Part shown: positions 1-64,000 of the stretch, one piece after another
Position numbering within the stretch: the stretch's first letter is position 1
Layout: the number at the start of each line of letters is the position of its first letter
NCBI GenBank assembly: GCA_964035575.1
Contig: OZ037836.1
Location: 434,001 to 498,000 of the forward strand
Source of the DNA: Rhynchopus sp. YZ270_cl-10
Taxonomy: Eukaryota
Reading direction: 5' to 3'
DNA: 64,000 nt
The notes under the pieces: generated by a model
Databases searched by the model: none
The model's input: the letters and a program-made list of their open reading frames with translations, nothing else
Told to the model about the DNA's origin: nothing
Program-made: the position numbers and the translations under genes

Positions 1-273
1 TATTTGGAAGAAATATTCGCCAGTTTTGTATTTTCATAACTTTTCAGTTTCTCTATCCTCAGCGATATGAAGCGCAAACACGCCGTTTTCAATTTAATTC
101 GCCGACCGATACTGACTCACGAAGTTGCTGTGTTAAAAACTCCTTCCCGCAAACCCACAAACCCACAAACGAGAAGGGAGCAACCATTTGGCTAGCTGGT
201 GTGGTTGATAGCAATATTGGTGTTAGTAATGTTCTGCTCGTATTTCTAAAAAATAAAACGTGTTCCCGTTTTT

Positions 274-2202
274 TTATCGTGGGTAGTATCTAGATCCAGT
301 TCCAGGTGATTCCAGGTTTCTCAGATTTGTCTGGCTGTTGATCAGCTGGAGCTTTTGTAGATTATCCAACACGAAGGAGAGTGCCTCAACGCGGTCCTTG
401 TCATTTATTTTTGACTCAGTCCCAGCGGCGGTGACCGTATTCGCCTTCTTCGTGAAGACACGCTTGCTGAGAGGCGTGGTGCACGTTAGGTCCTTCGCCA
501 GCGACAAGCAGAACATGATGTCCTCACCCTGCTTTGTGGCGAGCTGCCACTTCTTCTTTTCCTTCCCATCTGCCAAGCTATCGGGCTGATACGCTGTCTC
601 CAACTCTGAAAGGGCCTGTGGGTCGGCCACGCGTAGGGGGTGCGGTGTGAAGAAGGCATTGCGGCACTTGTCGACGTCGTACAGGATAGCCTGCTCCAAG
701 TGGGCGCTCATGCAAAAGGGTTCCTTCGGGGGGTACTTCCTGTGGGCCCAGCGTGCAGGGGAGCCCGCGGGGCACTTTGCTTCGCTTAAGATGGGAAGCC
801 ATTTTTCCACCAGGCCCCACACGCCAGGAACTGTAATTTTGTCGCCCCACTTCAGCTTCCACGTCAGCTGCCACTTCGGCTTCGGCTTCAGCTTCAACTT
901 CGGCTTCAGCTTCAGCTCTGGCTTCAGCTTCAGCTTCAGCTTCAGCTCTGGCTTCAGCTTCAACTTCGGCTTCGGCTTCAGCTCCGGCTTCAGCTCTGGC
1001 TTCAGCTCTGGCTTCAGCTCTGGCTTCAGCTCTGGCTTCAGCTCTGGCTTCAGCTCTGGCTTCAGCTCTGGCTTCAGCTCTGGCTTCAGCTCTGGCTTCA
1101 GCTCTGGCTTCAGCTTCAACTTCGGCTTCGGCTTCAGCTTCAGCTCTCGCTTCAGCTCAGGCGTGCACTCTGCGAACTCCTCAACGTTGTCATCAACCTG
1201 AAGCGCGTAGCGCACCCCCATGGGCCAGCACACTTCCTCGACGAAAGCCTTCATCACCTCACGGACCATGGGGATGCCGCGGCCACCCCACGGCAGCCGC
1301 ACGAGCACGTGGCGCGCAGGTGGACGCGGAGGATGCAGTGCAGACTGTGGAGACTTCCGAATCTGCCCAATACGTGTTCTAAACGCATCAACCTCGCCAG
1401 GCTCGCAGAAGACGATGACGGGGTACGGACACAACCCGTCGTCGCACCAGAGGTTCGGTTTGAAGTTCTCGTGGCGGCGATGCAGCACGGAGGGCACGCA
1501 CACAACAACTTTGTCCTCAAATTGCGCCGTGGCCTTGGTGAGAAACTGATTCATCGTTGAGGGAACATAAAACTTGAAATGATCACGCTGCCAGATGTGC
1601 GAAGTCTCCACCAGAGGCACGCCGTCGCATGTACGGCAGTCGTTCACAACCTTCTCGCCGAACTTGTTCCCAGCGGAATCAACAGCAGGTGTCAGTTCCT
1701 TCTTCTCAAGTCCCTCACCCATGCACGGAACGTCATCACGAACACTCTCTGCGATCGCGCCCACCTGGGTGATGTCCGAGTCTGGGATGCCAAGACAATT
1801 CTCCCGGGTAACACTGGTGTCAGAGTGCATATGGTTCGGTGCCTGGCCCCTGGCGAGCTCAAGTAATTTTTTTTGATTTCGGGTCATTTTGCGGGGCTTC
1901 GTTCCCACGTCAAGACCTCTGAAACTCTCTGGTGTCATGTCGGTATCACCCAAGTCACGAAGAGCTGCAATGGCGTCGTCCTTCTGCGACTTCGTCTTCG
2001 TCAGCACAACTGTGTCCCCAGCACTCAGCTGCGTGATGTAGTCTCCTGCGGCCAGAACCTTCCCTCCCAAGCTCATGTCAAAGCCGTCTTCGCACAACTC
2101 TGCTGCAGACGCCACCTTCCGCCGTATGTCCGCAGTTGTATCATCCACACCCACCTCGACTGTGTACTTCTCTCTGTCTGAGCTTTCAACGCATATTTCC
2201 AT
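274..2202 (-). CDS. Ubl-domain protein fused to a putative GT-A glycosyltransferase (GREB1/TAGT/JGT-like), with an inserted KPEL low-complexity tract
   Basis: 642-aa ORF. The first ~85 aa are nearly identical to the N-terminus of the neighbouring Ubl-LRR genes. The C-terminal half has VVVCVPS...VIVFCEPGE...VLVRLPWGGRGIPMVRE...YALQVDDNV...QAILYD...GEDIMF, a motif order resembling TET/JBP-associated glycosyltransferases (recognised by eye). Confidence 0.7.
   Translation of the reverse strand: MEICVESSDREKYTVEVGVDDTTADIRRKVASAAELCEDGFDMSLGGKVLAAGDYITQLSAGDTVVLTKTKSQKDDAIAALRDLGDTDMTPESFRGLDVGTKPRKMTRNQKKLLELARGQAPNHMHSDTSVTRENCLGIPDSDITQVGAIAESVRDDVPCMGEGLEKKELTPAVDSAGNKFGEKVVNDCRTCDGVPLVETSHIWQRDHFKFYVPSTMNQFLTKATAQFEDKVVVCVPSVLHRRHENFKPNLWCDDGLCPYPVIVFCEPGEVDAFRTRIGQIRKSPQSALHPPRPPARHVLVRLPWGGRGIPMVREVMKAFVEEVCWPMGVRYALQVDDNVEEFAECTPELKRELKLKPKPKLKLKPELKPELKPELKPELKPELKPELKPELKPELKPELKPELKPELKPKPKLKLKPELKLKLKLKPELKLKPKLKLKPKPKWQLTWKLKWGDKITVPGVWGLVEKWLPILSEAKCPAGSPARWAHRKYPPKEPFCMSAHLEQAILYDVDKCRNAFFTPHPLRVADPQALSELETAYQPDSLADGKEKKKWQLATKQGEDIMFCLSLAKDLTCTTPLSKRVFTKKANTVTAAGTESKINDKDRVEALSFVLDNLQKLQLINSQTNLRNLESPGTGSRYYPR
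874..1158. repeat. Coding minisatellite, 12-bp unit CTTCAGCTCTGG with 6-bp variants, encoding (KPEL)n/(KL)n
   Basis: Directly visible tandem array inside ORF 274-2202. Confidence 0.95.
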
Positions 2203-2439
2203 GGTTTTGTGTCTCTCTGTTTTGTGCAGGTGTTTTCAATTGGGGGTAAGAGTACGCAAGAGACAACAAACAGTTAGGGAGAGGTCTTTTGCTAATAAAA
2301 ATGATCATCCAGATGTGGTGAAACGCCATAAACTCCACAACCCCTACAAAGATACTCCGCAAGCCATGCATAGTGGGCAAGACAAAGCAACCAAAAGAGG
2401 AAGAGGACAACTTGCAAGTGTGCAGAAGAGTGTTTGGAA

Positions 2440-3700
2440 GCTAAGGGTACGTCGCATCCAGCCCTATTTTCAGACGCCAAAAGACTTCTCGTAACAGTGT
2501 ACCTTTCTACATGACCGGGTGTACCGGGGGTGGACACCCAACCATGCTGTCCTACATTTAGAGATAAACAACACAACTGTGCTGCTGCACGTGCGTCAGG
2601 TGACATTGACGATGCGTGGGAAGCGATCGCATTGGCTGGGGAAGAGTTTCTCCTGCTCGCGGCAAAGGAAGCTGGTGACACGCTCTCCAAAGGGTTCTGT
2701 GGCCGCTCCAAGATTCCCCATCCTGTGTTGAAACCTGTGTGTGCACCTACACGACCGGCGTCTGTTGGTGGGTCTTCCCCCCGACAGGACCAACTTGCCA
2801 AATTTGAATACAAGCTCACGGATCTCATTTCAAAGACAGAATCTTGTCCTGGTGGGGTGATGGAGAATCCTGTGCGCAATGCCTGGGGTACAGTGTTCCG
2901 CACCGCAATTACGCTCAAGCTGCTGAGGTCTGGAGGAGACGACAATCCCACTCTCGCTCGAAAAGCGACGAGCGACTACAGATCCTTAACTCTGGCAGCT
3001 ACGCGATGAGCTGAGGAAAAGTGGAGTCACGGTGGAGGTGGTGCACCTCTACGAGGAGACGGGCAAGCTGGAGAACGCACTGCGAGCCACAGTCATCAAA
3101 GGTTAAGACGAAAAAAGAGTCAGGAGGGCACCGAGAAGGCTGAGGTCATCGAAGTCGCGATCTCGCTCCAGGCCTCCCGCCCGTGGTACCGTGGTGGAGG
3201 AGGAGGCCGTCCACGACTACCCCCATTCCTCATCGGACGAGGGTGAGGTGGTGGAACCCACTGTTCCCGTGGTCGGAAGTTGATGCGCCCGAAGCCGAAG
3301 ACCCACAGCCCCCCCAAGAAGCGCAAGACGGACGACAAGGGTCCGCTCGGTGTGTCGGTGGCGGCGTGGAAACGGTACGGCGAGGCACCCGTGGCTGGAC
3401 GTCGACAACGCGGCGTGCAGGGTGTGCAAACCAAAGAAGGTTTTCAAAAACGCCAGTGGCGTGGGACAGAGGGAGTACGCCGGCTGTCGGAGGTTGGCTG
3501 TTGCGGTGATGCGTGCGGACAGAGACCGCTACACGCAGCATGTGGAGGGGCACGTCGAGGTGTACCTCGGAAGGATGGAGTCGCAGGGGTGCTGTGGGGT
3601 GCATCAACTTTGAAAGATGAATGTACCTTTCGTGCATTCTCAGCACAGTTGCAGCACAGCAGCGTTGTTTTGCGCCAAGAGGAATGGCTAGGTAGGTCTG
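2440..3700 (+). pseudogene. Decayed GC-rich coding-like segment, probably a transposable-element remnant
   Basis: Broken ORFs, including HPWL..CRVCKPKK (Zn-finger-like). Segment 2995-3053 recurs at 7693-7753, next to an RT remnant. Confidence 0.35.
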
Positions 3701-4191
3701 TGTGGTGTGCAAAGATACAACACACACAGTTACAAAGGGGTGCCAAGGAGGGGAGAGGTCCTTTTTGTTTTCCTCTTATTTATTTTCAAAGCTTCGGTGT
3801 AACACTCTGTCCTCCTTCTCCCCACCCCCGCCACACCACACATCTTCATCCCTTTGTCTTCCCTCCCCCTCCTCCCCCTACTCCCCACTCCCTTCCCTCC
3901 CTATTTTGCTTCACATAGCTGCTCACATGACACTGCCGTCATAGCATCATATGATAGTGTCACTGTCTCGAGAGAGGGAGACCTACATGCATTATAGTTG
4001 ACCCCTTGTATCCCCTCACAAAGCGTCGCCCACGTCGTTGATTCCTCTACAACGGTGCCGTTGCACGTCGCACGGTGCTGCAAAGAAGGTCGAGCGTGTC
4101 GAGCACCACAAACACGTTGACAAACGCCATCGAATGCTCTACAGTTCAACAGGGTAACGAGCAGCTTGCCTCGGGCGTGATGCACAGTGCC

Positions 4192-5031
4192 TTACATGCA
4201 TACACATTTTCCCCTGAAGCTACGGCTTTTCACATATTCTGACACAACTCTGCTCGATCCTGCAACGTTGATGCTGCTATTACGTATTTTGCATCCTTTT
4301 AGGAAGCCTTTCTCAATGTTCTGCACACTCTCCCACCCGGATAAGTTAAGTGTTTTCAATGCACTGCAGTTGAAGAGGAAGGCCTCCCCAACCTGCGTCA
4401 CGTTGCTCCACCCAGTCATGTTAAGGGTTTGCAATGCTGGACAGTTGGCGAGGAAGAAGTCCTCTATTTGCGTCACATTTCTCCACCCAGATAAGTCGAC
4501 AGTGTGCAATGCGTTGCAGCTGTCCAGAAAGAAGCCCTCTATATGCGTCACATTGTACCACCCAGATAAATCAATAGTGTGCAATGCGTTGCAGTGGGCA
4601 AGAACGTGGCTGCTCACCCTAGTGACGCCTGTGGCACCACTGAGATCAAGTACCTCGAACGTGCCACCTTGCAAGTACCCGTAGAGGATCTCAGTAACAA
4701 CCTCCGCCTGCAGAAACAAATGAATCAGCTTGGGATCTGTCAGACCGTTGAACACCGGTGGCGTCAGCCATGTCTCACCCAAGTCACGAAGAGCTGCAAT
4801 GGCGTCGTCCTTCTGCGACTTCGTCTTCGTCAGCACAACTGTGTCCCCAGCACTCAGCTGTGTCGTGTCGTCTCCTTCGGCCAGCAGCTTCCCTCCGAAG
4901 CTCATGTCAAAGCCGTCTTCGCGCAACTCTGCTGCAGTCGCCACCTTCCGCCGTATGTCCGCAGTTGTATCATCCACACCCACCTCGACTGTGTACTTCT
5001 CTCCGTCAAAGCTCTTCACACATATTTCCAT
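4192..5031 (-). CDS. Ubl-LRR-CaaX protein, copy A (279 aa, 5 LRRs of 25 aa, ends RGKCVCM)
   Basis: ATG of MEICV at 5031. Ubl-like N-terminus; repeats LxTxDLSGWxNVTxIxxxFLxxC (BspA/LRR_5-like); C-terminal CaaX motif. Confidence 0.88.
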   Translation of the reverse strand: MEICVKSFDGEKYTVEVGVDDTTADIRRKVATAAELREDGFDMSFGGKLLAEGDDTTQLSAGDTVVLTKTKSQKDDAIAALRDLGETWLTPPVFNGLTDPKLIHLFLQAEVVTEILYGYLQGGTFEVLDLSGATGVTRVSSHVLAHCNALHTIDLSGWYNVTHIEGFFLDSCNALHTVDLSGWRNVTQIEDFFLANCPALQTLNMTGWSNVTQVGEAFLFNCSALKTLNLSGWESVQNIEKGFLKGCKIRNSSINVAGSSRVVSEYVKSRSFRGKCVCM

Positions 5032-6007
5032 GGTTTTGTGTCTCTCTGTTTTGTGCAAGGTGTTTTGGGGGTAAGAAGAAGAATCAAGCACAGGACACGT
5101 TGATCAGTCACGTCGCTCGACACTCCTGCTGATGCCCTTGCAACGTGAAGTGTGTTGCGTACTGGCTGTGTGTGTGTGGTGTGCAAGAGATAGAACAAAC
5201 AGTTACAAAAGGGAGAGGTCTTTTGTTTTTTTGAAAGCTTCGTTGTATTAGTGTGGACACCCAAGGATGTGCTCCACTATGTGTTCCTTTTCAACGTGGC
5301 CACCATTCTTTGGTTCACTTGCCCTGCTGAGGCAGAGTGGCTGTTCTTCAGTTTTGTATTTTCATGACTTTTCAGTTTCTCTATCCTCAGAGAGGACCTC
5401 TGCGATATGACGCGCAAACACGCCGTTTTCAATTTGATTCGCAGACCGATACTGACTCACGAAGTTGCTGTGTCAAAAAACACCTTCCTCTGCGAGGCGG
5501 GATACCACAGCGACAACGTCTATCACTCATGCGCCTATGAGTTGCTCAATGGCGTCATGGCTTTTATCATGACTACAGGGGTCCAACCCTGCACATTGTT
5601 CTCACAACACAAAATCTGAACAGACACAAATGAAGCGAGAAAAACAGAAATATTTACGCACACACTCTGTTGTCTAAACACGGGGGGTAAAAACAGCAAA
5701 ACAGAATATTTGTAGAGTGGCTGAAATGTTGAACACTGAAATACAAAGGTTTGGGTCTGAATAGCGTGGCTTCTTCTGGTGGTTGAAAATACTTATATTT
5801 CATTGCATTTTGAAACAATGTAAAATTCTTCTCGAAATTGTTCAAGATTGAACTGAGAGAAAGAAGAAACCCCAAACCCTCCCAGACCAAACGGTCTAAC
5901 ATGTTGTATTGATATAGTGTGGGGGTGAAGTGAGGAGCACGAGAATCGTCTTCGCGCTTTTCTTTAGTATTTTGTGACATATGCACACAAGTGCGGAACG
6001 TGCTGCC

Positions 6008-7195
6008 TCACATGCACACACATTTGCGCTTTGTCTTCTTGAGATCAGGCCTCTGCACGACGTCGCTTGCCTCATCGTCCATGAGGACACTGTGCACATG
6101 TTCTGACACAACACTGCTCGATCCGGTGATGTTGATGCTGCTTGGCCGCATCCTGCTTTCGTTAAGTGCTCCATTCCCAATGTGCTGCACACTAGCCCAC
6201 CCAGACAGGTCAAGTGTTCTCAACTCACGGCAGTTGGAGATGAACCAGTCTCCAATGCGTGTTACATTGCTCCACCCAGACAAGTTAAGACTGGTCAATG
6301 CGCTGCAGTTGGAGAGGAAGTAGTCATCAATACCGGCCACATCGTTCCACCCAGACAAGTCCAGTGTGGTCAATGAGGTGCAGTTGGAGAGGAAGTACCT
6401 CCCTATTTCCGTTACATTGATCCACCCAGATACATCAACGGTTCGCAATGCGCTGCAGTTGTAGAGAAAAGCGCACTGAATAAGCGTTACACTGTTCCAC
6501 CCAGAGATGTTAAGTGTCGTCAACGCGCTGCAGTTGTCGAGGAACGAATCCCCTATTTGCGATACACTGTTCCACCCAGATATATCAAGTGTGGTCAGAG
6601 ACCTGCAGTTGTAGAGGAACGAGTTCTCAATGCGCGGCACATGGTTCCACCCAGATAAATCAAGTGTTCGCAATCCGTTGCAGTTGAAGAGGAATGCATA
6701 CTCAATGTGCGTCACATTGCTCCACCCAGATAAATCAGCAGTGTGCAATGAGCTGCACTCGGAGAGGAAGTTGTCGCGTATTTTGGTCACACCTGTCACA
6801 CCACTGAGATCAAGTGCTTCGAACGTGCCACCTGACAAGAAGCCATTTGGGATCTCAGTAACAACTTCTGCCTGCAGAAACAAACGAATCAGCTTGGGAT
6901 CTGTCAGATCTTCGAACTTGTCTGGCGTCAGCCTTGTCTCACCCAAGTCACGAAGAGCTGCAATGGCGTCGTCCTTCTGCGACTTCGTCTTCGTCAGCAC
7001 AACTGTGTCCCCAGCACTCAGCTGCGTGATGTCGTCTCCTTCGGCCAGCAGCTTCCCTCCGAAGCTCATGTCAAAGCCGTCTTCGCGCAACTCTGCTGCA
7101 GACGCCACCTTCCGCCGTATGTCCGCAGTTGTATCATCCACACCCACATCGACTGTGTACTTCTCTCCGTCAAAGCTCTTCACACATATTTCCAT
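6008..7195 (-). CDS. Ubl-LRR-CaaX protein, copy B (395 aa, 9 LRRs, ends KKTKRKCVCM)
   Basis: Intact ORF with the same architecture as copy A. Confidence 0.9.
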   Translation of the reverse strand: MEICVKSFDGEKYTVDVGVDDTTADIRRKVASAAELREDGFDMSFGGKLLAEGDDITQLSAGDTVVLTKTKSQKDDAIAALRDLGETRLTPDKFEDLTDPKLIRLFLQAEVVTEIPNGFLSGGTFEALDLSGVTGVTKIRDNFLSECSSLHTADLSGWSNVTHIEYAFLFNCNGLRTLDLSGWNHVPRIENSFLYNCRSLTTLDISGWNSVSQIGDSFLDNCSALTTLNISGWNSVTLIQCAFLYNCSALRTVDVSGWINVTEIGRYFLSNCTSLTTLDLSGWNDVAGIDDYFLSNCSALTSLNLSGWSNVTRIGDWFISNCRELRTLDLSGWASVQHIGNGALNESRMRPSSINITGSSSVVSEHVHSVLMDDEASDVVQRPDLKKTKRKCVCM

Positions 7196-7829
7196 GGTTT
7201 TGTGTCTCTCTGTTTGAGGTGTTTTGGGGCAGGAAGAAGCAACAAAAACAGGGTACAGGTGTGTCTAGATACGTAGTACAGGTAGCACCCACTTTGACTT
7301 CGTCATGAAATTGAAACAACGCTGAAGATGAAATATCCACTAAGACGATATAGGTATGTGGCAACACTTCAGTTATCCTCTGCGATATGACGCGCACACC
7401 GTTTTCACTTTGATTCGCACACCGATACTCTGGAGGGAAACAGAAGCATTCTGCTCATGGTATACCAAGGGCTGTCAGTGGATCTGTTCCACAAAACGAA
7501 ACACCCCCTCCCACCCCTGCTCTACTTAGCCGCGAGTCGTTTGTTGATCGCATCCAGCACTTTTTTCAAACCCCAAAAGACGTCCTGCACCTTTTTACAG
7601 GACCTGCTGTACTGGGTGGATACCCCAACCATGCAGTCCTACGTCCATTTCGTGGTATACATCTGATATGAGAAAGACGGCAGTGGGTACAGGCAGCTAC
7701 GCGATGAGCTGAGGAAAAAGGGAGTCACGGTGGAGGTGGTGCACCTCTACGAGTCTGAGAGCCACCGTCATCAATGGCTCTGAAGGGGAAGGAGTCACGA
7801 GGGCGTCTGGATGCACGCACAGGAGAGGG

Positions 7830-8106
7830 CAGCGCTGGTGGACGCGGGGAGTTGGCACTGCACAAGAGACGACTTCTACCTCACGGCCCTCTTGGTAGAA
7901 AAAGCGACGGTGTCAGAGACAGCACTGAGGGGAGTCTTTCTGGACATAAAGAACTGCTTCGACTCCATCCCTTTGGACCATAACCTTCACACTCGTAGAG
8001 AAGATGGGGATGCCCCATGAAAAGCATGTATCTGGACCTGCAGAGACGCTTCAAGCTGTATGGTGCAGTCGGGGAGGAGTTCAAGGCGAAAAACGGCATA
8101 CTGCAC
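7830..8106 (+). pseudogene. Non-LTR retrotransposon reverse transcriptase remnant
   Basis: GVFLDIKNCFDSIP matches the RT D..kaFD motif. After a frameshift, MYLDLQRRFKLYGAVGEEFKAKNGIL matches the lead-in to the G..QG motif. Confidence 0.7.
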
Positions 8107-8372
8107 GTAATGCCCTTGCAACGTGAAGTGTGTTGCGTACTGGCTGTGTGTGTGTGTGTGTGGTGTGCAAGAGACAACAACAATTACAAAGGGGAGAGAG
8201 GTCTTTTGTTTTAAACATTTTGGACGCTTGGATGTATTAGTGTGGACACCCGAGGATGTGCATGTCCACTGCGCCTTGTTGTTACAATAAATGACAATTC
8301 GGAAAAACGGTTTTTCCGTGTAACATAGGGGGTGGGGAGCCTCAGTAGCACTGGGGAGGGGGGGGACCTCAG

Positions 8373-8964
8373 CAGTGCTGTAAGAATACGTAAGAATACG
8401 TTGATTTTCAGAATTGTGGATCCGTATCCCTTGTTTTCTGGATTACCCCCACCCCATACCCCACCCAACATAAGACAAAACTCGGTACAGAGCGTGTGGG
8501 AGAGACAGCTGCGGGGTCTTGTTTGCACGATGTTGCAGGGAGCTGGAGGACTGTGACTCTTGCTAAAACTTGCTGGACTGGGACTCTTGCTCGTACAGTG
8601 ACTCTCTCACTTCACCCTCTCTGTCCTGACTCACGCCCCTCTGCTCACGGTGCTCCCTGCACTACCCCAACTCCACCGGGGTACTAGCGACAAGTGCGCC
8701 ATACTTGTCTCGTGTCCGAAATCACTTACCTTGAAAAAGAAGACAGAGGGCCTCGAGGCGAGTACTTCGCTGCTGTTGCACAGTGAAGGTGGGAAGCATC
8801 CCAAAACAACAACGTAACACTAGCCGTACTGCGTGATGCTGGGTGAGTGTCGCTGGTTGTGAGGACTCCCCTGTACTTTTTGACCTTACGTATTCTTACG
8901 TATTATTAGTAAAAAAAAATGAAAAAGTGGATACGGATACGTATCCCGTATTCTTACAGCACTG
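8373..8964. mobile_element. Non-autonomous TIR element (MITE)
   Basis: Perfect 18-bp TIRs CAGTGCTGTAAGAATACG / CGTATTCTTACAGCACTG. No clear TSD. Confidence 0.7.
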
Positions 8965-9910
8965 CCCTAGAGGGGGGGGTCACCGGGAAAAATGGTTTAT
9001 TGTTACTTTGTGACATTAAAAGGAAAAACGAGCCTTCCCTTTTCAGTTTCTCTATCCTCTGCGATATGACGCGCAAACACGCCGTTTTCAATTTGATTCG
9101 CAGACCGATACTGACTCACGAAGTTGCTGTGTCAAAAACACCTTCCTCTCCACTGTATAGCGCGAAGCCTCCCAGACCAAACGGTCTAACATGTTGCATT
9201 GATATAGTGTGGGGGAGAAGTGAGGAGCACGAGAATCGTTTTCGTATTACAGTGAGACAACAAACAGCGGAGGGGTAAAAACCCCTCCTTAGAGTTTTGA
9301 AATACCAAAATCCACCTTAGGTTTTACCCCACCTATGTTCCGACGCCACCGGTGTTTTTACCAGTGGACATGATATTTTGGGTCAACATGGAAAATATGG
9401 GGAAATGAGGTGAGTGCACAATAAACATACTTGGACCGCCCGAAATATATTTCACGTTTTCACGTTTTTGGGCATCTCCTGAGCAACTACAGGCCCGAAA
9501 CACCCCGAGAATGACCCTGTGACCCGAAAATTCACAAAAATTCACCCTGAAATACGAAAAAATAGTGAAAACCCGGTTCATAGTGTGTTTTGGGTGGGAA
9601 TAAGCAAATGATAGTCAGAAACCCGTGATTTGGTGGTGATTCTCACGGGCCTCCAAAGTGCACTCAGGTGTACAAAAGTTTTCGATTATTGCTTATTTTG
9701 ACAGATTTGACATCAAATATTTCCAAATATAAAAAGCTTATTGCGAAAATGAGTAGAACCCTACCTAGTCGGTTTTCACTAAGGAAAAAGCGCCCAAATT
9801 CACCCGAAATCTGCATTTCGGGCAACTTCGGGCGTTTTCGGGCGCACAAAATCGCCCGAAATCCGCCCGAAATGCCCGAAATATATTTCGGGCGGTCCAA
9901 GTATGAATAA

Positions 9911-10020
9911 AGACACACACATTTGCACTTGGTATCGTCCACGAGGCCACCGCCATACTCATGCACACATTCTGACAGTGTGTACTTCTCTCCGTCAAAG
10001 CTCTCCACACATATTTCCAT
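9911..10020 (-). pseudogene. Internally deleted Ubl-LRR-CaaX copy
   Basis: MEICVESFDGEKYT is joined directly to SECVH..DDTKCKCVC. The family upstream region is intact at 10021-10420. Confidence 0.8.
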
Positions 10021-10530
10021 GGTTTCGTGTCTCTCTGTTTCGTGCAAGGTGTTTTGGGGGTAAGAAGAAGAATCAAGCACAGGACACATTGATCAGTCAA
10101 GTCGCTCGACACTCCTGCTAATGCCCTTGCAACGTGAAGTGTGTTGCGTACTGGCTGTGTGTGTGTGTGGTGTGCAAGAGACAACAAACAGTTACAAGGG
10201 GAGAGGTCTTTTGTTTTGAACATTTTGAAAGCTTGGATGTATTAGTGTGGACACCCGAGGATGTGCTCCACTATGTGTTCCTTGTGAACTTGGCACCATA
10301 CTTTTGTTATTTGCAAGACTTTTCAGTTTCTCTATCCTCTGCGATATGAAGCGCAAACACGCCGTTTTCAATTTGATTCGCAGACCGATACTGACTCACG
10401 AAGTTGCTGTGTCAAAAAACACCTTCATCTCCACTGTATAGCGCGAAGCCTCCCAGACCAAACGGTCTAACATGTTGCATTGATATAGTGTGGGGGAGAA
10501 GTGAGGAGCACGAGAATCGTTTTCGTATTA

Positions 10531-10633
10531 CAGTGAGACAACAAACAGCGGAGGGGTAAAAACCCCTCCTTAGAGTTTTGAAATACCAAAATCCACCTTA
10601 GTTTTTACCCCGCCGGTGTTTGTTGTCTTACTG
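10531..10633. mobile_element. Tc1/mariner-like MITE (~103 bp)
   Basis: TA|CAGTGAGACAACAAAC ... GTTTTGTTGTCTTACTG|TA. A partial copy lies at ~9250-9345. Confidence 0.65.
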
Positions 10634-11157
10634 TAACAAGAAAATTTCCTAACATATGTCACAAGTGTCATGTCTCCGAAATTGAAACCGCACCCTACTT
10701 TTCCTTTTTATGTTTTTCCCTCACCCCCGAAAACAATAAAGCAATAAAAACAATAAAGACAAAAGGGAGAGGTTGTGGTGAAACGCACACACCTCGACCT
10801 GTCGGTGAAATGTGGCTCTACTCAAACCCGCCCCGGATTAGAAAAATGGAAAAAAGGATGGGAGTAGGGTACGGTGTTCAATTTCCTTTTAGCATTGCAT
10901 GGATTCATAAAAAAACAAAAAGACATTCGAATCATGTCCCACCACAAAGCATTTGTCTTCATTTAGTATAAAACGACAACATGCTTGGTTGTATCAGTGT
11001 ACGCACGCGAAAATGCAAAGAACTGTGCATAAAACAGAAACATCTCCAGTTTCATATTTTTAGGGGCAAAGTGCAACGTGCAATGTAACATTCGTTCTCT
11101 GAACATCGCAATGAGCGCCTAGCCTCTCGAAAGATGCATTGCAATGGACGTGCTGTC

Positions 11158-12258
11158 TCACATGCACACACATTTGCGCTTTGTCTTCTGCACGACGTCG
11201 CTTGTCTCATCGTCCATGAGGATACGGCTGTGCACATGTTCTGACACAACACTGCTCGATCCGGTGATGTTGATGCTGCTTGTGGGTATTTCGCATCCAT
11301 ACAGGAAGCTTGGCCCAATGTGCTGAACGGTCGTCCACCCAGATAAGTCAAGTGTTTTCAATGCGCTGCAGTTGATGAGAAAAGAGTTCCCAAGCTGCGT
11401 CACATTGTTCCACCCAGACACATCCAGTGTTGTCAATGAGATGCAGTTGGAGAGAAAGGACTCATCAACCCGCATCACATTACTCCACCCAGTCATGTTA
11501 AGGGTTTGCAATGCTACGCAGTACGAGAGAAAGGACTTTCCCAGCTGCGTCACATTATTCCACCCAGAAATATCCAGTGTGGTCAATGAGATGCAGTTGG
11601 AGAGAAAGTAGTTATCAACCCGCGTCACATTGTTCCACCCAGATAAGTCAATGGTTTGCAACGCAGTGCAGCTGTAGAGAAAGTAGTCCCCTGTTTGCGT
11701 TACCTTGTTCCACCCAGATAAGTCAAGGGTTTGCAATGCAGAGCAGCTGGCGAGGACGGAACCCTTCAGGAGTGTAACATTGCTCCACCCAGATAGATCA
11801 GCAGTGTGCAGTGCGGTGCAGCTTTGGAGGAAACCTCCTTCTATTTGAGTCACACCTGGCACACCACTGAGATCAAGTTCTTCGAACGTGCCACCGTCCA
11901 AGAATCTAGAGGGGATCTCAGTAACAGCTTCTGCCTGCAGAAACAAATGAATCAGCTTGGGATCCGCCAGACCTGCGAACTTCTCTCGCGTCAGCCTTGT
12001 CTCACCCAAGTCACGAAGAGCTGCAATGGCGTCGTCCTTCTGCGACTTCATCTTCGTCAGCACAACTGTGTCCCCAGCACTCAGCTGCGTGATGTAGTCT
12101 CCTGCGGCCAGGAGCTTCTCTCCTAAGCTCATGTCAAAGCCGTCTTCGCACAACTCTGCTGCAGACGCCACCTTCCGCCGTATGTCCGCAGTTGTATCAT
12201 CCACACCCACCTCGACTGTGTACTTCTCTCCGTCAAAGCTCTCCACACATATTTCCAT
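11158..12258 (-). CDS. Ubl-LRR-CaaX protein, copy C (366 aa, 8 LRRs, ends KTKRKCVCM)
   Basis: ATG of MEICV at 12258; intact ORF. Confidence 0.9.
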   Translation of the reverse strand: MEICVESFDGEKYTVEVGVDDTTADIRRKVASAAELCEDGFDMSLGEKLLAAGDYITQLSAGDTVVLTKMKSQKDDAIAALRDLGETRLTREKFAGLADPKLIHLFLQAEAVTEIPSRFLDGGTFEELDLSGVPGVTQIEGGFLQSCTALHTADLSGWSNVTLLKGSVLASCSALQTLDLSGWNKVTQTGDYFLYSCTALQTIDLSGWNNVTRVDNYFLSNCISLTTLDISGWNNVTQLGKSFLSYCVALQTLNMTGWSNVMRVDESFLSNCISLTTLDVSGWNNVTQLGNSFLINCSALKTLDLSGWTTVQHIGPSFLYGCEIPTSSINITGSSSVVSEHVHSRILMDDETSDVVQKTKRKCVCM

Positions 12259-12759
12259 GGTTTTGTGTCTCTCTGTTTTGTGCAAGGTGTTTTGGGGGTA
12301 AGAAGAAGAATCAAGCACAGGACACGTTCATCAGTCACGTTGCTCGAAACTCCTGCTGATGCCCTTGCAACGTGAAGTGTGTTGCGTACTGGCTGTGGCT
12401 GTGTGTGGTGTGCAAGAGACAACAACAATTACAAAAGGGAGAGGTCTTTTGTTTTAATGGTGTGGCACGCCCCAAAAAAAAAGTCATATTTGTGTAGTTC
12501 TTATGTAGTGCTTATGTATTGTAAAAAGGGGGGGGGTAAAAAATTTTTTCCCACCCATTGTGTTAGAGCAGGCCTGACGCTAAACAGCTAAAAAAATAGC
12601 ACTTTCGGGCTTGGAATTCCGGTTTTTTTACGGGTTTTTCTACACAGGAATCAGACATTTTTCGACCTTGGTCCATGGCTGGTGGTGAAAATCATGATTT
12701 TTTTTTGCCCACGATACGTTTCGAACATACGCGCTGCGCGCGAAAAAGGTCCTCATAAG

Positions 12760-13120
12760 CTCAATTCCGGAAACAAATACGGGGGAAGCGAAGTCTTCCA
12801 ACTCCTCCGCCCTCCGTTTTCTCTTGAACCTGTGACGCTTGTCGCTGAGAAACAGGACAACAGCGTGTTCAAGAATATTCCCCATCTCTTCGGTATTAAA
12901 CTCGGGTGCCTGTTCATGAAGAATCATCAGCTTCTCAATAGTGCTGTGAGAATGGCGGTGGCGTCTCTTTGCGTAGATGTGGTCCAGGAGAGAGAATCCT
13001 CGTTCAACAACAACAACGAAGACGGGAGTGCAACGACCACAGCCTCCAAAACCCGTGCGAGAGTATCCCATTTTCCGACTTGCAATGTTCAAGAGCAAGA
13101 AGACTTCGAGAAAACTGCGT
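12760..13120 (-). pseudogene. hAT transposase C-terminal dimerization domain remnant
   Basis: TPVFVVVVERGFSLLDHIYAKRRHRHSHSTIEKLMIL resembles the hAT P.s...ER.FS....i....R..l....le.L motif. Related segments at ~20715-20880 and ~27375-27540. Confidence 0.65.
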
Positions 13121-13931
13121 TCTGGCGAAGCCACGGTACGCAACATTTCAAAAAATTGCGCTTAAAAATGCACTTTGTTTTACAGCCAAGCTATGTCATG
13201 GGGAGGGTGGAATGCAAGCTTGCGCCGCAGGCGCACGGTACGCTACTTTTTTATTGCAGACAACAACGCAGTGTAACGCAGCGTAGCGCAGTGCAACGGA
13301 GTGGTTGTTAGGAAATAATACAAACCGTAAGGATCGGTCCTTTTTGGAATCGAAGGATGAAAATTGTGTGTTTAAATTCGATAGTCCCGTATTTGTTTCT
13401 CTCTCCCTTTCTCCCCAACCTCTGCTCCCCGACTCCAATTCAACCAACACTCACAGACGGGGCCAAAACGAACTCTGCGGAGGGTGTTCAAATTTCCCGT
13501 TTTTCCCTTTTCTCCCGTTTTTCCCTTTGTCTTTGCCATTTTTTTTTCCAAAAAAAAAAAAATTTTTTTTTTTTGACAAGGCAATTTTCAGGTGAAAAAA
13601 AATTTTTTTTTTCGAAAAATTTTTGGCCCCCTGGGGTGGGTCTTGGGGCACCGAAAAATGCCAAAAAACGCAAAAATCGGGTGTTTTGAGCATCTGTGGT
13701 TACACCATATACACGTCTCTGTACAAGCCTATACTATACCCAAAAGTGGCTAGGCAAGGCCGTGTTTGACCAAAAAAAAAAATTTTTTTTTTCAAAAAAA
13801 CCGAGTTTTCGTCACCTGTGGGTGGTCGTAGGATCGAAATTTGCGAAAATTTTTCACTTTTTTTTTTTGACCCAAAAAATTTTTTTTCGACAAGGCAACG
13901 GGAAAAATGACTAAGGGGAAAGGGGAAAAAA

Positions 13932-14119
13932 GGGAAAAACGGGAATTTGGAGGATCCCCTATTTTGAGGATCATTTTTTACAGTCACATTTTACCTTAGC
14001 AAAATCCGAAAAAAAAAATTTTTTTTTCGAAAAATTTTTGGCCCCCTGGGGTGGGTCTGGGGGCACCGAAAAATGCAAAAAAACGCAAAAATCGGGTGTT
14101 TTGAGCATCTGTGGTTACA
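13932..14119 (+). repeat. Left copy of the 188-bp direct repeat (putative TSD) flanking the retrotransposon
   Basis: Identical by eye to 18414-18601. Confidence 0.9.
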
Positions 14120-17100
14120 TCTAGCGGTGTGGTATCTGGATGACGGGACGCTGATGGGGTCTCCTCAAGGGGTCGCGGCTGCGTTCAAAGTGCTTCAGGA
14201 GGAGAGCCTGAGTTTGGGGCTGTCGGTGAACTCCAAAAAGTGCGAACTTATTCCCCTTGGGCTCTACCAACCAGACAGCTTCCTTAATGAGGCGGGATTT
14301 ACAGTGTCAGACCTGACGGTGATCCGGGACGGATTCAGCTTTCTGGGGGCCCCCATCGGCACCAATGAGTTCTGCGACAAGTTCATGGAGAAGAAGCTGC
14401 ACGAGTTTGCGTTGAATCTCCGCTTGCTGGGCAAGCTAGGAGACGCCCAGGTGGCCTTGTCTCTCCTGCGCCATTGTGAAGGCTTCTGCAAAGCGGTCTT
14501 CTACATGCGCGCTGTACGTCACCAAGGGGAGCACCTCTGGTTGAAGAAGTATGACAAGGAGGTGGACCGAGTGCTCGCGCAGATTCTGAGCTCGCCGGGG
14601 ACAGATCCCGACATATTGCTGCCGGACGCTGCCAGATTGCAGGCTGCCCTCCCCGTGCGCATGGGTGGCTTGGGGGTGCGCCGGTCGTACGACCACTGGA
14701 CGGCTGCCGCTATGGGAGCTGCTAGTGGCACCTACGCTCTGTGTAAGCACCTTGACAAGCACTATCGTTGGGATGCGGCGGGGTGGAGCCACACGGCCAC
14801 CAGGTACAACGAGTTGGTGGACGCCGATGCCCGCGTGGACACTGAAGAGCTTCCCCAGCAGATCCTCAAGCAGCGAGACCTCTCTGCCTCGATCATCGTG
14901 CGTCAGGTGGCCAATCTGCGTGATGAAGGTGACGTGCAAGACCGTGCCCGACTGAACTCGCTCCTGCTGCCCTTGGCCGGGGCGTGGATTACGGCATTAC
15001 CCCTCCCGGAGAATGTCATCAACCCCGAGGAGTTTCGAGCCGTGGTCCGCCTCAGACTGGGTCTTGTGGTGCACAGGGACAAATCACGATGCGAGCAATG
15101 TGGCCAGCCCATGGATGAATTCGGGGTACACGCCCTCAACTGCAAGCACGGGGGTTGCACGATTCGCAGACACAACCGGGTTCGAGATCTGGTGGGCATG
15201 TTGGGATCGAAGGCAGGCCTCGCTCCGGCCCTGGAACCAAAGCACATCGTCCTCGGAGGCACCAAACCGGCGGACATTTTCTTCTCCATCGGTATCGGTG
15301 ACGGCAGGCCTAGAGCGGTGGACTGCACGATCTGGAACCCTCTCGCCGCTTCTCATGTTCAGGAGGCGGCCCGAGCAGTGGGGCACGCAGCGGTCAAAGC
15401 TCAGTCGAAGAAACGGGGTAAACATGGTGACGCTTGCAGGAAGGCCCACATTTCCTTCTCAGCCTTTGCAGCCGAGGTCTTTGGGGGGCTAGGACCGGAG
15501 GCGGCTACACTGTGGCGACATTTGAACAAGATGGCGGCGGAGCGCGCGGATGGAGACAAGGTTCTGGCCTCGGTCAAGTGGAACGAACGCCTGGCTGTGG
15601 GTCTCCAACGGGAGGTGGGTGCCACGTTGCTGAAGAGGGGCGCTCTGTGCTTCAGCCTCGGGAACTCACGGGAGGCTTTGCCGGAAAAACTTGTTCCCCT
15701 CTCAAAAGACTACTACGCCCCGCCTGACACCCCTGATGACCGGTTCCCTTCCTACGTGGATGATCACCTGTACCGCTTAGCTGAAAACGATTGCGAAATC
15801 GTCGAGGAGCCCGCAGCCCCTGATCCCCCTTACGATGTTGATGAGGCCACAGTAGCAATGGAGGTGTGGTTACAGCGGCAGGCTGGCAAAGAGACCACCC
15901 ACCAGTCTTCTCTAGAAGTGACTCACGCTCCCTGTGATGACCCTGCAGCGGCCTTCCAGGCACAGTGTGCGTGCGACCCTCCTCCTGCTCTTGCGACGCA
16001 GCTGTCTGCCCTTGGATGCTCCGTCCCCGGGGACTTCCGCTACACTGTGGGTGACTGCTGCTTTGACGCTGTGGCGTACCAGTGCGAGAGGGACGCGGGG
16101 TCCTTGAGACTGTCTGCGATTGCACAGGTAGTCCAAGATGAGGACTTAGCGGCGCGTGCAGAGCCAAATGTCGCAGTATGGGCGAGTCGGATGCGCATCG
16201 CTGGGAGTCCGCGCCCGGACACCTGGGCTGACATGGTGACGGTTAACAGTCTTGCACGCGTTCTACATTCGGTTGTGGTGGTGTTCGTCGGTGGGCAACG
16301 GCCCACGGTCTTCACCCCCTCAGGCACTGTGGGCTACCGTCACGTGCTTGCGCTGGCCCACGACGGTCACGTAGCGGGCCACTTCACACCGGTCACCATC
16401 CCCGAGAAGCTGACGCAGTACCTCCTGATGCAAGAGCCGAACCCGCGCCTGCCGTCGCTCACATGTGTGTCTCGCGAGGCTCTGCTGGACTATCCTCAGG
16501 ACGAAACGAGGGCGGATTTCGGGCGATGCGAGTTGTGCTTGGCTGCTGTTCTTGGCAGTGAACGCCACTGGCAGTGTCGGGAGTGCGTGGGGTGGGCGTG
16601 CCTGTCGTGTCTTCCCCTAGGTTCAACTTGCCCTCGTGCCCTACCGGTCGCCAGCAACCCGCGCTCTGTGAAGAAGACGGAGCGCACGGTGACGACGGAC
16701 CCCAAGAGCAACAGCCTGGTGAAGGATCAGAAACAAGTCCGGGTGGCTAAGAGCACGGAGGCTGCGAAGATGAGGAGGGCACAGCTACACGACACCATGA
16801 GACAGGCACCATCGGACGTCAAGGGACAGGAGAGCGGCTACTCTACCACACAATCAGCCCTCCCTGCCGCCTCCGCGCCCTCGGTGCCCCACGTCGCGCA
16901 CGCTGTTCCCCAGCCTAACACCTCGCAAGCGCCCTCTGCTTCAGACGAGCCTCAGCAACATCAGACACCTACGGCGAGTGGCTACTCCAACACCAATTCA
17001 GCCCTCCCGTGCCCGAGCAATGTGATTTTCTGGAACGACTTGGCGCCCTGCCCTGGGTACAACAGGCCGATCCCAGCGACCCCAGAGGAGTGGCGGGTTT

Positions 17101-18377
17101 TGTTCTACCCCGTTGCCACTCACGCCGATCCCGAGGGCGCGTCTATGTCAGCTGCTAACGCTCTAGTGTGCTTCACTCGTTGGTGGGAGGCAATGAAGCC
17201 GAGTTTGAGTGGGGGGGACCAGCAGTGGGCTTCGATGCTTGGCGGCCGGCTCCGTAACCTTGCGAAGTCCGAAGCAGAGAGTGGCTACTCTAACACAGCA
17301 CCAGCCCTCCCTACTTCGTGTGCGCCCCACGTAGAGCAGACCCCTGTCCAACCTGGCACCTCGTCGCAGTCGCTTGCTGGATCGGCCGCGTCTCAGCAGC
17401 ATCAGGCACATACGGAGAGTGGCTATTCCAACACCCACTCAGCCCTCCCCGTACCCGCGCCTGTTGCAGCAGCTCCCTCAACCTCCAACACGAGAGTGCA
17501 GCCCCACGCTGTTCCGCCAACCGCTTCATCGCAGGTGCAGCCCACCAGGACACATACGGGGAGTGGCTATTCAAACACCACCCCAGCCCCCCCCGTATTC
17601 ACGTCCTCTGAGGCAGCTCACTCCCGCGCTGACACGAGTGAACAGCCACACGACGCCTCGCAAGGCAGTGCGTACTCCGCGGACCTCCTCGACAGGTCCC
17701 AACCCGCAGTTCCTTTGCCAGGCGCATCATCGGTCCCCAGCACAGACACAACATCGGAGAGTGGCTCCCAATCCGCACCACCAGCCCTCCCGAACTCTGT
17801 GCCGGTATGGAATGACATAGCGCCCTGCCCCGGGTTTGACTTGCCTACTCCAGAGACGGCCGAAGAGTGGGAGGGACTGTTCTATCCCAATACCACTCAT
17901 TTCAGCTCCCAAGGTGGGTACGGACTGACGGCAGCGGAGGCTTTCGAGTACTGTGGGCGGTGGAGGAATGCAGTGAAGCCGATGTTGAACCAGTGGGAGC
18001 TGAAGAAGTCGGCGGAGCTGTACAATCGCCTGCGGAGCCTTGTGCAGACGCGTCGTCGAAACGCCACATAGACACTAGAGTCACCATTTTTCTACTTTTC
18101 CTTTTTCGTTTCCCCCCCCCTCCCCCTTTTATAGACTAGAGTGTACAGCCAGGCCTGGCTAGACGTCGTTAACAGCTTTGAACCAAGGAGGTTCATCGTG
18201 TCGTCAGCCACGCCCCTAAACCAACAAAAGACTACAAACAAAAACAAACTTACAAGAGGCCGCCCCGTACCCCCTCCAGGCAAATAAAAAAGTAAAAGAA
18301 TGCCCTTCCTCAGTCCGGAAGTATCGCCTCAACCGGTCACCTGCCGTAAAAGAGAGAGAGGTTACAGAAAAAGCATG

Positions 18378-18413
<36 letters not shown>
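14120..18413 (+). mobile_element. 5'-truncated RLE-type (CRE/SLACS-like) non-LTR retrotransposon with poly(A) tail
   Basis: Begins just before YLDD (14133-14144). Contains the CCHC knuckle CEQC..HALNC, RHN, and the endonuclease motif KPAD..D..K..E. 3' UTR 18072-18377, A36 tail 18378-18413, and flanking 188-bp direct repeats. Confidence 0.92.
14121..18071 (+). CDS. Retrotransposon polyprotein, N-terminally truncated: RT C-terminal part, Zn knuckle, RLE, OTU-like protease, Zn finger, Ser/Pro/Gln-rich repeats
   Basis: Open frame 14073-18071; the first 16 codons come from flanking DNA. OTU-like motifs GDCCFDAVA...WAD...GHF at ~16020-16400. CELC..CREC..CLSC at ~16528-16610. Confidence 0.85.
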   Translation, partial: LAVWYLDDGTLMGSPQGVAAAFKVLQEESLSLGLSVNSKKCELIPLGLYQPDSFLNEAGFTVSDLTVIRDGFSFLGAPIGTNEFCDKFMEKKLHEFALNLRLLGKLGDAQVALSLLRHCEGFCKAVFYMRAVRHQGEHLWLKKYDKEVDRVLAQILSSPGTDPDILLPDAARLQAALPVRMGGLGVRRSYDHWTAAAMGAASGTYALCKHLDKHYRWDAAGWSHTATRYNELVDADARVDTEELPQQILKQRDLSASIIVRQVANLRDEGDVQDRARLNSLLLPLAGAWITALPLPENVINPEEFRAVVRLRLGLVVHRDKSRCEQCGQPMDEFGVHALNCKHGGCTIRRHNRVRDLVGMLGSKAGLAPALEPKHIVLGGTKPADIFFSIGIGDGRPRAVDCTIWNPLAASHVQEAARAVGHAAVKAQSKKRGKHGDACRKAHISFSAFAAEVFGGLGPEAATLWRHLNKMAAERADGDKVLASVKWNERLAVGLQREVGATLLKRGALCFSLGNSREALPEKLVPLSKDYYAPPDTPDDRFPSYVDDHLYRLAENDCEIVEEPAAPDPPYDVDEATVAMEVWLQRQAGKETTHQSSLEVTHAPCDDPAAAFQAQCACDPPPALATQLSALGCSVPGDFRYTVGDCCFDAVAYQCERDAGSLRLSAIAQVVQDEDLAARAEPNVAVWASRMRIAGSPRPDTWADMVTVNSLARVLHSVVVVFVGGQRPTVFTPSGTVGYRHVLALAHDGHVAGHFTPVTIPEKLTQYLLMQEPNPRLPSLTCVSREALLDYPQDETRADFGRCELCLAAVLGSERHWQCRECVGWACLSCLPLGSTCPRALPVASNPRSVKKTERTVTTDPKSNSLVKDQKQVRVAKSTEAAKMRRAQLHDTMRQAPSDVKGQESGYSTTQSALPAASAPSVPHVAHAVPQPNTSQAPSASDEPQQHQTPTASGYSNTNSALPCPSNVIFWNDLAPCPGYNRPIPATPEEWRVLFYPVATHADPEGASMSAANALVCFTRWWEAMKPSLSGGDQQWASMLGGRLRNLAKSEAESGYSNTAPALPTSCAPHVEQTPVQPGTSSQSLAGSAASQQHQAHTESGYSNTHSALPVPAPVAAAPSTSNTRVQPHAVPPTASSQVQPTRTHTGSGYSNTTPAPPVFTSSEAAHSRADTSEQPHDASQGSAYSADLLDRSQPAVPLPGASSVPSTDTTSESGSQSAPPALPNSVPVWNDIAPCPGFDLPTPETAEEWEGLFYPNTTHFSSQGGYGLTAAEAFEYCGRWRNAVKPMLNQWELKKSAELYNRLRSLVQTRRRNAT

Positions 18414-18416
<3 letters not shown>

Positions 18417-18601
18417 AAAAACGGGAATTTGGAGGATCCCCTATTTTGAGGATCATTTTTTACAGTCACATTTTACCTTAGCAAAATCCGAAAAAAAAAA
18501 TTTTTTTTTCGAAAAATTTTTGGCCCCCTGGGGTGGGTCTGGGGGCACCGAAAAATGCAAAAAAACGCAAAAATCGGGTGTTTTGAGCATCTGTGGTTAC
18601 A
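18414..18601 (+). repeat. Right copy of the 188-bp direct repeat (putative TSD)
   Basis: Starts immediately after the poly(A) and ends at ...CTGTGGTTACA, exactly as the left copy does. Confidence 0.9.
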
Positions 18602-18852
18602 CCATATACACGTCTCTGTACAAGCCTATGCTATAGGCAAGGCGCTGTTTGACCCAAAAAAAAATTTTTTTTTTTCAAAAAAACCGAGTTTTCGTCACCT
18701 GTGGGTGGTCGTAGGATCGAAATTTGTGAAAAATTTTCACTTTTTTTTTTTCATAGGGTGAAAACGATCGTTTTTTTTTTTTTTTTTTTTTTACGAATCT
18801 GGGAAAAAGTGATCGGTCTTTTTTTTTTTTTTTTTTTTTCACGATCGTGAAG

Positions 18853-19661
18853 CAGGCCTTTTGCTAACCATCATGCCATCATGCCACGTTTTTGGGCGTT
18901 TTTTATTTTTTTTTCCATCATGCCACCATCATGCCACGGGGGGTGGTGGGGCAGGGCTTTCGCTCTCCATCACCTGGGGATTTCCCCCCAGATGGCATGA
19001 TGGCATGATGGCATGATGGCATGATGGCATGATGGCATGATGGCATGATGGCATGATGGCATGATGGCATGATGGCATGATGGCATGATGGCATGATGGC
19101 ATGATGGCATGATGGCATGATGGCATGATGGCATGATGGCATGATGGCATGATGGCCTGAAAATATTTCTGCTCGCTGCGCTCGCGGAGGTATACCTAAA
19201 AAAAAAATTCCCGCTCGCTTCGCTCGCGCTGTACGCCTATTTTCTTCCTGCCTACGGTGCCATTTTACAATGTCTAAGGGGATTCCCTTGCATTTTGCAG
19301 CCAGAAATGAAACTTGACCCAAGCTGCAAAAATTTGACCATTGTTATTTCAAAATGACCCAACCGTTGCAACAGCCCCTGCTTCTGGAAGACGTAGTGAT
19401 TTTGTACGGTTAGTGTACGTAAGGCGCAAGACCAAGCACCGTTAAACAAGGATTAGATTCCGTTTTTTTTTTTTTTGTTATCTTGCAAAGCTGACCCTTC
19501 GCCTCTCCACCCTGTGGCTGTCAGGGAGGCGCGCGCGAAGCGCGCGACGACCGCTTTTACCAGGTGGGAAAGCTCGGAATGTACTTTTTTTCCAGGAAAT
19601 TATTTTTTTTTTGACCATCATGCCATTCCTGGGGAAAATCCCAAAGTTAGCAAAAGGCCTG
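18853..19661. mobile_element. Non-autonomous TIR element with a 9-bp TSD
   Basis: TIRs CAGGCCTTTTGCTAAC / GTTAGCAAAAGGCCTG, flanked on both sides by ATCGTGAAG. Confidence 0.85.
18991..19156. repeat. Tandem 8-mer (GATGGCAT) x ~20
   Basis: Directly visible; lies inside element 18853-19661. Confidence 0.97.
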
Positions 19662-20631
19662 ATCGTGAAGAAAAAAAAACCATCGATCGTTTTTTTTTTT
19701 TTTTTTTCTTCACGATCGTGAAAAAAAAGCACCTTTTTCTTCACGATCGTGAAGGAAAAAAAAAACGATCGTTTTTTTTTTCCCATATTATGTCGTTGAT
19801 CGCTGGCCCACACCAGGGAGGGAGCCCCCACAGGTGCCCACAACCCCCCTGAAATCGGCCGAGAGTAACTTTTAGCGGTGTTTTGACGTAAAATGTCACC
19901 TTTTTTGCCATTTTTGGGGTGTACTTTTCTGGAACAAAATTCGCAAAACCCGAAATACGAATCGTAAAAAATCGCGACATTCTATGACATGCGTATACCA
20001 TGAAGCAGCACGTCACGGCATGGCATGTAACATGCACATGTAATATCGCCAAAAACCTAGTCGTAGTAACATCATCACTGTGCAAACCCCTGTCCATCCA
20101 ATACAATTCACACTCTTTGTGGGTGGTCTTGCTGCCTTTTTGCCACAGTAATTTTTGGCCCGGCAGGCATGCTCTTGAAGCATGGCAATTTAGTGTGTAT
20201 GGGGCAGGGTGTTGTTTTGTTCTGAATTCCCTTTGTTACAATATCTATCCAATCGCGAGTGGTTGTATGTGTATCGTGAGACACTCTTTTTAACCCTTTA
20301 CGGACCAAGAGGACATTTATGCCCATTGTGGCGGGGGATGCGGCGTTCAACACCAGGCCAAGTTGGCCAAAAGCCCCAACTTTTGTACTGTCCAACCTCT
20401 GTACAATTACGGTATATTTCGTTGGCTGGTGGTCTGAAGAGTGATCTGACCATATTCTCCAGGTATAACAAATGCCCAAATAATGCATTGGCGAAGGAAT
20501 TTTGCACTTTTGACCATCACACATTACTTGTATTTTTACCGGTTTTTTAATGAGTACAACCTATGTCAGAGCACGCTGTCCCACAGATTTTAGAATTTGG
20601 GGGGGTCACGCAACAGGGATTACGCAGCTCC

Positions 20632-21403
20632 CCATACTTATCGCTAAATATGCCGTTTTTCCCGAAAAATTTTAGAATTCCACGCCCAATTTCTTTCTTT
20701 TTGGCAAAAAAAAAGGTCCTCAGAAGCTCAATTCCGGAAACAAATACGGGGGGAGCGACGTTTTCCAACTCCTCCGCCATCAGCAGGAACACCTCCGTTT
20801 TCTCTTGAATCTGTGACGCTTGTTGCTGAGAAACAGGGCAACAGCGCGTTCAAGCATATTCCCCATATTTTCAGTGTTAAACTCGTGGCGAAGCCACGGT
20901 ACGCAACATTTCTAAAAAATGCGCTTACAATTGCACCTTTTTTTACAGCCAAACTATGTCATGGAAAGGATGTAATGCAAGCTTGCGCCGCAGGCGCATG
21001 GTACGCTACTTTTTTCTTTGCCCTTATCCTTCTTTCTCACTCCTCATTGCTTCCCAAAGGTTCTGGCGAAGCCACGGTACGCAACATTTCTTTAAAATGT
21101 TGACATAAAATGGCACTTTTGTTGGTAACTATCGTCCAGTTCCGTAAATTTTACTTCCATATTTTGCTAAAACGAAAGTTTCTAGCGAAGCCACGGTACG
21201 CAACATTTCTAAAAATTGCGCTTAAAATTGCCTACTATGTCGCGGGAAGGGTGGGTTGAAAGCTCGCGCCGCAGTGCATCTTCCTTTTCCGGTAAAATAG
21301 AAGAAAATTGTCTTCTAAAAATAGAATTCTGTGGGGGGTAGGTGAGAGGTGGGCGGAGCCCCCACTCCTCACCTAACCCCACCCCAGCCTCAATCCAAAA
21401 CCC
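20632..21403 (+). repeat. Dispersed repeat, near-identical to 27264-28095 (hAT-derived family carrying GGCGAAGCCACGGTACGCAACATTTC motifs)
   Basis: Direct comparison of the two segments. The motif also occurs at ~13123, 25499, 25619 and 45973, and inverted at ~61525. Confidence 0.85.
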
Positions 21404-23404
21404 TGTATTTTTTTTTTTGGTATTTTTTGAGCTGAGATTTTCAAAAAATACCAAAAATACCAGGGTCAACCGCTGTGATGCTCATTGTTTAGAACACAGG
21501 GCTATTTCTAAATATGGGGTCCGGAGTCCAAAATCCAATCCGGGACACAATTTTGGCAGATTTATTTTGGGCCAAAAACGTCTTTATTTACATTTTTGGG
21601 ATTCGCCCGTGCAGTGGTGGGGTCAATCTCGAAAATTGGATTTTTTGACCACATAAATTTTGGGAAATATGAGCCCGGTCACTTATACGTGGGCCCATTT
21701 TCGGCTAAAATTTTCCTCAAAATCCGGGTTTGTAAAATTGACCCTTCTGTGAAGGAAGGTTGTGGAAAAGGGTCCTTATTTGCATTTTTGGAAGCCGCCC
21801 GTGCAGTGGTGGGGTCAATTTGCAGAATTGGGCAAGTTCTTGCAAGACAACGGGTAATGTTTGTTAGATCTAAGGAGGGAAGGGGAGCGTTTGTAGCTCA
21901 CACAGCACCCCAAACCCTGGCCTCTCTGTCCACAGCACACAGCTCTTCCCCTGAGTTCCATTTGTGCCTCAACATGCTGAGCGCATCTTCAGTACGATGG
22001 GTGGATGAGCGAGAAGAGGCGCAACTGGCTAGTTGCACCAAAGCTGCACAAGCTTGTGGTCGTAGCACGCAGTTTGCGCGAGAGCAAGCCGCCACAAGAG
22101 AATGGTTGCAGGAGGAGAAGGAGCGTGCGGGAGCTATATTGACTGCGACGCGACAGCTGAGGACCCCAAGGTTGATGATGATGCTGAGCATCACGACTCT
22201 GACATCAGTGAAGGCTCTTGGGACTAAACGCATACAGTCTTGTCCGTACCCATTTCTCCCACACAAGTCACCACCCCCTTGTGACTTGCCTGTAACAGTG
22301 GAAACGTTTCCCTCCCAGCCGCAAACCTGTTCAGTGTATCGTGAGCCACTGCAGTGACCCACTCACGCTCGACCCTGTCCCTCCTTGTAAACAGTTCGCC
22401 TTCTCCTACGTTGTGCTAAGGAAAACCAAAAAACATGATCAAAAATGATGGGCACGGGGGTCAGACTCCACTTCTGACCACCTAAAATTAGGTCATACAC
22501 GTGTTATACCCCAAACTGACTAAGAAATTTTCCCAGTGTTCGATGGTGATCGAATTAAATCGGTGGTAAAAAGTGAAAAATGGGGCATGCCAGGCCCACG
22601 TCAATCAGCCTAAAAATGTTGCAACTTTAAACGCGCGTCTCTCCCGTACACCAATATACACTTTTTAACACATACAGTACAGCAAGGGAAAACCAAGGGA
22701 TTTTACCCTGTGTTCTCCTTGTTACTGGCTGCACTAACCTAATCATCAAAACTGCTCGATTTTGGCTTTATCTAAAAGATCGACATCAATTCTTACGAAA
22801 TATAATTTATTTTACGATTTTGAGTAGAATTCTGTTTGCAGGGCGAAGTCACGAGGCAGGGGGTGATTTTGGGGGTGAGCGCCAAAAAAAGTCCTTTTCC
22901 TAGGGTTGACCCACCTCCCTCCAGCATCCAACGATATGACATTTTCACGAAAGTTGTCGATTCTTGCCTTATTATTGTCACACAGAAAAAAAATGTTTTT
23001 ACGAAAATGAGTAGAACCCCATTACCCCTACCAACGTGTGGCATTCGTGCGCCACTATAGTGGCACTTGCCATGGGTAAAAACGGTTTTCTGGTTTTAGT
23101 GCCTCGCTGGCGACATCCGTTGGGGGGGATTCTGGTGTGAGAATGTTCTCGATTTTTGCTTTATTTGAAAGATTCGCCACAAAATCGTTTCAAGGAAAAG
23201 AGTCGGTCAAAAAGTCCAAGTAGAACCCAGAAACTCTCCCTTGCCACCCATTTCACGCCCATGCCCCTTGTACTACTAGGGGAAAAAAAAAAAACGATCG
23301 TGAAAAAAAAAAAACGATCGTGAAAAAAAAAAAAAAATGTCAAGATCTTGAAAAAAAGTTCAAGATCTTGAAAAAAACCGTCACGATCGTTCTCACACTA
23401 TGTT

Positions 23405-23675
23405 TTTTGACCCAAAAAATTTTTTTTCGACAAGGCAACGGGAAAAATGACTAAGGGGAAAGGGGAAAAAAGGGAAAAACGGGAATTTGGAGGATCCTCT
23501 ATTTTGAGGATCGTTTTCACAGTCACATTTTACCTTAGCAAAATCTGAAAAAAAAATTTTTTTTTTCGAAAAATTTTTGGACCCCTGGGGTGGGTCTTGG
23601 GGCACCGAAAAATGCAAAAAAAACGTAAAAATCGGGTGTTTTGAGCATCTGTGGTTACACCATATACACGTCTGT
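23405..23675 (+). repeat. Uninterrupted (empty-site) paralog of the retrotransposon target repeat
   Basis: Runs from GACCCAAAAAAT through GGGAAAAACGGG...GTGGTTACACCATATACACG, with the 188-bp segment present only once. Confidence 0.85.
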
Positions 23676-25956
23676 AACCCCACATAGGCCCATTACCATG
23701 GTTTCGTTAGCTCTTGTGGCATGCCCTCCTGCAGTTTCCTGCTCATCGGCGGCCTCTAGTCCGTGTGGACTTGGGCCACTACCAGCTTCCGGAGGAGCGA
23801 CGCTCACGTGCGAGCGTCGGACCGGTCACTGCTCTGGGTGCCATGTGCTTTAGCCAATTCTTGACGAGGATGGGGGTGCAGACCGCCAAGTCCGGACGGT
23901 CGGAGGGAACCTTCCCCACCGCACGTCAGTTCTCCTAAGCTCCTTGTGACTTGACTCGTGCCGGTGCTGGTGTCTCTTCTTGTGACCCACCGAGCACGCA
24001 GCCAACAGTGCGTCAAACCCTCAAGATCCTGTAGCACCGAGGGTGTGTGAACCCCAATCGTCTGCGTCAGGACATACGCCGTCTGCCATCAAGCGGAGGG
24101 TGCTCCAATACTCCTCAGACACGAAGGAGCAATCACAGCGATCACGAACCACGCGATTGAGGCGGTTTCACAGGTGGTCAGCGGGGGAAGCATACGAGGC
24201 TTCACAAAGCAACACCGCTTCCGGAGATGACCGGCTCCCCTCTTCCTCAACATGCACCAGAGCCCTATTTTTCACAAGCGGTCCCGAAACCTTAAAGTTT
24301 GCGCAAGCCCTGGAGTCATCCGATGACGCAAGGCAAGTCACTCTCCCAAAGCGATGGCATTGGATGGCAGTATCCGAAGTCAGACCTCCGGGAAATATTG
24401 AATCCTTAATGGACGACTTCAATGTGATCGCTGCCTTCTCCCTCTACGTCCCACCCTTCAAGAACACGGAGACTCGCAAGCTGCAAGTAATTTGAGGTTG
24501 TTTCTGCGAGCCCCGACCTAAACCGTTCATCTTCAGAGATATGTACAGTGTGCGCACTACTTTCCGCAGGAAGAACGGGCCCATTTTGGGCTCCGACCTC
24601 AGAGGCCGTTTTCGAAGACAGCTACAGTGGGATATTTTGGTTCCTCAATTTTTTATAACAAAAGCGAAAATCTGCCTATGTGCTTGAAAAATGCTGTGCA
24701 TTTTTGGTAGAATTTTTTAAAAATTGCTATACTCCCCTATGACTGGACCCAACTCCCCTCACTCTTTTTTTGGTCAAAAACACCCCAAATTTTTCTACCG
24801 TTTTTTCCGTTTTTTCCGTTTTTGACCTTTTTAGACACCCTCCTGCGTTCAGTAAATATTTTTAGAAAAAAAAGGAGGATGCGTTCAATGAAATCATTTG
24901 TGTAGAAAAGTATCGAGGATGTAGGTTTTATTATTTTTTGACCATGTCCTTCTTTCTCACTCCTCATTGGGTTCTACGAGCTCCGTCCGTCAAATGGTGG
25001 GTCACAACATGCAGCAAAGTTCGCAGCTATGCTAACTGCTCCCACGTTCACTTTGCATTTTTCCTTCAAAGTCAAGTACTGACCATATTTTGCACACAAA
25101 ACCTGAAAATGGCCTGTATAAAACTGACACATGCATTTTAGGTCAAAAGTACTCATTTCTCAGCGCAAAGTGACCCCATCACAGCACGCACAGACTCGGA
25201 AGAACCAGGCATTATGCTAACTCGGCCGGGTTCCTAAATGGGGGGAACGATGGAAAAAAAAAAAAAAAAGAGGGCAAAAGGGGTCCCGAGCTTTCCCCCC
25301 GCAAAAGCGGTCGCTGCGCGCGCTTCGCGCGCGCGACTCCCTGTCAGCACAAGAAGATGAGGCTCTTTCTCCCCTCTGATGCACAAAATCGTGAAAGGCA
25401 GGTGGGGAGGGTGAACCACAAGCCGTAGTGGGTGTCAGCCTCTTATCAGTAACCTCAGTACATCTATAAAAGAAGCGGCGGTCATGGCATCCAGTTCCTG
25501 GCGAAGCCACGGTACGCAACATTTCTAAAAAAATGTTGCCATAAAACGGCACTGTCGTTGGTAATTATCAACAGTTGCCGTAAATTTTACTTCTATATTT
25601 TGCTAAAACGAAAGTTTCTGGCGAAGCCACGGTACGCAACATTTCTAAAAAATGCGCTTAAAATTGCACACTTTTACAGCCAAACTATGTCATGGGAAGG
25701 GTGGGCTGCAAGCTGCGCCGCAGGCGCACGGTACGCTACTTTTATTCTTTCGCCACGCTGCATGCTTCCTTTTCCTTCAGCATTTGACCAATTGAGTCGC
25801 ATTCTGGTCTCCCACGGTGGGCCCTTGAGCCCCCAGGGTCTCTGCATCTGTGACACACCCCACAGTACAGTCCATGGAACGATGGAATGATGCCACCTTT
25901 TTCCCAGGGGGAACGATGGAACGATGCCACCTTTTTCCTAGGGGGAACGATGGAAC

Positions 25957-26775
25957 CAGGGCTATTTCTAAATATGGGGTCCGGGGGGTCCAAAATCCAA
26001 TCCGGGACACAAATTTTTTGGCAGATTTATTTTGTGCCAAAAACGTCCTTATTTGCATTTTTGGGATTCACCCGTGCAGTGGTGGGGTCAATCTCGAAAA
26101 TTGGACAATTTTTTGACCACTTAGATTTTTTGAAAATATGAGCCCGGTCACTAATACGTGGGGCCCATTTTCAGCCAAAAAATGCTGCTCAAAAAAATTT
26201 TACCCTGAAAATTTTTCAGGCCCCAAAACATACCGCGATTGGCATTTCCGGAATCTGTCCGCGCTGTGGTGGGGTCAATTTGCCGAAATGGCCAAGTTCT
26301 TGGTTTTGGTCAAAATGAGTGTAAGGTAAAGGGGCCAAGGTAAATCCCACAACCCAGATTTTCTCCCCCAGATGCTGAAACATGAAAATGCGCGAAAACA
26401 CCGGCATTTGCATTTCCAGAATCCGTCCGTTCTGTGGTGGGGTCAATTTGCAGAATTGGGCAAGTTCTTGGTTTTTGTTAAAATGAGTACGGTGCCAGTG
26501 TGATGTTAGTGTAGAGAACAAGTTTTCTAAGAAACCCCCTCATAGCGCCTCCGGCACGCGGCCTGGTGCGCCCTCTAGGATTTTTCAGAATACACCAAAA
26601 CCCCCGTTATTTGCACAATCTGGAAGAAAACTTTTCAACACAAAAAAAATCGGCAACTTTCTTCAAGCAGAAAGCCCACCCCCCTCTCTGTAAGTACTGT
26701 AGTACGTGCAAATTTTTTGGCAACTTTCATTTTCCAAAAATCAGGGACAGGGACAGGTTTTTAGAAATAGCCCTG
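25957..26775. mobile_element. hAT-type non-autonomous element
   Basis: TIRs CAGGGCTATTTCTAAA / TTTAGAAATAGCCCTG; 8-bp TSD GATGGAAC. Another left end is at ~21497. Confidence 0.88.
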
Positions 26776-26803
26776 GATGGAACGATGGAAATATATATAA
26801 TTC

Positions 26804-26942
26804 TAGTGTAATTATTTCCTCATAATTACACGCGGGGGGGTTCTGGCACGAGTTTTCCAATAATCGCACGAGCGCAGCGAGTGCGATTAGGAAAACGAGT
26901 GCCAGAACCCCCCCAAGTGTAATTACGGGAATAATTACACTA
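26804..26942. repeat. ~140-bp imperfect palindrome
   Basis: TAGTGTAATTA..GGGGGTTCTGGCAC..AATCGCAC [GAGCGCAGCGA] GTGCGATT..GTGCCAGAACCCCC..TAATTACACTA. Confidence 0.85.
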
Positions 26943-28306
26943 AATTAGATATTTTATTATCGCGCAATTATGGTCGAGTACAAAAATCCGGCGGGTTCCA
27001 AGAAGGTAATCAGAACCTGGAGTGAGGGTGGTATGGTGTTAAGTGTGAGTGTGAGTGACAAGTAAAGAGAAAATGTGCAGATGGGCTCTTCACAATCATT
27101 AGCCATGTGCTCGGCAGTCTTGTTCGAACTACGGCTACTTGGAAGACGTCCGTCGTCTATTGTGTGGATTTGTATGGATCTTTGTGATTTTTTGTTGACT
27201 TTTTTTCAAAAAAAAAAATTTTTTTTTTGTGTACAAAAAATGTGTTCCCCATGTCGTGGCAGGCCATACTTATCGCTAAATATGCCGTTTTTCCCGAAAA
27301 ATTTTAGAATCCCACGCCCAATTTCTTTCTTTTTGGCAAAAAAAAAAAATTTCGCGCTTCGCGCGAAAAAGGCCCTCAGAAGCTCAATTCCGGAAACAAA
27401 TACGGGAGGGAGCGACGTTTTCCAACTCCTCCGCCATCAGCAGGAACACCTCCGTTTTCTCTTGAATCTGTGACGCTTGTTGCTGAGAAACAGGGCAACA
27501 GCGTGTTCAAGAATATTCCCCATCTTTTCAGTGTTAAACTCGTGGCGAAGCCACGGTACGCAACATTTCTAAAAAATGCGCTTACAATTGCACCTTTTTT
27601 TACAGCCAAACTATGTCATTGAAAGGATGGAATGCAAGCTTGCGCCGCAGGCGCATGGTACGCTACTTTTTTCTTTGCCCTTATCCTTCTTTCTCACTCC
27701 TCATTGCTTCCCAAAGGTTCTGGCGAAGCCACGTACGCAACATTTCTTTAAAATGTTGACATAAAAAGGCACTTTTGTTGGTAACTATGGTCTAGTTCCG
27801 TAAATTTTACTTCCATATTTTGCTAAACCGAAAGTTTCTAGCGAAGCCACGGTACGCAATAGTTCCAAAAATTGCGCTTAAAATTGCCTACTATGTCGCG
27901 GGAAGGGTGGGTTGCAAGCTCGCGCCGCAGGCGCACGGTACGCTACATTTTTCCTTTCACCATGCTGCATCTTCCTTTTCCGGTAAAATAGAAGAAATTT
28001 GTCTTAAGTAAAAATAGAATTCTGTGGGGGGTAGGTGAGAGGTGGGCGGAGCCCCCACTCCTCACCTAACCCCACCCCAGCCTCAATCCAAAACCCAAAT
28101 TACCACGTATGGACACGTACGGATTCCACCTTTTCAAAACAATTCACGTATGGATTTCCATACGTTCCACACGTGGAGCGTAATCCCTGTCACCAGAGTC
28201 ACTCAACGAACCCTTTTTTGCGGAGCAAAAAATGAAAAAATGGCGCCGCAGGCAAAAAAATTTAAGGTACAGGATGCAACCCAGTTCCCCAGGTGCATAT
28301 CCTGGA

Positions 28307-28510
28307 AGGAAATTTATTTCCTGAGGGAAATTTATTTCCTCAGGGAAATTTATTGCCTGAGAGAAATTTATTTCCTGAGGCAAATTTATTGCCTGAGGCA
28401 AATTTATTTCCTGAGGGAAATTTATTTCCTCAGGGAAATTTATTGCCTGAGACAAATTTATTTCCTGAGGGAAATTTACTGCCCGAGGGGAAATTTATTT
28501 CCTGGGGGGA
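28307..28510. repeat. 18-bp minisatellite (GGAAATTTATTTCCTGAG-like) x ~11
   Basis: Directly visible; each unit contains the GGAAAT..ATTTCC inverted repeat. Confidence 0.92.
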
Positions 28511-28861
28511 AAATTTTTTTCCTGGGGGGAAAATTTTTTCCCTGGGTAAAAATTTTTTTTCCTGGGCAAAAAAAATTTCTTTCCGGCCGATTTTTTTCTT
28601 TCTTTTGGGAAAAAATATCGCCACGTACCACGGCTAGTTAGCTACAAGTATGTGGCAGGCCGAAAAAAAAATTTTTTTTCGCGTGTAATTATTTCCTTAA
28701 TTTTACTGTCAAAATTTTTACGGCTATTTTATACACAATCCTTAATCCCACTAGTGGGATTAAGGATCTTAAAAATACTTTTTTGGTCAGGATTTTTGTA
28801 CGAGACCTTAATCACAGACGTTAACGGGTAACGCGCCACACCATTTAAACATTTTGAAAGC

Positions 28862-30950
28862 CTCCACTATGTGTTCCTTTTGAACGTGGCCACCATTCTT
28901 TGGTTCACTTGCCCTGCTGAGGCAGAGTGGCTGTTCTTCAGTTTTGTATTTTCATGACTTTTCAGTTTCTCTATCCTCTGCGATATGACGCGCAAACACG
29001 CCGTTTTCAATTTGATTCGCAGACCGATACTGACTCACGAAGTTGCTGTGTCAAAAAAACACCTTCCTCTGCGAGGCGGGATACCACAGCGACAACGTCT
29101 ATCACTCATGCGCCTATGAGTTGCTCAATGGCGTCATGGCTTTTATCATGACTACAGGGGTCCAACCCTGCACATTGCTCTCACAACCAAAATATGAACA
29201 GACACAAATGAAGCGGGGAAAACAGAATTTGCACACACATTCTGTTGATTCTAACACGGGGGTAAAAACAGCAAAAGAGAATATTTGTAGAGCGGCTGAA
29301 ATGTTGAACACTGAAATACAAAGGTTTGGGTCTGAATAGCGTGGCTTCTTCTGGTGGTTGAAAATACTTATATTTCATTTCATTTTGAAACAATGTAAAA
29401 TTCTTCTCGAAATTGTTCAAGATTGAACTGAGAGAAAGAAGAAACCCCAAACCCTCCCAGACCAAACGGTCTAACATGTTGTATTGATATAGTGTGGGGG
29501 TGAAGTGAGGAGCACAAGAATCGTCTTCGCGCTTTTCTTTAGTATTTTGTGACATATGCACACAAGTGCGGAACGTGCTGCCTCACATGCACACACATTT
29601 GCGCTTTGTCTTCTTGAGATCAGGCCTCTGCACGACGTCGCTTGCCTCATCGTCCATGAGGACACTGTGCACATGTTCTGACACAACACTGCTCGATCCG
29701 GTGATGTTGATGCTGCTTGGCCGCATCCTGCTTTCGTTAAGTGCTCCATTCCCAATGTGCTGCACACTAGCCCACCCAGACAGGTCAAGTGTTCTCAACT
29801 CACGGCAGTTGGAGATGAACCAGTCTCCAATGCGTGTTACATTGCTCCACCCAGACAAGTTAAGACTGGTCAATGCGCTGCAGTTGGAGAGGAAGTAGTC
29901 ATCAATACCGGCCACATCGTTCCACCCAGACAAGTCCAGTGTGGTCAATGAGGTGCAGTTGGAGAGGAAGTACCTCCCTATTTCCGTTACATTGATCCAC
30001 CCAGATACATCAACGGTTCGCAATGCGCTGCAGTTGTAGAGAAAAGCGCACTGAATAAGCGTTACACTGTTCCACCCAGAGATGTTAAGTGTCGTCAACG
30101 CGCTGCAGTTGTCGAGGAACGAATCCCCTATTTGCGATACACTGTTCCACCCAGATATATCAAGTGTGGTCAGAGACCTGCAGTTGTAGAGGAACGAGTT
30201 CTCAATGCGCGGCACATGGTTCCACCCAGATAAATCAAGTGTTCGCAATCCCTTGCAGTTGAAGAGGAAAGCATACTCAATGTGCGTCACATTGCTCCAC
30301 CCAGATAAATCAGCAGTGTGCAATGAGCTGCACTCGGAGAGGAAGTTGTCGCGTATTTTGGTCACACCTGTCACACCACTGAGATCAAGTGCTTCGAACG
30401 TGCCACCTGACAAGAAGCCATTTGGGATCTCAGTAACAACCTCTGCCTGCAGAAACAAACGAATCAGCTTGGGATCTGTCAGATCTTCGAACTTGTCTGT
30501 CGTCAGCCTTGTCTCACCCAAGTCACGAAGAGCTGCAATGGCGTCGTCCTTCTGCGACTTCGTCTTCGTCAGCACAACTGTGTCCCCAGCACTTCAGCTG
30601 CGTGATGTAGTCTCCTGCGGCCAGCAGCTTCCCTCCGAAGCTCATGTCAAAGCCGTCTTCGCACAACTCTGCTGCAGACGCCACCTTCCGCCGTATGTCC
30701 GCAGTTGTATCATCCACACCCACCTCGACTGTGTACTTCTCTCCGTCAAAGCTCTCCACACATATTTCCATGGTTTTGTGTCTCTCTGTTTTGTGCAAGG
30801 TGTTTTGGGGGTAAGAAGAAGAATCAAGCACAGGACACGTTGGTCAGTCAAGTCGCTCGACACTCCTGCTAATGCTCTTGCAACGTGAAGTGTGTTGCGT
30901 ACTGGCTGTGTGTGTGTGTGGTGTGCAAGAGACAACAAACAGTTACAAGG
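28862..30950 (+). repeat. Segmental duplication of 5272-~7200 plus the family upstream region
   Basis: Near-identical to copy B and its downstream intergenic DNA. Confidence 0.9.
29583..30771 (-). pseudogene. Ubl-LRR-CaaX copy D with a +1 frameshift (or a sequencing error)
   Basis: Extra T at 30593/30594 (GCACTTCAGCTG versus GCACTCAGCTG in the paralogs) splits the ORF. The LRR region is almost identical to copy B. Confidence 0.8.
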
Positions 30951-31799
30951 GAACAGGTTTTTGTTACACTGGTGAGCTCATAAACAGACGTTACAGAGTT
31001 GTAGTCGCAAGGGGCACCCGTGAGACGCAGTTAGATACACTCGTTCTCAGCCACTCACTTACGAAGGGAACTGCGGTTAGCGCTTCGCGTCAAGTCACTA
31101 CAGTTGTGGGGACAATGTTATGTCGCGGGAGCTTCGCGACTGTCGGCCATGTCAGTACCGTACCGTGATATAATTTCTCATATAATTAAACGGTAACTAA
31201 ACGGTGTGCAAGGCACTGTCACCACCAACCACCCCCAACAAGCAAAAGGGTTCAAAGTCGTCCGGCGCGGGAAAGGGATGCACAATGGACGACATCTTCG
31301 GGTCGGCCCCCCTCCAGCAAAAAGGGCAAGTCGAAGGACGGCGGAAAGACGGGAAAGGGGACGGGAAAGGGGGCGGAGGTGACGGAGGAGATGGAGCGGT
31401 GGAAGTCAACTGCGAAATGGGATATTATATTTGGTTTGATCCATAGAAGTGAAATAGAAGTGAAATTCTATTATTTCAGGCACAAAAAACGCAACTGCAA
31501 AAAGGGGTGGGGCGTGAGTGGGGCGGGTCTTTCTTGGATTCGGGGGGGGAAACAACAAAACATGCATCACATCGGCGACCTTGACAGCAGTATCGATACT
31601 GGCAAAAAAAAAAGCAAATACACATGATAACAACAGTGCGGGACAAATTCAAAAAACAAACAAAGGGGGGGCAGGCACAAGTCAGCGACTGTCAGCAGCT
31701 GACCACATGATGTCTTCTCTTCTGATATTCGTACGTTAGGGGATCTCCTTTTTTTGTGTTCCTTGTTCCTTTTCATATCATTGTTGGCAGTGCGGAAAC

Positions 31800-33105
31800 T
31801 CATGCAGCCTGGTCGTACATCTTCCTCATGACCGGGTGGCAGGTCCTCTCCAGCTTCCTCTGGGAGGACTGGAACTCCTCCTTGGTGGCCTCAGTGCCGC
31901 AGAGCTCGAGGGCACCGTTGCAGGCGTCCATGACCTTCTTCTTGTCGTCGTCGCCGACAAGCCCGCCGGTTCTGTCGTCCATGAGGGTGGTGACCATCTG
32001 GTAGGCGTAGGTCTCGAGCTCGTGTCTGGCGTCGACACGCTCGCGTGCCTGCTTGTCGGCCTCAGCGAACTTCTCTGCGTCGTTGCACATGTCGTCAATC
32101 TCCTTCTGGGACAGACGGCCCTTGTCGTTGGTGATGGTGACCTGCGACTTCTTCCCGGTCGACTTGTCCTCGGCAGACACGTCCATGATGCCGTTCGCGT
32201 CGACGTCAAAGGTCACCTCAATCTGGGGCACGCCACGCGGGGCCGGCGGGATCCCGGTCAGGTCGAAGGTGCCGAGCTGGTGGCAGTCCTTCGTCATCGC
32301 CCGCTCCCCCTCGAACACACAGATGTTCACCACAGGCTGGTTGTCCGCACACGTCGAGAACTCCTGGCTCTTCTTCGTCGGGATCGTCGTGTTCCTCTTG
32401 ATCAGCGGTGTCATCACACCCCCGTCCGTCTCAATCCCCACAGTCAGCGGCGTCACGTCCAGCAGCAGGATCTGCTCCGTCTGCGTGCTCTTTCCCCCCG
32501 TCAGCACAAAGGCCTGCACCGCAGCACCAAAGGCAACAGCCTCGTCGGGGTTGATCGACTTGTTCAGGTCCTTTCCGCCGAAGAAGTCCGACACCATCGC
32601 CTGGATCTTCGGGATACGGGTCGATCCTCCGACCAGCACAACCTCCGTGATGGCCCGCTTCTCAATCTTCGAGTCGTTCAGCACAGACTCCACAGGGCGC
32701 AGGCACGACTTGAACAGGTCCGCGCACAGCTCCTCGAACTTCGCACGTGTGATCGACGAGTAGAAGTCCGTCCCCTCAAACAGCGAGTCGATCTCAATGC
32801 TGGTCTGTGCCGCCGACGACAGCGCACGCTTGGCACGCTCACAGGCAGTGCGCAGACGGCGCAGCGCACGCTGGTTCGTCGTCAGGTCCTTCTTGTGCTT
32901 CTTCTTGAACTCCTCCACGAAGTGGTTCACCATCCGGTTGTCGAAGTCCTCGCCTCCCAAGTGGGTGTCTCCCGCAGTCGCCTTCACCTCGAAGATCCCC
33001 CCGTCAATCGCCAGAAGCGTCACATCGAAGGTACCGCCACCCAGGTCGAAGATCAGGATGTTCTTCTGCCCCGCGCTCGCGTTGTCGAGTCCGTAGGCAA
33101 TCGCC

Positions 33106-33137
<32 letters not shown>

Positions 33138-33644
33138 GTCCATCCCCGAGATCGCCCCTGCGTCCTTCGTCGCCTGACGCTGCGAGTCGTTGAAGTACGC
33201 AGGCACAGTCACAACGCTCTTCTTCACCTCCTTCCCAAGGAACTGCTCCGCCGTCTCCTTCATCTTCACAAGGATCATCGCAGAGATCTCCTCAGGCCTG
33301 AACGTCTTCGTCGTCCCCATGAACGACACCTCAATCAGCGGCTTCCCGTCCTCCTTCGCCACAACCTTGAACGGCCAGTGCTTCATGTCGCTCTGCACAG
33401 ACGAGTCCTCCAGCTTGCGCCCGATCAGACGCTTCGCGTCGAACACCGTGTTCGTCGGGTTCATCGCCACCTGGTTCTTCGCCGCATCTCCGATCAGACG
33501 CTCGCTGTCTGCGAACGCCACGTACGACGGCGTCGTCCGGTTCCCCTGGTTGTTCGCAATGATCTCCACACGCTCGTTCTGCCACACTCCCACACACGAG
33601 TAGGTCGTTCCCAAGTCAATACCGATGGCTCCGTCGTAGGACAT
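31800..33644 (-). CDS. HSP70: Cytosolic-type HSP70 (614 aa), lacking the C-terminal EEVD
   Basis: [30 protein letters not shown] and [12 protein letters not shown] motifs. ATG at 33644; ends MYDQAA*. Confidence 0.97.
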
Positions 33645-35793
33645 TGTAGTGTTGTTTTGTGGTCTTTGGTTTTTGATAGAAAAAATAAGGTAAAAAGTGA
33701 TGAGCTGTTTGTTGTGTGTGTTGTGTGTTGTGTGTGGGTGTTGGAGTGGGTAAGTGGTTGTGGGTATTGGGTGGTCGGAGGGTGGACACTTGGTTGGTGG
33801 ACGGGAGGGTGTCAGTGTGGATGGTGTTGTGCGTTGTGGGGGGAGATCTGCACAGATCGAGAATACGTGAAGAACACACGGGCAGAAGGAGACAAGAAGA
33901 AGGCAGACATGGTGCCACTGAGACGATAGAGGTGTAAGACAAAGGGGACACCTCTGTGTGCAGAACTGTATGCTGCAAGGCTGTGATGGGACGACAGGCG
34001 TCACAGCACACCCAAACGATAGCAATACCACAACATGTATGGACGCCTGCAGAACATCAAGGCTCGGCACATATGGACAGAAGAGTGCCTACAGCAGATC
34101 TTACGGGCGCTCTCCACCAAAACCAGAACCTCACAGCCCAGCTCTCCGCGACCCCCGTCACCACTCCCTGCAAACGCAGCAACACTAAAGACTCCGCCTC
34201 AGGCACCTGCACCGTCACCTGCGGAGACAAACAAAGGGGCAAAGACGCCACTCGCAAAGGGGAAGGCGGGTAAGGGAAAAGGGGGAACCACCACACCGCT
34301 AACCGCGGCCTCCCTCGACGACCTCTTGTCCGCGTCGCCGCTGGTGGGGAAGAAGGGAAAGGGCGATGGAACCAGAAAGGACGATCCAGGGAAAAGTCGA
34401 GGACGAACCTGATTGACTTCAATTTCGATCTCTGAACTTCGATATGAGAAAATATTAATTCATTATACATTCTTTTCTTAGCGAAACAAAAAGAATGTAA
34501 AGAGGGTGCAAAAAGTGAGAAAAAATATATATAAAAGGAAGGGAGCTGGTGTACGGTATTCAATTCTCGGGTCGAGGTGTGTGCGTTTCACCACAACCTT
34601 CTCCCTTTTGTCTTTATTGTTTGCGGGGGTGGGGTGAAAAAACATAAAAAGGAAAAGTAGGAGTGCGGTTTAAATTTCCCTGCGTCGACTGCAGGATGGT
34701 TCGCGAGCTATCGCAACTAGGGTGTGTGTGTTTGCGGAGAAGAAAACAGTTACCAATAAAAGGCTCCAGCGTCGGTATTCTTTTTAACAGCATTGCAATC
34801 ATATAGCATAATAATAGAAAAAACAGGGGATTGTGCACGACGAAACGTGTTTCAGAAACTATCTATTCTACTGAAGTAGAAAGTGATAATAGGGTGCACT
34901 AAATGTACCCAAACTTTTTTACTTTAGGGTAGATAAATAAATTTATTTGTTTCTTGTCCACCGTACGTACAGAATCTCGAGATTCCCAGAAAAAATGTTT
35001 GTTTTTAAAAATGTTTATTGTGACCTGAGGGGTACTTTAGAGTGTTTTTAGACACACTTGTGACCCCACCGAGGAAAGCAATCGGCTCGCGCAATCAAAA
35101 GAAAGCAGAGAAGGGAAAAAATAAAAAGGAAAAAAGTTGGGTACCGTGCGCCTGCGGCGCTACCTGTTCCCAGTCAACAACACAATTTCATCCGAAGTTG
35201 GGTTTGCAGACCTGAAAATGACCCTTGCTTACGAGTATGGGTTCATACTTTGTGAAAATTGAAGGCACAAAAATTTTGCCCATTTTTCCGTATATCCCCC
35301 CACCACAGCCCGGGATTGGCTCGGAAATGCCACAAAACACCGTTATTTCCACCCCTTGATGCACAACTGTTTGAGGTGTGTTTTTTTTTTTTGGTCCCGA
35401 AATATGATTTTTCAGACTTTTCCAAAAGTGGGCACGAAGCCTGCTCCGTAACATGCAGGGCTAAGTGTGAGCTTCCTTCTTGTCAGTGAAGGGATGACCT
35501 TCGGGACTTAGCGAGGCCAGAAACATCCTCGGAAATGCTGAGCTGAGCGTGCAGAAGATCTGCCACGGAAGCATGCAAGGCGCTATCCGCGCAAAATGTG
35601 GAAGCGTTCTGGGAGCAGTGGCGAACCCGCTAAACGTACAAGAACATTATAAAAAACCGAGAACTAACATCGTCGTATCCCCCCAATGACACCTACCATC
35701 AACGAGGCATGTGAAATCAATGTAGTTGTCTCCCGTCTGCTTGCCCCGCTCCCATGGTAGCGATTTTTTTTACAACATTTTTTCCCCAACTAA

Positions 35794-36592
35794 AGGGGGG
35801 GTCCAAATAACTATATTATTCGGTAACTTTGAAAAGCCAAAATCGTTTGCGTTGACGCTTCCACACACACTAAAAATTACCTGTTGGTTGGTGGTGTTGC
35901 GGAGCACGGTTGGGTGAGTGAACGACGTGACACTTTCCGCTCACAAAGTAGTGTGCGTAAAAAAAAAAAGTTATTTGGAACCTAAGTTATTTGGGGGTAA
36001 ACTTATTTGGGCACTGAAAACAGGGTTTTTTCTCGTTGCCAACTTGGTGAAGCTTTTAGACACCGGTATTTGCATTTTTGGAATCCGTCCGGCCAGTGGT
36101 GGGGTCAATTTGCCAAAATGGACAAGTTCTCGTTTTTGATCAATTTCCTCATAGTACACAGTAGCAGGACAGCACCAGAGGTCGGGGGTTGGGGGTCCAA
36201 AAGTCGGGAGTCGGCAGGAGGGTCAACTCTTATTTTCTGTTTTCCTGTTTTGTAGTTTGGTAAAGACCCCAGAAGACCCGACCGCCCGAATGATGATGCT
36301 GCTTTAAATCTGTTTCGCCCCAGACTTCCTTCTCCAGCGTGGCTGCCGCCTAGATGATTATATCTGGGGCGTAAAAAACTAGCTTTTTACACCGTACCAT
36401 AAAATTTTTTCGCCTGCGGCGCCATTTTATATAGTACACTATCAGTTTGGGGGAATTTTTTGAAAAATAAAAAAGGAGGTGAGAGGGGGCGAAGTTATTC
36501 GGTAACTTTTTCGGCACCCAAAATCTGAGAAAAAAAAAAGTTATTTGGGAAAATAGCTATTATTTGGGGGTAAACTTATTTGGGCCCCCCCT
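35794..36592. mobile_element. Non-autonomous TIR element (possibly Kolobok-like)
   Basis: CTAA|AGGGGGGGTCCAAATAA ... TTATTTGGGCCCCCCCT|TTAA. Confidence 0.55.
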
Positions 36593-37785
36593 TTAATATT
36601 TTTTTCCGTACGCACGTACGGAATTTCAAAACGTCTCGGACAAGAAACAAAAGAATTTATTTATCTACCCTTACATGGATTATTTGCTTTTGATAGTGAC
36701 GTGGAGTCGTATTTTTTGTTTTTCGAATTCTGTACGGAGAAACTAAAACTGTGTCGAATAAAAACGAACGTGGAGGGGGAGCATCCGCTGGGAGAAAGAA
36801 GCGCTTTTATTTTTTACTTTTTAAATCGTAGAACACAGCATGCACACAATAGAAAAAAAACACAATATTCATTTGGCATTTGGCATTTGGCATTTCACAC
36901 ACATGATGGTGCTGCACGAAGACAAGATACGGAGCGCCAATAATGCGGAATTCTACAGAACGTAGGTGAGAGTCCTGGAGTGACGGTACTGGAGGATGCG
37001 TCCAACAAAAATCACGTCGGCAGAACAGCTCAAGAATGTATGTTTTTTATTATTTCCAAAGGCCACCTGTCTTTTAGCTTCAGTTGTGTGTAGTTGCTGC
37101 AGTGTAAAGGTCTCCCTCCCCCCCCGGGAAAGGAGTCCCCCTCTTCCCCCCGAAAATAATATGAGCGGATGGCTAACGGTACCGACTGGAAAGCTCGGAA
37201 CACATGATTTTTAGCCACCCAGGGGGTGGAAATTCTGTATTTTTTGGAGTCCCTGATTATGCTTGAGTTTAGTTTTTTTTGAAAACTTGGTTGTATTAGT
37301 GTAGACACCCGAGGATGAGCTCCACTATATGTTTTTTCTTTTTCCCTTTTGCCTTTACTTTTTTTGATAAATTGTTGGAGTAGTGTGGTTGCCTTGGTTG
37401 TGTTGCCACAGTTGTGCAATCTCCACAAATTATTGCTCCGACCCTGCCCTCCTCACAAAAAAAATATATTTGGCCCTTAAATTTGGCATTTTTGTACAAG
37501 CAGGAGTGGGGGAGCTCTGTTTTTGGGGTGGGACTCCTCTTCTCTCCTGGGTATCAGGAACATTAACAGAATGAGAAACGAAAGCAACCAGAAATAAACA
37601 AATTCATGACCAGAAAATAACAATAAAAACGGTAGAGCTGAATGGGGGGCGCACCAAGTATGCAAGAAAGTGCGCAAAACGTGCGAATCACTCCCCTTCC
37701 ACACCACCCCAAAAAAAGAACAAACATAGTAGTATCATTAGAAGAATGTGATATCTCCTTCCCACTGTCCCCACTGTGGAAATAC

Positions 37786-40689
37786 TTAGTGATACTCTGG
37801 TGCGGGTGGGGAGTAGTCACATTTCGCTACAATGTCCTTGAGGTAGCTAATTTCGTGCCGTTCGAAGATGGGGCCTTCTGCGACACCTGAGATAGCCGCT
37901 GTTGCTGCCTCCCACTTCTTGGCGATGATGTGCTCCCAGATCGCGTTCCAGACGACAAACTTGCTTGAGGCATCAAGGTTCGCAAGCTCGTACATCCATT
38001 CCGAGTCGTCTGTGGTCGCACGTTTGCGTGCCTCGTAGATCCGGATGAGCCCCTTACGCAGACGCTTTGGGAACTTCACCGCACCCACCGTCTTGAACTC
38101 AAAGTACCGCTCGCACGTCTCCGAGGCAAACATATCCACAACCCCATGGAAGTCCAGCCTCCGGTTCACCCTCTCCAGTGCATAGCTCCACCCCACGGCC
38201 GGCGACGTGATCGTGATCTTCTTCATCCCAAGGCACCCGAGCGCCTCCACGCGACCTGTCCCCGCAGTGCAGCCAAAGGAGAGCACCAACGGCGAGCAGT
38301 GTGCAGGCATTGCGATGCGTGAAATATCGTCACGCGAATTGAGCGCACAGTTGATGGCCTGGGCACGGTGCTGCGTGTTGACGGTGAAGGCGTTGAACGT
38401 GGCCATGACCTTGTCGCCGGAGAAGAGGTCCTGGACACCACAGTGCATCTTCATGGTTGAGACGAGACACTGCATCACTTCCTTGTTGATCTCCTCGTAC
38501 GACACGTCTGGGGTCTCAAGCGCGATCGCGTGCCAGCCCACCACGTTGAACCATACAATGGACATGCGCTTCTTCATCCTCGAGGAATCAACAGACTCCT
38601 CACCTGATGACCCTGAAGACCTCATGTTCGACGACGATGTTCTGCGCGTGTCGCCCACCTCCAGATGCGAGGAAATCTTGTGGTTGATGGGAAAGGAGCC
38701 ACTCCTGTTGGGGCTGCTGCCGCTAGCGTTGATGCTGTTGGTGCGGTTCTCCTTGCCTGACCCAGAGATGTTCGACACCATGACGGCCTGGGGGATGTAC
38801 TGGCGGAACTCTGCAAGGTTGTCCTTCATCTTCCCAAAGGAAATCTGCATCTGGTAGATGTCCCTGATGGGCGTGCGGTGGTTGTAGTTGTCCACCTCCT
38901 CGAGAAGCATGTGCGACACGAGTGTCATGTCCTTGCACAGCTTCTGAATCGGCTCAACCAGCCTCTGCACAATGAAACACACAAACCCTGCCAGCCCCGC
39001 AACCACAGCGCAGGTAACGGCAATCGCAATGATGATGCCGCCGGTGCGCTTCTTGTTCGCCTCGTCCCGCGACTCCTTCTGGTGGCGCTTCAGCTCAGCA
39101 TTGCTCACATCAACGTCGTGCATAACAGACACACGCGGGATCAGCACGTTCACGTACCAGTGGATCTCCTCACCCTGCTCGTAGAGCGTCGTGATGCACC
39201 AGTACGTGGTCGCCTCGCTCTCCGTCTTCAGAGTCCACTCGTAGAAGTGGTGTGTCGTCAGCCCCACCAGCCTGTCGTAGCCACCCTCGTGTGTCAGCGT
39301 GTACCGTGTGTGGTGGGCCACCTCACTCAGCTCCTCGCCTTCTTGCGTCTGCTTGAGGTGATCTGTCGCACGCACCATGTGCTTGACTTCCTTCTGTGTG
39401 TCCGTGCCGTTCACCGTGATGGTCGTGTTGACTTCCTCCAGGTCGCCTTCCATGTTCGACCCGATCAGGATGGGCACGTGGTTCGTCAGGTCCGAGTAGT
39501 CGATGACGTACAACACAGCACCCTCGGGGAAGTGGTGTGAGTGCAGGTTGCGCCCAAGCATGGTTCCATCCATTGTGCAAGACAGGACACCGACACGGTT
39601 CTCCTGAAGTTCGTACTTGTTGAGCATGAGCGGGTGCGTCACTGCCATGTAGGCATCAATCTTCACCTCGGAGTGGTGCGTAAACATGGGTGAGAAGTGC
39701 ACGTTACCCGCATGCTTGAGGTTGCTTGTCTCATCGTGTTCGTTGAACATATTGTACAGCGCCAGCTTGGACGAGCGGATGCGCTCTACATTGAGCACCC
39801 TGGTCTTGTCGTGGACACACTCCCCGACCTTGTCTGCCGAGACGTTGTAGCGCTCTTCTTGGAACAAGTAGGGGCTGAAGTCGAGCAGGTCCTGTTCCGA
39901 CAGGCCTTGCCCTCTATCGCCACCTGCGTTCTGGAATGCGGGCCAGAAACAGGGGTGACCTTTGTCGACCATGTGGCCACGCACGTCGGCACGCCCGATG
40001 TGGAGGTGGATTTCTGCGTAGCCTGCAGTGTGCCCGCTGTAGTACGCCTGGCTGTAGTCATGCGAGGCTGTGAACACAGACTCATCATGCGGGTCACGCG
40101 ACTCCCCCACGAAGTACACTGCACCACCGCTCTCTGGCAGCTCTCCCACCTGCTCGTCTATTGCATACAACATGACCAACCCACCTCTGTGCGACGTTGT
40201 GTTCGGAAACGACGGGCTGTAAGGCAAAGCTTCGTACATCAGCTCACGCATCCCATGCTTTGCGAGCGACCGCAATACGGTCATCAGCTCTGGGCGGATC
40301 ATTTCGTCAATAAAATGCGAGTCGGTAAGTTGGTCCGGATGGAACTGCTGCATAAACTCGCTGAGTTCCATGAGGGTTAGCTCTGGCATGTCAAGCAGCC
40401 CATGAATGTCACGCCGTACGAGGTCAGAGTAAGAGAGAAACAGCTCAGCAGTCATCTTCTCCGCTTCAACTTGCGAGACAGTGAAGGCACGTTCCAGCTC
40501 CACATCCGCTGCGTCATGTGCATCGTCAATGAGAGGCGCGAGAATCAGCCACGACACAGACCCCACAAGCGCCGCAGTGAGAACCAGGATCACCACACAC
40601 ATTGCAATCGCGACAGCACGCAACGTTGGCCGCGTGTCGTCCATCTTCTCATCGACCTTCCCCTCCTTCAGGATCGTACTAGAATACAT
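37786..40689 (-). CDS. Receptor-type protein: TM, large extracellular domain, TM, HAMP-like linker, degenerate class III nucleotidyl cyclase domain
   Basis: Two hydrophobic helices (AVAIAMCVVIL.., GGIIIAIAVTC..). LVEPIQKLCKDM is HAMP-like. SIVWFNVVGW and FSGDKVMATF are cyclase-like motifs. First ATG at 40689. Confidence 0.85.
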   Translation of the reverse strand: MYSSTILKEGKVDEKMDDTRPTLRAVAIAMCVVILVLTAALVGSVSWLILAPLIDDAHDAADVELERAFTVSQVEAEKMTAELFLSYSDLVRRDIHGLLDMPELTLMELSEFMQQFHPDQLTDSHFIDEMIRPELMTVLRSLAKHGMRELMYEALPYSPSFPNTTSHRGGLVMLYAIDEQVGELPESGGAVYFVGESRDPHDESVFTASHDYSQAYYSGHTAGYAEIHLHIGRADVRGHMVDKGHPCFWPAFQNAGGDRGQGLSEQDLLDFSPYLFQEERYNVSADKVGECVHDKTRVLNVERIRSSKLALYNMFNEHDETSNLKHAGNVHFSPMFTHHSEVKIDAYMAVTHPLMLNKYELQENRVGVLSCTMDGTMLGRNLHSHHFPEGAVLYVIDYSDLTNHVPILIGSNMEGDLEEVNTTITVNGTDTQKEVKHMVRATDHLKQTQEGEELSEVAHHTRYTLTHEGGYDRLVGLTTHHFYEWTLKTESEATTYWCITTLYEQGEEIHWYVNVLIPRVSVMHDVDVSNAELKRHQKESRDEANKKRTGGIIIAIAVTCAVVAGLAGFVCFIVQRLVEPIQKLCKDMTLVSHMLLEEVDNYNHRTPIRDIYQMQISFGKMKDNLAEFRQYIPQAVMVSNISGSGKENRTNSINASGSSPNRSGSFPINHKISSHLEVGDTRRTSSSNMRSSGSSGEESVDSSRMKKRMSIVWFNVVGWHAIALETPDVSYEEINKEVMQCLVSTMKMHCGVQDLFSGDKVMATFNAFTVNTQHRAQAINCALNSRDDISRIAMPAHCSPLVLSFGCTAGTGRVEALGCLGMKKITITSPAVGWSYALERVNRRLDFHGVVDMFASETCERYFEFKTVGAVKFPKRLRKGLIRIYEARKRATTDDSEWMYELANLDASSKFVVWNAIWEHIIAKKWEAATAAISGVAEGPIFERHEISYLKDIVAKCDYSPPAPEYH

Positions 40690-41908
40690 GACCGCCACCC
40701 TCAGTTCACGCTACAATACAATAAAATAACGGATGACTTGTATTAACCCATCCCGCAGATGTGTTGTGGAGGAAAAATGTTGTGTAAAGGCGAACTAAGC
40801 CCTGTATGATGGATGGGTTGGGGTGGGTGTAAGATGTAATGGTCCTGCAGTGCTGTGCAGGGAATGATTGAGTTCGAATGGCGAATCAAAGCACAAAAAA
40901 CAGCGAACCCTAAGAGAGGTCTATAATATTATATGAAGAGTCAGTCCATCGCCTCTCACTTAGTCCTTCCCATGATACAGCATGCGAGCACTGTCTCCAG
41001 GTCACACTGATGTGCATCACGGTTCCCGATGTAGAACTACATGGCAGCTAAAACGATGAGTGGAAACAGAACGTACCCCGCTGGCGATCCCCCAAGCGGG
41101 AGCGGTGGACCATATAATATTAGAGGGAATGCCACCCATACCCCCTGTGGATCGTAGCCTATTTGTTGTGACAAAAGCGCCTCAGCGGGGTCGAGATTAT
41201 TCTGCGGCTTTTCTTCAAATAATGTTGGAGTAGTGTATTTGCCTCAGTTGTGCTGCCATAGTTGCGTTTTCTTCTACTTACTATGCTGGAACCTATGGTC
41301 ATCAAAAAATCGTCCCCGTGCAGGTGAAAAAGCGAGGCTATGTTGAGCGAATCGAGCAAAAATGTAGGTGAGAGGGTGAGAGTCGGGGGACATGTGACTT
41401 CTGTCTTTTTGAGCCAAGTGCAAAAACAACATTGTTTCTGGCATGTCGCCGGAAGCAACAGTGTTGCATCAAAACAAAAAAGAACAAAACAAAACACAAA
41501 GATGGCAAGCCTCCCAAACCGCTTGAAACCAAAACTGAAAAAGGGAAAAAAGGCAAAAGGTAAGAGGCGGGTAAAAACAGACACGCACAGCACCTGAACA
41601 TATGATAAAAACAAGTAAGTGATAACAGTGATTATCTTTCTTTTGTTTTCTTTTTTTATGAAAACTTAGTTGTCTCAGTGTAGACACCCGAGGATGTGCT
41701 CCACTGGACAAAACGCTTTTCCGTAACTGTTGATTATCTTCTTTTTCTTGTTTCTGTTTCTTTCCGCTCGTTTTCGTAATATCTACACGTTGATTTTTGA
41801 ATTGCAATAAAATCAAAAGTAAAAACCAAACCACCAACAACCACAATAACCAGATAAAGAAGAAAAAGAAAATAGAATAAACAAAACAAAACAAAACACA
41901 CTACGGTT

Positions 41909-43214
41909 CTATGCAGCCTGGTCGTACATCTTCCTCATGACCGGGTGGCAGGTCCTCTCCAGCTTCCTCTGGGAGGACTGGAACTCCTCCTTGGTGGCCT
42001 CAGTGCCGCAGAGCTCGAGGGCACCGTTGCAGGCGTCCATGACCTTCTTCTTGTCGTCGTCGCCGACAAGCCCGCCGGTTCTGTCGTCCATGAGGGTGGT
42101 GACCATCTGGTAGGCGTAGGTCTCGAGCTCGTGTCTGGCGTCGACACGCTCGCGTGCCTGCTTGTCGGCCTCAGCGAACTTCTCTGCGTCGTTGCACATG
42201 TCGTCAATCTCCTTCTGGGACAGACGGCCCTTGTCGTTGGTGATGGTGACCTGCGACTTCTTCCCGGTCGACTTGTCCTCGGCAGACACGTCCATGATGC
42301 CGTTCGCGTCGACGTCAAAGGTCACCTCAATCTGGGGCACGCCACGCGGGGCCGGCGGGATCCCGGTCAGGTCGAAGGTGCCGAGCTGGTGGCAGTCCTT
42401 CGTCATCGCCCGCTCCCCCTCGAACACACAGATGTTCACCACAGGCTGGTTGTCCGCACACGTCGAGAACTCCTGGCTCTTCTTCGTCGGGATCGTCGTG
42501 TTCCTCTTGATCAGCGGTGTCATCACACCCCCGTCCGTCTCAATCCCCACAGTCAGGGGGGTCACGTCCAGCAGCAGGATCTGCTCCGTCTGCGTGCTCT
42601 TTCCCCCCGTCAGCACAAAGGCCTGCACCGCAGCACCAAAGGCAACAGCCTCGTCGGGGTTGATCGACTTGTTCAGGTCCTTTCCGCCGAAGAAGTCCGA
42701 CACCATCGCCTGGATCTTCGGGATACGGGTCGATCCTCCGACCAGCACAACCTCCGTGATGGCCCGCTTCTCAATCTTCGAGTCGTTCAGCACAGACTCC
42801 ACAGGGCGCAGGCACGACTTGAACAGGTCCGCGCACAGCTCCTCGAACTTCGCACGTGTGATCGACGAGTAGAAGTCCGTCCCCTCAAACAGCGAGTCGA
42901 TCTCAATGCTGGTCTGTGCCGCCGACGACAGCGCACGCTTGGCACGCTCACAGGCAGTGCGCAGACGGCGCAGCGCACGCTGGTTCGTCGTCAGGTCCTT
43001 CTTGTGCTTCTTCTTGAACTCCTCCACGAAGTGGTTCACCATCCGGTTGTCGAAGTCCTCGCCTCCCAAGTGGGTGTCTCCCGCAGTCGCCTTCACCTCG
43101 AAGATCCCCCCGTCAATCGCCAGAAGCGTCACATCGAAGGTACCGCCACCCAGGTCGAAGATCAGGATGTTCTTCTGCCCCGCGCTCGCGTTGTCGAGTC
43201 CGTAGGCAATCGCC

Positions 43215-43246
<32 letters not shown>

Positions 43247-43753
43247 GTCCATCCCCGAGATCGCCCCTGCGTCCTTCGTCGCCTGACGCTGCGAGTCGTT
43301 GAAGTACGCAGGCACAGTCACAACGCTCTTCTTCACCTCCTTCCCAAGGAACTGCTCCGCCGTCTCCTTCATCTTCACAAGGATCATCGCAGAGATCTCC
43401 TCAGGCCTGAACGTCTTCGTCGTCCCCATGAACGACACCTCAATCAGCGGCTTCCCGTCCTCCTTCGCCACAACCTTGAACGGCCAGTGCTTCATGTCGC
43501 TCTGCACAGACGAGTCCTCCAGCTTGCGCCCGATCAGACGCTTCGCGTCGAACACCGTGTTCGTCGGGTTCATCGCCACCTGGTTCTTCGCCGCATCTCC
43601 GATCAGACGCTCGCTGTCTGCGAACGCCACGTACGACGGCGTCGTCCGGTTCCCCTGGTTGTTCGCAATGATCTCCACACGCTCGTTCTGCCACACTCCC
43701 ACACACGAGTAGGTCGTTCCCAAGTCAATACCGATGGCTCCGTCGTAGGACAT
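41909..43753 (-). CDS. HSP70: HSP70 second copy (614 aa), protein identical to the first
   Basis: Same translation as the first copy. The duplication extends ~250 bp upstream; stop is TAG rather than TGA. Confidence 0.97.
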
Positions 43754-45721
43754 TGTAGTGTTGTTTTGTGGTCTTTGGTTTTTGATAGAAAAAATAAGGT
43801 AAAAAGTGATGAGCTGTTTGTTGTGTGTGTTGTGTGTTGTGTGTGGGTGTTGGGGTGGGTAAGTGGTTGTGGGTATTGGGTGGTCAGAGGGTGGACACTT
43901 GGTTGGTGGACGGGAGAGTGTCAGTGTGGATGGTGTTGTGGGACGTGTCTTTCGTGTTGTGCGTTGTGGGGGGAGATCTGCACAGATCGAGAATACGTGA
44001 AGACTCTGAGACACGCAGAACACTGAAAGTGGCAATGGTGATTCCCGGGTCCCCAGACAGCGAACATGGCGGATACCCACACGTGCCTTTTGGTGTGTCG
44101 TTTCTGATGCGTGTCAGGAAGGCCGTTTTAAAAGTTAGTGGAAAACAAATAAAGCTCGAGCGACTCTTTCTTAAACATGACAGCACACACGTCAAGAGAC
44201 AATAACGTTGCGAACGTGGTGTGGCTGAAACCAGCTACTTTTTTCCCTCCACCTCAAGTCGACTGGAAGTTTCACAAAAGTGTACTAAAGTGTACCCCTC
44301 CGTAAAATCCTCTGTCACGACTAAAAGCCCACAAAAGCGTATAACAAGAGCAAAAAATAAAAAGAAAGCAAAATGTTTTACTCAACTAACTTCTTGCCCT
44401 TCGGACTGACACAGCCACCCTCTCAAAGGCGGCAAGACCAAAATGTGCCGTTGTGCCCCAAAAAAAAAAAAAATACTCGAAGTACGTCTTTTTCGTTCTC
44501 CTTGCAACAGGAAGGGGGAGTTGAGAACCCTTACGCAATGTGTGTAGGTCTTGCTTGCTAGCGAGGAGGCAGGTGGTGGGGGGGTGGGAAACCCCTTGCC
44601 ACCTGACCCCTCACCACGCGAACGATGGGTGGAGCACTAATTTCTGGGGGGGATAAGAAGAGGGGTGGGGCGAGAGTATGGGAGCTAGACTTTGACCGCA
44701 AGCCTGTGAACCCTACAAACTAGTTGAAGGCATAGAGAGCTCTGCAGGACACAATACTAATGTTGGCGAACACATTGTTTTCATTGTTTTCCACACAAAG
44801 CATAATGGCATCTCAATGACAACGGCACGCAACTGATAAAAAAAAAATGCTTCCAAAACACGGTGTTGGTGTCTTCCAGGGTATCAGAAAATACAAAATT
44901 TTCATTTCAATTCACAACTTCTTCACAAAAAAAAAAAAAAAATCTTCCCAAAAAAAAAATAGCAAATACTATATTGTGAAAAGTTGTGAAGAGTTGTGAA
45001 GATGTGTGAAGTCCCATACCCCCTCTCGGAACGCACCAGGTGTTATCTTCACTCACACAGGAAAAAAAAACGGGAAATGAAAAGGGAGAGAGTTTGTTAG
45101 TTGTACGCTTCGACCGGCACAACGTACGGCACAACAACTGATAAAATGTGTCCAAAAAATAGCCCCCAAACAAAGTAGAGAACAAGGGGGTACATCCCTT
45201 TCAAGCGAAGAGAATAGAGAAGTGGTTGAAACTAAAATGCATCACAGTCGAGCTCATGCAAAAAAGGGTGGGACGTACCGTGAAGAAAACGGAGCGCGGT
45301 TCACAACCGCTCGGGAATCTTACACGAACCTTTTTTTTTACCCCAACTTTTTTTTTGCGGCCGATAATTTTTGGTCGAGGTTTTCGCGCAAAATCAGTGG
45401 GACCCTAAAGGGAAATCATGGCTCACTTTGACAAACTAAAAAAAAAACAGACCATTTTACCCTATTATCATCTGTAAGTCAAGTCAAATAAAAAACTGGG
45501 GGTTTTGTATCTTGACAGACTGCTGGACCCTTCAGTATAGCCGTAAAAAAGTGAAGTTATGCAGACACCGACTGACCACGTACGATGCCAGCCATCCGGA
45601 TGAAAGCACAAGACACCAAAAATATTGGCAGACAGGAAACAGCTGAGTCGCGTCAATGATGTGAGGGGCGGGTTTTGTGCCGGGAAAAAATATCCGGGGG
45701 GTTTTTTTTTCGGATGTGTCC

Positions 45722-46375
45722 CAGGGTTGTTTCTAGGATCTCGTTTTTTTTTCTCGGGGGGGGTCAATTTTTTTCCCAAAAAAAAATTTTTTTCCGCCGG
45801 GAAAAAATGGTCTTTCAAGGGTTTTTGGGTGTATTCCGAGCTTTCTCGACGAAGCCTCGATCTCACCAAGAAAACCCCATACCCCAAAGCTTCAGAATAT
45901 CATGGTAGTATGTAGCTTCTGTGCGGGTATGAAACAGGTAAAGAAACGGTGGCCATGGTACCCAAAGGTTCCTGGCGAAGCCACGGTACGCAACATTTCT
46001 AAAATTGCGCTTAAAATTGCACTATTGCACAGCCAAACTATGTCATGGGAAGGGTGTGATGTAAGCTTGCGCCGCAGGCGCACGGTACGCTACTTTTTTT
46101 CTTTTCGCCAAATCTTTTTTCACACTCCCATCACCGTTCCACGTGGTGTAGTCGGTGCGGGTGTTGTCGCTCTTCACCAGTGCCAACACTGGTGGTGGGT
46201 GGAAAACGTGTAGTTCGGGGGAAAATATGTAATTTTTTACAGGGGGGTGAGGCTGACCAGCGCACCGTGCCAGATTCTGGGGGTAAAATTGACCCCCCCC
46301 GGGGGGGGTCAATTTGACCCCCCAGAATCTGGGGGGGGTCAGTGACCCCCCCCGATCCCCCTAGAAACAACCCTG
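45722..46375. mobile_element. hAT-type non-autonomous element
   Basis: TIRs CAGGGTTGTTTCTAGG / CCTAGAAACAACCCTG; 8-bp TSD ATGTGTCC. Confidence 0.9.
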
Positions 46376-46974
46376 ATGTGTCCTCGGCCAGACCTTTGCA
46401 AACAGTGTGGAATTATCCACTGAAAAAAAACATTAATTTCACATACTTTCCGAAAAAGAAGAGAAAGCACACAAAGGACAGAAAATAAAAAGAAACAAAA
46501 TAGTTTTTTTTTATAAGATGAACCTAAGCCTGTTGCTCAGTTATCTAGAATAAAAAAAAATCTGACTTGATAGCATCGGGTACTTTGCGCGTTTTGCGCG
46601 CTTTTTGCACATTTTATTTTTCCTCTCCGTCTTTGTTTTCGTAGTTTTTCAGGTAAATTTTACTTTTCCTTCCTTCAAAAACTTCTGTACATAACGCTTC
46701 AGGGTTTTTGTAGTGAGCCACAACACAAAGCTTTTTGATTTACCGACCCCCCGCATTTTTCTCTCAGGGACAATTTCAAGGCAGGGGGGACAATTTCACG
46801 GGGGAGGGTCAAGCATGTCCTTAAATCGGGGAAAAATCAGGGATTTTCTGATTTTCAAATCGCAAAATTTTCTTATAGAAAAAAAATTTTCGCGCTGCGC
46901 GCGAAAATTTTTCGCGCACAACTGGAGAAGATATTTTTTTTGCTGTTGTAGGGCCGCAGTGCGGATGGTCATAT

Positions 46975-48031
46975 GGGAGCGTCCGCGAAAGACCCCCCCC
47001 TAAAGCTAACATCCGTGCTTATTGGTATTTCACTAATTAAAATTTTGGTATTTTATAAGATTTTTTTTTAAAATGAACTCAGAGTTAAGTTTCTGAGTTC
47101 ATTAAAAAAAAATCGGTGAAAAATTCCGAGTAGGTATTAATTTAGATAGGAAAAGCTATGTCAACAGCTATGTGTCCCCTTATTTTACCTGTAAATACTA
47201 AGGATATACAAGGAAATCCTCACAAACACCCATATAACCACCCACAGAACAACACAACAGGGGGAAATGGAATCAGCAGCCAAAGCATTCGCTCAGGAGC
47301 TGAAAACCCGGCCTTTCCGAGGCCTAAAAAACTTCGCCGAGCTGCAGGTGTATGCAGGGGTTCACTGGCAGGGGGACAAAGGGTGGGACGCGAGGAGCTG
47401 GATGCGCGAGGTGTGGAGCTCGAAGCATATGTCTCTCCATATGCAGAAGACAACCACCAGGAGAAAAGGGGTGTCCGCCGTTTACTACTCCTGTAGTTGC
47501 ATCACCGGCACCCCAGGAGGACAATGAGAGCGAGACGAAGGAGGAAGAGGAGGAACAGGCGGACAATTGTCTGTAACTCTTGGAGAGACTCATCACAGAG
47601 GTCAATAGGGTCACTCAAAAAAGGGGGGTTTCTGCGAGAAAGTCGGCGTCGCCGCAGACGACCCGGATCGTGAAGCTCTTTCGCGCTCTATTTAGAGTGT
47701 TCGGAGGGGGCGACAAGCCTCCACCCCCCTTTCCTCCCCCCCCCCCCCCCCTTTTTGGTAATGGGTTTAGAGACAGATATTAGTGAATTCCTTCCTATAT
47801 CCTTAGTATTTACAGGTAAAATATGGGGACACATAGCTGTTGACATAGCTTTTCCTATCTAAATTAATACCTACTCGGAATTTTTCACCGATTTTTTTTT
47901 TAATGAACTCAGAAACTTAACTCTGAGTTCATTTTAAAAAAAAATCTTATAAAATACCAAAATGTTAATTAGTGAAATACCAATAAGCATGGATGTTAGC
48001 TTTAGGGGGGGGGTCTTTCGCGGACGCTGCC
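46975..48031. mobile_element. Long-TIR (~240 bp) element with a 3-bp TSD, PIF/Harbinger-like
   Basis: 46975-47218 is the reverse complement of 47787-48031. Ends read TAT|GGGAGCGTCC ... GGACGCTGCC|TAT. Confidence 0.85.
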
Positions 48032-51000
48032 TATTATTTTTCTCTTCCCCCACCCCAGTGTCTTATCCAGGAATCCAGATTTCAAGGGGGTCAGCTTGTT
48101 TTGTTGCCCAATATTATTTCCAGCACTGCTGACCAGGGAAGACATTGAGAACATAGGGAACTGTATATAAAATGGCGCCGCAGGCGAAAAAAATTTAGGG
48201 CAGGGTGTAAAAATCTAGCTTTTTACATGACAGAGTCACTCAACGAACCCTTTTTTGCGGAGCAAAAAAGGAAAAATGGCGCCGCAGGCAAAAAAAATTT
48301 AGGGTACAGCCTGGGATTTCATGGTGCGGTCAGCAACCCAGTTTCCCAGGGAACTCCCGTGGTTCAACCACGTTTCTACCATTAACTCTTTTGACCCCCC
48401 CGGGCGCCCCCATTTCAAAAAGACACTGCCCCATATCTATACGAAAATTTTTTCACCTGCAAAAATAAAATTTTCCTATAAAATTTTCTTATAGAAAATC
48501 CCAAATCGCAAACCGGATTTAGAGGACAGCATGGGGAGGGTCGGTAAAAAAAAAAATAGCGAAGAACAAAGTGAAGTTATTAATGCAGGCACCTCCGACT
48601 GACCCACGTACGATGCCAGCCATCCGGATGAACAAAAACCATGAACAAAAACCATCGTTAGAAGAATAATAGAGAGGATGCATTATTTACTTGAATGTGT
48701 TATTTATGTTAGTGGCGACGGTGCGGAGAGTAACAATCAGTTTTGATGAAAATAGATAAAAAGAAGAAAGAGTGTTATTGTTCCGTTCTAATGTAAAGAA
48801 AAAGTTTAGAAAATCCATCTGAAATATTACCTGAAATTTTGGTGCTATCGGGAGGAGCTTTGCGGAATTTGAAACACCACCAAACTTCACAAAAAATTTC
48901 CGGAACAAATCAGGTGGCAGAGGGGACAACCTTTCTTTGTCCCTGTTATTTCATCAGGAATAAAATAAATTGAAAATATTATTTCCATATACTGTTCTAA
49001 TCTCTGAATAGAAGGTATAAATTAATAGGGACACAATGTACCCAAAAAGCTTTTGATTGAAAAGACGAACACATGCCTCGTGCATATGGCATCTAATAAC
49101 CGGGTATGGTGCTTTTCGGAAATCGGTCAGAGACCTGTCACGACCTGTCAAGCGACCTGTCAAATATCGACTCCCGTAGTACCAGGGTAGAGTGGGGATG
49201 GTGCAAACACGCTCTCTCTCTCTGCAGATGCAGAACGTAAAGCACCAAAGAAAAAAATATCAATAACGAAGGGATGAAAATAAAACTAATAAATACCGGA
49301 AGTATGGAAGGGGAGGGTTGCGGATGTGTAAGAGAGGGGTGTTTGAAAGTTTTGTTTTGTTTTGTTTTGTTTTTGCTTTTGCTACTTTATTTTGTCCTTT
49401 TTTGCTTATTTGTTTGTTTACTTTTGCAGCATGACTAGGGGTCGTTAAGACAGGGTACGTTACTTTTTGAGATGACGATTTATCATCGGATGTGTAAGAG
49501 AGGGTGTGTGCATTAGGAAATCCCATTATTATTTTCTTTGATTTAACCCTTTGGGGACTAGACACATATATCATCCAAAATCTGCCCAGCCGTATAGAAA
49601 AGCCCGATTTTGGTCTGGTTTTTAGGTTATCCATTTTTCGCTAAAAAAATTGTCCGACCCCGGAATTTTTTCAGATCGCTCCGGAAATTCATACAAGCGC
49701 ATTTTCGGGGGAAAAAAATACACCCTCGGTGTCGCAAACGCTTGCGGGCGTGCCCGCAAACATCCTGGAAATTATTAGCCCAATTTTTTTTTCGATTTTT
49801 ATTTATTTTGAAAGATCGGGTGTAAAAGCGTTCAATTCCGGGGTCGGACGATTTTTTTTACGCACCTGTGGTATTCTGAAGAAAAATCGTGAGGGGGGTG
49901 GTTTTCAGTAGGTTCCTTAAGGTTTCCCTTACCACACCCATTTCCTTAAGGATTTCCCGGGTTTTCCTTCTAATGACCAAGATGTTTCACCTTGACGCAA
50001 CTTCAAGGAAGTTTTCGATTTTTTTTTCTTTGGAACGAGGGTTCATCATATCATTCAAATAACGCCGGTTTCGTCTCGCGAAAATTTTTTGACTGTCACT
50101 AGTATTTTGTGTGGAACTCGGCCCGTTTTGCTAAGCAATTTGCCTTGTATTAGTACCTAAAGCCATGGTCTGGTTTTTAGGTAACTTTAACTCCACTAAA
50201 GTTTTCGATTTTTATTTTATTTTATTGGGCGGAGTCCGGAAATGCATACAAGCTAATTTTTTTGGGCGTTTGTTGACACTTTATTTCTTGAGTCACCGAT
50301 AAGAAAACGAGAAAAAACTGACACAGCCATTTCAGAAAATTTTTTTTTTTTATTTTTTTGAGATTTTTATTTCTTTTGAAAGCGCGGTTTCGAAACGTTC
50401 AATTCCGGTGTCGGACGATAAAAAATATGCATCTCACATTTCTGAGTGAAAAATATGAAAAAGTATACGGCTAGCGAGATTTTGGATGATATATATGTGT
50501 ATTTTAAAAATTTTTTTTACGACCCTTCCTAAAAGTACCCGGGAGACGATAATCAGGTCACTTCATGCTTCAATGGACTCAGGGGCGTTTCCCTCTTGAA
50601 AAATACATAAGAGTCGATAAAAAAAGATGCTCTCCTAATATCGCAGCGTGGTTTCTCAGAAAACCCCCTTTTTTGAAAAACGCGTTTTTTTGGCCTTTTT
50701 TTGAAAATTTCTTCAGATGAGTGCCCTAGACCCGCGGGTGGATGAAAAATCAAAATTTTTGGACATCACAAATATTTTGGCTCCAATGGACTTATTGGGG
50801 TTATATCGTCCCAAAAATAATGTTTTTTATTATTTTATGGGCACAGGGGCACCTTCTCCCTGCTCACCCCTCCGCAACCCCCCACAACACCCCAAAACCC
50901 AGATTTTAACTCTTTTCCCACAATTACACAATATTAACACCTTTTCACCCATTTTTTGACACTTTTTCGACACAAAATGACCTCTCCTCGTGTGAAAAAG

Positions 51001-52079
51001 GGTGAGCTGAAGGTCTAGTTGCTGGGAAAAGGGGTCAGGAAGGAGTCCCCCACCAATTTTGCGATTTTTACCCTATTTCTGGGTATACGGGCCCTATACC
51101 CACAGTGTAATAGCAGTTTTTCAAAAAATCATGAGAAAAGTTCGATTTCGGCCTCGAAAATACCCGTGACACCGATTTGTCACGGTACTTTGTCACGGAA
51201 TTTTTTTGAAAGATTCGATTTCGTGACAAAAAAAGTTCGATTTCGTGACAAGCCGATTTTTTCATTGACACACAAAATTCAATTTAGTGACAAATGACTT
51301 TTTTCATTGACAAAAAAAAATTCGATTTCGTGAGGGGTGGCATCAAAACAAAAAACGCGGACAATGTCCGCGTTTTTGGGGAATTTCAGACCCCCCCCCT
51401 CCCCCCCCAAAACGCGGACATTTTTGGTTTTTTTTTCCCCTATTTTTTGCTGGTTTTTGGGTGACGGGGTGCAAATTCGTGACCCAAAACACAGTTTTTT
51501 GGCATTTCCGGAATCCGTCCAGAAAGTGGTGGGGTCAATCTCGAAAATTGGACAATTTTTTGACCACTTAAATTTTTGAAAATATGAGCCCGGTCACTAA
51601 TACGTGGGGCCCATTTTCGGCCAAAAAATGCTGCTGAAAAAAATTTGCAGGTGAAAATTTTTCAGCCCCAAAACATGCCGCGATTGGCATTTCCGGGATC
51701 TGTCCGCGCTGTGGTGGGGTCAATTTGACGAAATGGCCAAGTTCTTGGTTTTGGTCAAAATGAGTGTAAGGTAAAGGGGCCAAGCCCCACTGAACAAGGT
51801 AAATCCCACAACCCAGATTTTCTCTCTCTGATGCTGAAACCATGAAAATGTGCAAAAACACCGGCATTTGCATTTCCGGAATCCGTCCGTTCTGTGGTGG
51901 GGTCAATTTGCCAAAATGGACAAGTTCTTGATTTTGGTCAAAACCCGTCAGTGTAAGGTAAAGGGGTCCAAGTGTTTGCCTGTAGAAGCACATGGTAGCA
52001 GGGGTTTAAGGGCCCCCCATTCGTGTACATTTTGCAAAAAAAACGCGGGCATCTTGTATTTTTTATTTTGCCCGAAAAC

Positions 52080-52835
52080 CAGGGCGTTCGCTATCGCCAT
52101 CGTTTTTTCCTGATCGTGGCGAAATGCCAAAAACCCTTAAATTTTTGCTTTTTTACTAGTGCTTAAAATAGCCGGTCAAAAATTTTTTTCCGCCGGAGAG
52201 AAGCTAGTTCGTGGGGGGTGAATCCCTGGTACTGAGTGGTCAGAAAAAATTTGCGATTTGCGCGTGTTCCCTTCCCCAGCACAAGTGCTATTACAGCTGA
52301 ACTTTCCTGATACTAAAACCAGCAAAACGATGGAGAATTTCATCAATCCCCCCTCACTGAGGGTCTCTTTGTGTTGTTTAATCAAACAGATGTACAAGAG
52401 AGAGGCATCTGTCATATGAGACTTCATCCTTAGTTTGCTTATTTTCAATAAACTAAAACGTCTCTCTGCCGTTGAAGGTACAGTTGACACGACTAGTGAC
52501 ACCTTCTATAACAGGGGGTACGGGGCACCTTCAGCAGACTGCAGGATTGAGGAGCGAGCGGGAGTGCTGGGGAAACTTCCTCTCACGGCAGGCGGGTTTG
52601 CGGAACAGTGGACACCCCCTCTGCGACCCCCCCTCCGGGGGGGTCGACAGGGTGGTGGGGAGAAATCTCTCTCTCTTTTTTTTTTTTACCCCCCTTTTTT
52701 ATTTATTTATTTATTTATTTATACAGGGTTTCGCCCCGGTGGGGCGAAGCCCTGGGGCGAAATAAAATGTCATTTTTTCAGGAAAAGATTTTTTTAACGA
52801 AAAAAAATATTTTTCGCCCCGGGGCGAACGCCCTG
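52080..52835 (-). mobile_element. hAT deletion derivative with a transposase dimerization-domain remnant
   Basis: TIRs CAGGGCGTTCGC / GCGAACGCCCTG; 8-bp TSD CCGAAAAC. The minus strand encodes VSTVPSTAERRFSLLKISKLRMKSHM. Confidence 0.88.
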
Positions 52836-53048
52836 CCGAAAACACCGGCATTTGCATTTCCTGAATCCGCCGGTTCTGTGGTGGGGTCAATTTGCCGAAA
52901 TGGACGAGTTTTTATAAATTTTGGTCAAAATCGTGTACAACCCCAGTGAAGAAAAAAATTTTCGAGGAAAAAAAACCCCCAAAATGTCCGCGTTTTCTGG
53001 AATTTCAGACCCCCCCCCCTTAGGGGAGGGTCACTGCACGTTAAATCT

Positions 53049-54200
53049 CTCGATAAATGCGATTTTTCCGATTTTGATCCTCAGAACCGCAGAAGTCCCC
53101 GAAAACTATACCAAACCACCTAGGGGACCCAAAAAACGCACCAGCGCCCCAGTTTTGACACAGAAACACTCAGATGATGCCTGAAATGCAATTTTAAAAG
53201 AGTGCCTACAGAACTTGTACCTGCCCACCCCTGTAGATAGAGCAACTCACACATCCATCACGCCTCAGTGTGTGCCAGGGGCCAGAAAAGCCCCCAAAGC
53301 CACATATTTTCACCCCAGAACCTATCCCGAGGGGTACCCAGGCTGTTTCGGGGTGTTTAGAGGGACTTGGTGGAACTTAGAACCATGTTTCAAAAAGGGT
53401 ACAAGTACTGTGCCAAGGGTTTGCCCTCTCAAGGGACCAAGTACTTGTACCCTTTTTGAAACATGGTTCTAAGTTCCACCAAGTCCCTCTAAACACCCCG
53501 AAACAGGCTGGGTACCCCTCGGGATAGGTTCTGGGGTGAAAATATGTGGCTTTGGGGGCTTTTCTGGCCCCTGGCTCACACTGAGGCGTGATGGATGTGT
53601 GAGTTGCTCTATCTACAGGGGGGGTGGGCAGGTACAAGTTGGTGGTCACTTTTAAAAAACGCAAAAAAGTCGCTCAGAAGTGGTCAAAAGTGCCCAAAAC
53701 CGGGCGGAATTCGATTTTTGGGGTCCAAATGGGCCTATGGTGTGGTTTTTTTTGACCTCAGGGGGTATTTTTTGATTTATTGCCTACTTCACGCTTTTTG
53801 ACGGCTTCAGATACCTTAGGGTGGGAAAACCCTTGGCACAGTACTTGTACCCTTTTTGAAACATGGTTCTAAGTTCCACCAAGTCCCTCTAAACACCCCG
53901 AAACAGCCTGGGTACCCCTCGGGATAGGTTCTGGGGTGAAAATATGTGGCTTTGGGGGCTTTTCTGGCCCCTGGCCCACACTGAGGCGTGATGAATGTGT
54001 GATTTGCTCTATCTACAGGGGTGGGCAGGTACAAGTTCTGTAGGCATTTTTTAAAAATTGCATTTCAGGCATCATCTGAGTGTTTCTGTGTCAAAACTGG
54101 GGCGCTGGTGCGTTTTTTGGGTCCCCTAGGTGGTTTGGTATAGTTTTCGGGGACTTCTGCGGTTCTGAGGATCAAAATCGGAAAAATCGCATTTATCGAG
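53049..54200. repeat. Foldback structure: ~370-bp inverted arms plus an extra internal inverted arm
   Basis: 53049-53421 is the reverse complement of 53828-54200; 53440-53640 is a further inverted copy of 53212-53408. Confidence 0.92.
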
Positions 54201-57200
54201 TACAGTGACCCTCCCCTACCCCCCCCCCCTCCCCCCCCAAAAACGCGGACATTGTCCGCGTTTTTTGTTTTGATGCCACCCCTGACAAATCCATTTTTTC
54301 ATTGAAAAAAATGTCATTGAAAAAAATGGATTTTGTCAAGGAAAAAGTCGTGACAGCCAACCCGCCAGTCACTGAAAAGTGACCAGACAGCCACTTGACA
54401 AACACAAAAGAGGCCATTCTTGAGCTGTCTAGAAACCTAAGGGCAGAGACTGAAGACACAAGGTATGATAACTTTATGATTATGCAAGACTTAGTATATC
54501 GCGAACACGGTCAGGCTTGCACGCCTCTGGCCAGAGGCCAGCCCCACTAAATGATATGCAGCAGACACTCATTGCAGATTTCATTTTCATTCGGTAAAAA
54601 ATTAATGGGTGCGCAAGTTTCTATACCTAATACCCCAACCCTCACCCATACATTCCATTACACACACCAAAACAGATCGAATCCACCAGCGCATGCGACG
54701 GAAGCAGATTCAGATTGTGGTTTGATAAGCAGAGTTCGGTTATTATGGTGGTGGAAAGGGGGGTGGGAACACTTTGTCAGTCACTGCTATAGCCATTAAC
54801 CAGGGAGCATAGCTAGTGCAAGAAATTCGACTTTGGAAACCTTCCGGAAAGTCTGTCCTCTGCTTCCGGAGGACTAGACACAAGAAAATATTGTTTGTTC
54901 CCCCAGAAAACCAGTGCACAATTCACACTCCTTGTGGGTGGTCTTGTTGCCTTTTCGTCATAGTAATTTTGGCCCAGGCATGCTCTCGAAGCATGACAAT
55001 TTAGTGTGTATGGGGCAGGGTGTTGTTTTGTTCTGAATTCTCTTTGTTATAACATCTAAGTCAATCGCGGGTGGTGGTTTGTGTAGCGTGAGGCACTCTT
55101 TTTAGCAAACTTCCTGCGGCTGCTAAAGTGTTATTTCTTCGGATTTAACAACGTACAGCGTAACATAGTGGTTTAGCCTGGTCGACACAACCTTTGATAG
55201 ATACGGGATAACCAACCCCCTTCGACCCCTTGTGGGTTCACTGAACAAGCCCTAGTGGTAGTTAAACGCGATTGACATTTACATTTCCTAGAGATGAAAG
55301 AACAAGATAACACTTCTGTACCCGCGCATCAAAATTGTGGAAAACTTTGCACCCCAAACACCCTCAACAACGCCCGCCAAAAGGCGCCCCTTGTTGCTGG
55401 GAGTTGGTTCTCATGTTTGATACACTGCACAGCAGGCATTCCTCTGAGTCCAACGCATGTTTGGCCTGTCTGCGGCGTTGTACTTAAGGTGCACGAAGAC
55501 AGGGTCTGGTGGTAAATTTTGCGTAGTACTGCGACGTGGTACTACGTGGGTCTGGGAACCTGGTACCTGGGTACAGGATATTTGTTGTAAAGACATCTTC
55601 CACCATGCATTGAGGAGGGTAAGACAGTGTTCGCAGTTTCTACCTGATAGCATTACAACATTTAACTTCTCCACGGGGGTCTTGGGCCGTTCATTCGGTT
55701 ATACCTTGACTACCGGAAGATATTCTTGAGGCCTTTTTGGTCTCTAGAATATCCGGTCTTCCCGAACGGAGGCACACTTTGTGTGTTACTACGACCTGGC
55801 AATTTCCAGCAGTAGGTTAAGTAATCTTTCTTGTAAATTGTTGGATCATTATCTCCTCAGTGCATGCATGCCCCACGTGACTGGACACTTTTGTGTTTGT
55901 CATGTGGAGCTGTGGTTGCTCTTTCACGACTTTTATCCTTGTATCCAGTGTACCCAGTACCCAGTGCCCTGTCACGACTTTTTCCGTGACAAAAAGTTTG
56001 GTTTCCTTGACAAAATCCATTTCTGTCACGACTTTTTCCGTGACAAAAAGTTCGGTTTCCTTGACAAAATCCATTTTTTCATTGACATTTTTTTGTCACT
56101 GAATTTTTGGATTTGTCACGAAATCGAATTTTTTTTTGTCAATGAAAAAATCGGTTTGTCACGAAATCGAATTTTGTGTGTCAATGAAAAAATTGGTTTG
56201 TCACGAAATCGATTTTTTTTTGTCACGAAATCGAATCTTTCAAAAAAATTCCGTGACAAAATTCCGTGACAAATCGGTGTCACGGTAATTTTCGAGGCCG
56301 AAATCGAACTTTTCTCTTGTTTATCATTTTCTCACATACATTTTGACCCTCTGAGCCCAAATGAGCCCATTGCACCCAAAATTTTACACTTTCTCGATGT
56401 TTATCCCAACTTAGGTCACTTTTTGCATAAAAAACCAAAAAAAAAAATTTTTAACTTTTTGGCTCGGTCCCCAAAGGGTTAAATTGGTTGGATTAGGATT
56501 TTTTTGAAGTGTGTTGCCGCACACAGTTTAGATCATGTTTTAAGTAAATCTTTTGAGGGCAGTGCAACACTTATTTTTGTGTGCGTTTTTCGCTCCTCTC
56601 CATTTTGTCTTTATTGTTTGCGGGGGGTGTGAGGAAAAAAAAACAAAAAAGGAAAAGTAGGAGTGCGGTTTCAATTTGGTAAGCGTCCCGCCACATCTCA
56701 AAAAAAAAAGAAAATAAAAAGAGTGCGTACGTATGACCGAACAAATATGACTAAAAGGGAATATAGGTCGAGATGATCCAGCGCACTTTTTCTCATCTTT
56801 TTCCTCACTTTTTCACTTCTATTCTGATAATTCACACACTTTTTTATCGTTTTTTTCACGTGAAAAAAGTGAGACGAAGTGAGCGCTGGATCACCTCAAT
56901 AAATAGGTGAAGGGAAAAAAAAAACAGATGTTCGCAAAGTTCGCAAAAAATCGCAAAAATTCAAAAAAAAAAAAAAAACTAGTTTGACTTGAAATATGAT
57001 AGCCCGCTCGTGACAGTGTACCTTGGTACATGACAAGTTGTGCCGCCTTTATCACTGTGCATCAATCACTTTACACTAAACGGGTAAAGATCTGTACGTA
57101 ATGCCATTTCTTCGTCCTTAGGGACGTCTTTCATGCTGAGACACCCTTGGTAGTACTTACCCTTTAGAATGGTTGGTTTGTAGGTTACGGTTCTGAGACC

Positions 57201-59588
57201 GTCCTTGTTTAGTGATCCTAAGAAGAAAAGGGGGAGGGGGTCAAAAAAAAAAACACGCAGATAATTTTTTTTCTTTTTGCAAATTTATTGGTAGCTGGGT
57301 AGTGTCCTTCTCGCGTTGCCATTGGTGTGCAATCATCCACTGTTCCAACCTATGGTGTTGAATTGATGAATCCTGCACACACAAAAAATAATTTAAATAA
57401 AAGTCGCAAGATGACCCTAGTCTTACCGTACACGAGTCATCTAGAAAGGGAGATGTAAACAAAAAAAAAAACGGGAGAAGATAAAAAAAAATGAAATAAC
57501 CCCGCAAATTATTTTTAAAGACAATGGCGCTGTGGTTGCGAGGAAATATTCCATTCTGGGGGCGGGTTGGAGCAGAGCCACACTTCACCGACAGGTCATG
57601 GTTGTGTGCGTTTCACCGACAACCCTCTCTCCCTTTTTGTCTTTAGGGTAGTTTGATTTTTTTTTTGTTTCTTGTCACAGGCCCTCAAAAAATCTGTACG
57701 TACGTACGGGAAATCTTAACGTACACTCTCTGTTGATTCTAAAACGGGGGAGGGTAAAAAAGCGCGAAAGGTAAATTGGGGAAGAGGTTGAAAAGTTGGA
57801 ACGCTTCCTCACCCCAGATCACACTACAATACAAAGGTTTGGGTTTGAATAGGGTGGGTTCTTCTGACGATGAAACCTACTCCTTTCTAAACTTCTTCTT
57901 CTTTCCTCTTTTTTTTTTTTTTTTTTTTTTTGAATAAATAAATAAAACTCCTCTCGAATTTGTTCAAGATTGAACTGAGAGAAAGAAGAAACCCCAAACC
58001 CTCCCAGACCAAACGGTCTAACCTGTTGTATTGACATAGTGTGGGGGAGAAGTGAGGAGCACAAGAATCGTCTTCGCGCATACTAAAAGATTTCCTACGA
58101 TATGTCACAAGTGTCATGTCACCGAAAAAAAAAAATAGTTGCAGAAAAAAAAATAGCTGGGGAAAAGAGAAAAAACACCAATATACCAGGCTTTGTGCTA
58201 AGGTCGGTCCTTTGTCCCGGGATTTTTGGATATTTTTGTGCCAGGCTTCGCGCTAACTTTGGAAAAAAATCTGAAAAATCGTTTCGGGACCAAAAATGAC
58301 ACACCTCAAACAGTTGTGCGTCAGGGGGTGAAAAAACAGTGTTTGTGTCATTTCCGAGCCAATCCTGGGCTGTGGTGGGGGATATACAGAAAAATGGACA
58401 AATTTTTAGTGACTTAAATTTTCACAAAATATGAACCCATACCGTAAACAAGGGTCATGTTCAGTCTGAAAACCCAACTTCAGATGAAATTGTGGAGTTT
58501 TTGACTGGGAAGGTAGTGCCGCAGGCGCACGGTACCCAACTTTTTTCTTTTTTCTTTTTTCTTTTTCCCTTTTCTCTGTTTTTTTTTGATTGCACGAGCC
58601 GATTGCTCTCCACGGTGGGGTCACATGTGTGTGCAAAACACTCTAACTCTGAAATATGAGATTCTCTGGTTTAGTAAGGAAACTCCATCAGTTGTTCCTT
58701 TTCCTCGGCTGTAGACGTATTTGGTGGAGAAGTGAGTGAGAAGAGTTGCTCGAGAAATCCTTTCAGCTCGCCAAGTTCGCATACGCATTCACTTACCTGG
58801 CTGTAGCGAAGCGCTCTTCCAGCTTCCTCAGTGGGGGCTTGACGCAATCATCTACCAATGCCCTCACTCGATCATACTTTTCTGACAATGCGCGCACGTC
58901 GGAGACATCCGCAGCGGTGGGGTGGTGGGGAAATAGAACAACTTCCAGGCCAAAACAAGCAATTATTTTTTTTTCCAAAATATTTTTTTTTTTCCAAAAT
59001 CTGAAAAATCTGTACGTACGAGGACAAGAAACAAAAAATAAAATCAAACTACCCTTATTGTTTTTATTGTTTGCGGGAAGGTGGGGCAAAACACGAAAAG
59101 GAAAAGTAGGAGTGCGGTCTCATTATTTTTGCTTCATTATTGTTTTTTGCTCCGATACTGCACCCTCCTCGAACAAAAAAATGCTGATTTGACATTTTTA
59201 TTATAATTTTTTACGAGCAGGAGGGGAGGGGGCAGTTTCGACGGGACTCTGGGACACAAAAAAAATGGAAATTACCAGAAAAAGACTAACTTCATAGGTA
59301 TTCTTTCCGTTCGAAGAACAGAAAACACAAAAGACAAAAAGAAAATATTATAAGATGACCCTAAGCCTCTCGTGCTTTTTTTGTCACCTTGTAGAAAAAA
59401 AAAGCAAAAAAAATTACAAGATGAATGTGCCTCTCTTTGGAGATGTGCACACCTCTCTTCTATTGCTGTCCCCACTGTGAAAAGTGTATCTGGGACACAG
59501 AAAAAAATAAAATATATCCGTTTCGCTTGATCAGATCTCGACCGTTTGTTCCACTCCACAACACATTGCACGCTTCCACCTGCCGACA

Positions 59589-59629
<41 letters not shown>

Positions 59630-60091
59630 GAAAAATTGATTGTTTCCAACACACGCGGACTGTGTCAGTGTGTGATGGTGTATGATTATTGCCTGAAGTA
59701 CAGAAAATGGGAGTGTCGGTGGCGGAGCACAAAAGAGGTAAAATGAAAAACATATCGGGTGGGGTCTCTGATCTAATCTGTGCGACGAATATATTTCCCC
59801 TAACACGCCATGTTTGGCCAGGGCCTCTCCAGCGCGTCAGTTGCAAAAAAATGAAAAAACAAAAAGCAGAACAAAAGAAAAGAAGAAAAAAATAGCAGTA
59901 CCTTTATCTGAATGTCATATCTCTTTATATCTCTTCCCTGGCCAGCCGGAAAAATAACAAGTAGTTTTTTCTTACGGCAATACTACTTCTGGACGGTGCT
60001 AATATAGCTGGCCTTATGTCGGGCTTGCCTGGTTGGGGTTTCACCTCAAGCCAGCTATACCTTTACTGTCCCCCCCCCACTGTGGAAATAC

Positions 60092-60155
60092 TTAGTGCTC
60101 ATGAGGGGAGTAATCTCACAATGCCCTTGAGGCAGTTTGACTTCGTGCGCTTCGA
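60092..60155 (-). pseudogene. Decayed 3' tip of the cyclase-like receptor gene family
   Basis: Similar to the last codons of 37786-40689 and adjoins the same CCCCACTGTGGAAATACTTAGTG 3' flank. Confidence 0.65.
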
Positions 60156-61967
60156 TTTTCTTTTCTTACTTCAAAAACTCTCTTTTTGAATTTACCGTAA
60201 ATGTAAATATATCAGTCGTTCCCCCGAAAAGTGTCAATTTGGTGGACCACCTTTCACTACCGTAAATGTAAATATATGTTGGACCGAAAAAAATGTTGCA
60301 ACTGCCCAAAAAACGCTCGACCGTTCCCACATTATTTGCGTTCCAAGATACCGTGGTGTCTTTAATTTTCGAAACAAAAAAACGACCCGAAATTCGAGAA
60401 GGAAAGTTATACTACTGGACGGTTTTAGTTTTTTGGTTGAGACACACCAATGCGTTGTGTCGGTTCTGTGGAATGAACCACTGAACCACTCATATCCTGT
60501 ATCACATCGTTGATTATTTCCTTGCGCTAACTGCAGCGGAAAGTTCGCGAAAATATCGCGGCCAGGATTCTGGAAAAAAAAAATGAAAAAGCAGAGAGTT
60601 AAAAAGAAGAAGAAAGGCAAAAAAAAAAAAACATAAGTTTTTTGATAAATTGTTGGAGTAGTGTAGTTGCCTTGGTTATGTTGCCACAGTTTTGCAATCT
60701 CCACTGTCTTTTTTTTCTGTCCAGTGTTTTGTGTGTGTGTGTTAGCGGAGAAGGACACAGTTTCTGATATTAATCCTGTGTCAGTTTTCTCTTTAACAAG
60801 ACGAGGACTCCCGCGCACACCAGATAGTGCCGCTGTGCGCAAAGACAAAAAATATAACTCTTCCTTTTTTAGATAGATATTCAGTCAAAAGAAACGAAAA
60901 AAAGGGAAAAAAAGAGAGAAAGTTTTTTTTTTCTCGTGAATCGCTCGAATTAGTGTCCCTGAGTGAATGAGTATAGGGAGTAATTCTGCAAAGCACTTTC
61001 TAAAAACAGAGGTTTATCATCATATGACGATTCTCGTTTTTACAAAAAAAAAAAAAAAAAAACAGAGGGGGCTCCCTAAAAAGGAGTATTTTGGATAAAA
61101 AGGTTCAAAAAGCGCGTGTTTCTGGGTCAAGAAAGAGGGAAAAAATAGTGAGGGGAGTTGGGTCCAGTCATAGGGGGTATAGCATATTTTTTGGAAAATT
61201 CTTCAAAAAAACAACGATTTTTGCTGGGCACAATGCAAATTTCAGAAAAATCCCAATTTTCGACTGGTTGAGCAAATTATGGCCCACCCACCCCGATTGT
61301 GTGTCAAAAACAGACTTCAGAATGTTTCTAGAAAGTATTACCCTTATCAGAGGGCGCAATACAGAACGCGATTTAATTGGGGTCAAACGCCGAAGGAACA
61401 GGAAGCATGCAGTATGGCGAGAGAATAAAAGTAGCGCACCGTACGCCTTCGGCGCAAGCTTGCAACCCACCCTTCGCGTGACATAGTTTGGCACTAAAAA
61501 CGTGCAATTTGAGCGCAATTTTTAGAAATGTTGCGTACCGTTGCTTCGCCATGGGTGCCATGACCGCCGTTTCTTTTGTAAATGTATTGAGATTACTGAT
61601 ACTGCGTGTGCCCATTGCAAATATCAATGTAGTGTCGAACTCCGCAGTAGGATAATCGAGGAATTCTCACATTCTGCCGGAGGCCCGAACGAGCTGGGTT
61701 GGGCTCGACCGAGTAATGACCGAGTTTCAGCGAAAACCCCCAAAACCTATATTCCCCTGGGGTTTAGTTCTGCGATAGATGAGATGTGAAATACTACGGT
61801 GTCAATAACTATCTTCGCCCACACAGGAAAACGGGAAACGAAACAGGGGGAAAGTTTGTTAGTTGTACGCTTCCACCCTTCCACACACACTCAGGACTGT
61901 TGTGATGCTCTTTTTATAATCTTTTCAATTATTTGCTTTTCTTCTTCTACTTTTTCTTTGTTTCTTT

Positions 61968-62003
<36 letters not shown>

Positions 62004-63394
62004 AAAACTGAATGTTTACAAAAACAGAGCCAAATAGAAAAGGTAAGAAAATGAAAGTCCTGAAGTACAGAAAGTGGTGTGTGAGAAGGGAGGAGCACAA
62101 GTGAGGGTGAAAACAGTTAGAGCGACCGTAGCATTTCCCCTGTCAACTGCGTTTGACCTATAATAAAAAAACACCACTATTCTGCCTCAGTACAGGTCCC
62201 AACCTGCTTGTTCGTTTTCTTTTCCGACGGTCACTCAATTTTTCGACTCGCTGCGCTCGCGGACAAACCATCAACCCCCCACGATTTCCTAAAAACCCGA
62301 AAGTTAGCGTCAGGCCTGCGCGGGAAAATCTCAAAAACAGGAGAGGAAAATAAAACGAAAAAAAATCTCGGATTTTCAGCGAAAATAAGGATCCACCCTG
62401 CACCGGGAAGAGGAGAAAGGTATCGCTGCCGCCTCGTCGCAAAATCGTTAGTACGTTCGCACTGCTCACACTTGTACTGAACCCGTAAATGCCAGACGTC
62501 GCCCGTGTTCCACGTCACGTCGATAAAATCCTTCGCCGATGTGTACGCACTGCCGATGCTGGACACCGTAGTGTTCTGCTGCATGAGGTATGATGCCGCA
62601 TGATGGCAAGGAACAACGCTGCAAGCACAATAACATCCACATTTAACATTCCAGTTCGGTATGACCAAGAGCTCCGAACTGCGCCGCAGGCCCCCAATTG
62701 CATAGGGGGGTCTGGGGGGTTTGGGGGGTTCGGGGGGCGAAGCCCCCCGGCGCTTTTTTTTTGGACTTTCGGGCCAGAAAAACCGAAAATTTGGGTTGAA
62801 ATGGGCATTTTCCTAAGTAAAAACCACGAAATTTCGGGTGCGCGAAACCACGTTTTAGACCCCCACAGATGCTCAAAAGTGTCAAATTCTGGTTTTAACG
62901 GCCTCAAATCGTCGAAATTAGCCCTATATAGGCGGAAAAAAATTTGCGAGAGTCCCTTTCTATAAGTCAAAATAGCTGGAAAGTGGGGCGGGAGGGTCCG
63001 TAGTCCGAGGGTCCCTAAAACATTCGAAAACATTTTTTTCCCGGCTATTTCTCAGTTTTTGCTGGGGAAAAACATTTTTTTCCCCTTTGTATCTCAGTTT
63101 TGGCAAAGGTAAAAAACACTTTTTGAACTTTTTTGCGATTTTTTAACATGTTTTAGGGAGCCCCCAGAAGAAGAAAAAAATTACAAGATGAATGTGCCTC
63201 TCTTTAGAGATGTGCACACCTCTCTTCTATTGCTGTCCCCACTGTGAAAAGTGTATCTGGGACACAGAAAAAAATAGAAAATGAAAAAACAAAAGCAGAA
63301 CAAAGAAAAGAAAAATTTGCAAAAAAAAAAAAAAAAAAAAAAAATGTGACTGACATTGTGTCATATCTCTTTACTGTCCCCACTGTGGAAATAC

Positions 63395-64000
63395 TTAGTG
63401 ATACTCTGGTGCGGGTGGGGAGTAGTCGCATTTCGCTACAATGTCCTTAAGGTAGCTAATTTCGTGCCGTTCGAAGATGGGGCCTTCTGCGACACCTGAT
63501 ATTGCCGCTGTTGCTGCCTCCCACTTCTCGGCGATGATGTGCTCCCAGATCGCGTTCCAGACGACAAACTTGCTTGAGGCATCAAGGTTCGCAAGCTCGT
63601 ACATCCATTCCGAGTCGTCTGTGGTCGCACGTTTGCGTGCCTCGTAGATCCGGATGAGCCCCTTACGCAGACGCTTTGGGAACTTCACCGCACCCACTGT
63701 CTTGAACTCAAAGTACCGCTCGCACGTCTCCGAGGCAAACATATCCACAACCCCATGGAAGTCAAGCCTCCGGTTCACCCTCTCCAGTGCATAGCTCCAC
63801 CCCACAGCCGGCGACGTGATGGTGATCTTCTTCATCCCAAGGCACCCGAGCGCCTCCACGCGACCTGTCCCCGCAGTGCAGCCAAAGGAGAGCACCAACG
63901 GCGAGCAGTGTGCTGGCATTGCGATTAGTGAAATGCCGGCGCGCGACTTGAGCGCACAGTTGATGGCCTGGGCACGGTGCTGCGTGTTGACGGTGAAGGC
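63395..64000 (-). CDS. Cyclase-like receptor paralog, C-terminal part (continues beyond the window end)
   Basis: Nearly identical to 37786-38391. The frame is open to the window edge. Confidence 0.88.
   Translation of the reverse strand, partial: AFTVNTQHRAQAINCALKSRAGISLIAMPAHCSPLVLSFGCTAGTGRVEALGCLGMKKITITSPAVGWSYALERVNRRLDFHGVVDMFASETCERYFEFKTVGAVKFPKRLRKGLIRIYEARKRATTDDSEWMYELANLDASSKFVVWNAIWEHIIAEKWEAATAAISGVAEGPIFERHEISYLKDIVAKCDYSPPAPEYH

Follow-up and report, generated by a model that had tools for sequence, protein, structure and literature searches.

The minus strand of the window, by which we mean the whole 64-kb stretch of DNA analysed here, carries at positions 274–2202 an intact open reading frame of 642 codons, from ATG to TAA, whose product (P0001) joins the ubiquitin-like (Ubl) head of a large family of LRR proteins to what is probably a divergent GT-A glycosyltransferase (GT) of the TAGT family, split by a 97-aa tract of KPEL/KPKL repeats. 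P0001 is a real, apparently unique chimera. Its combination of a Ubl head with a divergent TAGT-like enzyme appears to be new, although the TAGT family itself is known; no Ubl-TAGT fusion was found in the literature searched, which took in few subscription papers. The function that we favour, with a probability of roughly one in three, is that of a soluble DNA-base glycosyltransferase, which would move a sugar from a nucleotide-sugar to a hydroxymethylated base in DNA.

Architecture of the chimeric gene

The protein begins with the Ubl head (aa 1–97; 1912–2202, minus strand like all the coding parts given here), comprising the Ubl fold (aa 3–68) and the helix that follows it throughout the Ubl-LRR-CaaX family. 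There is no GG within aa 61–100, and the fold therefore ends without a C-terminal Gly-Gly. A linker of 127 aa (aa 98–224; 1531–1911) with weak codon bias and no family match leads into the N-terminal half of the probable GT-A domain (N-half, aa 225–346; 1165–1530), the predicted nucleotide-sugar-binding half, with R243, E267, R314 and D337-D338. The KPEL/KPKL tract (aa 347–443; 874–1164), made of ~22 copies of a 12-nt unit and bearing a net charge of +19, begins in frame 8 residues after the QVDDN motif. It is followed by the C-terminal half of the domain (C-half, aa 444–642 plus the stop codon; 274–873), with E560-D561 and G594; two smaller insertions also lie inside the GT domain. The protein ends in SRYYPR, and neither LRRs nor a C-terminal CaaX box were found in it. 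Seven motifs had been claimed to follow one another in a set order, and they do so: VCVPS at aa 234, VIVFCEPGE at 262, LVRLP at 300, GRGI at 307, QVDDN at 335, QAIL at 504 and GEDIMF at 559.

Upstream lies a 5′ flank common to the Ubl-LRR genes (2203–2251, minus), with a pyrimidine-rich end and, 14 nt upstream of the ATG, an AG that is a possible splice acceptor. P0001 occupies a slot of the Ubl-LRR array, as judged from its strand, its 5′ flank and the array spacer element located downstream at 21–147; the spacers that separate the Ubl-LRR genes hold further copies of this repeat element, at 5349, 9039, 10302 and 28939. The 5′ flanks were compared between window positions 2203–2300 and 5032–5200, 12259–12430 and 30772–30940. 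Most sibling genes contain a segment of ~100 nt that starts near GTACGC and includes a branch-point-like CTGAY, possibly a 5′-UTR intron or splice signal, which is absent from the GT gene. An Rfam scan of the whole 64-kb window gave no match.

The Ubl head belongs to a multicopy LRR family

The first ~97 aa of P0001 are the Ubl head of its neighbours, which bears out the claim of the sequence-only reading that the module starting the LRR genes here also heads a different protein. At the DNA level the head is 91.5–94.5% identical to four copies in the window over 294–340 nt. The shared block spans nt ~1943–2251 and extends to 1913 against one sibling; homology to the siblings declines over aa 86–97 and stops at about nt 1913. 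The Pfam ubiquitin model matches aa 3–68 of P0001 below its cut-off (E 0.0034) and two of the three intact siblings above it (E 3e-6 and 2e-6). These sibling genes (4192–5031, 6008–7195 and 11158–12258, all minus) carry the same head, continue with BspA-type LRRs and end in KCVCM.

In the protein collection, where 896 candidates were considered, all 40 other proteins found with the Ubl head carry LRR families (353–1124 aa), and 32 of them end in a CaaX-like box. The Ubl-LRR-CaaX family thus has at least 40 members there, several of which probably come from the same assembly as the window. The donor family represents a large LRR_5 (BspA-type) repertoire. In three runs the head was read ~400–1700 times as deeply as the GT; this ratio is not a copy number, and it suggests a family with at least hundreds of copies. 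No description of a family combining Ubl, BspA-type LRRs and CaaX was found in the literature searched, and it may merit a study of its own. Broken copies also lie in the window: a frameshifted Ubl-LRR copy at ~29573–30771 (minus), within a 97% duplicate of 5272–7252, and another at 10020 (minus) that is cut off after about 14 codons.

Other genes in the window

Two HSP70 genes of 614 aa (31800–33644 and 41909–43753, minus) are ~99% identical to each other and match eukaryotic cytosolic HSP70 best; both end without the EEVD tail that we take to be usual. A 1332-aa ORF on the plus strand (14073–18071), with a YLDDG motif and CCHC-like residues, has no Pfam match and falls into a cluster of 14 members; it presumably resembles a non-LTR retroelement. 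A 967-aa protein at 37786–40689 (minus) has two hydrophobic segments, no Pfam match and what we take to be a cyclase-like C-terminal part; a second copy, 96.6% identical, runs into the window end at 63395–64000 (minus).

Probable homology of the C-terminal half to the TAGT family

The C-terminal half of P0001 is very probably homologous to the TAGT family, as indicated by four partly independent lines of evidence (Pfam, the ESM Atlas, a phage profile and conserved alignment columns), although all the sequence scores are weak in absolute terms. In the ESM Atlas, aa 225–352 alone returned TAGT clusters as 29 of the 30 named matches (score 0.93; 167–170 shared features); since shuffled proteins reach 0.9 in 4–10 of 100 cases, we regard this result as good, not final. 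Pfam TAGT (PF20691) was the only match of the N-half (E 0.14, below cut-off; E 0.051 for the whole GT), with P0001 scoring 12.4–13.9 bits (E 0.05–0.16) against a gathering cut-off of 27.5 bits.

A phage TAGT set was gathered from three seeds: 157 of the 162 loci passed the coverage filter and 67 sequences remained after dereplication, from which a profile was built without P0001. It gave 6.2 bits for the N-half (best of 300 shuffles, 1.5) and 5.0 for the C-half (best shuffle, 1.2), with the two in the right order. Comparison with TAGT after removal of the KPEL tract, which the sequence-only reading had proposed as a check, yielded 10.3 bits in its profile version, against at most 2.2 in 1000 shuffles. 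Among the 993 frames of the window, that of P0001 ranks first by the phage profile (E 0.17). Other comparisons returned less: hhalign to TAGT gave a probability of 20%; in local hhalign the N-half was beaten by 1 of 60 shuffles and the C-half lay at the shuffle mean; a narrow profile of 22 TAGT sequences gave no support, ranking P0001 11th of 202; and pairwise BLASTP of P0001 against a phage TAGT found no match. The proposed Ubl-glycosyltransferase chimera therefore stands as an architecture, and its enzyme half is probably a GT-A of the TAGT/JGT/GREB1 family, judging from the Atlas, Pfam and profile-versus-shuffle results.

Close relatives of the GT were not recovered. The N-half has none at E ≤ 0.001 among 1.84 billion unnamed 50% representatives, and searches for relatives of the two GT halves gave 0 of 80 candidates in word-indexed proteins, none in phages, 0 of 8 stretches in viral contigs, 0 of 176 and 0 of 139 in metagenome contigs and 0 of 90 in genome contigs. 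PHROGs and NCBIfam returned nothing relevant for P0001, and sequence searches of the PDB gave repeat-driven matches or none, with no solved TAGT found. A profile search with alignment A1 retrieved 325 proteins; the 120 matches listed were all PF20691 proteins of phage-like length, none of them named as eukaryotic. A Pfam MRP-S25 match at aa 503–552, which overlaps the ED motif (E 0.0005–0.004, below cut-off), was set aside as chance. The genome of phage Nigel, a supposed source of TAGT, has a TET gene and no TAGT.

Predicted active site and fold

Aligned with the phage TAGTs, P0001 has R243, R314, D338, E560, D561 and G594 in invariant columns and its KPEL tract in a gap; QAIL is not on a conserved column. 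The active-site motif of phage GT-A DNA glycosyltransferases and of JGT is described as R...DDD...EDY/F (bioRxiv 10.1101/2023.12.21.572611). R243, D337-D338-N339 and E560-D561 follow this R..DDD..ED order, with IM in place of Y/F after ED; DDN is the commonest form in the phage set (39 of 68 sequences). Without the tract, the GT has a pI of 8.7, and the phage TAGT median is 9.1.

Fold prediction from the single sequence was of low confidence (pLDDT 38.7). An alignment-guided GT-A model reached pLDDT 56, mostly 63–88 over the N-half, and placed both halves in one domain. It matched GT-A enzymes, among them 2bo4 with Z 13.5 (rmsd 4.0, 189 residues aligned), a value obtained with an input alignment filled with TAGTs; likewise, viral TAGTs came first among the fold matches of a model built from TAGT rows. 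Both results are for this reason largely circular, and show compatibility only.

The gene and its junction in reads

The reading frame is more open than chance: out of 20,000 shuffles for each part, only 28 were stop-free for the linker, 388 for the N-half and 12 for the C-half. Both GT halves have a host-like GC3 (0.70–0.71), and their codon-bias score is best in the reading frame among the three frames of the same strand; for the C-half, one frame of the opposite strand matches it. Codon bias in the linker is near zero.

Part of the stretch occurs in nine sequencing runs from five studies, some of which may be the source sample; five of the runs contain more than half of it. Read contigs of four runs were compared over nt 1165–2700, which covers the head, the linker and the N-half. 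In the unique part, contigs showed no differences from the assembly in X1 (1165–1966) and X2 (1677–1975), of study P1, or in X5 (1728–1966), of study P2. The end of the sibling homology at nt 1913 is bridged in these three runs by 53–62 letters without differences. At nt 1943 only X2 bridges by at least 31 letters, and no listed contig spans the whole head, which is to be expected of a multicopy block that breaks short-read contigs. Runs X6–X9 hold small shares, and X6 covers repeated parts only. Read depth over the N-half is flat, and at 85% likeness the reads there show no variant letters, which gives no sign of a close second copy of the GT. Part of the linker (nt ~1633–1790) shows 15–40 times the GT depth in three runs and is, by this measure, repeated elsewhere; within the window it does not recur, and it matches no family.

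Origin of the fusion

The sequence-only reading had proposed that effectors were swapped behind a portable Ubl cassette. As all 40 other Ubl heads found (353–1124 aa) are followed by LRRs, P0001 seems rather to be a one-off graft. The suggested recent assembly is only partly borne out. In its favour, the head core (nt 2172–1963) is 83–100% identical to four siblings in each 30-nt bin. Against it, both edges have drifted: the first 30 coding bases are 76–80% identical to the siblings, and the last homologous bins 76% and 56–60%, where the siblings resemble one another at 96–100% and 73–96%. The head also has private residues, D86 and M89 and the changes G10R and F45L at conserved positions, each seen in none of the 40 relatives, and no close parental copy of the GT is present in the reads. 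These patterns are best explained by an older fusion that gene conversion has since refreshed; the alternative is a recent event with an unsampled donor.

A single recombination event within the Ubl head or directly behind it may have produced the fusion, with a GT of likely TAGT kinship replacing the LRRs and the lipid anchor while the 5′ flank and Ubl head of the family were kept. Gene conversion within the array would then have held the head core close to the siblings as the edges drifted.

Proposed function and alternatives

We favour a soluble DNA-base transferase because the catalytic residues are kept, the CaaX box is missing, the protein is basic and the characterised relatives mostly act on DNA. 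The two GT halves would form a single GT-A domain from which the KPEL tract loops out, D337-D338 would bind a divalent metal and the donor diphosphate, and E560-D561 would act at the acceptor. Free of both CaaX box and signal peptide, the protein is predicted to be soluble, and DNA binding may be aided by the basic character of the tract (+19) and of the GT. As the Ubl head has no Gly-Gly, it would serve as a docking or turnover tag rather than as a conjugated modifier. The N-terminus of the HSP70, the co-orientation of the genes and the cyclase-like gene suggest that the host may be a euglenozoan, perhaps a diplonemid, and it is probably related to the kinetoplastids. For a euglenozoan host, hydroxymethyluracil (hmU) is a plausible substrate because Diplonema papillatum is reported to encode the J pathway (PMC10161547) and two preprints date that pathway to early euglenozoans. 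No TET/JBP partner is evident among the window's six long ORFs scanned, and in a eukaryote gene order need not show one.

P0001 could instead be a neutral or decaying chimera, a recombination by-product of a fast-churning array, whether transcribed or silent, whose GT has been disabled by the tract and by drift. Neutral chimeras are expected of an array that contains broken copies, and the frameshifted and truncated family members, the private changes G10R and F45L, a linker that has near-zero codon bias and is in part repeated elsewhere, and the lack of GT relatives in every collection searched all fit this explanation. We consider it rather doubtful, since all key residues are kept, 642 codons are open, the tract is in frame, the codon bias of both GT halves resembles that of the host, and contigs from three runs of two studies show no differences over the unique part covered.

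Unlikely too, in our estimate, is an active GREB1-like transferase acting on proteins or another non-DNA acceptor and guided by the Ubl head, for example to Ubl-LRR partners. The Ubl head is a protein-interaction module, which counts for such a role, and the GT is only 15–20% identical to the characterised DNA-acting sequences compared. GREB1, through a homologous domain, is reported to O-GlcNAcylate ER-alpha (PMC7968844). The strongly basic tract and basic GT, the action of most characterised relatives on DNA, and the lack of the helicase-like and Zn domains of GREB1 speak against this role.

It is improbable that the C-terminal half is not TAGT at all, or that the Ubl-GT join is an assembly error. 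The scores do lie below cut-off, shuffles reach Atlas 0.9 in 4–10 of 100 cases, the whole head is spanned by no listed contig and nt 1943 is bridged by at least 31 letters in X2 only; yet two separate halves each score above all 300 shuffles and in the right order, nt 1913 is bridged in three runs by 53–62 letters without differences, and the frame is continuous across the join. Equally improbable, by our reckoning, is a bolder scenario in which the Ubl-LRR-CaaX proteins are membrane-tethered intracellular receptors in hundreds of copies and an active DNA glycosyltransferase of the phage type docks through the Ubl head into their pathway, where it would attach sugars to partner proteins or to DNA, in the latter case as a second J-like mark or on foreign DNA; if true, P0001 would add a third kind to the eukaryotic TAGTs, alongside JGT and GREB1. 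That P0001 is the organism's own base-J glucosyltransferase, a JGT orthologue with a captured Ubl head, is very unlikely: its flat GT depth and the absence of variant letters at 85% likeness are what a single-copy gene would show, and diplonemids and kinetoplastids are reported to encode the J pathway (PMC10161547; preprints), but an essential orthologue should find kin, and orthology is not supported because the N-half finds none at E ≤ 0.001 in 1.84 billion unnamed representatives, where the presence of JGT is unconfirmed, and because Leishmania JGT is given as 101 kDa (PMC7055916). P0001 is more likely to be an extra, divergent member of the family than the standard base-J enzyme of the organism.

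Comparison with known systems

Phage TAGT-family enzymes are described as glycosylating hydroxymethyluracil or hydroxymethylcytosine in DNA (bioRxiv 10.1101/2023.12.21.572611), and JGT as moving a sugar onto a hydroxymethylated DNA base (PMC10057400); GREB1, which O-GlcNAcylates a protein, is the exception (PMC7968844). The phage TAGTs (PF20691), which are TET/5mYOX-associated and include beta-glucosyl-HMC-alpha-glucosyltransferases, are the family that the N-half matches best in the Atlas and in Pfam, and P0001 shares with them R, DD(N), ED and G in order and a basic pI. It differs in its 15–20% identity, below the Pfam cut-off, in its added Ubl head, 127-aa linker and 97-aa KPEL insertion, and in its eukaryotic nuclear setting with no TET neighbour evident.

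Kinetoplastid JGT, compared here by its literature description, belongs to the same fold class, GT-A (PMC5741180), and has the same active-site motif (bioRxiv 10.1101/2023.12.21.572611); it is larger (101 kDa in Leishmania, PMC7055916), and the portion of the literature available on it mentions no Ubl head. The base-J link drawn from the sequence alone holds at the level of the family and no closer; in a search of 1.84 billion representatives the N-half had no relative at E ≤ 0.001. GREB1/GREB1L, as in P0001, have a eukaryotic TAGT-like domain placed behind other domains (PMC7968844). According to the same source GREB1 has 1949 aa, a Zn domain, an inactive permuted SF2 helicase and a protein acceptor, whereas P0001 has 642 aa and no such Pfam matches. 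The donor family itself finds a parallel, by its BspA-type LRR_5 repeats and CaaX boxes, in the BspA-like proteins with CaaX reported from Entamoeba (PMC2843621). Among the protist BspA-type LRR families compared, an N-terminal Ubl is present only in the donor family; P0001 has neither LRRs nor CaaX.

P0001 plainly illustrates domain shuffling from a huge Ubl-LRR-CaaX array, and the weight of the finding is limited to that of one gene with weak homology scores. The characterised eukaryotic TAGT-family enzymes are JGT, which acts on DNA, and GREB1, which acts on protein. A divergent third form with intact predicted catalytic residues would make it possible to ask directly what leads such an enzyme to act on DNA or on protein, and whether the DNA of trypanosome relatives bears more than one sugar mark.

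What the first reader, a model, noticed from the sequence alone, without database searches (positions are those of the whole stretch)
4192..12258. Diversifying array of Ubl-LRR-CaaX proteins: constant Ubl head, variable LRR body, prenylation tail
Seen: copies A, B and C have nearly identical Ubl heads but 5, 9 and 8 LRRs. The non-consensus LRR positions differ strongly, and all end in a polybasic stretch plus CVCM. Established: polybasic+CaaX (X=M) directs farnesylation and cytosolic-face membrane anchoring; BspA-type LRRs with CaaX occur in Entamoeba; Ubl domains often recruit proteasome or ubiquitin machinery. Inference: a family of membrane-tethered variable sensors or adaptors, possibly an intracellular immune-like or degradation system. 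I do not know this architecture as a described family.
Basis: partly seen in the sequence, partly recalled or inferred. Interest (0 to 1): 0.8.

Follow-up and report, generated by a model that had tools for sequence, protein, structure and literature searches.

The report
Variable LRR repertoire with ubiquitin-like heads
These three genes belong to a family of about two hundred look-alike proteins, apparently from one single-celled eukaryote, that join a shared ubiquitin-like head to a highly variable repeat body and a tail predicted to send them to membranes or the nucleus, so they likely act as a repertoire of intracellular binders feeding one common machine, though their targets and expression are untested.

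Summary
In detail: three intronless minus-strand genes (279, 395, 366 aa) carry a ubiquitin-fold head, 5/9/8 repeats of 25 aa of the TpLRR/BspA class, and a CVCM end. They belong to a large family: 220 head-bearing proteins were recovered, all those checked from ENA only and apparently one assembly. Of these, 81 end CVCM-like, 22 end in an NLS-like tail, and three lineages add B-box plus coiled coil.

- The near-identical heads partly reflect DNA homogenisation (head dS 0.02-0.05 against 0.27-0.71 just downstream).
- The head lacks ubiquitin's Ile44 patch and di-Gly, so proteasome docking is not supported.
- Variable positions evolve at omega about 1.1-1.4, not significantly above 1, while the framework is strongly conserved (0.07).

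Variation is confined to one stripe (repeat positions 15, 18, 19, 22, 23, 25), aromatic-rich at 19 and 22 and predicted to face the concave side. The best reading is a birth-and-death family of compartment-addressed variable adaptors. An immune role is plausible but unshown, and no RNA data were found. New variant of a known kind.

The parts
4192..5031 (-). Copy A, 279 aa: Ubl 4822-5031, three-helix linker 4702-4821, half repeat plus 5 LRRs 4288-4701, cap and tail, CVCM 4195-4206
6008..7195 (-). Copy B, 395 aa: Ubl 6986-7195, linker 6866-6985, half repeat plus 9 LRRs 6152-6865, CVCM 6011-6022
11158..12258 (-). Copy C, 366 aa: Ubl 12049-12258, linker 11929-12048, half repeat plus 8 LRRs 11290-11928, CVCM 11161-11172
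9900..10220 (-). Collapsed copy: family 5' flank and first 14 codons joined directly to a family-type tail; probable pseudogene by internal deletion
   Evidence: its tail resembles those of P0028 and P0040
29583..30771 (-). Copy E: 5' flank like A, C and the collapsed copy, head closest to C and D, body differing from B at 4 bases; 1-base frameshift near 30593 (real or assembly error, not settled)
   Evidence: contig depth over the shared B/E body about twice single copy
274..2202 (-). Gene D, 642 aa: same head (residues 1-97, 83.5% identical to B) on an unrelated non-LRR body with a KPEL-type repeat, no CaaX
5032..5227 (-). Shared 5' flank of A, also upstream of C, E and the collapsed copy (pyrimidine tract and AG before the ATG)
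8014..8121 (+). Reverse-transcriptase fragment in the B-C spacer
   Evidence: tblastn, 50% identity, E=2e-5
9426..9905 (.). MITE-like element with 28-nt perfect inverted ends, next to the collapsed copy

Best explanation
A, B and C are members of a recently expanded, recombining family of BspA/TpLRR repeat proteins that likely work as variable intracellular adaptors: the repeat body is predicted to bind a different target in each copy, the CVCM tail would be farnesylated and hold it on cytosolic membranes (an NLS-like tail would send sister clades to the nucleus), and the shared acidic ubiquitin-like head would hand bound targets to one common host partner. Shown: the folds, the family size, the tail classes, purifying selection on the framework, a single variable stripe, head homogenisation, and chimeric and collapsed copies. 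Inferred: prenylation, that the stripe is the binding face, that the partner belongs to the ubiquitin, proteasome or p97 system (if so, not through an Ile44 patch), and that the targets are foreign (prey, symbiont or viral) proteins.
For: Head: ubiquitin fold, rmsd 1.4 A over 70-71 residues, Z 12.7; 21 invariant columns across 23 heads as divergent as 53-59%. Body: the top five structural matches are all TpLRR/BspA-type solenoids (Z 14.0-16.8). Framework omega is 0.065-0.075 and stripe omega 1.1-1.4. 295 distinct stripe words occur among 301 distinct repeats, the same stripe positions vary in every tail class, and Phe/Tyr/Trp make up 25-30% at positions 19 and 22 against 7% or less at the ten other variable positions scored. 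TpLRR strands lie on the convex side (passage in PMC13117327), and here the main strand (positions 4-6) is the near-invariant part, so the stripe would face the concave side. Cys stands at -4 in 93 of 168, and 22 of 220 have NLS-like tails. B-box plus coiled-coil versions exist. Turnover: A3 and C5 are 85% identical against about 70% for most repeat pairs, and chimeric E and the collapsed copy are present.
Against: Stripe omega is not significantly above 1 (twice delta lnL 0.3-2.3), and relaxed plus positive selection among paralogous repeats is a general pattern (abstract of PMC5120217). Head dN is about equal to dS among A, B and C, with a sharp boundary near codon 90, so near-identity does not by itself show a shared partner. 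Ubiquitin Ile44 aligns to Ser/Gly/Arg and there is no di-Gly. Many members are truncated or fused to mobile-element ORFs, and 102 of 220 fall in no tail class.
Confidence: 0.5

Rival explanations
1. Drift-driven birth-and-death family. A few members have a housekeeping role, and copy number, repeat number and stripe diversity come from unequal crossover, gene conversion and relaxed constraint in a repeat-rich region, with selection only on folding.
For: Stripe omega is compatible with 1. The head is homogenised at silent sites. Pseudogene-like copies, MITE-like elements and an RT fragment lie in the spacers. Duplicated 5' gene ends are described as common in a diplonemid genome (passage in PMC10161547).
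Against: CaaX and NLS-like tails are kept across clades. Stripe positions 19 and 22 are aromatic-rich. Omega 0.5 is rejected for the stripe, while the other variable class sits at about 0.6. The head is conserved between deep clades.
Confidence: 0.27
2. Entamoeba-like BspA adhesins or prey and signal receptors at the plasma membrane or feeding apparatus, with the Ubl as a folding or turnover module rather than a docking site.
For: CaaX-bearing Entamoeba BspA proteins were found at the cell surface (passages in PMC2843621 and PMC5349171). The LRR class is the same. A few members end in hydrophobic, possibly transmembrane stretches (P0167, P0265).
Against: A, B and C start directly with the Ubl and show no signal-like stretch. 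Prenylation anchors to cytosol-facing membranes (established; also stated in PMC5349171). NLS-like sister clades point to intracellular work.
Confidence: 0.13
3. Genes derived from or carried by a giant virus, endogenous viral element or transposon.
For: Ubiquitin plus DUF285 repeat clusters exist in the ESM Atlas, one labelled viral (scores 0.79-0.85, leads only). DUF285 genes move between an alga and its virus (passage in bioRxiv 10.1101/2024.10.30.620910). The head is fused to RT and OTU ORFs in P0227 and P0245.
Against: No relative of the head was confirmed in viral contigs (0 of 76 pattern matches). No viral structure covers both domains (best query TM 0.41 among 50 listed). Host Hsp70 genes lie in the same window.
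Confidence: 0.07

Closest known systems
Entamoeba BspA-like family (111-116 genes in E. histolytica, 1,320 in E. moshkovskii; some with CaaX)
   Same: TpLRR/BspA repeats, large lineage-specific expansion in a protist, C-terminal CaaX in part of the family (passages).
   Different: No ubiquitin-like head appeared in the passages read; a 25-aa repeat here; NLS-like and B-box sister clades here.
Trichomonas vaginalis BspA-like family
   Same: Vast, divergent TpLRR family with subfamily-specific C-termini (PMC2843621 passages).
   Different: That paper states none has a C-terminal CAAX box, and 'ubiquitin' does not occur in its main text.
FNIP/FGxxFN repeat repertoires (giant viruses, slime moulds), some F-box fused
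   Same: Large variable LRR repertoires proposed to recognise many ligands, some tied to the ubiquitin-proteasome pathway (PMC9525666 passages).
   Different: Different repeat class (21-22 aa); F-box or kinase rather than a Ubl head.
F-box + repeat + CaaX adaptors (Legionella AnkB; FBXL2 and FBXL20 recalled)
   Same: Same layout: constant adaptor head, repeat target-binding body, lipid-anchor tail; AnkB variants even swap the localisation tail (PMC7542358 passages).
   Different: The head here is a Ubl plus three helices, with no F-box hit; those are single genes, not a repertoire.
UBL shuttle factors (Rad23, Dsk2, Ddi1/2) and membrane-anchored ubiquitin-fold proteins MUB/UBL3 (roles recalled)
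   Same: N-terminal integral Ubl (Z 10.7-12.1 to the Dsk2, Ddi2 and Rad23 UBLs); MUBs combine a Ubl with a CaaX.
   Different: No Ile44 patch, no recognised UBA, and an LRR body; MUBs have no body.
Unnamed ubiquitin + DUF285 clusters (ESM Atlas)
   Same: Ubl joined to a bacterial-type repeat.
   Different: DUF285 rather than LRR_5; scores under 0.9; relationship and tails not tested.

Membership tests
TpLRR/BspA-like LRR class | Pfam LRR_5 above cut-off and an xxIgxxF-xxC type repeat | tested here: met
TpLRR/BspA-like LRR class | Helix-free solenoid matching solved TpLRR structures | tested here: met
   (4fs7, 4h09, 6mlx, 4cp6, 4fdw; Z 14.0-16.8, rmsd 2.3-3.4 A, 154-178 aligned)
TpLRR/BspA-like LRR class | Flipped curvature placing the irregular segment on the concave side | not testable with these tools
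Entamoeba BspA-CaaX family | C-terminal CaaX on a BspA-type body | tested here: met
Entamoeba BspA-CaaX family | Common descent with Entamoeba BspA; surface location | not tested
   No Entamoeba sequences were compared; all listed hits had source ENA and no name
Integral ubiquitin-like (type II UBL) domain | Beta-grasp fold without cleavable di-Gly | tested here: met
Rad23/Dsk2-type proteasome shuttles | Hydrophobic Ile44-equivalent patch | tested here: not met
   Ile44 aligns to position 44: Ser 85%, Arg 9% in 81 CaaX heads; Ser 53%, Gly 36% in 53 others
Rad23/Dsk2-type proteasome shuttles | UBA domain | tested here: inconclusive
   The three-helix linker 73-108 had no UBA hit in Pfam and was barely tested in the fold search
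F-box/LRR SCF receptors (FBXL type) | F-box motif | tested here: not met
   No F-box among 21 families matched by 23 heads at E up to 5, nor
Farnesylated CaaX proteins | Actual prenylation and membrane binding | not testable with these tools
   Motif only
Diversifying immune receptor repertoires (NLR, VLR, TRIM-like) | Significant positive selection at the binding face | tested here: inconclusive
   omega 1.13-1.37, not significantly above 1, on 16 repeats of three genes
Diversifying immune receptor repertoires (NLR, VLR, TRIM-like) | Recognition of foreign ligands and a defence output | not testable with these tools
   none

The most novel reading that the evidence does not exclude
A free-living flagellate has built an intracellular immune repertoire from a bacterial-type LRR: hundreds of recombining binders addressed to membranes (CaaX), nucleus (NLS) or higher-order assemblies (B-box plus coiled coil, TRIM-like), all plugged by one homogenised ubiquitin-like head into a shared destruction pathway for viral, symbiont or prey proteins.
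Probability: 0.25. Interest if true: 0.85.

Novelty: new variant of a known kind. Interest (0 to 1): 0.56.

Why it matters
How free-living protists recognise intracellular invaders is largely open. A repertoire of some two hundred binders with a defined variable stripe, swappable address tails and one common head gives a direct test: find the head's partner and the targets of a few bodies. Even without an immune role, it extends BspA expansions beyond Entamoeba and Trichomonas, and it shows a constant-head, variable-body design arising through gene conversion.

Tried and rejected
No whole genome is held, so there is no DNA-level census or genome-wide dN/dS.

Expression: no RNA holder was listed. 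The four runs laid are contigs of unrecorded kind and say nothing on expression. Whether E's frameshift is real could not be settled.

Relatives elsewhere: none confirmed in viral contigs (0 of 76 pattern matches) or JGI metagenome contigs (0 of 454). No Rfam match in the window. Four look-ups of earlier findings returned nothing.

Protein-level search for pairs with the same start and a different end, or the reverse, found none among 60 CVCM-clade proteins. Distances between segments correlated only weakly (0.06-0.49), which fits recombination but does not prove it.

Star-tree codon fits were unstable and the last one crashed; they are not used. One search's estimate of 1.00 had not moved from its start value and is replaced. 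DGR-like adenine-directed mutagenesis was considered; codons vary at all three positions, so it was dropped.

The three-helix linker could not be assigned. The careful tree did not finish; the quick tree was used. No complex prediction was run.

Literature: (diplonemid or Diplonema with LRR terms) found 0 papers, and searches listed none whose title or abstract start describes this architecture. The library lacks most subscription journals, and the TpLRR review could not be read. For PMC10161547 only the first places per term in the supplements were seen, and bioRxiv supplements were closed, so a mention there is not excluded.
Full report
Observation. The window holds three uninterrupted minus-strand ORFs: A 4192-5031, B 6008-7195 and C 11158-12258. 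Each has a Pfam ubiquitin match at residues 3-68 (below cut-off in C) and LRR_5 repeats. The repeats number 5, 9 and 8 at exact 25-residue spacing, and each protein ends in CVCM after 4-6 basic residues. The window also holds copy E (29583-30771, frameshifted), a collapsed copy near 9900-10020 in which 14 head codons join a tail, and gene D (274-2202) with the same head on an unrelated body. Contig depth over the B/E body is about 215-235 against 93-120 on unique stretches in run X1, consistent with E being a real second copy (depth is only a rough guide). The host is a eukaryote: the window's Hsp70 best matches eukaryotic cytosolic Hsp70 structures. That it is a euglenozoan, perhaps a diplonemid, is my recalled impression from the Hsp70 start and gene style and was not tested.

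Anatomy. AlphaFold2 with 73 sequences (mean pLDDT 88.2) gives a beta-grasp at residues 2-69, three helices at 73-108, a helix-free solenoid with two short strands per repeat, a capping helix and a low-confidence tail. The head superposes on ubiquitin at 1.4 A over 70-71 residues. It has no di-Gly, is acidic (net charge -7 to -9), and carries Ser, Gly or Arg where ubiquitin has Ile44. It is therefore an integral Ubl, but not of the Rad23/Dsk2 docking type. The body's five best structural matches are TpLRR/BspA-type proteins (Z 14.0-16.8; sequence matches). The linker is unassigned.

Family. A search with B gave 922 hits among 7,999 candidates scored. The 120 listed are unnamed ENA proteins (one is copy A itself), and 47 of them, counted by hand, lie on a contig of 2,160,207 bases, the length of the contig holding the window's genes. 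Head-only searches gave 98 and 101 hits, again ENA only. A head profile against 1.84 billion representatives gave 988 hits, of which I saw the top 150; those with many short matches I took to be polyubiquitins. Ten divergent hits checked were ENA only, nine on long contigs and one on a 976-base contig that may come from another organism. That the family comes from one assembly is an inference from recurring contig lengths. Of 292 stored proteins, 222 carry the head. After dropping two duplicates of window copies, 81 of 220 end CVCM-like, 22 end in an NLS-like basic pair, 15 end in another Cys-xxx, and 102 fit no class, many of them truncated (crude patterns, with a few false calls in the last two named classes). 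In a quick tree of 166 members, 79 CVCM proteins and 11 others form one supported group (SH-aLRT 97) that includes A, B and C, while NLS-like and other CaaX tails lie in separate groups. P0203 and P0265 add a Pfam B-box, and P0238 a similar Cys/His region, followed by what reads as a coiled coil before the head.

Why the head is constant. Over codons 1-72, dS among A, B and C is 0.02-0.05 and dN 0.02-0.06, whereas over codons 113-149 dS is 0.27-0.71 (Fisher p 2e-5 to 0.007, pairs not independent). The change comes near codon 90. Silent sites are thus homogenised, which points to gene conversion or head swapping rather than selection alone. E has an A/C-type 5' flank on a B body. Between deep clades the head is still conserved (53-59% identity, 21 invariant columns), so purifying selection acts too.

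Where the body varies. In 300 repeats, positions 2, 6, 8, 9, 10, 13, 20, 21 and 24 are nearly fixed, and 15, 18, 19, 22, 23 and 25 carry 2.7-3.7 bits. The same stripe varies in all tail classes, and 295 stripe words are distinct among 301 repeats. Phe/Tyr/Trp make up 25-30% at positions 19 and 22. The conserved positions include the main strand (4-6). In this LRR class strands lie on the convex side (passage in PMC13117327; the original review could not be read), so the stripe would lie on the concave, usually ligand-binding side. This is an inference without coordinates. A codon model on the 16 internal repeats of A, B and C, with classes set from 295 repeats of other members, gives omega 0.065-0.075 for the framework, 0.60-0.66 for intermediate sites and 1.13-1.37 for the stripe. 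An omega of 0.5 is rejected for the stripe but 1 is not. The proteins are maintained as folded solenoids; adaptive diversification is neither shown nor excluded, and such patterns are general among paralogous repeats (abstract of PMC5120217).

Mechanism. I favour variable intracellular adaptors (0.5): body binds target, tail sets compartment, head docks on a shared partner. Farnesylation of a CaaX ending in Met is established knowledge, but it is untested here; the second membrane signal varies between basic residues and an upstream Cys. A ubiquitin-system partner and foreign targets are inferences. Rivals are drift with fold-only selection (0.27), Entamoeba-like surface or feeding receptors (0.13), and viral or mobile origin (0.07). 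No RNA run was listed, so expression is open.

Comparison. BspA expansions with CaaX are known in Entamoeba, and without CaaX in Trichomonas (passages of PMC8136499, PMC2843621, PMC5349171, PMC13592706). Variable FNIP repertoires, some F-box fused, are known from giant viruses and slime moulds (passages of PMC9525666). The head-repeat-CaaX layout is known from AnkB (passages of PMC7542358) and, as recalled, FBXL2. Ubl plus DUF285 clusters exist unnamed in the ESM Atlas (leads under 0.9). The Diplonema papillatum genome paper has no main-text mention of LRR, ubiquitin or CaaX, and the supplement places seen show no such family. Ten searches listed no paper describing Ubl-TpLRR-CaaX/NLS proteins, within a library lacking most subscription journals.

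Verdict. Real, larger and more modular than reported. It is a new variant of the known protist BspA expansion, with an unproven immune reading. Interest 0.56.

Noticed in passing
window 274-2202 (-): Gene D joins the family head to a body with a weak TET-associated glycosyltransferase match (Pfam TAGT, E=0.17), split by a KPEL-type repeat that is shorter in short-read contigs. A lead only.
   Followed up: partly
P0203, P0238, P0265 (also P0209, P0274): B-box and coiled-coil-like region placed before the Ubl-LRR chassis, TRIM-like in layout; P0265 ends in a hydrophobic stretch and P0238 in GFGG repeats.
   Followed up: partly
head-only proteins: Of 33 ORFs that leave the head profile early, 15 break at residues 71-74 and 9 at 93-94, with the same downstream peptide in different clades: possibly introns or a site-preferring mobile element.
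   Followed up: no
P0227, P0245: Family head fused in frame to a reverse transcriptase ORF and to an OTU-containing ORF.
   Followed up: no
window 13968-18071 (+): Long ORF with a YLDD motif and Cys/His motifs that I recall as typical of CRE/SLACS-type retrotransposons; no Pfam or PHROG hit.
   Followed up: partly
window 31800-33644 and 41909-43753 (-): Two Hsp70 genes, 99.75% identical over 2030 bases, 614 aa, ending without the usual EEVD.
   Followed up: no
window 37786-40689 (-): 967-aa protein with an N-terminal hydrophobic stretch and no Pfam hit; its 3' end recurs at 63359-64000.
   Followed up: no
window 9426-9905, 8381-8908, 10520-10644: MITE-like elements with inverted ends of 28, 21 and 44 nt in the spacers.
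   Followed up: no
window 13119-13252: A repeat of about 130 bases, present at least six more times in the window and at very high contig depth; no Rfam match.
   Followed up: no
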